From: Lingula anatina
Lineage: Eukaryota; Animalia; Brachiopoda
Assembly: GCA_051362555.1 (NCBI GenBank)
Contig: CM120648.1
Coordinates: forward strand, 9,792,587 to 9,856,586
DNA: 64,000 bases
Direction: 5' to 3'
In this document: positions 1-64,000 of the stretch, in pieces
Layout: the number at the start of each line of letters is the position of its first letter
Numbering within the stretch: position 1 is the stretch's first letter
The notes under the pieces: model-generated
Seen by the model: the letters and a program-made list of their open reading frames with translations, nothing else
Databases searched by the model: none
What the model was told of the DNA's origin: nothing
Made by a program: the position numbers and the translations under genes

Positions 1-184
1 AAAAATCCACTAATTTTCTCTCACTGAACTACATTCATCTATAACAGTCGGTTATTGGCCTATTTAGTGGTTTCTGCCCTTCTGTCAAATGATGTCTCGA
101 AATGCATCTAACTCATTGGCTAAGGTGGATGCAACGCTGCTGGTGGGTTGTGACATAAATTATACCAAGGGGTCGTGAGCGGAA

Positions 185-191
185 TATATAA
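185..191 (+). promoter_or_regulatory. Candidate TATA box of SMB gene copy 1 (TATAAAA at 9829 in copy 2)
   Basis: TATATAA ~55 bp upstream of the ATG, at the same position in both paralogs. A reverse CCAAT (attgg) lies at ~115. Confidence 0.35.
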
Positions 192-239
192 TTCAACGAA
201 CGCTACTCTTTGTCACACATTTCTTTATTCGGAAACACG

Positions 240-3200
240 ATGATCATCCGCATTACTTTATGCATACTGGCCTTTGTACAACCGACAGCTGTGCTGCTTA
301 TGATTCTAGAAAATGGTCACACCGCTGGATCCACACAAGAGTCACCCAATTTAGAGATCTGGCCGCTTGCAAGAACCACTAGGGAAACACCCTTTTCTGG
401 AAGTGGAGTGCCAAAAGAGACAACGAAGTCTCCCACGAATGAGGGCGGGATGCACGAGGGAATCATGCAGGAATCGGCCACTACTGAGGGTGAAATGCAC
501 GAGGAAATCACGCAGGAATCGCTCACTACTGAGAGTGAAATGCACGAGGGAATCACGCAGGAATCGGCCACTACTGAGAGTGAAATGCACGAGGAAATCA
601 CGCAGGAATCGGCCACTACTGAGGGTGAAATGCACGAGGAAATCACGCAGGAAATGGCCACTACCGAGAATGAAATGCACGAGGGAATCACGCAGGAATC
701 GGCCACTACTGATCATGAGAGTGAAATGAACGAGGGAATCACACAAGAATCGGCCACTACTGAGGGTAGAAAGCACGGGGGAATCACGCTGGGGCCGTTC
801 AATCAAGAGGATATCCTACTTGAAAGTTGGAACAACGGCAGTAAATCCTCAGAATCAGCGAAGAGGTCCTCTTCTTACTCTGACGAAAGTCTGCCTGCGA
901 ACAAATGGCTATGTGTAATTCAGGGAATGCGTGTAAGCAGCATCAAGGTCTACTGCAACTGCGACCCTCAGTGCGTCCTGTATGGCGACTGCTGTTATGG
1001 ACTGACTGAAAATATGACGGTGTGCGCCGCCTCTGTCAGATTAACAAAGGCAAAAAATACATTGCAACTTGTAGCAACTCCTGCATGTAATATAACAGAA
1101 ACTCCCAGTAGTAACACCACTTCTACTGCATCTTCTAACAAAACGTGCTCTTGGACAAGGCAGAAAAAACAAGTCGATCCTACGGTTATTTCCCTCGTAC
1201 ATAAAAGCTCTTGTAGAAGAAGCCCAGCATTACATCGACAAAACCAACAAACCATCTTACCCCATTTGGACACTTTTGGACTGAGTTTTTGGATGGTTGA
1301 CGAATGCCCGTCATCTTGGAAAGAAGAGGAAAGTCGCATCAAGTGTACTGATACTTCAAATGCCAGTCTCTCAGAGGACGCCATCTTGCACCGGCCAGTC
1401 ACCGACCCAGCTACAGAGATCACCTTCAGAAACAAGTACTGTGCAGCGTGTAATGGTATCGCAAACGGCTGGGACCCGTGGGAACTTGTCGTCTTCTGCC
1501 TGGGGGAAGACGCTGGGCATTTTGCTAATTGCAGGTCCTCATCTTGTGTTATAAAAAAACTGGAAGCTGCTGGTTGCAGTGGTATGTTTGAGCCCAAACA
1601 GGAGTGGAAGGTGAAGACTTGCTTCCGGGATGTTGAGAACCATGCGTTTGGTCCTTGTCGGTTCAGATATACCAATGGAAGTCCATATCGTTTGCCTCGT
1701 CCACTCCCTCTGCACTCAGCCTTACGAGATGCCTGTATGGCGTACAACAACCCTGTTGTCATAAGTGGCTTGGATCAAAGTTACAAGAACGTTCACTGTC
1801 TACTTTGTTATGTAGGTCCAGTTAAAGTCTGCGAAGGTAAGTGGTGCGTTTTGCTGTTCCTTTTTCTAAATTTATCTTTTGAATAGTATAGGTGATTCAT
1901 TTCCGTTCTCCTGTAGTAGCAAGCAAAACTGGATAGGGGTAATTTTCCAAAAGTATATTTACTGCCGAGCATCGCTTAAAGATCTACGTAGAGCTACGTA
2001 GGTTTCATTGGGATGGAATGAGCTCTAAGACGTTAAGGATGCTATTCCATTTTATCGAGTGTGAAATATATATGTCTCAATTGTTTCTAAGTAATTACCT
2101 CATACCTTGCCCGTGACTTGAAGATTTAGACTGGAACCTTTTTTCCTTTCAATGTGACGGGTTAGCCAGCCAATATGAGCAATCAAATTGACGCCTTTTC
2201 TCTTGTGACCTTGACCGTTACTACCATAAGAAAGCTAGAAGAGCACGAGTCAGTACTACTAAGCAACCCAGTAACTCCCATCAAAATGTCAAGGTCAAAT
2301 TTGCCTTATTACCGGCAATATATGTCTTCCTATTGTTTAGGAGTTATAAATTGTTCTGAAAAGACAGAGTTATGCCTTTTACTGACGCCTTATGAAAGAT
2401 TGGCACATTTAGTGCGGTTAGCGGTCATCAGTGTAATTATTTTAGACCTTGTAAAACAAAACTTTTATACATAAATTACACTTGCAAATATGGAAAAAAG
2501 TTTGACACTGTATTGAGGAACACATTATAGAATATACTTGGTAATTTCTATCACAAGAGGAAAGTTTTACTAGTAGGCTATCATTACACAACCGTATTCT
2601 GATTTAACTGAGCGACCGGGCTCACAATCGAGTCTTGGAGCATTGGATGATAGTTTTGGCTTTAAGCCCGAACAATCCTAGTATTTTAAAACTATAACTA
2701 TGAGACTATAGCAGCAACGTGTAGCTTACAATGTCCACCATATTAAAAAAAAAAAACACTGGTACTAATTTACTGTTCAATGTTATATTCAGATCAGAGC
2801 TCCGCATCGTCGCATTCGAAATTCGGTGGCTTATCTTTCCGCTCTCTGTTGCACGTCGGAGATCAAGACAGAAAACAAATGAACGACCTGATGGATTTGG
2901 TGAGAAAGCAAATTACGATAAAGTTATAACGATGATGATATTTAAAATTGCAAATAATCAAACAGCTTAGGGACCTAGGGACTGTTACTCTACTAATTCT
3001 TTCCCGAGTTTATGTTAACATTTTAATACCATTAGTGTCAGCAGTCCTGTGTTGGTTTTATGGTCTTAGACTGACGTTATTCGTAAATACATGAGCTTTA
3101 GCTCGACTGTTGCTACGTAATACATTTGTTATTGAATATGATACATGTACCACACATCCACACACGTTCTCTTTTTCTCCAGGCTATAAATCAGGAGCTT

Positions 3201-3752
3201 TGTCCCCTGGGGTATATTCCAGATGACCAGGGCTGCCGCCCTATTCTGTATAATTTCACGGTATTAAAGTCAATAGTTTACTTGAATTTTGAACCCTGCG
3301 GCTGGATTCCAACAGCGGGGGATAGTTGTAGTGATATAGACCTTAATTATCGAATAATAGAGGTATTGCGAGCCGTGAATGCGCGTATTGTTTCCTGTAG
3401 TCCGAAACACAGCGGGGAGAACTCGTCCGTCACTTTTCTCGTTCAAACATTGCTCGTCCTTTACGCGAGCCTTGCAAACCACGAGGAAGGTCTTAAGGTT
3501 TTCGACCAAGTACAAGCATGGATGGAAAATGCTCTGCGAAATGTGCAGTTGGATATTCCCGGTGGACCCATAGGAATACGTGCAGCGTCGTTCTCTGCCT
3601 GCTCGCCGAACGCCATGAAAGACGGCTCCGCGACGCCATTTTATGGTGCGACCACGATCTCAACCCCAAAGCACAACCGAGGAAACATTCAAGCCGGTAG
3701 CAAAGGACTTTTGATGCTAATGGCGATGGCGGTAGCCGCGTGGGATTTCTAG
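240..3752 (+). CDS. Secreted, likely GPI-anchored mucin-like/somatomedin-B + Cys-rich protein, copy 1 (exons 240-1836, 2793-2899, 3183-3752)
   Basis: ATG 240 starts a hydrophobic signal peptide (MIIRITLCILAFVQPTAVLL). It is followed by 15-aa acidic repeats, an SMB-like CNCDPQCVLYGDCC, and a CP..C..PVTD..TFRNKYCAACN domain. Splice chain: donor GTAAGT 1837 (phase 1) to exon 2793-2899 (DQSSASSHSKFGGLSFRSLL..MDL), donor GTGAGA (phase 0) to acceptor ttctccAG 3182. Phases are consistent. The protein ends in a hydrophobic tail GSKGLLMLMAMAVAAWDF*. Confidence 0.8.
441..790 (+). repeat. Coding 45-bp minisatellite, 7 full units + 1 partial (EGEMHEGITQESATT)
   Basis: Repeated gagggtgaaatgcacgaggaaatcacgcaggaatcggccactact. 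Confidence 0.95.
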
Positions 3753-4826
3753 GTACGAAAAAAGAAGCCCATTAAAGGAAAAATGCAGGATTGGGCATTG
3801 CTTTGGCTATGTGAAAAAATACATGGATATTTAAATATTAGTTATTGTAATTTTACATTTTTTGTTTAGTTAGATAATAACGTTTTTATTATCTGTTTTT
3901 TTTGTCCAGAATTTTGACATTTGAAAGCCACCTATTTTGCAATTCGTCGCAGGGACGACGTGTGGGGAGGCGTGTGAGAGGCGGAGAGACTATCAAAAGA
4001 TTAGGCGGTTTTTCTTTCATGTACGTCCGCCATATTTAGTGGATTTGTAAAGCCATGGCTCAACTCGTTGTGAATGCGATCTAAGTTTTCTTTAGGCAAT
4101 CATCACATTTTTGAAGCAATGGTTATATCTGTATCTTTCGAAATGTTCCATAATTGAGCATGTGAGCACTGTGTGTCTATTAATAACATACATGTAGCGT
4201 AAAATTGATCCTTGCGAACGGATTATAAATTCCAGAGTGTTAACTATTGAAGCGAATAAATATGTTGTAGTATAACTTTAGAATTGGACATTTTAAGCAT
4301 GTTCTTAGTACTGATGCCGAGGATTAGCCAAAAGCAAGACAATAATTTCGCATTAAACGGTTTTTATATTATATTATATTATATATATATTATATTATAT
4401 TATATAATGGTGCTCATTAACCCTATCAATACATCTATCATATACAATCGATGTTCATGTATACCTATCCTTGTATTTCACCAATAATAATATTGTTAAC
4501 CTGTAGTAACTTTACTTCGTTTCAGTGTTATGAATAAAGAAAACATTAATTATCCTTTCTCTGTTGATATTCATTTGATTTTATTTCTATTTCAACTTAA
4601 ACATGTATGAAAACAAAAAAAAAAAAAAAAAAAAAACCTATTTAACCAGCACAAAACTTTGAGAATAATGAAACGAAATGCGCTGAGAACGTCCACAAAA
4701 TGAAGAAGCACACAAGTACTTTTTGAAAAAAAGAAAAGAAAGCATTTATGAAAATACTTTTTAAGAATACGTTATTTTACAGATTTAAGTTATTATCACG
4801 TTTAATAGAACCTATAATAAATTATA

Positions 4827-6542
4827 CTAATTTGTTAAAAAATATCAGAACTGCTGGTCAATCCTGTCCAAAACCCGGCCCAGTTTGAAGAGATACACAA
4901 TTACCAGGCCTACCCAACTACCAGACTCGGCACCTAAGGGTCCTGAATTAACCGGTATATCGGACCACGCTACCCGTTTTCAAGGTGTGTGTCAGATCGC
5001 ATTTCGGAGTATCATACACCAGAACAAATTTTGTAGCACGACTGCGGGCTCATCCACACTCGGCTGAACAACCTCAAACTGTACTCTTACTTTAGAGTAC
5101 TCTATTTTATTGTCTCTATGGGGATATATGGGGACTTAACGACATTCGGTTTGAATGTTTTAACCACTTTTGATAGGGCTTTTTTGCATTGTATTAGATT
5201 AATGTGGCAGTCTAAGGTTCATCTAGGTGGCTTTCAAAATTATGCACCCGGTTTTAAAATCATATAGCGATTTTACGACAATCGTTTACTATCCAATCAA
5301 GGTGACAGCCGAGCATGTCAGGGCTCATCCTGTCGGTGTTCTGGCTGATACTCCGAATTGCGATCTGACACACACCTTGAAAACGGGTAGTGTGATCCGA
5401 TATACCGGTTAATTCAGGATCCTTAGGTGCCGAGTCTGGCAGTTGGGTAGGCCTGATTACGTTACCATTCCGTGTTTCCGCTTTATTATAAATTCTCCAA
5501 TACGACTGATTCAACATATTGCACATGGACCAAAAGATGAGGTGAGCGATTCCCTGGGGCAGAAGGTTACCTGCGCCATCTGACGGAAGTATTTCTACAA
5601 CGCTGACGTCGCTTGAGGCAAAATTTAGATTATACAGGGCGCCTCCGTGAACACTAATCATTAGGCGAGCACGCCCAAAAACGCTCACAGATGTTGTGAG
5701 GTTGTACTTTCCCGGGTAGACTATAATTTTCTCTTTCCCGTATCTTTTTTCTAGAAACGTCTGTACTTCTATCTGATTCAGCATGTTTCTTCCCCCATTA
5801 TGACTCTGTTTTCTGGTTAACAAAATGACATATGCCTCCTCACGAGGTACAGGGAGTTTTTCAGGAGCGTTCATAAGTTTGTGTGCATTTTGCCACAGGG
5901 TCGGGTGTAATGGCGGCGTAATACACGTGTAGATCATCTTCTTTGCTGCGTAAATTTTACCAGCGTGGAAAAGAACCTTATCTTTTCCGATTCCAAGTGC
6001 TCCCAAGATCTCCAACATAATTACATCTCTACTTAAAGGTATCAAGATTTTTACGCCTTTGTTCAGCAATAAATCAAGGGCTTGGACAATCTTGGGTAGA
6101 ATACCGTCTAAGAAATGTTGAAAGGAGTATCCGCCAGGAACCATTAGAGGACAGAGAATGTCAACATGGACAGCAGCAGTCGGGGATAAATTTTGTAACT
6201 TTATTTCATCAAAAGCGCTCTTCCATCCACACTTAGAACGGCTTATAGACTTATTGAAGACGCCATTGTCAATTATCCGTAATACTCCCCTCAGTTGTTC
6301 GGCGCTCTGTTGCATTAGTTCAACGTTGAGAGGCTGTTTCCGGAACTTATTTAAGTCCTCGTCCACACAGTTCGGTTCAGCCATTTTGAATGCGTCATAT
6401 TTAAATGTGAATTCTTTGGGGAATGTTTCAATTGGAATCGGTTTGCTGCGTCCAACTAGAGGTAAACTTATTTCCGTTTGCTGCACGTGGCTTTTGAAAT
6501 CTTGCGGTTCGTTAAATTTCTTCGTGCATTTTTAGAAGACAT
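4827..6542 (-). pseudogene. GT61/DUF563-like glycosyltransferase, copy 1, disabled
   Basis: Paralog of 16778-18277. ATG 6542 (MSSKNA) lies 56 nt from the V/A-QQTE codon versus 393 nt in the intact copy, i.e. a ~337-nt frameshifting deletion removing the TM anchor and stem. A 551-bp MITE interrupts the 3' end at 4905-5455. The original stop survives at 4827-4829. Confidence 0.85.
4905..5455. mobile_element. 551-bp MITE with ~110-bp TIRs and 5-bp TSD ATTAC (hAT5-like)
   Basis: CAGGCCTACCCAACTACCAGACTCGG...CCGAGTCTGGCAGTTGGGTAGGCCTG, flanked by ATTAC at 4900-4904 and 5456-5460. The empty site is visible in the paralog at ~16851. Confidence 0.95.
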
Positions 6543-7726
6543 CTGGTAATTTCTAACTGGAACGCTGGAATGCCAAACGAGTGTTGTTATGGTTAACTGC
6601 TTTCTGGCCTTGAAACGTCCAAAACGCAAAGTCGATCTTCCTGTAAAACAATTCAGGAATTCTAATTCACTATATGGTTTTGGTATTGGTGCCGACTAGC
6701 ATAAATTTGTTCTCATGATGCTTTTATAGTACACCATCATCAAAATGGATTAAAAGTAGGGCGTGGATAGTTTGATATTGATATAACACAACGGCAATGT
6801 TACATTTCCAGGGATAAACCAACTTAAAGCAAAACATCCCTTAACACTTGGTAGTAGTTGAGCTAAAAGGCTCATTAGTTTGGCAGTTAAATCACAAACA
6901 GTAATTATTTGGCACAGCCAGATTTTTTCTTTGGAAATAATGCAAACTAACCAACTTATGCGGACGCCATTTTGTGACAGGTTTGCTCTATGGATTAGTT
7001 AACAGATGAACAGGTTTTACTGAAATTAATATTCACTTTAAACGGTGTACATACCTGTTCTTTTCCAAGGACACTATCTCAAGTCGACTAATCAAGTAGT
7101 TGCTCTTTCTTAGTTCCTTCCCACCTCTCATGGGATTTATCTTGTGATACATGTGTCACTAAGTTATCTTTAAAATATGACGCGAGACTCTGCGAGATGA
7201 GGGACTGCACTCTTCAGATGTTAAGACTTCGCTTGCTTGCTTTTAAGACAGAATTCCAGTCCAACTTCAACTTACAAGTAAGTCTCGTTTAACTTAAACT
7301 TATATTAGTTATACTATTTAAAACTATATGTTGGCATTTGGTTGGCTTTTGTGGAAAAATTGACCTCATATGCATCTATCAAATAAAAAGTTTTTGACAT
7401 ATATTATTGCCATAAAATCAAAAATCAGATAATACTTTGGCAAGTATTTACTACAATTACTTCAATCACTGATACCAGATACCAATGAATGATGAAAAAC
7501 TTTGGTTCTAATGCCTATAAGAAGATTGTCCCTTAGGTTTGTTTCAAGACACATATGAAAGCTGTTATAAAATACGGCCTAAATTGTGTGCTACTTGAGT
7601 ACGCCTGCCATTAATAACGAAAAATATCTTGATCACTGTAACCACATACAAATAATCTTCCAGATAACGTAAGCACTGTGTCATAACTAAAAAGTTTTTA
7701 CCAAAAGCCGGGTTTCGCAAGTTTTT

Positions 7727-7766
<40 letters not shown>

Positions 7767-8350
7767 AACACAAGCTGAAAATCTTTCATACCGTTAGCTT
7801 ACGGACAATCTGGACGTAGTCCTTCATTGGACTGATGTGAGACGATGTTGACACGAGGTATAGCGACCAGGACCCTCTTATAAAGGTCAGATAGATAGAC
7901 GCCACCGTTATGTTTGATAATTTTCATTTATTATCTAACTGCCAAGGTAATGAACATTTTGCTAAAAAAAAAGATTTATCAGTAGTGAGTTACTGGTTAT
8001 ATCTTGATAGCAATCGTGAGCTCTTCCCATCTTTGAAAAGAACTGAATGAAATATTAAAAGTGCAACTGGCCACTTGGTTTGCTCAGAGATCCCTTCTTT
8101 CAGATTTTTGAGCCACATCTCTCATCTCTCATATGCAGTCCTCATTGATGGTAATTGCTGTGTGCGACCACTAGCCTCGGTTTTGTCAGCACGAACGCCG
8201 AATTACTTAAGAACCACAATTTCACAATTTCATGGCACGAACTTTAAATTAGTGACCACGAACAACGTATCAAATTGTTTGTACGAACTCTATCAAGCAC
8301 GCAGTGGTTTACCAAGTGTATTTGACAGCGTTGTTATTATATGTGTTTAA

Positions 8351-8430
8351 GTCATAATAACTCTTCGTTTTGGCCAAAAATTGGCTTTTCCTGGAGTAAA
8401 CGGCAATTTTCCCATACTTACCAATGGTCA
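8351..8430 (+). mobile_element. Fragment related to the left end of the Kolobok-like MITE at 15537
   Basis: ataataactcttcgttttggccaaaaa..ttttcctggagtaaac..caattttcccatact matches 15541-15610 and is preceded by TTAA. Confidence 0.6.
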
Positions 8431-8932
8431 ACGATCCCTACTTAAAACTGCGGGAAAAGCAGACAGCATTAAATGTGTTAACACAAATTTTTGTCTATTT
8501 GTGGTAAATAATTAGCTCATTTATCTATTTGATTAAAGGCATTAAACCGAGAAAAACAAGTTTATTTATCTGAAATATAAAATAAATCATCTGAACATGA
8601 CACAGGGTTATTTAAGGTATATTGTCCTTTTCTTGGCAAATACTTTCAGGAGTGTTGCCTGCACCTGGTACTAAAATTAGTCCATATTGTATTACCGCAG
8701 AAATTATATCAAACCCAATTTAAGTTACGGAGGAAACAGGAGTCAATTTATAAGCATCTTTGCAGACATAACACCTATTCTAAAGTAACGCTCTTTATAG
8801 ATCCTCTGCAGCCACATTTCTTCTTAGAACCTGTCAAGTTCACAGTTCCATCTGAAATGAGCATACATGTGAATCTATTTAAAATCCATCTGGCAAATAT
8901 GCCATTTTTATCTGTTTATTTATTTATTTATT

Positions 8933-8980
<48 letters not shown>

Positions 8981-9883
8981 ACAAAATTAGGTGAAGATAT
9001 TTCGCTGAATTAATTGGTTTTGTTGGGGTTCTGAGGGCTGCATGGAATTAAATAGCGACATTCATGCAATTTCATAACATCGTCGGTTGGTGTTTAGCTC
9101 AGTGCGTATGTGCATTGGTAAAGCATTTCCAGTGGTGTCCCAATTACGGACACCGCCATCCTCTGGTTAATCAATAACGTAATGGCCAACATTAAATTAA
9201 TTATCATTTCCAACCGCCTCTCCGAAATGGAAAACTCGAAATAAGAAACCGATTATACACCTACTGTTATTTTGGGCAGAAACCACCAAATAATTTCCCA
9301 TTGACGACCATTTTAAGAAATGCCTGCAAAACTGCATGAACAAAATTACTGGGTGAAACTTTTCCCATCCCCATGGACAGCAGACACACTGACATAACTC
9401 CCAATGGCACAAAAATATACTGTCATCAGACATTATTTCTTACCGGCATTACTTGAACATGTGCACCCCTCTGGTTGTAAACAAACCACTGCACCACTCA
9501 CAGTCAGTAGCCCCCTCCGCCAAAGGTCTCACGACTGCACCGCACCTGTTCCTGGCCCTGAAACAAAAACTGGCAGTAGTTTACACCCTAGCCTGCTAGT
9601 TGATACCAACATTAACCCTAGCAACACACAGGAAATGCCAGGAAAAAAGGAAAAAACACACTAATATTCTCTCACTGAACTACATTCGGTTATTGGCCTA
9701 CCTGTAGTTAGTGGTTTCTGCCCTTCTGTCAAATGATGTCTCGAAATGCATCTAACTCATTGGCTAAGATGGATGCAACGCTGCTGGTGGGTTGTGACAT
9801 AATTTCTACCAAGGGGCCGTTAGCAGAATATAAAATTCAACGAACGCTGCTCTTTGTCACACATTTGTTTATTCGTAAACACG

Positions 9884-12800
9884 ATGATCATCCGCATTAC
9901 TTTATGCATACTGGCCCTTTTACACCCGACGGCTGTGCTGCTCATGATTCTAGAAAATGGTCACACCGCTGGATCCACACAAGAGTCATCCAATTTGGAG
10001 ATCTTGCCACTTGCGAGATCTACTCGGGAAACACCCTTTTCTGGAAGTGGAGTGCCAGAAGAGACAACGATGTCTCCCACGAATGAGGGCGGGATGCACG
10101 ATGGAATAACGCAGGAATCGGCCACTACTGAGGGTGGAATGCACGAGGGCATCACGCAGGAATCGGCCACTACTGAGAGTGAAATGCACGAGGGAATCAC
10201 GCAGAAATCGGCCACTACTGAGGGTGAAATGCACGAGGAAATCACGCAGGAATCGGCCACTACTGAGGGTGAAATGCACGAGGAAATCACGCAGAAATCG
10301 GCCACTACTGAGGATGAAATGCACGAGGGAATCACGCAGGAATTGGCCACTACTGAGGGTGAAATGCACGAGGAAATCACGCAGAAATCGGCCACTACTG
10401 AGGGCGAAATGCACGGGGGAATCACGCAGGAATTGGCCACTACTGAGGGTGAAATGCACGAGGGAATCACGCAGGAATTGGCCACTACTGAGGGTGAAAT
10501 GCACGAGGAAATCAAGCAGAAATCGGCCACTACTAAGGGTGAAATGCACGAGGGCATCACGCAGGCATCGGCCACATCTGAGGGTGAAATGCACGAGGGA
10601 ATCACGCAGGAATCGCCCACTACTGATCATAAGAGTGAAATGCACGAGGGGATCACACAAGAATCGGTCACTACTGAGGGTAGAAAGCACGGGGGAATCA
10701 CGCTGGAGCCGTTAAATCAAGAGGATATCCTACCTGAAAGATCGAACAACAGCAGTAAATCCTCAGAATCAGCGAATAGGTCGTCTTCTTTCTCTGACGA
10801 GAGTCTGCCTGTGAACAAATGGCTATGTGTACTTCAGGGAAAACGTGTAAACATCATCAAGGTCCTCTGCAACTGCGACCCTCTGTGCGTCTTGTATGGC
10901 GACTGCTGTTATGGACTGACTGAAAATACGACAGTGTGCGCCGCCTCTGTCAGATTAACAAAGGCGAAAAGTACCTTGCAACATGTAGCAACTCCTGCAT
11001 GGAATATAACAGAAACTCCCAGTAGTAACACCTCTTCTACTGCATCTTCTAACAAAACATCCTCTCTGACAAGACAGAAAAAACAAGTCGACCCTGCGGC
11101 TATTTTTTTGGCACATAAAAGCTCTTGTAGAAGCCCAACATTACTTCGACAAAACCAACAAACCAGCTTACCCTATGTGGACAATTTTGGACTGAGTTTC
11201 TGGATGGTTGACGAATGCCCGTCATCTTGGAAAGAAGAGGAAAGTCGCATCAAGTGTACTGATACATCAAATGCCAGTCTCTCAGAGGACGCCATCTTGC
11301 ACCGGCCAGTCACCGACCCAGCTACAATGATCACCTTCAGAAACAAGTACTGTGCAGCGTGTAATGGTGTCGCAAACGGCTGGGATCCGTGGGTACTTGT
11401 CGTCTTCTGCCTGGGGGAAGACGCTGGGCATTTTGTTAATTGCAGGTCCTCATCTTGTGTTTTAAGAAAACTGGAAGCTGTCGGTTGCAGTGGTACGTTT
11501 GAGCCCGAACAGGAGTGGAATGTGAAGACGTGCTTCCGGGATGTTGAGAACCATGCGTTTGGTCCTTGTCGGTTCAGATATAACAATGGAAGTCCATATC
11601 GTTTGCCTCGTCCACTCCCTCTGCACTCAGCCTTACGAGATGCCTGTATGGCGTACAACAACCCTGTTGTCATAAGTGGCTTGGATCAAAGTTACAAGAA
11701 CGTTCACTGTCTACTTTGTTATGTAGGTCAAGTTAAAGTCTGCGAAGGTAAGTGGTGCGTTTTGCTGTTCCTTTTTCTAAATTTATCTTCTGAATAGTAT
11801 AGGTGATTCATTCCCGTTCTCCTGTAGTAGCAAGCAAAACTGGATAGGGGTAATTTTCCAAAAGTATATTTACTGCCGAGCATCACTCAAAGATCTACGT
11901 AGAGCTACGTAGGTTTCATTGGGATCGAATGAGCTGTAAGACGTTAAGGATGCTATTCTATTTTAGCGAGTGTGAAATATATATGTCCCAATAGATCCAA
12001 AGTAATTACCTCATACCTTGCCCGTGACTTGAAGATTTAGACTGGAACCTTTTTTCCTTTCAATGTGATGGGTTAGCCAGCCAATCAAATTGACGCCTTC
12101 TCTCTTGTGACCTTGACCGTTACTACCATAGGAAAGCTAGAAGAGCAACCCAGTAACTCCCTTCAAAATGTCAAGGTCAAATTAGCCTTATTACCGGCAA
12201 TATATGTCTTCCTATTGTTTATGAGTTATAAACTGTTCCGAAAGGACAGAGTTATGCCTTTTACTGACGCCTAATGAAAGATTGGCACATTTAGTGTGGT
12301 TAGCGGTCATCAGTGTAATTATTTTAGGCTTTGTTAAACAAAACCTTTATACATAAATTACACTTGCAAATATGGAAAAAAGTTTGACACTATACTGAGG
12401 AACACATTATAGAATATACTTGGTAATTTCTATCTCAAGAAGAAAGTTTTACTAGTAGGTTATCATTACAAAACCATATTCTGATTTAACTGAGCGACCG
12501 GGCTCACAATCGAGTCTTGAAGCATTAGTTGACTCGAGATAGTTTCCCCTTTACGCCCAAACCATCCTAGTATTTTAAAACTATAACTACGTGACTATAG
12601 CAGCAACGTTTAGCTTACAATGTTCGCCCCCCCCCCCCAAAAAAAAAAAAAACTGTAACTAATTTACTGTTCAATGTTATATTCAGATCAGAGCTCCGCA
12701 TCGTCGAATTCGAAATTCGATGGCTTCTCTTTCCGCTCTCTGTTGCACGTCGGAGATCCAGACAGAAAACCAATGAACGACCTCATGGATTTGGTGAGAA

Positions 12801-13639
12801 AGCAAATTACGATAAAGATATAACGATGATGATAATAAAAATTGCAAATAATCAAACAGATTAGGGACTGTTACTCTACTTATTCTTTCCCGAGTTTATG
12901 TTAACATTTTAATATAATTAGTGTCAGCAGTTCTGTGTTGGTTTTATGGTCTTAGACTGCCGTTATCGTAAATACATGAACCTTAGCTCAACTGTTATGT
13001 TGCTATTTGTTATTGTTTAGTATACATGTACCACACATCCGCACACGTTCTTTTTTTCTCCAGGGTATAGATCAGGAGCTTTGTCCCCTTGGGTATGTTC
13101 CAGATGACCAGGGCTGCCGCCCTATTCTGTATAATTTCTCGGTATTAAAGTCAACGGTTTACTTGCATTTTGAACCCTGCGGCTGGATTCCAACAGCGGG
13201 GGGTGGTTGTACGAATATAGTCCGTGATGATCGAATGGGAAATGTACTGCAAACCGTGGGTGCGCGTATTGTTTCCTGTAGTCCGAAACACAGCGGGGAG
13301 AACTCGTCCGTCACTTTCCTCGTTCAAACATTGCTCGTCCTTCACGCGAGACTTGCAAACTACGAGGAAGGTCGTAAAGTTTTCGATCAAGTACGAGTAT
13401 GGATAGAAAATACTCTGCGAAATGTGCAGTTGGATATTCCCGGTGGACCCGTAGGGATACGTACAGCGTCGTTCTCTGCCTGCTCGGCGAACGCCACGAA
13501 AGACGGCTCCTCGACGCCATTTTATGGTGCGACCACGATCTCAACCCCAAAGCACAACCGAGGAAACATTCAAGCCGGTAGCAAAGGACTTTTGATGCTA
13601 ATGGCGATGGCGGCAGCCGCGTGGGATTTCCAGGTATGA
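9884..13639 (+). CDS. Secreted, likely GPI-anchored mucin-like/somatomedin-B + Cys-rich protein, copy 2 (exons 9884-11747, 12687-12793, 13064-13639)
   Basis: Same structure and splice phases as copy 1. Exon 2 reads DQSSASSNSKFDGFSFRSLL..MDL and the protein ends ..MAMAAAAWDFQV*. Confidence 0.8.
10085..10700 (+). repeat. Coding 45-bp minisatellite, 13 full units + 1 partial
   Basis: Same unit as 441-790; six extra units relative to copy 1. Confidence 0.95.
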
Positions 13640-13847
13640 AAAAAAGTAGCCCATTAAAGGAAAAATACAAGATTGGGCATTGCTTTGGCTATGTGAATAA
13701 ATACATGGATATTTTTATATTAGTTATTGTAATTTTACATCTTTGTTTAGTTAGATAATAACGGTTTTATTATCTGTTTTTTTTGGTCCAGAATTTTGAC
13801 ATTTGAAAGCCACCTATTTTGCATTCTGAATGTTGAGGGTATTTATG

Positions 13848-14900
13848 GGGCATTCCGTGGTATTCGTTTTGCATTACGGACGGAATTTTGACACTTTAAA
13901 AATAAATTCTACAAAATCTATAATACATACATTCTTCAAATTTGGCAGGAATATTGATTAGTGCAAGCGTAAACTTGTGACAAAAATCTTGAAATAACAT
14001 TTATTAGTATTTGAGAAATATTGGTTATTGATCACCATTACGGACAGAAAAAAGTGGACAAGCATTTTCATTAATCAACTTCAACTTCAAAACTCTGCTC
14101 TGTTTGTGGCTTTTTAAACATAAAACTGCATTGACATGACAATTTCATTATTCTAGTTACTAGAAATGTAAAAGGTTATTTTAATTTTTTTTGTTATGAA
14201 ATTTTTGAAGTTTAAAAAAATCATGTCAGATTACGGACGGAAAATTACGGACGGAAAATTTGTCCACAGTGCAAAACTTACACAGAAGCCATTAAAAAAG
14301 TACAATTAATCATTTATTCATGGTAAAAGTTAACTATTTACTAAATATGTACATAATAGGAAGTTATTTTTGATGTCAACTCTAATATTTTTGTGAGCTA
14401 TTTCAAATTACAAAAATCAACTACAGTCTACACTTTCAGGAATAAGAGATTCCTTGTGTTCTCATATTGTCGGTTTAAAATTCTGTGTTGAATGTTCATT
14501 CAGAATAGCTACATTTTATAAGTCTTTTTTTTATGCTAAAGTTTAAACACTTTGTTTTTATTCTGACACATTAAGACCAACAGAGAATTTGTATCTCTGG
14601 CATTGGTCCATCACAGGGAATGGTACAGGTTTGATGATTTGGTCACTGGAAATCCACGCTCTGTCTTCTTGAAAAGGAAAGGCAAATAGTTTTTTTTGAC
14701 TTGTCCTTTGCTCGGAGGAAAGTTACTTCTATATCACCACCATCTATGAATATAATTTGACCTAAATAAATGTTCTGAGGATATAGAATAATTTCAGGTA
14801 AGTGGCATGGTGCCAGATCAAAGGCCTGGCCTCTAGTCATCTTTGATTAATTGCGGTCAGTAATTATCTTAACTGCTCATCTTCCAGGTATATGCAACTT
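13848..14900 (-). mobile_element. Decayed DNA-transposon remnant
   Basis: Absent from copy 1 of the duplication. Contains repeated subterminal-type motif ttacggac(gg) at 13873, 14038, 14231 and 14246. A frameshifted minus-strand peptide IYLGQIIFIDGGDIEVTFLR../LFAFPFQEDRAWISSDQII resembles C-terminal domains of invertebrate transposases (recognition only). Confidence 0.45.
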
Positions 14901-15536
14901 GTATATGGCAGGTAACGGATCAAAAGCACATTTTATCTTCAAATTGCAATCAAAGTAACTGAAAATATCCAGGAGAAGCCATGATCATAATTGATCCTTA
15001 AGGTGCAGTTCAAATGCCACTAATTGACAAGTGAGACAGATGTTGACAAGTCTTGCCAGGTAAGAAAAAGCACTTTGCAAATAGAGATAAAACCTTTTGA
15101 TTAAAATGTAATTATGTCACTGGATTATCATTATTAGTGTTGGGTCTGGGGATTGGATGACATGCCTCTTTTTCTGTCAGAGTATGAAGAATACTAGGCC
15201 TAAACAAGAAGTTACAACTTCTTGGCCTACACGATTGATATCTCAACTCTTCTAATAATAACTGATAGGCCTATCATATCCAAGTAAAGGATTCCTTCAA
15301 ACATGGATTCCCCAGGAATTCCCCAGTGTGAGCTATTGTAACAGGTAATTCTATTGGTCAATGCACATGCTAAACATAGCTCAACACATAAGAGAAATCC
15401 TACAGAGTTGAGTAAATTCCTATTATTTGAGAAAATTCTTGGCTTAGGAAATTCTTAAGGTACTTTGTGCATACCACTTAATGGGTTTCCTCAGCTAAGA
15501 ATTTTCTTATGAAGTTAAGGAGAATTTTTCACTTAA

Positions 15537-15873
15537 AGGGATAATAACTCTTCGTTTCGGCCAAAAAATGAATTTTCCTGGAGTAAACAACAATTTTCCC
15601 ATACTGACCAATGGTTAATGAAACCATTTTTACATTCAAAGTTAGTCCCTGGTTTTTTTCTAAAAAGTTTGGTTTTTTGTTAAAATCTCTTAAGAGATTT
15701 TAACAGAGTATAGCCATCAATGGAGGTCACGTGGTCTAAAGACAAGCTCAGATATCAGAAAAAAAGCTATAACTGCCATTTTTGTGGTAAAACAGAATAT
15801 ATTATATTTCTAAGAGTTATTCACAATGTTTTTATTGTGAAATATAGATCTCATACGAAGAGTTATTATCCCT
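15537..15873. mobile_element. Kolobok-type MITE (TTAA TSD), nested inside another MITE-like element
   Basis: TTAA|AGGGATAATAACTCTTCGT...ACGAAGAGTTATTATCCCT|TTAA: 19-bp perfect TIR with AGG..CCT termini. Flanks (15380-15536, 15874-15907, ending tgtgcatacgggggccag) look like an interrupted second element. Confidence 0.85.
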
Positions 15874-16777
15874 TTAAGATAAGGATGTTTTGTGCATACG
15901 GGGCCAGAGACTGAACTATAAAGGTACAAGTGACTTTGATTAAGCTTAGATCTGTTATATATTATTGTGCATTACTCAAAGTTTTTCTTCCACCTCCGTA
16001 ATTTGAGAAATATTCGTCATTGCTACGGTCAGCTTTATATAAGTTTTCTTTAGGCAATCATCACATTTTTGAAGCAATGGTTATATCTGTATCTTTCGAA
16101 AAGCTCCTTAATTAAGCAAGTGTGCACTGTATGTGTCTATCAATAACATACATGTTGCGTAAAATTGATCTTTGCGAACGAATTATTAATTTCAGAGTGT
16201 TAACTATTGAAGCGAATTTATATGTTGTAGTATAACTTTAGAATGGGACATTTTAAGCATGTTCTCAGTACTGATGCCGAGAATTACCCAAAAGCAAGAC
16301 AATAATTTCGCATTAAACGGTTATTATATTATATTATATTATATTATATTATATTATATTATATAATGGTGCTCATTAACCCTATCAATACATCTATCAT
16401 ATAGAATCGATGTTCATGTATACCTATCCTTGTATTTCACCAATAATAATATTGTTAACCTGTAGTAACTTTACTTCGTTTCAGTGTTATGAATAAAGAA
16501 AACATTAATTACCCTTTCTCTGTTGATATTCATTTGGTTTTATTTCTATTTCAACTTAAACATGTATGAAAACAAAAAAAACCTATTTAACCAGCACAAA
16601 ACTTTGAGAATAATGAAACGAAATGCGCTGAGAACGTCCACAAAATGAAGAAGCACACAGGTATTTTTTGAAAAAAAAAAAAAAAAAAGAGAGCATTCAT
16701 GAAAATATTTTTTTAAAATACGTTATTTTACAGATTTCAGTTATTATCACGTTTAATAGAACCTATAATAAATTATA

Positions 16778-18277
16778 CTAATTCGTTAAAAAATATCCGA
16801 ACTGCTGGTCAATCCTGTCCAAAACCCGGCCCAGTTTGAAGAGATCCACAATTACATTACCATTCCGTGTTTCCGCTTTATTATAAATTCTCCAATACGA
16901 CTGATTCAACATATTGCACATGGACCAAAAGATGGTGTGAGCGATTCCCTGGGGCATAGGGTTACCTGCGCCATCTGACGGAAGTATTTCTACAACACTG
17001 ACGTCGCTTGAGGCAAAATTTAGATTATAGAGGGCGCCTCCGTGAACACCAATCATTAAGCGCGCACGCCCAAAAACGCTCACAGATGTTGTGAGGTTGT
17101 ACCTTCCCGGGTAGACTATAATTTTCTCCTTCCCGTATCTTTTTTCTAGAAACGCCTGTACTTCTATCTGATTCAGCATGTTTCTTCCCCCATTATGACT
17201 CTGTTTTCTGGTTAACAAAATGACATATGCCTCCTCACGAGGTACAGGGAGTTTTTCAGGAGCGTTCATAAGTTTGTGTGCATTTTGCCACAGGGTCGGG
17301 TGTAATGGCGGCGTTATACACGTGTAGATCATCTTCCTTGCTGTATAAATTCCACCAGCGTGGAAAAGAATCATATCTTTTTCGATACCAAGTGCTCCCA
17401 AGATCTCCAATATAATTTTATCTCTGTTGCGAGGTATCAAGATTTTTACGCCTTTGTTCCGCAACAGATCATGGGCTTGGACAATCTTGGGCAGAACACC
17501 GTCTAAGAAATGTTGGAAGGAGGATCCACCGGGGACAATCAGTGGGCACAAAACATCAAAATGGACAGCTGCAGGCGAGGATAAGTTTTCTGATTTTATT
17601 TCATCAAAAACACTCTCCCAGCCACACCCAGGAGGGCGGAACGAGCCATGGAAGACGCCATTGTCAACAATCCGTATAACGCCTCTAAGCTGTCTGTCCT
17701 TCTGTTGCATAAGTTGAACGTTGTGTGGATGTTTGCGGAATTTTTGTAAGTCCTCCTCGTCCACGCAGTTCGGTTCGGCCATTTTGAATGCGTCATATTT
17801 AAATCTCAATGCTTTGGGGAATGTTGCAGTTGAAAGCGGTTGGCTGCGTCCAACTAGAGGGAAACTTATTTCCGTTTGCTGCGCATGATTTTGGAATTTG
17901 TGGACTCCATAAGCTTGCTGGGACACCTCTTTTTTAAGAACGTGTTTACTGTCCTGATTGCTTAAATAGCCGCCTTTAGTGCGCATGCTGTCTACATCAA
18001 CTGAGTTCCACATGTCGGAAGCGACCTCAGGATCCCGTGACTTATCTGCATCGTGGTTTATAATCGCGTCGTCTGATTGACTTCTGCTTCTTTTAAAATA
18101 AACCAACCGAGATTGAGAGTAGGCTTTCAAGGCGTCATACTGCTCATTATTCCCCAAATCGGACACACTTCTGTTGAAAGTGATGACAAAAACCCCGGTC
18201 AAGTGGATTTGCACCAAGATGTAGACTAACACCGTCACGTAGACCGCTTGAAGGAGGGGTGCATTTTTAGAAGACAT
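16778..18277 (-). CDS. Type II membrane glycosyltransferase, GT61/DUF563-like, copy 2 (intact, intronless CDS, 499 aa)
   Basis: ATG 18277 is followed by a TM segment (LLQAVYVTVLVYILVQIHLTGVFVITF). GT61-type motifs: FQHFLDGVLPK, LLTR..GRNMLN..EV, ARLMIGVHGGALYNLNF, VVEI. A splice acceptor at 18368-18370 implies upstream UTR exons. Confidence 0.85.
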   Translation of the reverse strand: MSSKNAPLLQAVYVTVLVYILVQIHLTGVFVITFNRSVSDLGNNEQYDALKAYSQSRLVYFKRSRSQSDDAIINHDADKSRDPEVASDMWNSVDVDSMRTKGGYLSNQDSKHVLKKEVSQQAYGVHKFQNHAQQTEISFPLVGRSQPLSTATFPKALRFKYDAFKMAEPNCVDEEDLQKFRKHPHNVQLMQQKDRQLRGVIRIVDNGVFHGSFRPPGCGWESVFDEIKSENLSSPAAVHFDVLCPLIVPGGSSFQHFLDGVLPKIVQAHDLLRNKGVKILIPRNRDKIILEILGALGIEKDMILFHAGGIYTARKMIYTCITPPLHPTLWQNAHKLMNAPEKLPVPREEAYVILLTRKQSHNGGRNMLNQIEVQAFLEKRYGKEKIIVYPGRYNLTTSVSVFGRARLMIGVHGGALYNLNFASSDVSVVEILPSDGAGNPMPQGIAHTIFWSMCNMLNQSYWRIYNKAETRNGNVIVDLFKLGRVLDRIDQQFGYFLTN

Positions 18278-18826
18278 CTTCAGGGTCGTCAATGGCTGGA
18301 TTGGGTTGGCAAAAACTTGCTACAGAAACCGCTGTATGGCCTTTGAACGGACAGAAACCCGGTTCTCCTGCAAGATAAGTCAGAGAAATAATATAAAAAA
18401 GTATAAATTTACTGAACCAGAACGTCATATGTTATAGGTATTGGTGCCGACTAAAATACCCGTACCTAAGATTTTTTAAAAATTTTCTCACGAATTTATG
18501 TAATAAGTAAGTATAGTGCAATTTTGACATCATCATTACAAAGCTTCGTACTCGTTATGAGACATCATGGACTGCTTAGGGATGTCATTGAAGGCAGGTT
18601 AATGGTAAAAGAGGCGAAAGAAGAAAGAGAATGACAATGTTCGACCACCGGCGCAAGAAGAGAGAAAACGATCTGAAAGTTTTGGTGAGATCAAACGAAG
18701 GACTGCAGATCGAGACGGATGGTGTGGGAGACGCTAAACCTACCTCGCAGCAAACAAGCAAGAAGAAGAAGAAGAAGAAGAATGAATTGCGTTTACGGGT
18801 AGGAATTACGACTTTTTAATTGTATA

Positions 18827-19095
18827 CAGTGTCGGATTAAGGGGGGGGGGGTTCAGGGGGGTCCTAACCCCCTTGATTTCTGAAAAAAAATCACACCTGT
18901 GGTCTCCTATTGAAATTAGAATTTTGACTAACTGAATCACAGTTCTAAACAGTATCAAATGGCACCGTTTGCCCTCTAAAATACCAAAAATTTTCGGGAC
19001 ACTTCACTGGGCCCCGAACCCTACGTCAAGAGGGGGGAGGCGGTTTGGCTTTGCATCCGCGTACCTCCCTTCAAATAATCCTGGATCAGCCCCTG
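18827..19095. mobile_element. MITE of the CAGTGxCGGATT..GGATCxxCCCCTG family, 5-bp TSD (GTATA/GTATG)
   Basis: Termini and interior are shared with the copies at 21361 and 32712. Confidence 0.75.
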
Positions 19096-19910
19096 GTATG
19101 ACCAAGTAGCAACTACAAAGTTTGCCTTAAATTAAGGTGAATAAAGAGAACGCGGGATTCCCCTTTTTCTCAGTCTGTATTTTTGCCCTCGCCAAGGAGG
19201 TTGTTTTCACCCCTGTTTGTTTGTTTGTTTGTTTGTCTGTATATTATCTGCATTTAGTGAAAACGTAAGCCATTTACTTTACAACAAAGGAATACAATCT
19301 ACTAATACAATACTTCGTTATCTACTGAAGCATAAATTCAACAAATATCAACAAATCAAATTAATTTTCATTTCATAATAATAATAATAATAATTATAAT
19401 TTTACACGTATTGTTTGAAACGTTTGTAGCAAAGATTGGGCCTCAGGAACATGGTCAATTATGTTAGAGAGGTATAAAACATAACAAACCTCAATTTATA
19501 AAAGACCTGATGCTACAGCCACGAAAAAAAAAACTCATTATTTTAACTAAAAGGGTTTTACTTAAGAAAGGTACAGGGATATTTTGAACCATCTTCGCAA
19601 ATGGCAGAGCATGCACCTTTTAATATCAAGAAAGATCAAGAAGGTAAAGCGTCAAAACAAATGGTTCTGACTACGTAAGGAGAGGGCTGATTACACGGTG
19701 CACGGCCGGGGTGTCATAAATCTTGCTTTTATCGGTCTTTTCGTCTACATGTCGAAAAGACCCCGGCGTTTATTTCAGTAAGAAATTCTATCTGTCGAGT
19801 GCCACAGGTACATGTGCTGGTAGAGCATTTACGGGTAAATATACATTCCACCAAAAAATTAGGAAACATCGTTATTTTGAATTATCATAAAAGACCTGTG
19901 AGCTAAGGTA

Positions 19911-20160
19911 AATATTTTCACTATATTTTCATGGATAATGCACCCATCGTTACTTTTTACAAACACTGAAGAATTTCCCACTGCATTTCATAGCTTAAAA
20001 AAAGATCTAATGTTTCTGAACCTTTTGGTCGAGTGAATATTTTCACTATATTTTCATGGATAATGCACCCATCGTTACTTTTTACAAACACTGAAGAATT
20101 TCCCACTGCATTTCATAGTTTAAAAAAAGATCTAATGTTTCCGAACCTTTTGGTCGAGTG
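19911..20160 (+). repeat. Direct tandem duplication, ~125-bp unit x2
   Basis: aatattttcactatattttcatggataatgcaccc...ccttttggtcgagtg occurs twice, nearly identical. Confidence 0.9.
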
Positions 20161-21360
20161 TATAAACCAAGAAAAGGTACTAATACTACTTATTTTAATA
20201 CTTACTTATTATTGAACTCCCGTGTTTGCTGCCCGATCAGGGCTCCGTAACTCGTAAGTATCGCAAATTGCGACCAAGCGAAAGCGTCTCGATTCCATAA
20301 CTCTGCATATACTCGCACCATATAGACCCTAATAGCCTCGAAATGGGGCCCAGGACTGAAGGTGTGTTTAGGGAAAATTAGACATCAATTTATGATATTA
20401 CCTACAAGATTTCGGTTGCAGTTATAAATATGTGTACATGATTATGCAAAATTACGAGTTACCAATATCATCTTTATTCAAAAATAAAGCATAAGTTTTA
20501 CATGTTTATAATGTTTTGAGTAGTTTCAGTGTGATTTCAGTAGGTCTAATGAGTTCAAGTATCTACTTAGTTTACACGAGGGTCGCTATGATGCAACATC
20601 CTTCACCCATGGAGCATTATTTCATTTCTCTTTCAAAGGCTTCCCCGGCATGCTAGGAATATTTTTAATCCTGACTAAAACATGTAATGTATCTTGGTCA
20701 TAAATACCTTTAAAATGGTGAATCCATCATGGGACTGCAACTAAATAGTATTTCACACTTCAGAATTCGCACATTTGCCATGTGATACACGTCCCTGCGA
20801 AAGACAAGTGACTACGTCTTTCTCTTTATGTCCTCACGCGCTTGAGCACACTCCTTGCGGCTAACGCGATAACTTGTCCATTTCCCGATCCGCTTGGTGT
20901 CACCCTGGCCGGGGGGTGCTGTCGGTCGTTCGTCACGAGGGAAAGATAGCGCTCTTTGGGTCAATACACAGAAGGGGATTCTCTAAATCGTGTCGGTCAG
21001 GCACATATTTTGTGTTCTCTTTTAATATGTTAATATATAATTCTGACTTGCCCAATTATGTTTTATTGCTATAGTGCCCACCACTTACAAAAAAGGACAT
21101 TAATTTAAACGTGATATAAAACGGTTATGTAAATATTACACACACAATCTGTGCGACTGACGTGTTTCAAAGAATCACTCTTTTTATGTACTGCATAGCG
21201 TTGTATCAGTGAGTGGCCGTTATTATGATAATATTGTAGCAAATATTCTTTTTCTCTCATCCACTTGTGAAGCTGCAGCTCGAGAGACGGGATCAATGTT
21301 TTGGTTGTGCTTCTTTTTTTCTCCTCCTCTCACGACGTCAACTGCTCTGCACTACAATAG

Positions 21361-21491
21361 CAGTGACGGATTTAGGGGGGTGTCAGGGGGGTCCTGGCCC
21401 CCCTTTCGATTTATGGACCCCACGTCAATTGGGGGGGAGGTCGGGTTCGCATCCACGGACCCCCCTTCAAATAATCCTGGATCTACCCCTG
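21361..21491. mobile_element. Short copy of the same MITE family, TSD AATAG/AGTAG
   Basis: CAGTGACGGATTTAGGGGGG...AATAATCCTGGATCTACCCCTG. Confidence 0.75.
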
Positions 21492-21646
21492 AGTAGTATG
21501 GCACAGCAACTATAAATACTTACAAAACTATGTATTGTTAGTGATTTTCAGATAAATAAATAAGTAAATTAACATGTCGATGACAGAAAACCAGCGTTAT
21601 ACGCGTATACTGCGAAATGCGGGCGTTTCCTGTACACCGCCAACCT

Positions 21647-22197
21647 CAGGCCTACCCAACTACCAGACTCGGTACCTAAGGGTCCTGAATTAACCGGTAC
21701 ATCGGACCACGCTACCCGTTTTCAAGGTGTGTGTCAGATTGCATTTCGGAGTATCAGCCAGAACACCGACAGGATGAGCCCTGGCATGCTCGGCTGTCAC
21801 CTTGATTTGATAGTAAACAATTGTCGTAAAATCGCTATATGATTTTAAAACCGGGTGCATAATTTTGAAAGCCACCTAGATGAACCTTAGACTGCCACAT
21901 TAATCTAATACAATGCAAAAAAGCCCTATCAAAAGTGGTTAAAACATTCAAACCGAATGTCGTAAAGTCCCCATATATCCCCATAGAGACAATAAAATAG
22001 AGTACTCTAAAGTAAGAGTACAGTTTAAGGTCGTTCAGCCGAGCGTGGATGAGCCCGCAGTCGTGCTACAAAATTTGTTCTGGGGTATGATACTCCGAAA
22101 TGCGATCTGACACACACCTTGAAAACGGGTAGCGTGGTCCGATATACCGGTTAATTCAGGATCCTTAGGTGCCGAGTCTGGTAGTTGGGTAGGCCTG
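21647..22197. mobile_element. Second copy (inverted) of the 551-bp MITE, 5-bp TSD AACCT
   Basis: Near-identical reverse complement of 4905-5455, flanked by AACCT at 21642-21646 and 22198-22202. Confidence 0.95.
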
Positions 22198-23470
22198 AAC
22201 CTGCATAAGAAATATACCACTTGAACACCTGGAGATAATTTGTGATTGAAAAATTAAAGGCTCAGCTAATTGCACAGTATATGTAACATTCGTGAAGAAT
22301 TATGCCATCTCCTCCCTGCAGGCGGATCGCGTGGTAACCTGACGTAACCACTGAAAGTGTAAACCAATGTCAAGAGAATACAAGAAATCAACGCACGATT
22401 TAACTTTATTTGGTGACATTGACGATTTAACTTTATTTGGTGACCTTGACGGAAGAATAACTAGTCGTGTATTTCTCAATTTTTTCTTTTCACAAGTGAA
22501 GGAGGGCATGTTTACTTATCCTTCATTTTGCTGCAACTTATAGACATATCAAAGTATAATCCTCTTAATAATAATAATAATAATAATAATATTAATAATA
22601 ATAATAATAATAATAATACCTTTAGTCGTATTTAATCGTTTCTGGCATACTGTTGAACTAGTAGGCTCCTTTGTTTGTCTTCCCGAAGAAGAAAAAAGAG
22701 GATATCTCACAGAATTCCGCCTTTGTGCCTGTCTACGTGTCTTCTTGCGTATATTTTGTTCGATTCAAACACGCAACAAACCAGTATTTATTAATAATTT
22801 GAAGACACAAATCTGCAAAATGTATACATTTTTGCTTTTTCTAGGTCAAAAGCTTAACATGAAATAGGTAAACTTTTTGCATGCCGGTAATTTAGTATAC
22901 CGTAGTCGCAGTGATTATTGTAAATACACAACGACAAAATTGCCTCGGTTCGTTTTGTACAATAGCAGACACTGAGGGCAAAGCGGGCAAATTGAGGGCA
23001 AATTGCTTGGTTTTTGTCTCGCTTTCATTGCAATATTTTTTCAGAGGTAGTAGAGAACAACCCCAAAGCTAATAAAAGGGGGGGGGGGGGGGGGGTGCGT
23101 GTCCCCCTCACTCTAGGTCAGCCATACTTCCTCCCCCTTGAGAGCGTTTTAGCACACCCTCCCTGAAAATCATTGAACATCACTAAACGTCGCTCGACAA
23201 ATGTTGAGTGATGTTCAGTGAAAAGCTGAAAGCGTTTTCACTGGGATTAATCGTATTATTGTCGATTACAAATATCTTGGATCACTGAGCTTTAAACAAA
23301 TTGGACATTCCCGTTTTTCAGGTTTCACTAAAACCCTATATGGTTCCACATTGATGGATAAAATGTACGTTAGCATCAATGTGAAGTCACACGCCCCCCT
23401 TACTTTACACACTAAATCAATGACTTCAGTAACTTGCTCAAGATATGCACTGGCTGTACCTTGTGCAGTG

Positions 23471-23568
23471 CCCAGCAGGCAAATGACATTGATTCTACGT
23501 TGATTCAACGTTGATCCACCAAAATTAACGTTGATTCAACGGTGGATCAATGTCATTTGTCTGCTGGG
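23471..23568. mobile_element. 98-bp palindromic MITE with CCCAG termini (EnSpm/CMC-like)
   Basis: CCCAGCAGGCAAATGACATTGAT...ATCAATGTCATTTGTCTGCTGGG with internal acgttgattcaacg repeats. A similar degenerate element lies at ~23161-23245. Confidence 0.7.
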
Positions 23569-26234
23569 AGTGGCTTTTTAAAAATATTACTGATTAACAA
23601 AACTGTGGGTTATTATAGAAGCAATCTTCTTCGAGCACACGTCTCGCTTATACAAGTAGCTGGTGAAGAAGATTACATCGTGGGGAAAACCATAAATGAC
23701 ATCGGTGTATACTTGTCTATTTATCTTATATTAGTTATTTTTCTACCAGCCATTTACCCTCCTATGAGAAAGGCAATGCAGACAAGTCAAATTGTTCAAG
23801 GTTTACAAGTATACCTGTAAGAAAAAAATGTTTCATAAAAAATGTTTCATTTTGTAGTGAAAGGAAAACTTAACAACATTAAAATAAATAACATAACGTA
23901 TCTTTTCTTAAAGTGTTATTTTGCTTATACTTCAAGTGCAACAGGTCAATAACAATGATTTTTCTTTTTTTTCTTTTTTAAAACTAATATTTATCAAGTA
24001 TTAATAAAGTGACAAAACAAAATAATGAATTATATGGTTATCACAATACCGTGGCTTTTTTTTTCAGGTTTACAACACAAACATAAATTTTCTAGTTGCA
24101 CGATAGGCCTACTCTCTAGTTCATGCATCATTTAATAAATGAACAACTTAGATATCCCACATTATAATTTTCCGAAATCGCTCCCTGCCATACCCTTTCA
24201 TCTGCCCATTTCCCTCCTTCTCTATCCTACCCCTCTCCTTCCTTTTAATCTCATCAAATTTTGAATTTTAAAATACGAATCTACAGGGTGACCCGAAAGA
24301 TGGATCCACTTTTGATAAAGTAGCATTTTCTAGTGAAAGGAAAACTTAACAACATTATAAATGTAAAGGCCAGACAACCTTACACCCCTTTGCTTTATGC
24401 ACATAGTACAACCCACATCCCCCACAGTCAGTAATAGGCAGTGCCACTGAATGTGAGTAGTTCATTCACACAGCAGATATCACAGAAGTAAGAAGTTAGA
24501 AAGATTCAGTGGTGTAAAAGAGGACATCAAATTGTAAGTTCAATGTTATGCTCATTGTTTATTATCAGTTGTAATACTGCATTGCCTCCATTAGGTTAAC
24601 GTTTATATTTGGAGGTGGTGTATTGCATGTGGTTGAAAACTGAAGCAAATGCACCAATTTTCCTATTTTTAATGTTGTTTCCTCTTTCCCCTTCCTTTAA
24701 ATGACAATAAGATTCAAAAAAATTTAAATTTCAAACACTACAAATACAAGCATTTACCATTCTGACGCTGCGCTGCTTTGGCAAAATAAACAAAACTACC
24801 AGTCAGAATGAAAGTTTTAAATTGAAATTGATTTAAATTCAGTTTAGAAACAATCAAATTCTGGCCCATAATTCAAGGAAATAAAACCTAAAAAAAATTG
24901 CCTTTTTAGTCTAATTTTGTGTTAAAGGCTATAGTAACGTGTTTTCTTCGCTACATGTCTAGATTGCTTCGGTTCAGTTCTATGGTCTGGGTGCCACTGC
25001 AACGCGTTGCTGGTTTGTGTCCCACCTGTAGCAATGTGCATCGGCACAATCGGGGGCAATTTTTTCCCCAAAAAACATGAAGCTAATTAAAAAAAAAAAG
25101 GAAATATCAACTCTTTTGCCGTCTGGTTACTTGGATGATGATCAAATGGTATTTTTTTCGTCAAGTGTAATGTATATATGCAGAGGGCGTTTGTGATAGC
25201 GTGAGATATAGATATAGAAAGTCTGATGTACCTGTTTCTGAAGCATTCCTTAAGATCTGGGGATTTTCTAACCCACGGAGAAAGAAGTGAAGCTGGAAAT
25301 ACGAAAAAGTACTCTCTGTTCACAGGAATCGCCTGTAGTCTCTTACAAAATTGTTGAGTCTCTTCTTTAATTTTTTATACCTTGCCAGAGACCCTGTGTT
25401 GTCATAGGGTAGCGTTAAGGGAGTTGGTGCAGTGCCCGGATGAAAATATTATTTTGAGACAACCAGGAAGGAACAGGCTATGTATGGGGATTACTGATAC
25501 TGGAAATTTACTTCCATATTAATAACATTGAACACTTTGAATGTCGAACCAGCTGTTGAAAGATGCTTTATTCCGTGTTTGACCAATGTAGAATTAATTT
25601 CGATCAAAATAAGCAATTTTGAGAGTTGGTGCTATGATATTCAATATAATATTTCTTTTATATTTTAGTCAGAATGATAAGCTGCTATTGCATTTTTGTT
25701 TTCGTAGATTCGTTTTTGTATATTACGTGATGTTACAAGGAATAAGAAACATACTCGGAGGGCCGATCGAGGTCCACTTTAAAATGGTAAACGTGGTGTA
25801 ATATTTATACTACTTACAAAATCTAAGTCCTGTCTGCATTATAATTTTATAGTTGTGAATATTCAACACACACAAACATGTATCTGATATTTCTGTGATC
25901 GTTTCCATCGTTTAATATGTAAGAACTACTGTACTTGTGGTGATCCCGTATCTCATGTTTTGCATGTAGTGGATTCTACACTTCACAGTATCCGCATATG
26001 ATGGTGTTCATTCTTCACAGCATCCGTATATATACTGTCGTTCGTTTGCTTTACAGAATCCGTATTTGACGCATCTTGTGCTTCACAGAATTATTTTATG
26101 TTGAAGCTGGCAATTTTGAAGATCGTCCAAATTCATGATATCAAACTCAAAAACAATTTTACGGATCTTTATTTTCTCAAAGGTATTGGATAAAATATAC
26201 CTTGATGATCAGATAATAAGAAAATTGCTTCAGT

Positions 26235-27994
26235 TTCCAGGAAAATTGTTATGGATTTTTTTTTGCTATTTAAAGTGCTAACGTAAGTTGTTTGTCTTTA
26301 ATCTCTACTGAACCGCAACTTGTCCGCGAATAAAGAGGAATAAAGCAAACTTATTTCCTGTTATTGCATGGGTGTTAAACATACAGTGCATTAATAAATA
26401 TGCAGGAAATCTACGCTTATATTAATCTCGAAAACAGAAGTACAGTAAAAACGGCATCTAAATGCTTCATTATTCTTATTTTTCACCTTTCACCGCAGTG
26501 AATTAATTTCCATACGCGTCATTAGGTTTACCGTAAACAATTACCCATATATGTTGAATTACGCATGGAAAACTAGGCAGCAAATCCGCATATTTGTAAA
26601 CTTGATTCACAACGTGCAAGAGAAATGTCTACTAACAGGGGGCTGTATTTTCTCTTTATTCCCTTGGCTGTATTGGCTTTATTTCCGATGATAATAATCC
26701 ACCGTTCAAAGACGACAATCAGGTATGTTTCAGACGAAATATCATGTACTTAATACAATTGGTTTAAAACTATACTCTCTGGCCACAGGGTGCGCTTGTA
26801 GTCCTTTTCTTGTTGAAAGGCTGTTTCTTGACTTCTCCTCTAAAACTGACCATATCATTTAATCAATCGGCGCATGTAATCTTTACAGAAAGGCGAAGTA
26901 CGTCTTTAAAATATGGACAGAAGAAATGACCTCCACATCTTTGAATGTTTGTCAAGCAAACCAGGAAAATCTATTTTTTTTTTATTTTTTTGTTTATTTT
27001 TTTTATTAAACATATACAAAACACAATACAGCACATTACAAAGAGGACAAACATACGAGAACATGCAATACATCACAGAATCAGAAAGCACATTTCAGTA
27101 CAAATACAAAACAATACACTACATAAGTACAGTTTTAACTTAATACAATATATACACTTTTATGGGTGCACAGTCACTGAACTATTATTTTAATATTGTA
27201 GAACGTATAATACAATATACAAAATTCTTCAGTACATTACAGAGTAGGGGAGAGCTTCCAGGAAAATTGTTATGGATTTTTTTTTGCTATTTAAAGTGCT
27301 AACGTAAGTTGTTTGTCTTTAGCCTCTACTGAACCGCAACTTGTCCGCGAATAAAGAGGAGTAAAGCAAACTTATTTCCTGTTATTGCATGGGTGTTAAA
27401 CATACAGTGCATTAATAAATATGCAGGAAATCTACGCTTATATTAATCTCGAAAACAGAAGTACAGTAAAAACGGCATCTAAATGCTTCAATATTCTTAT
27501 TTTTTACCTTTCACCGCAGTGAATTAATTTCCATACGCGTCATTAGGTTTACCGTAAACAATTACCCATATATGTTGAATTACGCATGGAAAACTAGGCA
27601 GCAAATCCGCATATTTGTAAACTTGATTCACAACGTGCAAGAGAAATGTCTACTAACAGGGGGCTGTATTTTCTCTTTATTCCCTTGGCTGTATTGGCTT
27701 TATTTCCGATGATAATAATCCACCGTTCAAAGACGACAATCAGGTATGTTTCAGACGAAATATCATGTACTTAATACAATTGGTTTAAAACTATACTCTC
27801 TGGCCACAGGGTGCGCTTGTAGTCCTTTTCTTGTTGAAAGGCTGTTTCTTGACTTCTCCTCTAAAACTGACCATATCATTTAATCAATCGGCGCATGTAA
27901 TCTTTACAGAAAGGCGAAGTACGTCTTTAAAATATGGACAGAAGAAATGACCTCCACATCTTTGAATGTTTGTCAAGCAAACCAGGAAAATCTA
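26235..27994 (+). repeat. ~740-bp direct duplication (26235-26973 and 27256-27994) containing GT7 coding exons 1-2
   Basis: Near-identical copies offset by 1021 bp and separated by a poly(A)-tailed insert. Confidence 0.95.
26974..27255 (-). mobile_element. 5'-truncated poly(A)-tailed retro-insertion (LINE 3' UTR-like)
   Basis: The minus strand is TG-rich non-coding sequence ending ..gtttAATAAAaaaaataaacaaaaaaataaaaaaaaaa, and sits precisely between the two duplicated blocks. Confidence 0.7.
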
Positions 27995-30900
27995 GGTAAG
28001 GACGTGGGGCAAGACCGAGGTGAGGCTCCACATATACGGATGTTCTCACAGATTGTGCATGTGGCAGTGAATATTAAAATGAAAGTTGTATAACTTAGGG
28101 GAAAACATGCAGTGGTGTGTGTTAAACATTTTCTATGGAAGAGCGTATGTCAAGCAAACCAATAAAATTCGGGTAAAAATATAGATAGGATATGTTTTGT
28201 ACCTGAACAAAATTGCAACAGAATTTGTTTTTCACCATGTATTGCCTTGAAGTCTTGGGAGCATCATACTAAAAGAATCTCTGCATGGAAAAAACGAAAA
28301 ATCCAAAATGGCTGTCAATATCTATAGAAATATACTATAGCATTAATGATCTTGCATCACATCACCGCCGTTTATTTTTCATTCAATATTAAGAGCCAAT
28401 TTCGTCAAAAGCATTCTCTCTAGTGGTTGATGGACATTTTGGCTTTATCATTTGGTATAAAATAGCTCTAAAAATAAAGGAAACCCTATCGACAACATAT
28501 GTCTGTAGTGCACAACTAAGCTGAAATAGTTGCTGACCCAATATTATAGGTGAACTTCGAGTAAGAAAATACTTTGGAATGGACATGCTGGTCATTGTGG
28601 GAAAGCCCTGCCTGTTTTAAACATGAAATTAAATTGATTGGAGACCACCAGAGTTTGCAATATGTTTTAACTTCAACAGTCTGTCGAATAAGTAAAATAT
28701 CCAATATCTTAAGGAAACGCATTTTGAAAACGTGTTATGGCTGTTATATCTATCTATTGGACTTATTGGCCATCTTGTGAAACCATATAGACCTATAGCT
28801 TCAAACGTTCTTTACAGCTCCAATTTTGACATCAAAATCTGCAAAATATCTGTAATTTGTAATGATCTCTACATAATGCATGAAAAGTGATATACTCCGT
28901 AGTTATATTGAGCCGATTTATACATAATTATTAACAGTAAACGAATGACAAATGTCAAGTGCAAATTTGGGATGAAATAGTGGAACGAGGCGAGTTCATA
29001 TGCTAGAGTATACATGTATATTTCTCTGGTAATTGTTCCCAAGCAGGAATTCTTCGGGGCTTTTCTTCCTTTTAGCATTTTGATTAGGGGAATTCAAGGA
29101 AATACATGGTGAAACAATAGATTCTTTTGTAACTACAGGGTTATCACTTAATATGGAATATTATTTTTTGGCGAGTAAATTTTCTATTAAATATTTGATA
29201 TCTCTCTAACTATTTTAAATCTAAAACTGAGGTGTCACTCCATGTGTAGCCAGGTGTGTTACCTAATTACCACACAACTCTCGAATCAATTGATGCATGC
29301 AGTTGCATGTTCTGTGGTCAGAAATGTAAGGGGTGGTCATTTCGGCAATTTATGCCCTTGTATAAAAACGCATGGGTTTGGTCAATCTTTGGAGTGTGTT
29401 TAGAGAAGCAACAAGGGATCGCTCTGAAACTTGACAGGTACCTTAGTGAAAATATGGTTCGACATCTAAGCAACGCAGCTTACTATGGGATTCTTGCTCT
29501 CAGAGAAAATGGCCAGAAACAGATAGCCATTGCCAGGTAATTCAACATTTATCAGGAACCGTTTGTAAAGTCTTCCAACGAAATGCTGCGACAGGGGCAC
29601 CTACTCCAGTACCTCGACCAGGGTGTCCGCGTATCACACCAAGAAGACAGGATCGCCATCTCCTTAAAAGACGCAGTGCTGGTCTTACAAAGACAACCAG
29701 TGTCCTCAGAAAAGAGAGGCAAAATGTCATTCAAACGCCCGTTTCAAGGTCCCTCGTGAACAAGAAATTACTGCAAGCCGGTTATTTTGCACGAAGACCA
29801 GTAGGGAAACCACTGTTAACAGCTGGTCATATACAGCGACGTCTGCAGTGGGCTGGGGACCACGTGCGTTTGCAGCCAAAACACTGGAATCACGCCATTT
29901 TCAGTGATGAGGCCAGATATGAATTTTTTGGGATTGATGGTCGAATCCGTGTCTACAGACGTGTTCGAGGGACATAAAACGATGATTGTGTACTGCCTAG
30001 GGTGCAAGCAGGGGATGGTAACGTCTCTGTTTGGGGAGCATTTGATGTCGGTGCCCAGAACCAGTTGGTTTCTCTAGGAGGCAACCTCAACCAGGATTCC
30101 TACAGAGACATTCTACAGCAAACAATGCTGCGATTGGTAAGAGTAATCTTCAGGAACAAATGTGTGTACCAAGACGACTACGCAACCCCACATTGAGCCC
30201 GTAGAATCACTGTTTTTCTTCAAAACCAATGGGTTCAGCAACTGCCCTGGCCTGCAAACTCTCCAGATTTGAACCCAATTGAAAAACTTTGGGCAAAAGT
30301 AACTCACAGAATTAATAGCTATGGTCATCGTCCGGTAAATAGTGATGAACTGCGACAGGCAAATATCACTGCGTGGAATGATATCCCCATCCAAACTCTA
30401 AAAAAATGTGTCACAGGGTATGCCATGTAGGATGAGGGCGCTGCAAGCGGCTGCTGGAGGTCATACCCGCAATTACTGTCTTTTCATGATTTACTGTAGT
30501 GAGTTCTTTGATTGTGTAACATATCACTGTCCGGAGGCTATCATTTTCTTTATTATCTTAGCTTAAAGTTAATACTGACATCAAACTGTTGCTATGGTTT
30601 TCTGGAAGTGTTATTTCTGTTGAATGGCATCTTATGGCTGCTTGATATTATACCAAAATATCTCAACAGAAGACTGGGCGTTTTTTTCACTCAGTGACAT
30701 ACTTTTTTTGATGAATCTAGCCAAAAAAATGTAAATAGCACTCAAAAATAACAATGATAAAAATATTCCATATTAAATAGCAACCCTGTATGTCCAGAGT
30801 AAACCCTATTTTGCTTTATGGATGCAAAGTTTGAATACAGCTACAAGCATAAAATCTATACATATGGATACCTGTGTGATAATGGAAATGAAAAGGATAG

Positions 30901-33900
30901 GGAAACAGGCACTACTGTGTGTTAAACGTTTCAATTAAGAATCAAGCGGGTATTTATTCCTATGTTAGCATATTGAAGACGTTAATTCATACAGCACAAA
31001 GTCATTTGAGGAAAACAAAGTATTGTAAAAGAAACAGTGCGACCACTTGAAGACATTGCGATAGTCAGATCGTGGTGTTGTGAGGATCGCTAAAACATAC
31101 TTATGATGACGAACCTTTGTTACTCGATGCTGCTAGAAAATAAGACACACTTTAACACACATCTGCAGCCAAATGGTCGTCAAAAAGGTTGAGTTTAGAA
31201 ATACAACAAATATATTTTGTCCATTTCCTCTTTTATCCTGATGATGTTACATATCGAGTGTGTTCTTTTTCTAATTTAGAAAATGTATACAAAGTACGTT
31301 TGGAACCGTTGCCAATGTCAAACAGAACGGAGCTGTTTAAAGAGGTTGCCACTGGAGGCCGATGGGCACCTACGTCATGCAAGCCTAGGGATCACGTGGC
31401 GATCATCATCCCTTACCGTGATAGACAAAAACACTTGGAAATTCTCCTCCTAAATCTACACCCTTTTCTACAAAGCCAAAAGTGCCTCTACCAGATATTC
31501 GTCATTGAACAAGTAGACTGCTTAACGACTGTTGCTTTTTAGCAACCTTCATCTCCCTCTCTTTCTGTCTCTCTCCCTCTCTCTCTCTCCCTCTGTCTCA
31601 GTTAATAGTATCAGATCCTCGGGTGCCACAAAGATAGGTAGTATCAAGGGTTCGTACACCATCTTTATTCAGTTTCCTGCAAGACGGCAACATTCAACTT
31701 TTCTCTATCAAAACTTCTTGAACTTTACCCTGCGTCACTTCATTTCAATTCATCTCCATTTGTTTTCTGAACACATCGGGTGCTGTTTTAAATCTTAATC
31801 AGCGTATTCATATTTCTGCAGGCTCACCCAGAACCTTTTAACACCGGATATGCCAAAAATATTGGATTTGTCGAGGCCAGTGCCACGTTTAATTTCACCT
31901 GCTACATATTTCACGACGTGGATAAAATCCCTATGAACAATTCACTGCTCTATAGATGTCCGCCTGGCAGAGTTCTTCATTTTGCCTCCGCTGAGGATAG
32001 GTTTAAGTACAGGTCTGTGATAATAATCCGCTACACAGCCTCTCTCTCGCTCATGTTCTGTCTCTCTCTCTTCGATTTCAGAATCTCGATTCTCTCTGCC
32101 AATGAAAATTATCACTGAAAATGCGACAATAAGGCGATCTCGGCTGTTTAAAAGATCTTTAAAAGACTGTTTTATCTATTTTGTCAATTTCAAATCCAAG
32201 TATTTTAAGAAATAAACAAATAAGTAAAAAGATAAAAATTATAAGTAAATGAATAAATATAAAGCTTTGCATGTTGTGACTTCAGGCTCCCCTATAAAAA
32301 CTACATCGGAGGAGTTATTGGATTCACTCCTGACACATTCAAAAAGATAAATGGGTTTGCTAATAACTACATAGGATGGGGTGGTGATGACGACGACATT
32401 TTTCTAAGGTAAGTGGGATGCTTATGGACGCCGGTACTGTAGGTGATTTATCCCTTCATCATTAAGGTAATTTTTAAGCAAATATAACCATTTTCGGTAA
32501 AATCATTAACAGTTGATCGCACTGGTTCTTCTGAATATTATTTTGGGATGGCATACACTCACAAGTTACCAGTAGATACAAATGCAACTAAAATTAGTCC
32601 TCATTACCGTTCAGTTAGAGCGCATAAATAACAAGCTGATCCGCAGACTAAATATGACCGACTGTTGCTGTTGGCTGTTTTGAATGCACTGTTATATCAG
32701 AGTGAAATAAGCAGGGGTGGACCCAGGATTAATTGAAGGGCGTGGGGTTGGGGGCCCGCTTAAGGACCCCATAAAAATGGTATTTTAGAGGGCAAAAAGT
32801 GCCATTTGGAATGGTTTAGAGCTATGATTCAGCTAGTCAAAATTATAATTTCAAGACGGGGCCATTGGTGTGATTTTATTCAGAATTCGAAGGGGGGTGG
32901 GGAGATCAGGACCCCCCTGACCCCCCCTCTAAATCCGCCATTGATAAGCCCCTGGTAAGGGCGTCAGATGGTTGTTTTGGATAAGGGGTAGAGTTTAAAG
33001 CCTCTCCCGCCAAAATCACAACGCAATCATAATTTGAATGTTGGTGTACGATTTTAAATTAAACCAGGGGTTGGGGGCCCGCTTAAGGACCCCATAAAAA
33101 TGGTATTTTAGAGGGCAAAAAGTGCCATTTGGAATGGTTTAGAGCTATGATTCAGCTAGTCAAAATTATAATTTCAAGACGGGGCCATTGGTGTGATTTT
33201 ATTCAGAATTCGAAGTGGGGTGGGGAGGTCAGGACCCCCCTGACCCCCCCTCTAAATCCGCCATTGATAAGCCCCTGGTAAGGGCGTCAGATGGTTGTTT
33301 TGGATAAGGGGTAGAGTTTAAAGCCTCTCCCGCCAAAATCACAACGCAATCATAATTTGAATGTTGGTGTACGATTTTAAATTAAACCAGATCTGTCTTG
33401 TTTTAGGAGTGTATATCAAAAGGTTCCTATTGAGCATGCCAACAATCGTTTGGGCGTGTACAGAGTTTTAAACCATCCGCGGTTGCCTGGTGACGTATAC
33501 ATGGAAAAGTGAGTTATTATAATACAGTGTATATTATAAAGTACATGTATCTTGTGAAAAAGAAAAAGAAGTTTTTTTGCACCCCTAGTAATATTCTAGG
33601 CTGATACAAGGGCTTGCTTAATATTACTTTTAAGTTAAAAATGGCATAATGATTTAAAAATGACAAAAAAAAAAAAAAACAAAAAAAACAAAAACAAATT
33701 TTAAATCCATCTTACTTGAACCAAAACAAGTAGCCTACATGTGCTTTTTAAATATGCTAGTACATGTTGTATCCAGTACTTATTCGACCTGCTAATCACT
33801 AACTATTTTAATAGTGTTTTTTTCAAGAGTTTTTTAAGTAAAGTGATTCGAATTCCCGGTGACTTATAATCATATTTGCCTTCTTGAAATTCTGCATAAG

Positions 33901-35192
33901 CCCACTCATTTTCAATCATTAAGCAAATGTTTTATTTCGTTCTTAAATGATTATTATTAAAATAATTTAAAGGTCTTCCATTCTTCTGGTTTATATCCAT
34001 ATAATATAATTTTTTTCTATGGAATGTGAGTCGACGGACTTGATACATTGAACTACATCCTACTAGCAACAGAGAATTTTCGCTTGGTCCCACTCTCGTT
34101 GTTTTTGCATACCCATTGCCATATATTCTGCAGAATTTCCAATGCTGCATAGCTTCCGTTGTATAATGATTGCCATTGCAAATAATTCATAGAGGTCCCA
34201 TGCTCCAGTTTGCATCGAAACTGTATAGGCACTACGGGCCTTGGAATAGTGGACTTAGTACGCTGAATTACACCCTGCTAGCAACAGAGTATCGACCAAC
34301 TTACACGTGGATCAAATTTAATGTCGATCAGGCCAGCATGATGAAGGTACGTAAGAACAGAACCTAAATCTTAAAAAGCATACAGCAGAACAGGATGGAT
34401 CGAGTCTCTATAATGATATATTGTTTTTTAAATGGTGCAGAATTTTATATAAATTTTACCAAATAAAATTTGAAGCGGTCTTTTCTGCACAGATATAAAT
34501 TATAAGAGTTTCCTGTCCTTGTATACATTACCTTGTGTCAGTTATAGCTTATTTTATCAGCAATATGCGTGCGAACGTGCATGCGCGCGTGCGCGAGAGA
34601 GTCCTAACGTCCAACCTTTTGTTTCGCAGACGTAATTGGACGTGACGTTGAGTAGAATTAATATTTTGTAAACGAACTAAACCCCGCTCTTTTTTTTATA
34701 CGTCGTATGCACTTCCAGAACGTGTGGAAAGGCATAATGGACGCCAGGTTTGACAAAACGGCCAATAGTACATACTGGAAAATTAACGAGCAACGGGCTT
34801 TCCAAATGTTTCCTAAGTAAGTGAACAAATGCTAGTTAATTTAAATGTGAAATTCTGATGAGAATATTTACATGAAATAGTGCCAAAATTGACCAAATTT
34901 AGAACAATAATTTCTATGTTTATCCTTGTTAACGCAAATACTCTTGTCAGCATTAATTTAGATCGAGGAGCCATAAAGTGTTTGAGCTTGGTTTGAGCCT
35001 GCGATGCATACAGTATGCCAAAAATAACTGTTTCTTTTGCTCACCATTCATAAACCCATGAATCCGTTAGTATATTTGCAAGATTCATGACAATTGTCGT
35101 GTGTTATTTTGTGCATTCTTGATAAAGATTTCTAAATTTTGATTTTAATTTTATTTTTCAGAACTGAGTGGAAAGGCGGAAAGGGGAGGTAG
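27646..35192 (+). CDS. GT7 beta-1,4-galactosyltransferase/GalNAc-transferase family protein (exons 27646-27743, 27910-27995, 31280-31512, 31822-32012, 32286-32408, 33407-33508, 34193-34346, 34719-34816, 35162-35192)
   Basis: Signal anchor MSTNRGLYFLFIPLAVLALFPMIII. Family motifs: GGRWAP..C, VAIIIPYRDR, FVIEQ, PFN, IFHDVD, LPY..YIGG, INGF.NNY.GWGGDDDD, SGLSTLNY. All splice phases are compatible. The last two exons are less certain. Confidence 0.85.
29136..30788 (+). mobile_element. Tc1-family DNA transposon, full length but inactive
   Basis: TA|CAGGGTTATCACTTAATATGGAATATT...AATATTCCATATTAAATAGCAACCCTG|TA. Confidence 0.92.
29454..30475 (+). pseudogene. Tc1 DD34E transposase with stops and frameshifts
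   Basis: RRPVGKPLLT..R.QWA, IFSDEARY, SVWGAF, YQDDYATPH*, WPANSPDLNPIEKLW, GGHTR, spread over several reading frames. Confidence 0.9.
32712..32943. mobile_element. MITE (reverse copy of the 18827 family), perfect 5-bp TSD ATAAG
   Basis: ATAAG|CAGGGGTGGACCCAGGATT...AAATCCGCCATTG|ATAAG. Confidence 0.85.
32744..33390 (+). repeat. 323-bp intronic tandem duplication (part of the MITE plus flank)
   Basis: ggggttgggggcccgcttaagg...ttaaaccag repeated at 32744 and 33067, almost identical. Confidence 0.95.
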
Positions 35193-38100
35193 AAAAAACA
35201 GAAAACAAAGAACCCCAATTCTCACGTACATTATATTACAAATGACGTCTTGATCTTCCCGTCTGAATTTTTTTTTTTCAGTTTAGAACATCACTAAAAG
35301 GTGCTGTCCTTTAAATGCTAAGGCTGGATATTTTTAGACCTTTCTCTTTTTAGCCAGTTCGAAGACTACTTCTTTCAAAGGGACCAAAAGATTTCTAGGG
35401 AGTTTTTATCCATCTGTTTTTGCTCATTCTAACAAAAGAAAAAATAGAATTTTAGCAACCACAGTGTAACCTTGAAGACTTTACCCGAATAGCATTTTAT
35501 ACATCTTATCCGAATAGAAATTCAATTTCCGTTATGTGTGAGAATACAGTAATTTCTAAATTCTAAAATTGATATTCATTCCCTGATAAAGGTGCTCTGA
35601 TGGACATAGAAATATTCATCCCTGACCGTTATATGTGAATTTTGAATTTGTACATTAATGGCTGAATAAACCCTTTTCTAATAATGTACATGTGCTCTAG
35701 TATTCACATACTTTTAGCCATGAATTGGTTTATACTTCTTTTGGGCATTGGCTCCTAAGGTCACTGCCACGCGGCGAGCTCTTGGCCTATTCGAGTATAA
35801 AATATATGATAGATACGGTAATTTATCCCTGAATTTGAAGAAAATTGATTTATTATTATTGTTTTTATTATTATTTTAATTATTATTATTATCAATTAGA
35901 TTTGACCAAAATACTTTATGTGTAACATAAAGATGTTAGCTAGAGCACCAGAAATAACTTTGCTGGGTTTTCACTGTTTTACTATTTTGTAAAAATAAAG
36001 TGCATAGGAAAGAACATTGCAGCGTTCGACTATTCGGCCTACAGAAGTGGCAACTCGACTGTGACGTACATTTTCAAATGCGTATTACAATTTTTAAAGA
36101 AAGTAGATTTTGCACAAAAAGAATATTTTGCGAGTAGTTAAAAATACGAATTTTGCATATGTATAAAAAAAACGTTTTGAATTAGCGGGTAGCTCGACAT
36201 CCGTGAGTAATTACCGTAATTTAATTGTATACAAGGTGTCCAGAAGTGCACCGCCATTGCTTGTCAACAAACGCACGTTGCCCCGGTGGTGACGTACGTA
36301 AAAGAATATATTTCAAGGCGTAACTGGCACGAGGAGGGCACATTAAATATACATATACTAATTGTCCCATTTGTAGCATTGTATTCTGCCCTGATAATAA
36401 GGCTGTTGCCAACATTTATATAAAAATATGTGCATTATCAATGTTATCATAGCATTTCATTTTGCGTGGTCTGATTTAGATGGATCCCCGAGGGTTTGAT
36501 CAATGTGTATTTGTGTGTTTTATACATTGTGTTTTTATGTCAGTTTAGTTTCGTTTTTGAATTAACTTTCAGTATTTTTTATGGATTAAAACTGCAAAAC
36601 CAGAGGGTTTAATTTGTGGACAAAAGTGGCAAAACACTCCCTTTTCTTTCTAATTACGTTCTCAGTGTTTATTGATTTTTTTTAGTTTTTTCTTATCAAA
36701 ATGTTACAAGATGTGCAGTTAATTTACATTAAATAGGAGATAGAGTAAGACGGAGAGTGAGAGAGAGAAACAGACGTAACATGGAGTTCTATGACTGGAC
36801 CGTTACTTTGCTGGGTATCGACCTGCAATCACTATCAATTTTAAAACTCTGAAACACAGACGAATTTTTTTCATTTTTAGATAATTATTGTTTACTGGCT
36901 TTTCGCAATTTTGCAATTGTGTTGTGTAAATACAATACTGCATATTTTGGTATATACGGAAAGGGCATATGCTCCCGACCAAAAAAAAAAAAATAGTTCG
37001 GAAACATGGAATTGTTTTTCATTAATTAAAAAACTATGTAAAGTAGTGAGCAAAACTTAAGTGTATATAAAAGCGTAATGAATGGTGGGTGCATCAATAT
37101 TTTAAAAATTATTTACCTTAGCTAATATGGTTATTTTATAATTATTCAAAATAACTATCTTTCTGAACTGTCGAAAAATGTACGTCTAACTTTTAAACAC
37201 TGTACATACTCCTAGACTCATCTGAATACGCACTTTGGTCGAATGGTCAAGTATTTAAGGCGTTCACGCCAAAAATAATTCATTCAATTTACCACAATAG
37301 AAGAAAGGACTTGAAGGAAATGAAAATGCTAGTTTCAAGCTATCGGGTGCATTACAGAAAGAAAACGTCCTCATAAAATACTGCATAAAAACACTAGGAG
37401 TGGTCTAACGTTAATCTATAACGTGAGCGCACCGACACAAATCATTCTTCTGTGCGGTTTATGGTTTAATTTGACAGGCGGACCTTGTGACAGAAACTCT
37501 ATGATTGACGGTTTCCATATCATTAGAATTTTCTCTTTTAAATTTTTGAAAGTTCAAATCCATAGGAGACACCCTGAGCCTCAGAATCTCTCCCATATGA
37601 TTTATCGACAAGTCAGCGGTTATTCCCGAGGGATGGGCTAAGTTTTGAGGATTGTGAGAAATATAAGTCCACCACCACCCCACCCCCCACCCCCGCGGGA
37701 TTCATCAGGGCCACCTTAATTAGTATACAGGGTAACACAATTATATATCTAAGGGAATAAGTACAGGGTCAATTCACGTAGGGTCAGGCTTCATGAATGA
37801 CAATTGCCTTTTGAGATCTCGCGTCTAATGTTTTTACGTTCGCCGCATGAAATCGCCGTTCGAGTCCTTAATTCGGCGTTCGCGATCACCAACCCGTGGC
37901 TCAAGATCGCGAACGGCAAATAGGCCTACGTTTGTAAGGCCTGATGACACCCTGTTTTAGCCATTTAGTGTCCCAGATGTTGCGTGTAACTAATATAGTA
38001 TAAACATGGTAGGTCGCATAGTGAATCGTTGATTCTCGGGGTACCTGCTACATAACATAGACCCTGTTACACGAAACTGGCGAGAGCTTGGGGGGCTGAT

Positions 38101-38960
38101 TTCGGCTTGCTCTCACAAATATGTAACAAAATCAAAAACCTGTTACATTTTTAGTGAGGTAATTATGAATCTCAATGAAGATGAATGAATTTGGTGTTTT
38201 TTGTCAAAGCCACAATTTTGAAGGCGGGGAGCTTGCAAAAATTTGTTCTGATCGGTTGCAAACCCGGTAGTGGAAAGACTTGTCAGTTGAGATTTTTAGC
38301 CTCAATATTTGCAGTGCAGCACCACAAATTTACATATATTCAAAATAATATGCAGAAACATGCTTTACCACAATAAAGGACTACGTATAACAATTTGATG
38401 ACTTTTTGATTTGCGTAAATTGGCAAAATAATTTATGATTTAGTGAGGTAATCATGAATCTCAATGAAGCAGAGAGAGAGAGAGAGAGGGAGAGAGAGAG
38501 AGAGAGAGAGAGATTGCAAATAGGGCCTAGCGTTGTCGGGTCTTGACAAAATTGTTGCAGTTCGAACATAAGTCATTGGGCTATATAATACACCCCTTCC
38601 ACCACATTCTTTGTAATACCCGCACTGTGCTGACCATTTTACGGTGGAAGGGCGGGGGGAAAGAGGATTCAAATCGAGCAACTTTTCATAACAATAACGG
38701 AAGGGGGGGGGGGGGGGGTTAGGTTCTCTCTTTACAATCAGATTTTTTTCTAGAGGAGAGAAAGAAAATTGGTGAGGATTTCAATCAAGAATACTAGTAT
38801 CTTGGGGACTAAAACAATGTTTGTTAAACCCGTCTGAACGCGACCTTGTAAACATAACATTACACTACCATTTTTATTTCCTATTTCATATAAATTGGGT
38901 GTAGTCAAGCGACTACGATATGAAGTCGGACGTGGAGGAGGGGGGGGGGGGGGGCTAAAA

Positions 38961-39037
38961 CGGGTGTGATAGGAATGGCAGTCCTGCTTGGAACCCCGGA
39001 CCTACATTCCTGGGACTACCATTCCTGTCACACCGGT
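38961..39037. repeat. Small hairpin/MITE in the promoter region of the repeat-lectin gene
   Basis: cgggtgtgataggaatggcagtcc ... ggactaccattcctgtcacaccgg inverted repeat. Confidence 0.7.
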
Positions 39038-39161
39038 ATCAAAACCCCAGACTGAACGGGACCTTGTATACATTACACTCCCCGGTTACATTCCAGTCCG
39101 TTGCCAACTACTGACAATGCTCGCTGCCTAGGGAAATACCATCTCATACATCATTAATGCA

Positions 39162-39197
39162 TATATAATATCTGCAATTGTGTACGTCGACACAGTC
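39162..39197 (+). promoter_or_regulatory. TATA box plus Inr-like CAGT of the repeat-lectin gene
   Basis: TATATAA at 39162, cacagtc ~30 bp downstream, ATG at 39231. Confidence 0.5.
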
Positions 39198-39230
39198 TCT
39201 TTGCTGGATTCCGATCAGAGGAGAGAGAGA

Positions 39231-40867
39231 ATGGATCCGAGAAGAGCTGTAGCGGTGACTTTTGCGCTCTTTCTTGCGCTCTCTTTGCTAGTCGCAGGCG
39301 CTGAGAGCACAACGAAATCGAGCAAAAAGTCATCGGCTAAGAGTCCTCCTAGTCTGCCTGGTAAGTTTGATAACTTTTCTTGCGTTGAATTTTTTCACTT
39401 TTTTTTTTTTGAAAATTTCAAATTTGATCGTACGAGGGGGGTGGGGTGGGGTGGCGGAATATTTTTTGCTGCATTTTACGTTTGAAATATTAAAAAAATT
39501 GATCAGGTAGACAGTCAGATAGACAGTCAAAATAATTTAATAGGATTATTGGTCTTTCCCAGTTTCTTTGGTCATCATTGCGATGTATTTACTTTAAGTA
39601 TGTTAAAAGTACAAAAACGATTTCAGACAAGTTAGTTTCTGCTCACTAACACACACACAAACAAACACACACACACACACACTTCATATATTTTCTTGTT
39701 TTATCTTTGCCACACTCAGATATTAAAAGCAAAACGTCGCCGAGGGAACAGTCTTCGGATTTAAGTCCTCCTTGTCCACAAGGTTGGTTTTGTAATTTTT
39801 TCTTTCATATCTCTGTGCTTGTTTCAAATTGTTTCAAGTATGGTCCTTTATATCATAGGCTTTTATATCAGTTGATTAGCTTTCCCCATTTTCCAACCGA
39901 TTTACATTTTTGTGCTAATTGTAAAAATTGAAACTTAAATAATAAAAGATAAAAAGTCGGCCAAATTGATTGAATAAGATTTTTGGTCATTTTCTGTTCT
40001 TCTGCTCTGTTCAGCGCTATTTTTACTATGTGCATAAAAGTAGAAAACGATTTTAGGTTGATCTCTGGTCGCATACGTGAAAAATGTCTTGCTTTTCCTT
40101 CAGATGAGATAGGAGTCGACGTTGAGGGACAGACGAAATCGAGCAAAAAGTCCTCAGCTAAAAGTCGACCTAGTCTATCAGGTAGGTTCGATAGTTTCTC
40201 TTTTTCACTCAATTCGCTAGCTTCAAAAAGAATAAAAACGATTTCTGATAATTTCTGGTCACGTAAATAATTTTTTTGTTTGCTCCCATTGTTAGGCGCA
40301 GACGTTGCGAGCAAAACGAAATCGAGCAAAAAGTCCTCTGCAAAAAGCCCTCCTAGTCAACCAGGTAGGTATATTTTTTTACTACTTTCGTTGTACGTTT
40401 TTTTGCTCTTTTTACAACCTTGAAAAGTTGAAGGTGAGAAAGAAGACGGATCGCATTAATACCAGTAATATATGTCACTCCCTTTAACGCTGTATTTTAC
40501 TCTTTTTTGTACTAATAAAGGTTAAATTTTATTAAAAGGCAAACATGTACAGTTCATGTAGAAAGTAGGTCATATAATTCAAATAGGAGTTTTGGTTATC
40601 CTCAGTTTTTTTTGCTCATCCTTGCCTTTACTGTGTAAAACTAGAAACTATTTTAGGTAAGTCTCTGGTCATGTACGTAAATATAAAAAAATTCTTGTTC
40701 TCCCTTCGGCTGAGCTAGCAGCAGATGTTGAGGGACAGACGAAATCGAGCAAGAAGTCTTCAGCTAAAAGTCATCCCAGCTTATCAGGTGTGTTTGATAA
40801 GTTTTTTGGTGTATTTTTCCCTTTTTTTGCTAGTTTTTAATTTTAAGTAAGCGTGTGTGTTAGTGTA

Positions 40868-40902
<35 letters not shown>

Positions 40903-43900
40903 GGACGCACGAAAGGCCTTCATGTCAGTAAGATACCCTCTACCAGGGTGGCAGATATTATAGCCACATATTCCACCAGCCAGTTAGAAGATTGACCATA
41001 TTTATCGAGACATACATATGAATATCTAGTGAAAAATCAATCAGTGGACTTGATAGAGGGTAGCAGTTAGATAGTTTCCTTCCCTTTTGGCTGAATGTTA
41101 CACTCATTTTTGCAAATTAGGAATATTTTAAATCTGAAAAAGAGCAAGTAAGTGTCAGTTATTTTGATTGAATAGATTTTTTAGTTATTTTCATTTTTCT
41201 TTGCATATCCCTTCGCTGGATTTACTATGTGTTACAGAAGTATAAAAACGATTTCTGATCATCTTCTGGTCATGTAAATAAATGTTTATTTTTGCTCTCT
41301 TTGCAAGGCGCAGATGTTGCGAGCAAAACTAAATCGAGCAAAAAGTCCTCCGCAAAAAGCTCTCCTAGTCAACCAGGTAGGTTTGACATTTTCACTTCTT
41401 TCGTTGCAGGTTTTTGCTTTCTTTGCAAGCTTAAAGTGTTGAAGTTGGGGGGAAAAAAGACAAAGAGCTTTCATATCGGTTAGATATCTCACTACCTTTT
41501 ACACTTCATTTTACACTTTTTTGTGCTAATAATGGTTTAATTGTATTAAAAGGCAAAAAATATACAGTTAAAGTAGAAAGTAGGCAATGTAATTCATATA
41601 TGATTTTTAGTTATTCTCTGTTTAGTTATTTCTGCTCCTGCCTGGGCAGTCTTTACTATGTGCGTAAAAAGGGTAAAATCGATTTTAAATGTGGCCACTT
41701 GGATAAATACTCATTTTTATTGTGCTTTCCTTGCTAGTCGCCAACGTAAAGAGCCAAACAAAATCGAGCAAAAAATCCTCAGCTAAAAGCCATCCTAGTC
41801 TGCCAGGTACGTTTGATATTTTTTCTTTCGTTGTACTTTTTCAGTCTCTTTGAAAGCTTTAAAATTTGATCGTAAGGGGGACGGGCAGGCGGGCGAATGG
41901 TCTTTAAATCAGTTAAATATTTCCATCCGTTTTTCGCTGCATTTTAGGTTTCATTTGGTGCGTAAATGTTGAAATGGAAAAAAGTCAAAACACTCACATT
42001 GATTAAACAGGATTATTGGTCATTTTCATTTTCTGTGGTCATCTTTGCAATGGCATTACTGAGTGTGTAAAAAGTAGAAAGGGGGTTTCGGACAAGCTTC
42101 TGCTCACTGACATAAATAAAAATTAATTTATCCTGTTGTCTCTTTGCCACAATCAGATATTAAAAGCAAAACGTCGCCGAGCGAAAAGTCTTCGGATATA
42201 AGTCCTCCTTGCCCACAAGGTAGGTGTTATAATTTTTTCATTTGTATCTCTGTGCTTTTTTTCTATTTTCGGGAATTCGCACCATAGGCCTTCATACATG
42301 TATCAGTTGAATAGCTTCCCCCCTTTTCCAACCAATTTACACTTCTGTACTAATTGTAAAAATTGAAACTTAAATAATAAATAAAATGTCAGCCGAATTG
42401 CTTGAATGAGATTTTTGGCCATTTTCTGTTCTTCTGCTCTTCTCAGCGCCATTTTAACTAAGTGCATGAAGGTGGAAAACGATTTTAAATAAAGCTCTGG
42501 TCGCATAAGTGAAAAATTTCTTGTTCTTCCTTCAGATGAGCTAGGAGCCGACGTTGAGGGACAGACGAAATCGAGCAAAAAGTCCTCAGCTAAAAGTCGA
42601 CCTAGTCTATCAGGTAGGTTCGATAATTTGTCTTTTTCACTCATTTCGCTAGCTACAAAATAAATAAATAAATAAATAAATAAAAAATAAAACGAATAAA
42701 TAAAAAATAAAACGAATAAAATAAACAAATAAAATAATAAGAAGAAGATAAATAAATATTAAATATATAAAAACGATTTTTGATTATCTTCTGGTCACAT
42801 AAATATTTTTTGTTTACTTACTTTGCTAGGCGCAGATGTTGCGAGCAAAACGAAATCGAGCAAAAAGTCCTCCGCAAAAAGCCCTCCTAGTCAACCAGGT
42901 AGGTTTGACAATTTCACTTCTTTCGTTGCATGTTTTTTGCTCTCTTTGCAAGCTTAAAGTGTTGAAGTTGGGGGAAAAAACAGACAAAGAGCTTTCATAT
43001 CGGTTAGATATCTCACTACCTTTTACACTTCATTTTACACTTATTTGTGCTAATAATGGTTTAATTATATTAATAGGCAAAAATATACAGTTAAGGTAGA
43101 AAGTAGGTCATATAATTCAACTAGGATTTTTGGTTTTTCTCCGTTTTTCTGCTCCTGCCTGCGCTGTCTTTACGATGTGCGTAAAAAGCATAAATTCAAT
43201 TTCAAATGTGGCCACGTAGATAAAAACTCATTTTTATTGTGCTTTCTTTGCTAGTCGCAGGCGTAAAGAGCCAAACAAAATCGAGCAAAAAGTCTTCAGT
43301 TAAAAGTCATCCTAGTCTGTCAGGTACGTTTGATAATTTTTTCTTTCGTTGTACTTTTTCACCCTCTTTAGAAAGCTTTAAAATTTGAGCGTAAGGGGCG
43401 GGCGAATGGTCTTCAAATCAGTTAAATATTTTCATCCGTTTTTCGCTGCATTTTACCTTTTTGTCTTAATTTGTCTTTCGATGTATTTTCACTCATTTCA
43501 CTAGCTTCAAATTTTGAGTGAGCGTGTGTGTGTGTGTGTGTGGGGGGGGGGGGGGGGCGCACGAGAGGCCTTCATGTCAGTTAGATAGTTTCCTCCCCTT
43601 TTGGCAGAATTTTAGCTATTTTGTTCAAATTAAAAATATTAAGTTTAAAAAAACAACTACAATGTCAGTTGTTTTGATAAAATAGTATTTCTTTTAGTTA
43701 TTCTTAGTTTTCCTTGCATCTCCCTGCGTCACAAGTTGACTTACCTTTGCGTACAGGAGGTATAAACACAATTTCTGATAATCTTCTGGTAACGTAAATA
43801 ATTTCTTTTGTTTACTTACTTTGCTAGGCGCAGATGTTGCGAGCAAAACGAAATCGAGCAAAAAGTCCTCCGCAAAAAGCCCTCCTAGTCAACCAGGTAG

Positions 43901-44780
43901 GTTTGACATTTTCACTTCTTTCGTTGCATGTTTTTGCTCTCTTTGCAAGCTTCAAGTGTTGGAGATGGGAAAACAGACGAAAAGTTTTCATATCGGTTAG
44001 ATATCTCAGTCCTTTTTACACTGCATTTTACGCTTTTTTTGTGCTTATAATGGTTTTTAATTAAAATTGTATTAAAAGGCAAAAATATACAGTTAAGGTA
44101 GGAAGTAGGCAATATAATTCAAATAGGATTTATGGTTATTCTCCGTTTTTCTGCTCCTGCCTGCGCAGTCTTTACGATGTGCGTAAAAAGCATAACATCG
44201 ATTTCAAATGTGGCTCATAGATAAATACTCATTTCTATTGTGCTTTCCTTGCTAGTCGCCAACGTAAGGAGCCAAACGAAATCGAGCAAAAAGTCTTCAG
44301 CTAAAAGTCATCCTAGTCTGCCAGGTACGTTTGATAATTTTACTTTCGATGTATTTTTCACTCATATCGCCAGCTTCAATTTCTGAGGGGGAGGGTGTGG
44401 TGACGGGATCGCACGCCAGGTCTTCATTACTGAAGATACCTTCCTTTTATGCTGCGCTTTAATTTTTTTTTTTTTTTTGTAAAAAACTCAGGTAGACAGT
44501 CATTCGTATTGTTTAGATAGGATTTTGGTCATACTAAGATTTTTCTGCTCATCCCTGCGCTGTGTGTAAAAATATTAAAACGATTTCGATAAAGCTTGTG
44601 GTCACGTAGATAAAAATTCATCTTTTCTTGTGCTCTCTTTTCTAGTCGCAGATATAAGTAGAAAAACGAAATCAAGCAAAAAGTCCTCAGCTGGAAGTCA
44701 TCCTAGTCTAAAAGGTAAGTTGGATTTTCTTTTTTTGTATCCTTCATATCGCTCATTTAGCTAGCTTAAAATATTGTGTT

Positions 44781-44836
<56 letters not shown>

Positions 44837-47036
44837 GAGGGGGGGGGGTGGCACGATGTCCCTTTATATCAGTAAAAAAGCCCCCACCCCCCTCATCTTC
44901 ACTGTAGTTTCTTGTGTGTTTATTAAAAACATGGAAGGGTTAACAAAAAGAGCAAGTAGAAGGGCATTTGATTAAATTGGATTGTGGTCATGCTCAATTT
45001 TTCTTCTCATCCCTGTACTGGCTTCACTATAAGTGTAAAATAGAAAACGATTTCAGATAAGCTTGTGGGTAAGTAGTTAAATCTCCATTTTTTATGGTCT
45101 CTTTGTCAGCTGCAGATATAGGAAGCAAAACGAAATCGAGCAGAAAGTCCTCAGTAAAAAGTCTGCCAGGTAGGTTTGGTAATTTTTTATTACGTACGTT
45201 GTTATTTTCGCTCTCTTCGCAAGCTTCAAGTGCTAAAGGTGGGAAATTTAACGAATGACCGTCACATCGTTTAGATTTTTGAGGATTCATGTTGATTCAC
45301 CGTATAGATCTTGATAAAAATAGAAGTATATATATTGATGCACCTTGAAAGATATTCCCCGAAGAAGGCCCAGGGACCGAAAGCTCGGATTGTATTTAAC
45401 AACTATAATGTAGATCTTTCAAGGTGCATCAATATATATACTTCTATCGGTTAGATTTATTCCTTTCTTCGCTACATTTTACGTTTCATTGTGTGCTCAT
45501 AATTGTGAACGTTGAAAGTTAAAAAATGAAAATCTGGTAAGCAGCCGTATTGATTTTATTTTATTTTTATTATGAGTTTAAAAAACAAAAAATGATTACA
45601 GAGAAGCTTTTGTCCACGTAGATAAATATATCTTTGTTGTGCTCTCTTTGACTAGTCGCAGATAAAAAGAGTAAAACGAAATCGAGCAAAAAGTCCTCGG
45701 CGCAAGGTCCTCCTGATCTACCAGGCAAGTTTCATAGCTTTTCCATTTTTTTAAATTTTCTTTGGGAAAGGAAACCGTTCAACTGGCCTTCATATCAGTT
45801 AAATTTTTGTTGCTGTATTTTTACATACTTAAGGCTAATTCTAAATATTGAAAGTTGAAAAAAATAATGATAAGGCAGAAAGTCAGTCGCGTGGGATCGG
45901 CTTAATCACCCCTTAGCTGTTCGAGGAGGCGTGTCAGACAATTAAGCCGACCCCACTGAGTGCACTTAGCGAGAATCCCTCGCAGAGTTGAACCGACCGA
46001 GTTGGTGTGATGTGCAGGGGGGGGGGGGGGGGGGGAGGGGGGCGAACGAACTGCCCTTTTTAACGGGAAAGGGTCCACACTGGGTAAAATTCGATCTGGG
46101 TACACGACGGTTTTTCACAGTAAAAAGACCACTTTTTTCGGAAAGAAACCCCTCTCAAATTGCTGGCTATGGGCCTGTCACATGGCAGGTTCTTCAATTT
46201 CATCGTAATCTTTCCAGCCTCCACAAAGAAAGGACGATTGGACTGCGACTGTCACGGAGATTACAGGACGGAATGTTGCGTAGGTCACCCGGTTAAAGAC
46301 ATCACACTGGTCACTCAGCGTCCGGAGAAAGTGACCGATAGCGTGTGCGTCCCAGGGTTGATGTACGGCTTGGCAGAGGACAGGATCTATGTAAAAGGAT
46401 GCAAGGGGCAGTTCCAAGTCAGTTTCCAGTGTCAGAAAGTCAAAACACGTAAGTACAAACACCCCCTCCAAGAATAAAACAGTACTTTTTCTCTCTCTCT
46501 CAGCAGCTGGTATTTTCATTTAGTTGTGCATTAAAGATAAATTTGAAATCAATTTTTGCATCAAAAGCCGACCAAATTCTACCATACAAGTATAGTTTCA
46601 TATAGTATAACTTGGAGATATGGCAAAATACATCGTTTCATATTACCCCCCAAAAAATTATGGCAGATTAGTGATTTTTCCTTTTACCTCTGGTCATGAC
46701 GACTTAATCTGAGTCGTATAAGAAATTACTAGAAGTGGTTTACATGCGTAATTGGAAAACCATGCTCACCGTTTTCGTATCTAATTTTTTTCGTTCTTAG
46801 GTTCCGTAAAATGTAAAAGCATCAACTGGTCATTCAACGAATGTGAAGTTGAAGGTATGATTATCGACATCTTTGCCAAGAAAGAATTAAACGCTAAGAA
46901 AGGGAAGAAGGAGCCCTGTTTCTCAGCTTGCGTGCAGGGCAGAAGTTTCGGTTACCACGGCAACAAAATCTGGGTCGCCAACAACTGCTCTGCGGTATTC
47001 CGGGTGACGTATTGTGCGGACCAAAAATCATGCTGA
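39231..47036 (+). CDS. Secreted Ser/Lys-rich repeat protein with two C-terminal DUF3011/ADEL-lectin-like domains (18 exons: 39231-39360, 39720-39782, 40104-40181, 40296-40364, 40719-40787, 41308-41376, 41738-41806, 42157-42219, 42536-42613, 42830-42898, 43255-43323, 43828-43896, 44256-44324, 44646-44714, 45110-45169, 45656-45724, 46218-46448, 46801-47036)
   Basis: Signal peptide MDPRRAVAVTFALFLALSLLVAGAES. Fifteen internal exons of 60-78 nt, each with polypyrimidine+AG and a GT (one GC) donor, all phase 1-1. Terminal exons encode C.C.....ECC..ITLVTQ..C..G..YG....IYVKGCKGQF and CKS....ECE..C.QGRSFGY....IWVANNCSAVF*. AATAAA at 47221. Confidence 0.88.
45321..45446 (+). mobile_element. Penelope-like remnant: 33-bp perfect inverted repeat around a degenerate hammerhead motif
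   Basis: tagaagtatatatattgatgcaccttgaaagat (45321-45353) and atctttcaaggtgcatcaatatatatacttcta (45414-45446). The spacer contains cCGAAGAaggcccagggaccGAAAgctcgg. Confidence 0.55.
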
Positions 47037-47881
47037 AAAAAAATTCCCATTCAAAAAACTTAAGTTTTTGTCCTCAAATCCGTGGAGAATTTCATAATTA
47101 GAAAAGTCGCATGTACATGTAGTAAATGTGAAATTGACAAGAAAAAGTCAAGTGAATTCCTTTATTATTCTTTAATGATTAATAACTTTTTCAAGCAGAT
47201 TTCACGTCGATCGTTTAGGAAATAAACATGACCTGGTGTTAAAGCCTGAATTTGTAGTTTGCGAAATGGCCAAAAGATGTTCATGTGAAAGTAAAACAAT
47301 TTCCCTTAAAACAATGTTAGTGATTTCAATGTCATTTAATGATTTCAACGTAGATTGTGTCGTTTGCAATATCCTGCGTTGAATGTCTGCAACTTTCTGT
47401 TTTTGCCTGTGAAATATTTTTTCAGCAGTTAATTAAGCAGGGATGAAACTGCCATTTGGTGAAAAAAGTTTGAAAATATGGCTTGGGGTCCTGGAAACCC
47501 TGAGCATCGATCTCAGAAATGATACTTTTGGCTCCCATAGAAAAATCTCATTAGTTTACTGGTCAACAGATTGACACCGCCTCCCTGCTGATCTTGTTAG
47601 CCTTAGAACTCGTGGCTTATAAAATAATATCCTTCTCCTCAGGTTCTGTTGGACCAACTTTGACCCCAAAAGAGAGCTTTGGAGCTTTATTCAGTTCATA
47701 ACATGTCACGTCAAAACTGAAAATATTTGACTAAGATGCTGGAATTTTGATGAATGCCTCGCCAGTATCATTGGACCAACTAACTTCAAATTTGGATGAT
47801 TTTTCAAACTGCCTTTTAAATCCGCAGTCCACATGATGGTCAACTGGCAATTTTAATTGGGTTTTGAACCAGTTTGCTGCC

Positions 47882-50644
47882 TCATTCTCCATGGGTATAA
47901 GCAAACATCCCTTTCAGTAACCTACAAGCTGGCAAGTTGTTGGCCTCCGTTGGAATCCTGTACGGACCGTGATCGCCCATATACACATAACTGTTCAATT
48001 TAATTAAGGAAAACAATTTTAAATATAATATAATTTGAGTATAATTATGTTTGAATACAGTGATATGGGATTTATTCTTTTTGTTGGATACAAACTATTT
48101 AAAATACGGTTACTTGACTTGTGCACGCTCAATATACAAATAAATCAAGTACGAGTGGAACGTATAATTATGTAATTCATAAAGTGACCCAAAAAAAAAA
48201 AGAAAAAAAAAAAAAGAAAAAAAAAACTTTTCAATATAGATCACATTGGGCATGAAAGAAAAAGGATTGAAAATTGCCATGAAATTAGTAGATAAACTTA
48301 TATACCGAGACTTTGTGGCCATACCTATATTAAATGCATCACATCCTAAGCAACACACACACAAGTTTACATGGATGCACATAAAGCCTGTATCCAACAA
48401 ACATGTATTACATAATATATAAAATTGCATCCACCACATTTCAATCACTTAATTTTAAATAAATACTTATTTTCAACCACTTAAAACAAGCAAAAAAAAA
48501 TCTAATGAGAAGGATACGGCAACCGCAGCACCCATATTCCTCCCTGTGGCAGAACAATGGCGCCATCATGACTTGGCATAAACACAGGGCACGGCAGAGG
48601 CGCTGGCTGAATTCTGGGATTGATAGAGATGTTGGTAGGGCCTTCAGGTGTGGCGATGTATATTCTCATCAACTGTGCCATCAGACCTTTGGAACTCCTG
48701 ATACAAAGGATTGCATATGAATTATTGACAAGACTCAAAAATGGTGAAATAGGTTCTACATTGCTGATGAAAAAAAATTAAGTAAATATTGTTTCTAAAG
48801 TGCTCACATTAAGTATCTTTGAGGAAGGGTTCAAAATCTTCATAGGCATAAAACATAATTATATTTTCTTTAAAAAAAATTTTGATCAAACTGCTGTTTT
48901 ATTTTAATTTTCAATTTTTTTCAGAAAAATGATTTTTGAATGTAGGATCTTTTCGAAAACATGTCACAGCTGAAGTATGCACTAATCAAAGTCACAATTC
49001 TAAGACACTTTATATGAGCGAAATCAATCAATAATTAGGTGTTAAATGCTGTGTTAAAAAAAGAACCTGAAAAAAAAATTCAAAAGTTCTGAAAACAGAG
49101 TTACCCTTGTGAGCAAGACCATTTGTGCTTTGAAAAATCTCTCAGTAAGTTGTATGTTTGATATATTTGAACAAGAACTATATCACAACTGACATTAAAA
49201 TGTTCACTTCCAAAACAACAATTCCTTACCTACAGTGACATGGAAAGTACAGTGGCATGTCATTACTCAGAAGCTTGTTGGCATTGTCCTAAAATTTTAG
49301 AATAAAAAAACACTTAGTAATACTCTTTTAAACTGAAAGGATTCATCATCCTGGAGTGAGTTCTCTCTACTTGTATCACAATGGATGCCAAGAACAAATG
49401 ACCCAGGTGTATAATATGATATTGTGCATCACATGATATTGTGTATCACATGATATTGTGTATCACATGATATTGTGTATCATTGAATATTATGTATCAC
49501 ATGATACTGTGCATCACATGCTTCACTTCACCTGGGTATTTTCCACCATACAATAATAATAAAAATTCACAAAACAAAAGATATGGTTATTTTCTTCTAA
49601 AATCTACGGGAAGACAGACAGTCTAAGTTACTGATCAATCATTTATAGCTAAATTTTCCAAGGGAATTGGTAAGAAAAAATAATAAAAACAAACCCCCAA
49701 AATCCAAGTGGGGGGATAATTTTTGATAAAAATTCAACTGGCAGGAAAATCCCAGTTATAAGGACACCCTTCAAATATGATGTTATAATCCTTACCTTTG
49801 GTGGCCCACTCCCAGGCACTTTGATGATCTTCTCAGGACCACTGCAGAAAAACCTGTGACCTCTAGGACACTCGTACTCCAGTCCGAGGTAAACCTTCAT
49901 GTTGATCTCTGCAGGTTCTGAAGGAGTGATAGAAAATATGCCCAATTTTTAATTATGTATCAGTTGCCAGAGACCTGTGGCATCTGGGGCACCCGTCTTC
50001 AGGTTTTTATAAATGACAAAAATAAAATCAAACACATAGGATTAATCCGCTGAGAAACTGATTTAAAGAACTGTTCAAATCAGTCAGACAGACTGTTATT
50101 TAACATCACTAAATGACCAAATAACCTGGTTTAACCGGGTCTATGACGGTTAATTTCCAAATAAATCAATCTGAAAAAGACATCAATCAGTGCTTACTCT
50201 ACTGTTTTCACACGAACTCACCTGGTATGCTCTTCTGCCCTCGTTTATTCTTCCCCTTCTTCCCCCCTGGTGCCTCGTTAATGGCGGGCCACTTTTCCCT
50301 GTCCCCCTTCACCAGGATGTCCCAGGGTAGAAGGTAGTTGCTGCCATGCATGAATCCTGGCTGGTCAATACCTGGAGTGGAAATGACCAAGTGACTCTCT
50401 CTCAAACACACATACACAGACACAAATGTAGTCAATTTGTTATTGCAAAATTCTTTTCCCTTCTTTCCATGCTTTCTCTCTCTCTCTCTCTCCCCCCTCT
50501 CTCTATCTCACTCACACACGCATTCATAAAAACACACATGCAGTCATTACTTAGTAATGGCAAAATTCATCTCCCTTCTTTCCATACTTTCAGTCTCTCT
50601 GTGTCTCTCTCTCTCTCTCTCTCTCTCTGCACCGAAATTCTCTT

Positions 50645-50690
<46 letters not shown>

Positions 50691-53600
50691 CCAAAATTTT
50701 CTTTGTGTGTGTGTGTGTGTGTCTCTCTCTCTCTGCACCAAAATTCTCTCTCTCTCTGCACCAAAATTCTGTGTGTGTGTGTGTGTGTGTCTCTCTCTCT
50801 CTCTCTGCACCAAAATTCCCTCTCTGTGTGTCTCTCTCTCTCTCTGCACCAAAATTCTGTGTGTGCGTGTGTGTCTTTCTCACTCCCTCTCTCTCTCTCT
50901 CTCTGCACCAAAATTCTCTTTGTGTGTGTGTGTCTCTCTCTCTGCACCAAAATTCTCTCTCTGTGTGTGTCTCTCTCTCTCTCTGCACCAAAATTCTCTC
51001 TCTGTGTGTCTCTCTCTCTCTCTCTGCACCAAAATTCTGTGTGTGTGTGTGTGTCTCTCACTCACTCTCTCCTGCCCCATAATTCTCTCTCTCTCTCACC
51101 TGTGACAGGTGAGTAGGAGCTGTAAGTTGCCAGACACACCAGTGACCAGGCCGGGTATTTGGGAAGGACCCCAGGGGGAGAGCAACTGTGCAGCATCCCA
51201 GTCAGAAAGTCTGCGTTCAACTTCTCCGTCAGGCCCTCTCTGTCTGAGGTTTTCACTGATGAAACTGAAATTAAAAAAAGAAAAAGGGCTTTACTTTTCA
51301 CCAGTTTAGAGATTGAGTAAAATATGCAGGCCACTGTCTGGCCGTTCTTTCTGGAAAATATCCTCTTTTTTCTCCACTTTATAACTTTAAAGGCACAGGG
51401 AACAATCTGCATCTTTTACAAGCTATAATATTTGTACATGATGAAATGGTCACCCTCCACAAAAACTTATATTAAGATAATATACATACTGTAAATAACA
51501 CTGAACAGCAATATCTATGACAAAAAGAAAAAAAATGACTGTCACAATAATAACAATAGATACATACCAGTTCCTATCTCTACTATAGCTGGATCTTCTG
51601 GCACCTGTTGTGACGTGGAGTTTCCCTCTAATAATGGCGGCTGCGGCTGAGACGGCTGCTGTGAAAGCCGCTCACCAGTCGGAAAGAGGTCATCCACCTC
51701 CAGTGATTGCTCTGAAAAAAAAAATATATATAAAAATCATGGTGGATATGGACATAAAAATGACACCTTGATGTCATATTAATACATGTAGAACAAATTT
51801 TACTATAAAACATCTTTTTCCCTCTCATAAAAAAGGGATCATAAGAAAATGAAAAATTACTCGGGGTAGACAGTGACCTTGGGATGTGACTACTGGTAGC
51901 TTTTTCTGGGGACACATTTTGCAGTTTTGTTCGTCAAATTTGGGAAGTGAATTTTTATACAGATGAACTGCAAGAAACCGTTACCAGAACTATGTGGCAG
52001 ACTGAGATTTCCCAAAGCTGCTATCACTGGCTCAAGACTGGGATTGTCTTGTCTTGGCACATCTTCTGCTGAAGCCTGTGCAGTGGCGTCCTCTTGTGGT
52101 GCTGCATGGTATGCTGGGAAATGATGGTGCTGCAACTTCTCACAACACTGTCGCTCAAGGTTTTGGTAAAAAGTGTAGTTTGCCGACTGTTCAAAAAGTA
52201 AAATGCATCATGAATTTAAATAAGTAGGTGGAAAGATGCACAAATACATTCAACAAGCAATCAAGACATGAAAATCAAACACCACATACTCCAAACATTT
52301 CATAAATACATAATGCAGTCTTCCTAAACATTACATAATTTGTATAAGTGACACACAAAACATGACCAATACACAGTATTGTGCAAAGGGCCAAAATACT
52401 ACAGACCTTATAGGAAAACATCCAACCCAAATATAAATATATATATGTATACATGTATGTCTGTCACCTTGGGCAAATTCTGTCGTATTTAATTTTTGCT
52501 TCCCAATATCAGTATAACTGTTCCTATCTATACTCACTGTACCTTCTGATCAAAAGGGTCGTCCCTGTCGCCTTGTTTTTGGCCGCAATTACACGCAGCC
52601 CTGGTCTTGACTTGACTAGAGTGGGACTTGACTGGCAGGTGGCTGTTTTCTGGGGTCTCCTCACTGCTGGGGAGCCTGTGAAGCTAGAACATAGAAAAAA
52701 CATTGTTCTAATGAATAAAAATATGATACTGAGTTTTGATCAAAAATGCTTGCAAAATTGTTTTCCCACTGCTGGAGTGCAGCTAAAATCAATCAATCAA
52801 TCAATTAATTAATGAATAACACTGAGGTTTGACCATAAAATGTTCTTCACTTTGTGTGCTCATTTCTGCAAGAGATGGTCCAGCCAAAACTAAGGAGAAC
52901 CAGCTAAGGGTTATTATACATTACTTACTGAAACAAATCAGTCACTAGTTTATGTTCAGATTTGAAATAAATAAATGAAATAGAAGTTTTGGTCTCAGAG
53001 TTAAAACTTCCTTTCAATGTTAAGTATTACTTTTATCTTTTTTGGTGGAAACTTGCGAAAAAAACAAAGCATTACCTCATGGATGCATGGACTCCCAGTG
53101 AGGCTCACGTGTTCGCAGAGTTGTCGGCCGTTCTTCCAAATCTTCTCGCATTCTTCTTCCAGCTGCTGCAGGTACTTGTCGAATGCTGGACCACGAGCAT
53201 GTTGCGCGAACACTCGCTTGGCTTGTGATAACTGTGGGAAGAGAGGAATTCATATAAGATTTATCGAACTGCGTACAAAGAGTGCAAAACTGTTACAATA
53301 GCAAAAAGGCAAAAATAATAATAAACTCAACCAAATGTCCTTAATCAGAAAGATAAGTCAATGATTTGACCTTTTCAATGGGGAAAAATAATCATAATGA
53401 TTATCATTGAAGCCATCACATTACATAATAAACCATAACCATTTTTTTCTATAAGTTATAGTAAGAATCCATAACAATGTTAACATTTGTTAATCCCAAC
53501 TGTATATCATATGATCATATGATATGAGTGGGTTTCCATATACCTATCATACTGGCAGGATCAATCTAACTCTGAGGGGGTCCTTGCCAAATTGCATTCA

Positions 53601-56600
53601 GTTTAAGTGGCTTACATGTCTGTCATGCCCACTGAAGCTGCTAGGGAGATATTTATTTAAACTGGATGCAATTTAGCAAGAATCCCCTTGTGGGTACATC
53701 AATCCTGCTAGTACTACAGGGTTATGGGAAAGGGCCCTATGATGTTAACTCTACCTTTGCCAAGTGCACGGCTCTAGTGTAGTGCTTGGGCAATCCCTCT
53801 TGATAGGTGGTCTCAGCAACTGGTATCACTTTACTGCAGCGCCTAAAAGACGAATTAAATGTCTGTACTGTAAGAAGAATTCATACCTCACATATCTTAT
53901 AAATAATGTAATTTTACAATTAACATATCTTATACATCATACAGGGTTCATCAAAATACTATTTTACTGCCACACACACCAAAAATAGTTTTAACCCATC
54001 AGGAACATGTATTTTTAATGAGCATGACTGATTTTATTATTTATTTTTATTTAATCAACAAATCATATTAATTTTCATTTCATACTATTTAATTTATAAA
54101 AATGACAATTGATTATTATTATCATTAATTTTAATCATCAGAACAGGGCCAGACCATCCAGGAAATCTCTTACATCCAAATCAATTGCTACTTTTTAAGA
54201 AGACAGACAGGGACTAAAGCCTCCCCTCTCAAAATGTCTAGCTTCTAACTCTGGCAGAAATTTGCAGGTGTTAAAGTGAGGTTGTCTTTCTGATCTATCA
54301 ACCAACCAAACAACCAATTAATCAATTAAACAACCAAACAATCAACCAAATGCCAATGAGGCGTGGCCTTACCCGTCAGAAAACCTGGTGTCTATCTCCA
54401 GGAGAGACTTGAGGGTGTTGAAATGGGGGCGGACTTTTGTGTCTTTCTGATCAATGGTGAAGAACTCGTACAGCTTTGACGCCACTCTCAGCCACATATT
54501 GATAGTGGGAAGCTGGAGGAAAATGTATATAACTTTATAAAAATATAGTCATGTAGTTTATTTTATCTCATATTGTATAAATATATTATGACATAAAAGA
54601 TATTAGTAATGTAAATATTTCATTAATTTTTTTATTCATTAGGAATGGTTGTGCACATCATACAAATGGAATTTTCTCAAAATAAAACAAAAAGAATGTT
54701 TTAGTAGCAATAGGCTTATAATAATACTTATATTGTTGTGAGTAAAAATAGATTAGGTTCAGAACATTTAAAGGAAAGAATGAACAAGCACAAAAATACA
54801 TGTGCACAAGCAAATATCCTCTCACTTTAAAGGATGCACAAGCATGGACATGGAGACATGCACACAAGCACGAACACAGACTAGTGCACATACATAAGCA
54901 CAGATGCGTAAACACAAATATACCTACAGGTGCAGACACACACACACACACTAGCTATACCTCAAACAATGCCGGCACAGGGTTTCTGCCCACATTATCA
55001 TTGAACCCCTTGGTTAGAGCCAGCTCTATATGCTGCGTCAGGAACTCCTTAAAACTGTGACTGCCACTGCTACTGCTGCGATGTGACACTGCACTGGTGC
55101 TACTGCTGTTGTTAGCTGCAGAAGAGTTGTTGTTCATGTTACAACGTCTTAACATTTGGTAACTTCTGGTCCTGGGGCTCTCTGGAGTTGTAACGAAATT
55201 CAATTTGGTATAAGGCAGTGCTCAATAATACATTAGAAATTCTGACTGTGCCTGCACAGAAGTTTATACTTCTAAGCAAAAAAGTTCATTAGCATGGTAG
55301 TAAGGTCATGTATGATAATTATCAAAACAAGCCGAATTACTTTCTTACCCTTAGCTTATGGCCAACCTGGATGTAGGCCTTCATTAGACTAATGTGAACA
55401 AATGTTGTAACTCACTGACTATAAGGCTTGACTGCTGTTTAAGGTAAATCAAATTTGCAAAATTGATTTCTGTTTCATCTAAATTTCCAGATTTTAGGCA
55501 ACAGCGTAATTAATCAAAACCAATATATTTACCAGAATCCCTAGTGACAGTACAGTTGTCCTTGAGTAAATTCATATAAAAGCTAGCGGGATTCTCCATT
55601 ACTCCATGGGGGGTCTGAACAAAAACAAACTCCTGATTGGCTGGCACCGCAAACAGAGAATTGTTGCTGAAATGATAGAACAAGGCAGCAAAGCTGTCAA
55701 ATGTACAGACAAAAAGCAGGAAATAACTATGCACAAAATAGGCTACTGTCAATTCTGATGCAAAAGTACATTATGTTAAACTGCAAATTCAACATCAAAT
55801 TTTAATTATGCTCAACAGGTAATACCAATGTAAGTAAAATGTGTAACAAGCATAAGGCTTCAGGCCCATGGCAGTTCAAGTTCACACTTTGAAAATGTAT
55901 AACTTCCAGAAAAAGAAGCCAATTAGACTGCTTTTCCAACTCAGGCTGCATTTTAGTCCTGTATTTCTTTTCTGAACGTTTGGCAATCATCAGTAACATG
56001 GTTTTCCCATAATGGTCATCATGGCAGCAGCACCCAAAATTGTGTTTTCTTCTATTCTGATGCAATATTACATAGTGGTTAACAGCATAATGACCGTCAA
56101 TTTTTAATAATAAAATATGCGTATCATGGATTTTCAGAAAATGTGACCAGCATGTGTCTTCAAGCCCATGGAACTTCAAAGTCACACCTTGAAAATGCCA
56201 ATATGTGAAAAATTATATTTTCACAAAAAAAAAACTGTTTAACTAGCAGAAAGCATTACCAAACAGACTGCATTGCCTACTGAAGCTGTATTTTAGTCCC
56301 ATGTTTCTTTCCTGTAAGTTTGAGAACAGTAAGTGACATGATTTTTCTTAAATGGTCATCATGGGAGCAGTGCCCAAAATATTTTTTTCCAAATTTTGAT
56401 GCAATATTACATAACGTTTAACAGCATAATGACCATCAATTTTTAATAATAAAATATTAGTATTATGGATATTCAGAAAATGTGACTAGCAAAGGTCTTC
56501 AGGCCCATGGAACTTCAAAGTCACAACTTGAAAATGCCAAAATGTAAACAAGACAGCACTGTTCTGAAATGTTTTTTTTTCCATTTTTAACACTTTTTTA

Positions 56601-59600
56601 ACATAAAACAAAATTAGCAGTTTACTGCCATTTTTATATGATCAACTAAGAAAATTGATGAGATGTGAAAAATATCAATAGAACAGTGTCAAATGTCCAA
56701 TTTCCTCCATTCTGAGTTTCTGAACATAGTGAATGATTGAATCTTACAAACTGCAATGATATGAGTTTATTTCCATTTTTGACACCTTATTCCACAATAC
56801 ACGATTACAAGTTTACCATCATTTTTACAAAATCAACTAACAATGTTGTAAAGATGCAGGAAATGTCAAACAAACACTTTTACGTATCTTATTAATTAAA
56901 TAATGAGACTGTTAACATGCCTAAGAATTGAATCTGAGGAAATGTGAAAAAACAGCATAACTTATAAAATAATGGTCCGATTATGCTGATTTTCGAACTT
57001 GACCTGCGTTTTAGTAAGATTGATTACTCCTGTGAGTTTCATGACAACAGGCCTATGGGTTTTCCTTGAAATGTGTTAACAGTGTTGCATATATGCTGAA
57101 AAGTGAAAAAACAGCATAACTACTAAAATAGTGGCCCGATCATGCCGATTTTCGAACTTGATCTGCGTTTTAGTAAGATTGATTACTCCTGTGAGTTTCA
57201 TGACAACAGGCCTATCAGTTTTCCTTGAAATGTGTTAACAGTGTTGCATATATGCTGAAAAGTGAAAAAAACAGCATAAATTCTACAATAATGGCCCGAT
57301 CATGCTGATTTTCGAACTTGACCTGTGTTTTATGAATATTCATCAGCTCTGTAAATATAAAGCCAAAAAGTAAAACTGTCTTCCACTTATGGTGTTAACG
57401 CTGAAAGTGCACGGCGACGGCGACATGATCGGCGACGGCGACGGCGACGACAGACGCAGGTGATGGCAATATGTACAGACACATCTGTGTCTGTACATAA
57501 AAAAAGGAAATATTTAGCATTGAGTAACTTAAGTACGCTCTAGGTGGCGCCTGCAGTCAATATAAAACTGACCCCAGGTGGCAGTAGCAATCAAGATGAA
57601 CCCGACCCCTGCTTTGTCCTCTCCATTTTCCTGGTTAAGAAATCAGATGTTTATTGGCTGTTTTAAAGGAAGAAAGAAAGTCTGGGTCTAATTTACTAGA
57701 GATCTGCTGTACATAAGTTTTTATCCAGTTTTTAAGTGTATATCAACAATTTAAAAGCTCTGTGACAAGATTTCAAAGATTAAACGTATCCTTGAGGTGA
57801 ACCTCATTTTTTAATTTATCATACAGTGAAGTATAAACACTTGTAAACATTCTGGATTATCTATGCACCTTGGTATTGCAATCTAATACTTGAGATGTCT
57901 GTGAATTTTTAGAGCACCCTGTTATGTACCTGATATTTGTGATCACTCTAGATTTCCGTAGCACCCTGTAGATTTGATCTTCAATTGCATGCTGAAGTTT
58001 CTTGATACTTGCTATCTCCTGAAACAGTTACCAAACAAACTCACAAACAATCTTTTTCACAATCAGAACACACTTAAATTCACATACATTCTCATCCTTT
58101 GGCTCAAAAATTTTTTCTTTGCTTTGTTTGTAAAAGACATTAACTGCCAAATTTTAGCCAACAAGTATCACATGGGCTACCTCTTTAACTAAAAAAAAGA
58201 AAAAAGTTAACTTTGTATTGACTACACTGTAGGTGTCAGTAGCAATCAACATGAACATCACACCAGATGGCAGCAACAATTAAGACAAACCTGTCCCCTG
58301 CTTCTGTCCTCTCCCCTCTCCTCAGCTATGGTGCATTTGTCAAATACAAACAAGACTCTAGGGGAGCACAACCTCCCTGACATCATCCAGTCCTTGGAGA
58401 CAGGAAACGCCTTCAAAATGTCCGTCACAGAGGGGAGGAGCTTTTGTCTGAAATGGAGACATTTTTGGTGAGGTTAATTCAATACAGGAGAAATGTCTCT
58501 GCCTCTCTCTCTCTCTCTCTCAAACCACGCACAAAAACACACACACACACACACAAGCTAGTGTCACGTTTTTTGTATAATCATCATATTTCTCATCATC
58601 AATGATACTTTGTTAGTAGTAAGTGTACATGTAATTTCGGTACACAATCATCATACTTCTCATAATCCATGATAATTTGTTAGCAGTAAGTGTACATGTA
58701 ATTAAATTCATGGGCAACGCAATGGTGTATAAATATGCTTGTGCTATTAAATTTTCTATCATAAAATTTTGCACCTTGATGATTTTGTTTTGCTGTGTTA
58801 ATGTTGTTTCTCACCTGATGCTGTCTAGAGTTCTAAATAGCCTCACATAGCTGACATCAAATGACTGACCAGCATTCACCAGCTGAAAATGTCAAAATAA
58901 AGAAATAAATTTTAAACTATCTAAATGGAGATGAAAACTGGTGATTTATTGACAAAATTCTAAAATCAGAAAATTAAAATTCCAATATTTGTAGATAAAT
59001 TACTTCTCCGTGATTTTGGCAAAGATGTAACTTGACATTCAAGGAAAATTGTTGAAATTTCTAAGAAAATACGATTAATGTTTTCATAATATAAGGATGC
59101 AGGATGTATGCTTTTGAAATGAACCCCGAATGAACCCAACAAACCTCATTCAATCACACAGCTAGAAAAATAATTACTAAGCTAGGAAGCATTTAGATTC
59201 ACACATCGTACTAGATACGTAGGTTGGTCCAACTACACTGGGATTCTTGCTCAAGTGCAATAAGTGGAATCAGCACACGACAATAAATTACCCCCCTAAC
59301 TACTCGAGGAGGCATGTCAGACAATTAAGCTGGTTCCATTGATGATTTCACTTTAGCCAGAATCCCCTGCATAGCTGGAGAGACCCAGCTTATATTTCAT
59401 GTACGTGTGAATCTGAAAGTGGTCTTAGGCATACTGGTGATGTATATTAGTTGTGAACCAGTCAAGGATCAAGTAAGTTCTAAATATGATTCTCTTTAAT
59501 CTTCAAACAAAATCAAATGAAAAGTGTCCAACAGAACCTACCATTATAATGTGTGAAACAGAGAATAAAAACAGTAGAGCTCTGGCATGCTGGTGGTCCT

Positions 59601-60296
59601 CTTGTTGCCAAAATGTGTTATAGCCCTAAAATAAACAGTCAGTTATTGACAAAAAGGATAAAATACAAAAAATACTATAAGAAATATAGATGACAATACT
59701 TTCAGCAACACAAACACAGTGAACAACCCTACATACTGTTTACTGGTGCCTAATTGTGTCACACTTATGAAATGATTGATTCTACCTCTCAGATCGTAAC
59801 AAGCAAGAGAAAACATCTCTCTAGTTCACCGAATCAAAATTAATTGGCAGTTTTTTTTTTTCATTTTTAGGGACAGAGGCCAACTTTGAGAATATTTTCT
59901 AGCAGAATTTGAAACACGTTTTGAGTGAACATGTATATGTTGATCGCTAGCCTTTTCACATGTCTGCCATTTTTTTAACTGCAGATGTTTTATTTAATAA
60001 CTTATTCATATTTATTTCATATTCATATGTAATATTTATAATATAATGGTGTTGCATCAAGAAGACTTAGCATATGAATATACACGTCAATACATTTACT
60101 GCTACTGCAGCTGCTACTGTTACTACTGCAACTAAATTTTGTTGCTACTGCTACTGTTACTAAACCTTGTTACCTTTGTGTTGAGTGTATCACTGGCCTT
60201 CTCACACATATCAGCCAATATGTACGTGTCATACCCAGACAGCAGGTGGAGGAAGAGGACCTGCTGGCTCTCATCAAGGTGGCCTTCTATCGTGCA
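47882..60296 (-). CDS. SMG8: Nonsense-mediated mRNA decay factor SMG8, ~19 coding exons, N-terminal exon(s) not found in the window
   Basis: Spliced motifs: IEGHLD..LFLHL (60174-60296), LLFLFSVSHII (59542-59625), GRLCSPRVLFVF (58291-58447), LQHAIEDQIYRVLRKSRV (57930-58018), NSLFAVPANQEFV, FNDNVGRNP, WKNGRQLCEHVSLTG, ACNCG, YLGLEYECPRGHRFF, QLMRIYI, WVLRLPYVY..*, with stop at 47882. Confidence 0.95.
49416..49520. repeat. 17-bp minisatellite (atgatattgtgtatcac) x ~6, intronic
   Basis: Directly visible; bracketed by a 9-bp inverted repeat acccaggtg/cacctgggt. Confidence 0.85.
50470..51097. repeat. Compound (CT)n/(GT)n microsatellite punctuated by ~10 copies of GCACCAAAATT
   Basis: Directly visible; fills an SMG8 intron. 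Confidence 0.95.
56240..57505. mobile_element. Helentron/HINE-like non-autonomous element with internal 159-bp tandem repeats
   Basis: Three units start at 56944, 57103 and 57262 (ccgatcatgctgattttcgaacttgacct), followed by a (GACGGC)n microsatellite, the terminal palindrome atgtacagacacatctgtgtctgtacat, and an A-run. The left boundary is uncertain. Confidence 0.65.
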
Positions 60297-62072
60297 CTGA
60301 AACAGATGATGATATATTAATAAATAAACCTATAGGTTTAAACCTGTACCAGAAAAGGCCCTGTCTTGGTATAGCTGTCCAGCAAATGAGGATGGTAAAA
60401 ATCTGAGCTAAAGCTTGGCCTGTATGCTCCACAGGGAGTTGAGAGCATTCAAATTGAACTGATCCACATAAATAAAAAAAAAATAAAATAATAAAAATAA
60501 GAATAAATAAATAAATAAATAAAATCAAATAGATAAAAATAAATAAATAAAATAAATAAATATTAAAATCAAATAAATAAATAAATAAATAAATAAATAA
60601 AATTTAACTCAGTTCCCAGGCATAGTTGACTAGGATTTCCAAGACAGTGCCATCTGGCCCTAGACACACAAAGATCACTTATTTTAATCCACAACTAAAC
60701 TTAGATTTGTCTATATGAAAATTTATATGAATTAGTGACAAGGCTGAGAATAGTTTATGCACTAGTATATTCTCAGTAGTCCAGTGATAGATTTAAATAA
60801 CTTTTCTTTACATGCATTGTTAACTTTGAGCTGTTTGAATTAATATTGTTTAATATGGAGGATGTCAGGAAACAATTCTAACCTGTATTAAAAAGACTAT
60901 AAAGTCTGTTAGTGGACATAATGATTTGAGATATTTCATTATTTATGCACACACGCACATACATACATGCACACACACACACACACGCACACACACTCTG
61001 ATTGGACTTCCAAAGTTTTAACAAGGACAACATCATGTCTGCATCAAAGGACTGCTGCTGGCCACTTTGAAAATTAACTACTAAGAATTAAATGATGATG
61101 CTATGAACACATTATCCCTTCATTTTTAATCAGAATATTCTCTACCATTCTGTCTATATGCTGATCACGAGTTAACTCATTCCATAACACAGGGCTATGC
61201 TAGCCAAAATCTTTCCAAAATGGTTCAAGCTAGCCTAGGCTTGACAGGATCATCACAGCATATCTGCCTTACTAGACAGATACACTCCACTATAGATACT
61301 TGACTAGCAAAGACCTATGCTGGAGAGAGCTGTTGAGGCAAGCAGCAACTTATTTATTTATTTTACATTATTGATTTAATATTTATTTCACTTCATTGTT
61401 TGTCTCTTCTTGCAAAGAATAAGGGTATGGTAAACAATACATTTGACAAACAATTCTTCTACAAAAAATTTACTTATTGTACAGTAATTAACATTATTCT
61501 ACACTGAGATGGCAAACTGATGATTCTGTCCAGCAAGTGTTGTTTTGTCCAGCATGGCCGTTTACTTTAATGATTCTGCCTTATACGCCTATGCTAACAA
61601 ACCATTTTGGATGTTTCTTGGGTCAGCATAGCAAAGTTCACTCAGCATAGGAAAACAGTCTGGAGAATATTCTAAAACTAATGGAAATAGCTCACTTCAC
61701 CCGCAGCAGATGAACACAAAATGGAGGTACTCACTAAAATGTGCTACCAGTATTCGAACTTCGGAGACTTTTAGTAATGCATTAAAAAGTCTCAGAAATG
61801 ATTCAGTCTGATTAACAGGCCAATACTGTAATTATTCATTAATTTCGAACAACATGAATGAACAGCTTCCCACCTCCCCCCAAAGTTTTTTTAAAAAAGT
61901 GTTATACATGAAATGCTACTGTAAAAGTTTTGGTAAGTTCATCAGCTATACATCGCAAAGTAATTTCAACATTTTTTGTGAGTAACCAAAGTGACATTTC
62001 TTGGAGAATTGAAAAAGGAGAATAAATGAGGTGTTAGAAAATATAAGTAGTAACCGTACGCGAAAAAAGATT

Positions 62073-62104
62073 TATAAACGAATCAGCAGATAGAGAGTCA
62101 TCAG
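62073..62104 (+). promoter_or_regulatory. TATA box/Inr candidate of the small secreted peptide gene
   Basis: TATAAA at 62073, tcatcag ~28 bp downstream, ATG at 62166. Confidence 0.45.
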
Positions 62105-62165
62105 AAACGTCAGGAGAGACTGGAGAGGAAGGACATCACAAGATACCAAGCACCATATTGTCAAG

Positions 62166-64000
62166 ATGATCAAGTTTTGCTTTATTGCTGCACTGCTCAT
62201 CTTTGCTGGCTTCCCAGGTAGGGCGGGCTCGAAGTTAACAATATTAAAATTTAATGAGCTGAATGCAATAAAAATATTTTATTATAGTACTATTATTCTA
62301 AGAGAATAATACGGAGATGCAAAATTAGCAATAAGTACTTGGAGACAACTCCAAAGTTCCAAAAAATTATACCTGAGCAGCTAATTTTTTTTTGAGATTT
62401 TTTCCATGTGATACATGCCTTTTCCAATGGTACGTTTATTAATTTAATTTTCAAAGAAGAGCCACCAAAAAGGTTTATTTGGCATCTTATGTGCTGGCTG
62501 GAAAATATCGAGAAGCATTCAGTTTTTTAAGGTTTAATCATGTACAGGATGGCAAGTAAGCAGCCACAAAGTTACCTTGAGAGAGTTTGAAGTGGCCTTA
62601 AGCCCCCTTTACACTGGATGGCGTCCTTTTTGCGTCCTGTAGTATGGCCCTGTTTGAGAGTAAAAAAAAAAAAAAATCTTATGTGCTGACAACTGGCCAA
62701 TCACTGAGCATTCATTCTGCAACCAAAGAATGCAGACAGGACGCGGTCCAGTGTAAAAGGAGTTTAAGTGGGAGAAAATTTTGAAGTGATCTTAGCAAGT
62801 GCAAAGCACATTCAGCTGAACCAGTTCAGGCCAGATGAAGAGTCAGCTGCTCTAATTATAAAATGAAAAAAAAAAAAAAAAAAAAACCTTCACCAAGCTG
62901 TAAACTGAAAATTTTGTTATTTTATGCATGGTTTACTTATTAAATAGTTATTTATATGTTGAGGGTTTCAAGCTTTTGTATTTTTTTTTACAATTTAGTT
63001 GAAGTAAAATCACATACTTCCTGATAATGTCATTTACAATTATGGGGAGACATATAAGGAAGGTCTGCTTTCATGAAAAATGGTTATTTTTATTAAGAAG
63101 CTGGTTAAATCTGTCTATTTTATGCAGCCACCTAAAAGTTGCAGTGCAATATTATTATATAACTATTTTTCAAAGTCGTGAAACAGATTATACACATGTC
63201 CAAGCCTGCAGGCATCATGGCGTCGTTCTCTGTTTGTCTATCCAGTGTTTCAGAACAGAAAGTTGACCTAACTTTTAACATAAAAGATAACAAGGCAGAT
63301 ACATTTTTGGTCTTCACCGTTGCTAGTAAAGCAGGGGCAGATACAGAGATATTGTCTGACAGTTTTCCAAATTATCTTTGTAGATCCATCCTCCATTTTT
63401 GAGCATCTTCCAACAGAAAAAAAGGTGATACTCGTCAAACTTTAAAATCCAGCAGACCTAGAAGACGACCTCAATCTACCCCTGTCAAGCGTATATTGAA
63501 ATTTTAAAAAATATTTGATCCTAGTCATGACTGACAAGTGTAATTCTGTGCTGTTGCTTACCTTAAAAATATTATCTTAAAATGTTATTTCCTAAAGTGC
63601 AGGTTAAATGTAACTGACCAACACAATTACTCATTTTGAGAGAATTTTCCAGGTAATACGAATATTCTACCATGCAGTAAATCTTCTACATAGTTGCTTT
63701 TTCCACCAGTATAATTATTTGGAACTTCAGAGTACATATTTATAAGGAATTTTTTAGGGGTTATTAAGAATATCCTTTGCCTTCGAAAATACCTCACAGT
63801 CATTTTTTTCAGCGATTCAGCTTATTTAACCCAAATAAGTAAAAACAAACAAAATGAATAAAAAAATTGATATAAATATTTTTCTTCTTCTTCAAATCAC
63901 ATACAGAGAGTACTAGTGAGTGCAGCCAAGATTCGGACTGCAGTTGCTCTTACTGTACCTACGGAGGCAACCCTCACTGTACCCAAACATGCACTGGAAC
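62166..64000 (+). CDS. Small Cys-rich secreted peptide (exons 62166-62217 and 63907->64000, runs off the window)
   Basis: Signal exon MIKFCFIAALLIFAGFP with a phase-1 donor GTAGGG. Acceptor tttcttcttcttcaaatcacatacAG, then in-frame ESTSECSQDSDCSCSYCTYGGNPHCTQTCTG. Confidence 0.72.
62601..62764. mobile_element. PIF/Harbinger-like MITE
   Basis: TTA|AGCCCCCTTTACACTGGA...TCCAGTGTAAAAGGAGTT|TAA. Confidence 0.65.

Follow-up and report, generated by a model that had tools for sequence, protein, structure and literature searches.

The only characterised members of the DUF3011 family bind galacturonic acid and are likely disulfide-linked dimers or multimers (PMC5484111). Among them, AKL consists of three repeats, shows its strongest binding with galacturonic acid and a moderate one with xylose, and is likely a covalent dimer; a DUF3011 relative from Lingula, XP_013393448, is already listed in the same source (PMC5484111). 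In diatoms, silaffin precursors are described as having an RXL processing site at the end of each repeat (PMC4557024), and Fam20C targets have been described as S-x-E and polyserine (PMC12621633). For Lingula, glycosaminoglycan-rich extracellular layers have been reported (PMC13425148), and the 2015 shell proteome as published has no secreted acidic proteins (PMC4595640). Only one subfamily of DUF3011 has been characterised, and no structure of the family is known to have been solved. A lectin joined to a low-complexity repeat is a common design among invertebrate secreted proteins. Here, a gene predicted to join two DUF3011 domains to a long Ser/Lys repeat tail is described from the window, a 64,000-nt stretch of Lingula anatina DNA (assembly GCA_051362555.1, contig CM120648.1, positions 9,792,587 to 9,856,586). 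All coordinates below are those of the window.

Gene structure

Inspection of splice sites gave an 18-exon gene at 39231-47036 (+), with the ATG at 39231 and the stop codon ending at 47036. The predicted product is 542 aa (56.9 kDa, pI 10), and its frame is open throughout. All 17 introns are in phase 1, 16 of them GT-AG and one GC-AG (donor after 45724). Each repeat exon holds one repeat, 16 in all, and the repeat exons other than exon 1 (130 nt) are 60-78 nt long; two Cys-rich head exons follow at 46218-46448 and 46801-47036. TKSS[KR]KSS[AV] is present in 14 of the 16 repeats, while exons 2 and 8 are of a divergent type that ends in SPPCPQ. Across the six frames of the window, the core motif was matched 15 times, always inside the gene (39315-45679) and nowhere else. 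The signal peptide, the 16 repeats (14 with the TKSS(K/R)KSS(A/V) motif), and the two disulfide-rich domains named in the initial annotation were thus all recovered in place. Hydropathy over 11 residues is 2.87 at the N-terminus, and exon 1 is the sole ATG-led hydrophobic first-exon candidate within 32200-39235, with a GC content of 0.52 versus 0.25-0.38 for intron ends. No transmembrane segment was found downstream of the N-terminus by hydropathy over the whole predicted protein. The gene is predicted to encode a secreted protein with a signal-peptide-like start. The features are as follows, with the basis of each in parentheses.

39231..39360, +, exon 1: ATG, predicted signal peptide (~25 aa), and repeat 1 (hydropathy, GC)
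39270..39291, +, putative signal-peptide codons with homology to the repeat-exon acceptors, pyrimidine tract plus AG (18/20 nt versus the best intron end)
39720..39782, +, exon 2: divergent repeat with one Cys (SPPCPQ) (RNA joint to exon 3)
40104..40181, +, exon 3: repeat (RNA joints at both ends)
40296..40364, +, exon 4: repeat (RNA joint from exon 3)
40719..40787, +, exon 5: repeat (RNA joint to exon 6; acceptor, one of three AGs, predicted)
41308..41376, +, exon 6: repeat (RNA joints at both ends)
41738..41806, +, exon 7: repeat (RNA joint from exon 6)
42157..42219, +, exon 8: divergent repeat with one Cys, copy of exon 2 (56/60 nt identical to exon 2)
42536..42613, +, exon 9: repeat, copy of exon 3 (60/60 nt identical to exon 3)
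42830..42898, +, exon 10: repeat, identical to exon 12 (splice signals, sequence)
43255..43323, +, exon 11: repeat (splice signals, sequence)
43828..43896, +, exon 12: repeat (splice signals, sequence)
44256..44324, +, exon 13: repeat (splice signals, sequence; sense RNA depth)
44646..44714, +, exon 14: repeat (splice signals, sequence)
45110..45169, +, exon 15: shortened repeat, TKSSRKSSV (splice signals, sequence)
45656..45724, +, exon 16: repeat with GC donor (splice signals, sequence; no RNA joint at the donor)
46218..46448, +, exon 17: DUF3011 repeat 1, 7 Cys (single-repeat HMM, E 4e-9; no Pfam match alone)
46801..47036, +, exon 18: DUF3011 repeat 2, 7 Cys, stop codon (Pfam E 2.5e-4; 537 relatives; all-beta AlphaFold2 model; sense RNA)

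Two other genes were noted in the window. One encodes a glycosyltransferase-61 in a single exon at 16781-18277 (-) and shares 98% identity with Lingula anatina LOC106159644. The other, identified as SMG8 (Pfam E 1e-12), lies downstream of the repeat gene on the minus strand and ends near its 3' end; opposite-strand RNA was present from ~47240, with an intron at 47990-48518. No functional link to this neighbour is implied.

Transcription

RNA evidence was taken from seven runs, with 6-26% of each run read and joints listed from three reads up. Introns 2, 3, 5, and 6 (4/17), all among repeat exons, were confirmed by sense-strand joints, every one of them from the three runs of a single study (X1, X2, and X3) at a depth of ~1x; read depth over the gene was low in all seven runs. 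Exon 18 was covered in the sense direction by run X2 at 2.6-3.3x, and the bin of exon 17 had zero depth in X2 and X3. The gene is transcribed, its repeat exons are truly spliced, and its last exon is transcribed. At ~1x depth and the three-read listing threshold, neither intron 16 (from the repeats to exon 17) nor intron 17 (between the two head exons) had a listed RNA joint, so it is splice signals and frame that predict the fusion of the repeats to the DUF3011 head. A wrong 3' model, in which splicing either fails to connect the repeats to exon 17 or skips that exon, and the DUF3011 exons are part of a different transcript, would agree with these unlisted joints, with the empty exon-17 bin, and with the non-canonical GC donor of exon 16. 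It is nevertheless very unlikely: all junctions are in phase 1 with the frame open to the stop in exon 18; within the span examined, the repeat exons have no stop or alternative 3' exon and there is no second start for the head; X2, a run that also reads the repeats, covers exon 18 on the same strand; and a depth of ~1x is below the listing threshold.

A back-joint from 44322 to 42828 (exon 13 to exon 10) was present in X1, X2, and X3. Because exons 10 and 12 are identical, and the last 40 nt of exons 11 and 13 differ at only 2 positions, it is most simply read as an allele with a changed number or order of repeats; extra repeat units are another possible source.

Origin of the repeat array

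The introns are homologous to one another (introns 6, 10, and 12 are 86-90% alike), and exons 2-7 were duplicated as a block to give exons 8-13. The hydrophobic core of the predicted signal peptide is encoded by the 20 nt that precede the AG at 39291. These agree with repeat-exon acceptor tracts at as many as 18 of 20 positions; against the signal-peptide codons, none of 324 acceptor-like background sites exceeded 14/20. The splice acceptors of the repeat exons thus look like copies of signal-peptide codons. Further upstream, homology of exon 1 to intron ends was not detectable by alignment. On the simplest reading of the sequence, the array arose when the 3' part of exon 1 was duplicated in tandem, whereby Leu/Phe codons would have become a pyrimidine tract plus AG. 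We infer the direction, from signal-peptide codons to splice acceptors; read this way, the gene would be a record of how a repeat array grew.

DUF3011 head

The initial annotation had assigned both head domains to DUF3011, the family of the Aplysia lectin ADEL. The Pfam model PF11218 covers three repeats in 197 positions, and exons 17 and 18 were scored against it singly. Exon 18 alone stayed below the curated cut-off (21.5 versus 25 bits; E 2.5e-4) and exon 17 alone had no Pfam match, so that the Pfam search by itself gave a sub-threshold hit to one domain. A single-repeat profile built from 356 units of exon 18's own matches recovered both domains (exon 18, E 1e-14; exon 17, E 4e-9) and matched no other of the 1608 segments of the window. 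With exon 18 as the query, an exhaustive search gave 537 relatives at E <=0.001; of these, 150 were listed and 65 scanned, and 64 of the 65 match PF11218 far above the cut-off, the sole other one being a TSP3-repeat protein. Named animal relatives among the matches listed were lectin ADEL-like proteins (Aplysia, Mya) and a D-galacturonic acid binding lectin (Plakobranchus); a chiton and a land snail contributed proteins that are uncharacterised. The top matches of exon 17 in an Atlas comparison were DUF3011 at 0.81-0.84, which serves as a lead only. Sequence kinship of the head to DUF3011 is strong, and the original assignment holds for both domains.

Both domains keep the core C..C..C..G..[WFY]G..[WY]V..C...F, with its four Cys, two Gly, Val, and Phe columns. 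Departures from conserved columns are Ser to Cys, Ser to Thr, and Trp to Tyr in domain 1, and Ser to Asn, Gly to Asn, and a 9-residue insertion in domain 2. Since identity to relatives is ~30-50% and conserved columns are changed, the lectin activity of the head may be altered or lost. The head is basic (K+R 25, D+E 16). AlphaFold2 run on exon 18 with 68 sequences gave an all-beta fold (pLDDT 90), and no solved structure matched the DUF3011 head by sequence/family profile or Foldseek.

Ser/Lys tail

The tail (repeat region) is 361 aa, with Ser 29.6% (107 residues), Lys 19.4%, Pro 9.7%, and Thr 4.7% (S+T+P 44%); aromatic residues are absent and hydrophobic residues few. It has 76 K+R and 24 D+E, for a net charge of +52, and is likely disordered. 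It includes 14 KxxK, 13 SSKKS, and 14 regularly spaced B-x-x-B-B clusters; dibasic sites (14 KK and 2 RK) are regularly spaced in the best-conserved part of the repeat. The pentalysine definition is five or more Lys in 14 residues, and 7/16 repeats have at least this number. The strict heparin-binding consensus XBBXBX occurs just once.

In the eight core codons of the 14 core exons, pS was 0.36 and pN 0.008, for a pN/pS of 0.02, a value biased low because the motif itself served to define the core and exons 2 and 8, the divergent ones, were left out; in the flanks pN/pS was 0.40-0.49. By this comparison, the core protein motif is clearly under purifying selection, and therefore the Lys/Ser spacing is selected. 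The core Ser residues are invariant in the 14 core exons. Charge binding alone gives no explanation for their conservation, which could mark modification sites.

Interpretation

The reading that we tentatively favour, at somewhat less than even confidence, is a secreted two-part binder in which the DUF3011 head holds uronic-acid sugars and the polycationic tail holds the same acidic polysaccharides, cross-linking or aggregating them in mucus or matrix. By kinship to AKL, the two domains would bind uronic-acid sugars, and the Lys-rich, likely disordered tail, unmodified or lightly modified and hence taken to be cationic, would grip acidic polysaccharides by charge. Oligomers might form through the two lone Cys of the tail and the six extra Cys of the head, and glycans in mucus or extracellular matrix would then be cross-linked or aggregated. 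The target could be glycans of the animal itself or polysaccharides from microbes and algae. The observed part of this reading comprises exon structure, four splice joints, composition, DUF3011 kinship, and conservation of the K-S-S-K-K core. The kinship of the head and the charge of both parts thus point at polyanions with no further modification assumed, the glycosaminoglycan-rich extracellular layers of Lingula are in keeping with it, and the reading needs the fewest assumptions of those considered, although we infer secretion, tail-head joining, sugar binding, the cationic state, and oligomer formation. Galacturonic acid, preferred by AKL, is not the uronic acid of animal glycosaminoglycans; this, the single XBBXBX, the domain departures, the conserved core Ser, the motif-based choice of the pN/pS core, and the tail-head splice without an RNA joint count against it. 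A selected polycationic tail on a DUF3011 head would be a concrete design for clamping acidic polysaccharides under seawater.

The initial annotation proposed a silaffin-like, zwitterionic phospho-polyampholyte. Transferred to Lingula, that reading would have the tail Ser phosphorylated to give a polyampholyte: the head docks on a chitin or glycan scaffold, and the protein nucleates or stabilises calcium phosphate (silica being less likely) or forms an adhesive coacervate. About 29 phosphoserines among the 107 Ser would neutralise the tail, and the KxxK motifs, the Lys-dense repeats, and the invariant core Ser fit as well. The Lingula shell is fluorapatite (PMC13425148), a silicon transporter similar to Lsi2 is present in Lingula, and the larvae of discinids make siliceous tablets (PMC5100055); for Lingula itself, the literature consulted gave no report of silica. 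The one DUF3011/ADEL entry of the 2026 shell proteome is a Nautilus shell matrix protein (PMC13425148), a small precedent for the domain in a shell. The unmodified tail is, however, a polycation, and further features of silaffins and phosphoserine/DOPA adhesives are lacking: its 361 residues have no RXL, no S-x-E, no Tyr, and no Ser run longer than two, with 2 S-x-D and 6 S-x-S, so that Fam20C targets as described are scarce (PMC12621633). SSKKS arose at least once in 1426 of 5000 shuffled tails (29%) and in 407 of 20000 shuffled single repeat units. As the word is partly expected from composition and its 13 copies descend from one duplicated exon, the likeness to silaffins amounts to one weak coincidence. 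The radula, girdle, and silica contexts were dropped because the source is the brachiopod Lingula with its fluorapatite shell. DUF3011 is absent from the supplement and shell-protein domain table of the 2015 Lingula genome paper, and among the shell-protein rows compared there none has the length and composition of this protein (PMC4595640); the 54 Lingula shell proteins of 2026 include no DUF3011, and four probe motifs are absent from that supplement (PMC13425148). This is weak negative evidence because the gene may be mis-modelled in those databases. Low read depth in all seven runs also speaks against this model, which we consider unlikely; a mineral role becomes less likely, with support limited to amino-acid composition. 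If the tail were phosphorylated and present in mantle, the protein would become a candidate nucleator of the Lingula apatite shell. In its boldest form, which is improbable, the model has an independently evolved, lectin-anchored, silaffin-like phospho-Ser/Lys polyampholyte, built by exon amplification, that seeds calcium phosphate (or trace silica) on a Lingula glycan scaffold. It would be the phosphoprotein nucleator so far missing from the oldest apatite shell, would have converged on diatom silaffins, and would have escaped shell proteomics through its gene model and modifications.

Three further functions were weighed against the same tail. As a platform for O-glycosylation, it would be a mucin-like extended stalk that spaces or solubilises the lectin head; the S+T+P content, the lack of aromatics, and one-exon repeats that likely change allelically in number or order (the back-joint in X1, X2, and X3) suit this, but typical mucins are unlike a tail with so little Thr and 19% Lys. 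Pro stands at -1, +1, or +3 of only 22/124 Ser/Thr, and the conserved part is the Lys-rich core rather than the Pro-rich part; we regard a stalk, too, as unlikely. A defence lectin of mucus, gonad, or eggs, with a head that agglutinates microbes and a tail that binds anionic surfaces and inhibits, overlaps the favoured binder and differs from it in target and outcome. AKL-40 is antibacterial and antifungal (PMC8306185), and so strongly cationic a tail would be expected to bind anionic cell surfaces, but without aromatic and with few hydrophobic residues it is unlikely to disrupt membranes; a defence role is rather improbable. Least credible, and highly improbable, is a polyprotein cut by convertases at the 16 dibasic sites into Ser-rich peptides of ~20 residues and a free two-domain lectin. 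The regular spacing of these sites in the most conserved part of the repeat would favour it, but KK is a poor convertase site, and neither KR, RR, or R-x-x-R sites nor an amidation glycine are present.

Comparison with known systems

The initial annotation took the architecture to be undescribed, and this agrees with what was found in searches that were weak for this purpose. In 149 DUF3011 matches, the longest non-domain stretch never exceeded 12% Ser, a weak search for a Ser/Lys tail; the nearest tail-like case was a 150-aa Lys-rich insert in P0048 (10% Ser, 19% Lys). A profile of the tail repeat, also a weak search for the architecture, found no relative with a Ser/Lys tail and no detectable sequence homology to diatom silaffins, and no description of a Ser/Lys repeat joined to DUF3011 was found in the literature consulted. 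The listed Lingula relative XP_013393448 is probably another locus, judged solely by accession distance from neighbours.

Like the sea-hare egg lectins AKL and ADEL (PMC5484111), the candidate is predicted to have a signal peptide and DUF3011 repeats in tandem, which contain Cys and share the core columns; the lectins, as described, have three repeats, 4 Cys per domain, and a pI of 4.5-5.4, whereas the candidate has two repeats, 7 Cys per domain, a basic charge, and the 361-aa Ser/Lys tail. With the diatom silaffins (Sil1p, tpSil3) and cingulins (PMC4557024) it shares Ser/Lys-rich repeats that are predicted to be secreted, KxxK, and the SSKKS word, but it is without RXL release sites, comes from an animal with an apatite shell, and has a lectin-like head predicted to be fused to the repeats. 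The sabellariid cements Pc-3 and Sa-3 and mussel mfp-5 (PMC12621633) are secreted, as is predicted for the candidate, and likewise low-complexity, Ser-rich, and lophotrochozoan; the candidate differs in lacking polyserine, S-x-E, and Tyr for DOPA and in having a predicted globular head. The low-complexity shell matrix proteins of Lingula (PMC4595640, PMC13425148) come from the same organism and have lineage-specific repeats, many of the novel ones being basic, but those described are Ala- or Gly-rich, and among the rows compared none carries DUF3011 or agrees in length and composition. The DUF3011 head thus belongs to a known family already noted in Lingula, and the Ser/Lys tail seems new, at present from one species.

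Origin of the repeat exons

The codons of the signal peptide at 39270-39291 in the first exon of the Ser/Lys repeat gene (39231-47036, +) were found, by sequence comparison within the window, to be homologous to the splice-acceptor tracts preceding repeat exons 2-16. From this homology, tandem duplication of part of the first exon is a clear candidate for the way in which both exons and introns were gained. RNA reads join 44322 (exon 13) back to 42828 (exon 10) in three runs, and this back-joint is more likely due to alleles that differ in the sequence or the number of their repeats than to circular RNA.

Neighboring genes and repeats

Features of the window (coordinates, strand, description)
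192-3752, +, Thr/Glu-rich repeat paralog 1 (45-nt unit, 7.4 copies)
5260-6531, -, glycosyltransferase-61 gene, single exon
9824-13639, +, Thr/Glu-rich repeat paralog 2 (45-nt unit, 13.5 copies)
16778-18319, -, glycosyltransferase-61 gene, single exon
29450-29977, +, Tc3/mariner-type transposase fragment
31156-32118, +, family-7 galactosyltransferase-like gene, exons
40933-41062, 45290-45447, 45909-45980, 46695-46746, short dispersed repeats in introns of the Ser/Lys repeat gene
47240-50000, -, SMG8 gene, 3' end, well expressed

The intronic dispersed repeats, among which 45290-45447 looks from its sequence like an inverted repeat, draw reads belonging to other transcripts (loose read ends). 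SMG8 converges on the Ser/Lys repeat gene, and RNA reads confirmed its intron at 47990-48518 in four of four runs.

The two glycosyltransferase-61 genes are interleaved with the Thr/Glu-rich paralogs, and this alternation indicates that a two-gene block was duplicated. The glycosyltransferases have many close relatives (41-47% identity), and the copy at 5260 has an end unlike that of its paralog. Both Thr/Glu-rich genes, which are tandem paralogs, carry a 15-aa unit, a hydrophobic C-terminus, and a Cys-rich stretch that we take by its pattern to be somatomedin-B-like and for which a Pfam search returned no match. As their repeats are acidic, the family is a further shell-matrix protein candidate; the paralog-like LOC106159647 appears in the Lingula shell-protein listing of the shell proteome supplement with one peptide at a Q-value of 1 (PMC13425148).

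Follow-up and report, generated by a model that had tools for sequence, protein, structure and literature searches.

We consider it probable that a transcribed gene of Lingula anatina encodes a secreted protein whose basic tail comes from 15 tandemly copied exons, likely spliced mostly in order, and which carries two predicted sugar-binding DUF3011 domains, and that the exon array began from exon 1 of the same gene. The gene lies in a window of 64,000 nucleotides, i. e. the whole stretch of DNA analysed, to which all positions refer; one copy is present there. Its 18 exons join to a reading frame of 542 aa without internal stop, in which a signal peptide is followed by 363 aa of Ser/Lys/Pro-rich repeats and then by two domains of the DUF3011 (AKL/ADEL-type lectin) family.

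Structure of the gene

A preliminary description of this DNA had reported fifteen cassettes of 60, 63, 69 or 78 nt, all phase 1-1 and free of stops and frameshifts. This was confirmed. The 15 repeat exons (39720..45724, + strand) are all multiples of 3; counted from the first usable acceptor, E2 to E16 measure 63, 78, 69, 69, 69, 69, 63, 78, 69, 69, 69, 69, 69, 60 and 69 nt. All their donors follow the first base (G) of a codon, and exons 1-18 form one open frame. Exon 1 itself holds a 16th repeat in addition to the cassettes. The features are:

39231..39360, +: coding part of exon 1 with ATG, predicted signal peptide (residues ~1-24), first repeat and phase 1 donor; low read depth on the expected strand, RNA run X3
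39267..39297, +: signal-peptide codons that share homology with the acceptors of the repeats (polypyrimidine tract and two tandem AGs); scored alignment against controls
39720..39782, +: E2, 63 nt, type A, one Cys, net charge 0; joint E2>E3, 4 reads, X2
40104..40181, +: E3, 78 nt, type B, in-frame TAG at 40113 with no use seen so far; joints E2>E3, E3>E4
40296..40364, +: E4, 69 nt, type C; joint E3>E4, 5 reads, X3, upstream TAG
40719..40787, +: E5, 69 nt, type B, TAG-CAG-CAG acceptors, upstream CAG of E3/E9 lost; donor in E5>E6, acceptor predicted from sequence
41308..41376, +: E6, 69 nt, type C, AAG acceptor; joints E5>E6 (4 reads, X1), E6>E7
41738..41806, +: E7, 69 nt, type D, downstream AG lost; joint E6>E7, 4 reads, X1
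42157..42219, +: E8, 63 nt, type A, 4 differences from E2; sequence, no joint listed
42536..42613, +: E9, 78 nt, type B, same sequence as E3 over its last 63 nt; sequence, no joint listed
42830..42898, +: E10, 69 nt, type C, identical to E12; sequence, receives the backward joint from E13
43255..43323, +: E11, 69 nt, type D; sequence, low read depth, no joint listed
43828..43896, +: E12, 69 nt, type C; sequence, low read depth
44256..44324, +: E13, 69 nt, type D; donor in the backward joint, 1 read X1 and 3 reads X2
44646..44714, +: E14, 69 nt, unique type; sequence, no joint listed
45110..45169, +: E15, 60 nt, unique type, 9-nt in-frame deletion; sequence, no joint listed
45656..45724, +: E16, 69 nt, unique type, putative GC donor; sequence, no joint listed
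46218..46448, +: E17, DUF3011/ADEL-type domain 1, phase 1-1; profile of relatives E = 8e-11
46801..47036, +: E18, DUF3011/ADEL-type domain 2 and stop codon; Pfam PF11218 E = 2.5e-4

Lengths of 60-78 nt are at the long end of what counts as a micro-exon. No Rfam families were found in 38500-48000. A neighbouring SMG8 exon matches Lingula anatina with 100% identity across 80% of the query.

The cassettes as copies of one unit

Across the window there are 14 occurrences of the core motif, in exon 1 and 13 cassettes, against 0.02 expected by chance; E2 and E8, of a diverged type, are outside these 14. From E2 to E13 the types follow in the order A B C B C D A B C D C D, and three unique exons come after them. 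The exons align with each other and so do the introns, which are homologous copies over their whole length with nested blocks. Thus 15 consecutive phase 1-1 exons are homologous to each other, where at least three define tandemly duplicated symmetric exons. The unit tree has three starred groups, A, B and C.

Selection on the cassettes, which had been proposed from the absence of disrupting changes, is borne out. Between paralogous exons dN/dS is 0.23 for the 8 closest pairs and 0.24-0.32 for all pairs (E15 left out; pairs not independent). One gap, in frame, was found over 15 exon-pair alignments, compared with 4-25 gaps in each of 15 intron pairs; the introns are 8-31% diverged, and the cassettes are spaced 183-606 nt apart. 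This selection acts on the protein and says nothing about exon skipping.

Origin of the array

The 25 nt that precede the acceptors of the repeats share homology with the signal-peptide codons in exon 1. The score of this match was reached by none of 400 random and none of 171 pyrimidine+YAG control sites. The exon 1 segment shares 20 of 22 nt with the E14 acceptor. From the unit consensus it differs at 5 of 31 positions, level with the closest unit and closer than 10 of 11 (4-12 differences, leave-one-out). Read in frame, the polypyrimidine tract of nearly every unit gives a hydrophobic stretch.

The acceptors themselves fit with a common source. That many exons have in-frame tandem acceptors had been noted before, and indeed 11 of the 15 cassettes have two or more in-frame YAG/AAG acceptors. 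One AG of the pair was lost reciprocally in four exons (E2, E8, E7, E13). Judged by sequence, the tandem acceptors go back to two AGs that a single ancestral unit already had. In E5 a GAG that is out of frame lies 4 nt in front of the TAG; we assume that this GAG is unused.

A probable interpretation is that a segment reaching from ~25 nt inside the signal-peptide codons of exon 1 into intron 1 was duplicated head-to-tail. In each copy the pyrimidine-rich Phe/Leu/Ser codons would have become the polypyrimidine tract, with the acceptor supplied by the AGs of the Leu-Val-Ala-Gly codons close to the cleavage site. Both AGs are in phase 1, the phase of the exon 1 donor, and therefore the new exon would be symmetric from the start. 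Single units and blocks would then have been amplified by unequal crossing-over; length would vary mainly between alleles, with exon skipping at most minor. Three papers describe the single elements: disordered proteins often stem from symmetric exons by internal tandem duplication (PMC3632108), tandem duplication is able to activate latent splice sites (PMC3443670), and phase 1 proto-splice sites are concentrated where signal peptides are cleaved (PMC1626468, citing Tordai and Patthy). As in the second case, a latent splice site in coding sequence would be activated and coding nucleotides added; as in the third, the Lingula site is AG|G at Ala-Gly codons by the cleavage site. In contrast to both, the Lingula segment would include the existing donor, so that each round adds an exon plus an intron, and the signal-peptide codons would supply the polypyrimidine tract.

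The direction of origin is a probable one only, since the homology to exon 1 ends ~25 nt upstream of the AG and exon 1 has no resolved place in the unit tree. Conversely, the array could have come first and a deletion could have fused a start codon to the polypyrimidine tract of one unit, which would now be read as the signal peptide's hydrophobic core; in this case, too, the cassettes would be spliced mostly in order. The abrupt end of the homology would suit this order of events, and so would the hydrophobic translation of nearly all tracts and the fact that intron 16 is alignable to only the first ~160 nt of the other introns. However, the remaining homology in intron 16 may have been lost to a repeat element, exon 1 is close to the unit consensus, the AGs fall in Ala-Gly codons next to the cleavage site, a place where proto-splice sites are to be expected, and an older signal exon would have had to be lost, which is one step more. 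Hence we regard an array older than the signal peptide as possible but clearly the less probable course, and prefer an origin from exon 1.

By eye, exon 1 seemed homologous to the introns further than 25 nt upstream as well; nhmmer gave no match at E<=10, and scored segments gave no support. The idea that each unit is an alternative first exon with its own signal peptide was discarded: 13 of 15 units are without an in-frame upstream Met, and the two that have one, E3 and E15, are without a proper signal.

Repeat tails made of copied symmetric exons and an excess of phase 1 introns close to the cleavage sites of signal peptides are both common. The Lingula gene retains a sequence link between both, as the array acceptors match the signal-peptide codons of exon 1; a search of the open-licence literature for signal peptide, polypyrimidine tract and exon duplication gave no matching paper. 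If the direction is as proposed, the gene would be a readable example of a secreted protein gaining phase 1 cassettes without importing anything, and similar cases would be predicted in other secreted repeat proteins. With one repeat per exon, all phase 1-1, and a secreted or disordered product it resembles the symmetric-exon disordered proteins and tropoelastin (Schad et al. 2013, PMC3632108). Tropoelastin is likewise Lys-rich with K-x-x-K motifs, a likeness for which no sequence relation is shown. Unlike in these proteins, the Lingula introns can still be aligned whole, and the acceptor is traceable to the gene's own signal-peptide codons.

Splicing of the cassettes

The cassettes are real, transcribed and spliced. 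Eight of nine same-species raw-read RNA runs were used (X6 left out), all shallow (6-30% of each read); exon joints were seen in X1-X3 only, runs of which about 6% was read. With a threshold of 3 reads, which hides rare skips, five joints were listed: four join neighbours (17 reads, all on the expected strand) and one is backward (4 reads). The other 13 of the 17 neighbour joints, including E1>E2, E16>E17 and E17>E18, were not listed, thus the full-length mRNA is not covered. A joint 40963>41019 and, on the opposite strand, two further ones at 45372 and 45923 are in intronic repeats and are not splices.

The preliminary description had proposed a combinatorial splicing system, in which the cassettes would be skipped in many combinations, the tandem acceptors would add variants of 2-3 residues, and tail length and charge would be tuned by tissue or individual. 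Its premise holds: any subset can be skipped in frame, giving 28,416 distinct proteins on paper, and cassette net charge ranges from 0 to +5. Skipping itself was not seen, as none of the five joints listed from the eight shallow runs is a forward skip. Likewise, the downstream acceptor was used in none of the four joints into tandem-acceptor exons (E3, E4, E6, E10/12; 17 reads), which took the upstream one each time. At the fitted depth, the probability that no forward skip is listed is 0.45 at 50% inclusion and 0.95 at 80%, so that the RNA is compatible with 50-80% inclusion; at 30% it is 0.08, which makes such low inclusion unlikely. The mapping is made less sharp by paralogy: of the 120 forward skip junctions, 15 are within 2 mismatches of a neighbour junction (80 nt), and the E3>E4 and E5>E6 junctions are each 1 mismatch from skip junctions.

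The putative GC donor of the last cassette (E16, CAG|GCAAGT) would favour skipping. So would the example of tropoelastin, with splice sites all in phase 1:1 and at least 13 human isoforms (bioRxiv 10.1101/2024.12.03.626628), and the roughly twofold higher frequency of 1-1 exons among alternative than constitutive human exons (21% vs 11%, Table 3 in PMC3632108). Against this, all 16 donors are strong, matching 7-9 of 9 consensus positions. The symmetry of the cassettes follows from descent, because tandem copying of an in-frame exon-intron unit must give symmetric exons; with the tandem AGs also explained by descent, neither feature supports combinatorial splicing. Furthermore, the cassettes are nearly identical (13 of 15 peptides distinct, 10 of 15 at net charge +4 or +5), and therefore skipping would alter little except length. 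Combinatorial splicing would be the more striking result; the current data do not show it, and we think it unlikely.

The analogy to schistosome micro-exon genes (MEGs), drawn in support of that proposal, fails in several respects. Both have a secreted product and a run of short symmetric exons. According to bioRxiv 10.1101/2023.06.21.545858 and PMC4350168, however, MEG exons are 6-81 bp long, in the majority 15 bp, and most of the coding region consists of them; isoforms arise by demonstrated alternative splicing, some dN/dS values are above 1, and the genes are described as restricted to platyhelminths. In the brachiopod, which is not a flatworm, the smallest exon is 60 nt and the two domain exons have 231-236 nt; the exons are longer, near-identical copies of one unit under purifying, not accelerated, evolution (dN/dS ~0.25 between paralogous exons), and skipping of central exons is absent among the five joints listed at low depth.

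Another parallel is SmPoMuc of Schistosoma mansoni (PMC2576457), which also has a signal peptide, a short exon with flanking introns in tandem, microsatellites and a unique C-terminal region. It is an acidic mucin from a multigene family with a 27-bp exon and up to 20 units of ~1 kb that are >93% identical; the Lingula gene differs in its 60-78-nt exons, its more diverged introns, its single copy in the window and its basic product with lectin domains. Transcripts of SmPoMuc exceed the genomic number of repeats, for which post-transcriptional gain or reordering of repeats (exon repetition or back-splicing) was proposed, and the backward joint E13>E10/E12, listed in two samples (X1 with 1 read, X2 with 3 reads and 2 starts), could be the trace of such a process. 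Yet over 40+40 nt no more than 2 mismatches separate it from the ordinary E11>E12 junction. Allelic differences from the window sequence are abundant in the RNA reads, and the heterozygosity of Lingula is given as 1.6% in PMC4595640. An allele with an E13-like E11, or with one extra C-D block, accounts for the joint. It is thus most simply an allele, and exon repetition appears very improbable. Little more credit is due to the combined picture of signal-peptide codons as a ready-made acceptor, yielding in one step a self-propagating phase 1-1 cassette, and of a 15-cassette polycationic lectin tail whose length in RNA is varied by skipping and repeating exons.

The encoded protein

The N-terminal signal peptide is predicted from hydropathy (basic start, hydrophobic core). 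The tail contains 30% Ser, 19% Lys and 10% Pro and 14 K-x-x-K motifs, has a net charge of +51 and is, by composition alone, of the disorder or low-complexity type. No paper on the repeat peptide was found in the open-licence literature, no exact match to the 32-nt repeat pattern in metagenome contigs, and no match to exon 1 in the Atlas.

E17 and E18 are tandem DUF3011-type domains with conserved Cys pairs and a W-V-x-x-x-C motif. E18 alone reaches 21.5 bits with its Pfam family, under the 25-bit cut-off; its 537 relatives (E<=0.001) include proteins that pass PF11218 at 80-143 bits. A profile of 135 domains cut from these relatives gave E = 1e-16 for E18 and the E value listed above for E17; as it was seeded with E18, only the E17 score is independent. 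E17 alone had no Pfam match, and BLASTP found no match between the two domains, which are related through the profile only. The first Atlas match of E18 was DUF3011 at 0.90, and its AlphaFold model is all-beta (pLDDT 89). Solved structures gave no sequence match, and no Foldseek match at E<=0.001 for either model. The best VIA Z score was 3.9; H-type lectins scored 3.5-3.6, mixed in with beta folds that are unrelated. The predicted fold of this lectin family is one without a clear match among solved structures.

By analogy with AKL, a galacturonic-acid-binding DUF3011 lectin of Aplysia (PMC5484111), the lectin heads may bind acidic sugars, and the disordered tail with its high positive charge may bind polyanions; the protein could then tether or cross-link acidic extracellular matrix, mucus or egg coat. 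Neither the repeat peptide nor DUF3011 turned up in the PMC4595640 supplement, and PMC13425148 has a single DUF3011/ADEL entry, for a shell protein of Nautilus. A search for full-length relatives among longer proteins with E18 and exon 1 found none, weak evidence by the tool's own note. Among the 150 relatives listed none has a comparable tail (four pass a 40% K+S window test, with windows unlike the Lingula repeat), i. e. the combination of polycationic tail and DUF3011 is an architecture unseen among them. With the AKL/ADEL egg lectins of Aplysia the protein shares a signal peptide and tandem Cys-containing beta domains of ~60-70 residues, but it has two domains, not three, behind the basic repeat tail, and sugar binding is predicted from this likeness. 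An Aplysia 'lectin ADEL-like' protein is among the top matches of E18, and the AKL paper mentions similar hypothetical proteins in Lingula.

Gene structure and selection

The forward strand carries a gene in which a signal-peptide exon, a series of copied exons and two DUF3011-type exons follow each other.

39231-47036 (+): single gene, 18 exons
Exon 1 (+): start codon, predicted signal peptide and first repeat; ends in phase 1
E2-E16, 39720-45724 (+): fifteen cassette exons of 60, 63, 69 or 78 nt
E17, 46218-46448 (+): DUF3011-type domain exon
E18, 46801-47036 (+): DUF3011-type domain exon, closes the frame

The preliminary description had claimed fifteen symmetric phase-1 cassettes, free of stops and under selection, and all of this is borne out. 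Every cassette length is divisible by three, each cassette ends one base into a codon (phase 1-1), and the joined exons (1629 nt; GC donor at the end of E16) encode 542 amino acids (pI 10.0) without an internal stop. The repeat region (363 residues; Ser 30%, Lys 19%, Pro 10%, net charge +51) has a core that occurs 14 times in the window versus 0.02 times expected by chance. The cassette array is a genuine feature, its architecture being of a known kind.

Between paralogous cassettes dN/dS is 0.23 in the eight closest pairs (13.5 synonymous differences at 107 sites, 11.5 non-synonymous at 373 sites) and 0.24-0.32 over all pairs with E15 left out. A gap, which is in frame, occurs in 1 of 15 exon-pair alignments, versus 4-25 gaps in each matching intron pair; intron rates would predict about 27 exon gaps across 11 pairs, although the pairs are non-independent and the counts in diverged introns are inflated. 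The selection acts on the protein and would be anticipated whether or not exons are skipped.

Splicing of the cassettes

RNA was sampled from eight of nine same-species raw-read runs (6-30% of each). The gene is expressed: read depth over the cassettes is about 1-fold, mainly in three runs (X1-X3) and on the expected strand, and the reads confirm the exon borders.

Exon joints passing the listing threshold
E2>E3: 4 reads, X2
E3>E4: 5 reads, X3
E5>E6: 4 reads, X1
E6>E7: 4 reads, X1
E13>E10 (backward; E10 is identical to E12): 1 read X1, 3 reads X2

None of these five joints is a forward skip at this depth, and 13 of the 17 neighbour joints fell below the threshold. In a simple Poisson model, with depth fitted to 4 listed cells out of 51, the probability of listing no skip is 0.95, 0.45 and 0.08 at inclusion of 80%, 50% and 30%, respectively. 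Mapping is blurred because the copies are nearly identical: 15 of 120 forward skip junctions lie within two mismatches of a neighbour junction, and E3>E4 and E5>E6 are each one mismatch from skip junctions. The evidence leans towards splicing in order, and given the shallow depth and the similar copies it is compatible with moderate skipping.

Combinatorial splicing of the cassettes, as first suggested, is unproven, and with none of the five joints skipping forward we regard it as rather unlikely. It stays plausible because the array is built like those of the Schistosoma mansoni polymorphic mucins (SmPoMuc) and of tropoelastin, whose exons are described as all phase 1 and alternatively spliced (bioRxiv 10.1101/2024.12.03.626628). 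The proposed analogy to schistosome micro-exon genes did not hold: compared with published accounts of those genes (bioRxiv 10.1101/2023.06.21.545858, PMC4350168), the Lingula cassettes have greater lengths, derive from a single copied unit, are under purifying selection and reside in a host that is no flatworm.

The backward joint, two mismatches from E11>E12, is most simply explained by an allele or an extra block of cassette types C and D. A bolder reading would be exon repetition, as proposed for SmPoMuc (PMC2576457), or circular RNA.

The in-frame tandem acceptors of the preliminary description are present, but use of the downstream site was not seen; the upstream AG was used in all four joints into such exons. 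This includes E6, whose AAG at 41306-41308 was used despite an in-frame CAG 6 nt downstream, as would be seen if the first AG is chosen by scanning or if the allele carries TAG.

Origin of the array

The introns of the array are homologous over their whole length and arranged as nested blocks. By sequence type the exons follow the order A B C B C D A B C D C D, then three unique exons. In the tree, support is good for groups A, B and C and weaker for D, and exon 1 has no firm position. Phase 1-1 needs no further explanation, since copying an in-frame exon in tandem with its intron would necessarily yield symmetric exons, and such origin of symmetric exons is described as a general pattern (PMC3632108). 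Intron 15 also holds a MITE-like 128-nt element (45320-45447) with perfect 34-nt terminal inverted repeats, relatives of which are transcribed elsewhere.

Directly ahead of its in-register AG, exon 1 has 25 nt that align with the cassette acceptors (20 of 22 nt identical to that of E14) and that there encode the hydrophobic core of the predicted signal peptide. No control scored as high, neither among 400 random sites nor among 171 pyrimidine-rich YAG sites taken elsewhere in the window; further upstream than about 25 nt there is no signal of homology. The tandem acceptors, 6 nt apart, correspond to two AGs within the Leu-Val-Ala-Gly codons of exon 1. The first AG is absent from E2 and E8 and the second from E7 and E13, so that each exon evidently needs only one; in E3 and E9 the second was lost and a new one arose upstream.

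In the simplest history, a duplication from within the signal-peptide codons into intron 1 would have activated a latent acceptor. This would be an instance of the 'imprecise' route by tandem duplication (PMC3443670), at a phase 1 proto-splice site of the kind described near signal-peptide cleavage sites (PMC1626468). The reverse, recruitment of the signal peptide from an intron tract, is mildly less favoured: exon 1 differs from the unit consensus at 5 of 31 nt, versus 4-12 for the 11 units tested, and such consensus distances lean only mildly towards exon 1 as the source. We found no open-licence paper in which codons of a signal peptide are described as serving again as the acceptor in an array of repeat exons. 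The proposed origin is an uncommon, testable twist on a known architecture.

C-terminal domains and likely function

E18 matches Pfam DUF3011 weakly (21.5 bits; cut-off 25), and its first match in the Atlas is a DUF3011 cluster (0.90). Among the 537 relatives retrieved with E18 are DUF3011 proteins of bacteria and, from Aplysia, a 'lectin ADEL-like' protein. A profile built from 135 domains excised from these relatives matched E17 (E = 8e-11) and revealed no further copies in the window. The AlphaFold model of E18 (34-row alignment) is confident and all-beta (pLDDT 89); against 48,161 solved chains it gave no clear match (best Z 3.9; H-type lectins 3.5-3.6). Aplysia AKL, a DUF3011 lectin, is reported to have three such repeats and to bind galacturonic acid (PMC5484111), and an ADEL-like protein is the sole DUF3011 entry in the supplementary Nautilus shell-matrix list (PMC13425148).

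The predicted secreted protein would combine two uronic-acid-type lectin heads with a long polycationic disordered tail. By analogy its place may be in matrix, mucus or an egg coat, where it would tether or cross-link acidic glycans, or alternatively it may coat microbes, and the lone Cys of E2 and of E8 could link chains. A term search of the supplements of two Lingula shell-proteome papers (PMC4595640) gave no match to the product.

Other features of the window

192-3941 and 9652-13823 (+): a Cys-rich protein encoded by two paralogues in tandem (~90% identity); one long exon, which matches no Pfam family, contains an acidic Thr/Glu repeat of 15 residues (7 and 13 copies of a 45-nt unit), and a later exon encodes a hydrophobic C-terminus
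18319-16781 and 6531-5263 (-): two single-exon glycosyltransferase-61-like ORFs; the former matches PF04577, and the similarity of the latter ends at ~5456, site of an inserted 552-nt element that recurs, inverted, at 21646-22197
29450-29974 (+): remnant of a Tc1/Tc3-like transposase (PF01498)
31156-32115 (+): exons of a beta-1,4-galactosyltransferase-like gene (PF13733)
26232-27994 and 32744-33390: direct duplications that are nearly perfect (99% identity over 742 nt and over 323 nt), either recent or assembly artefacts

Opposite-strand reads at 47032-47600 approach to ~300 nt from the stop codon, with a depth of ~40 (X1, X2) at 47326-47600. They probably derive from the 3' end of a convergently transcribed gene, with SMG8 exons at ~49800; the adjoining SMG8 exon shares 100% identity with Lingula anatina SMG8 across 80% of the 51-aa query, the next matches reaching 61-76%, which places the DNA in the brachiopod Lingula.
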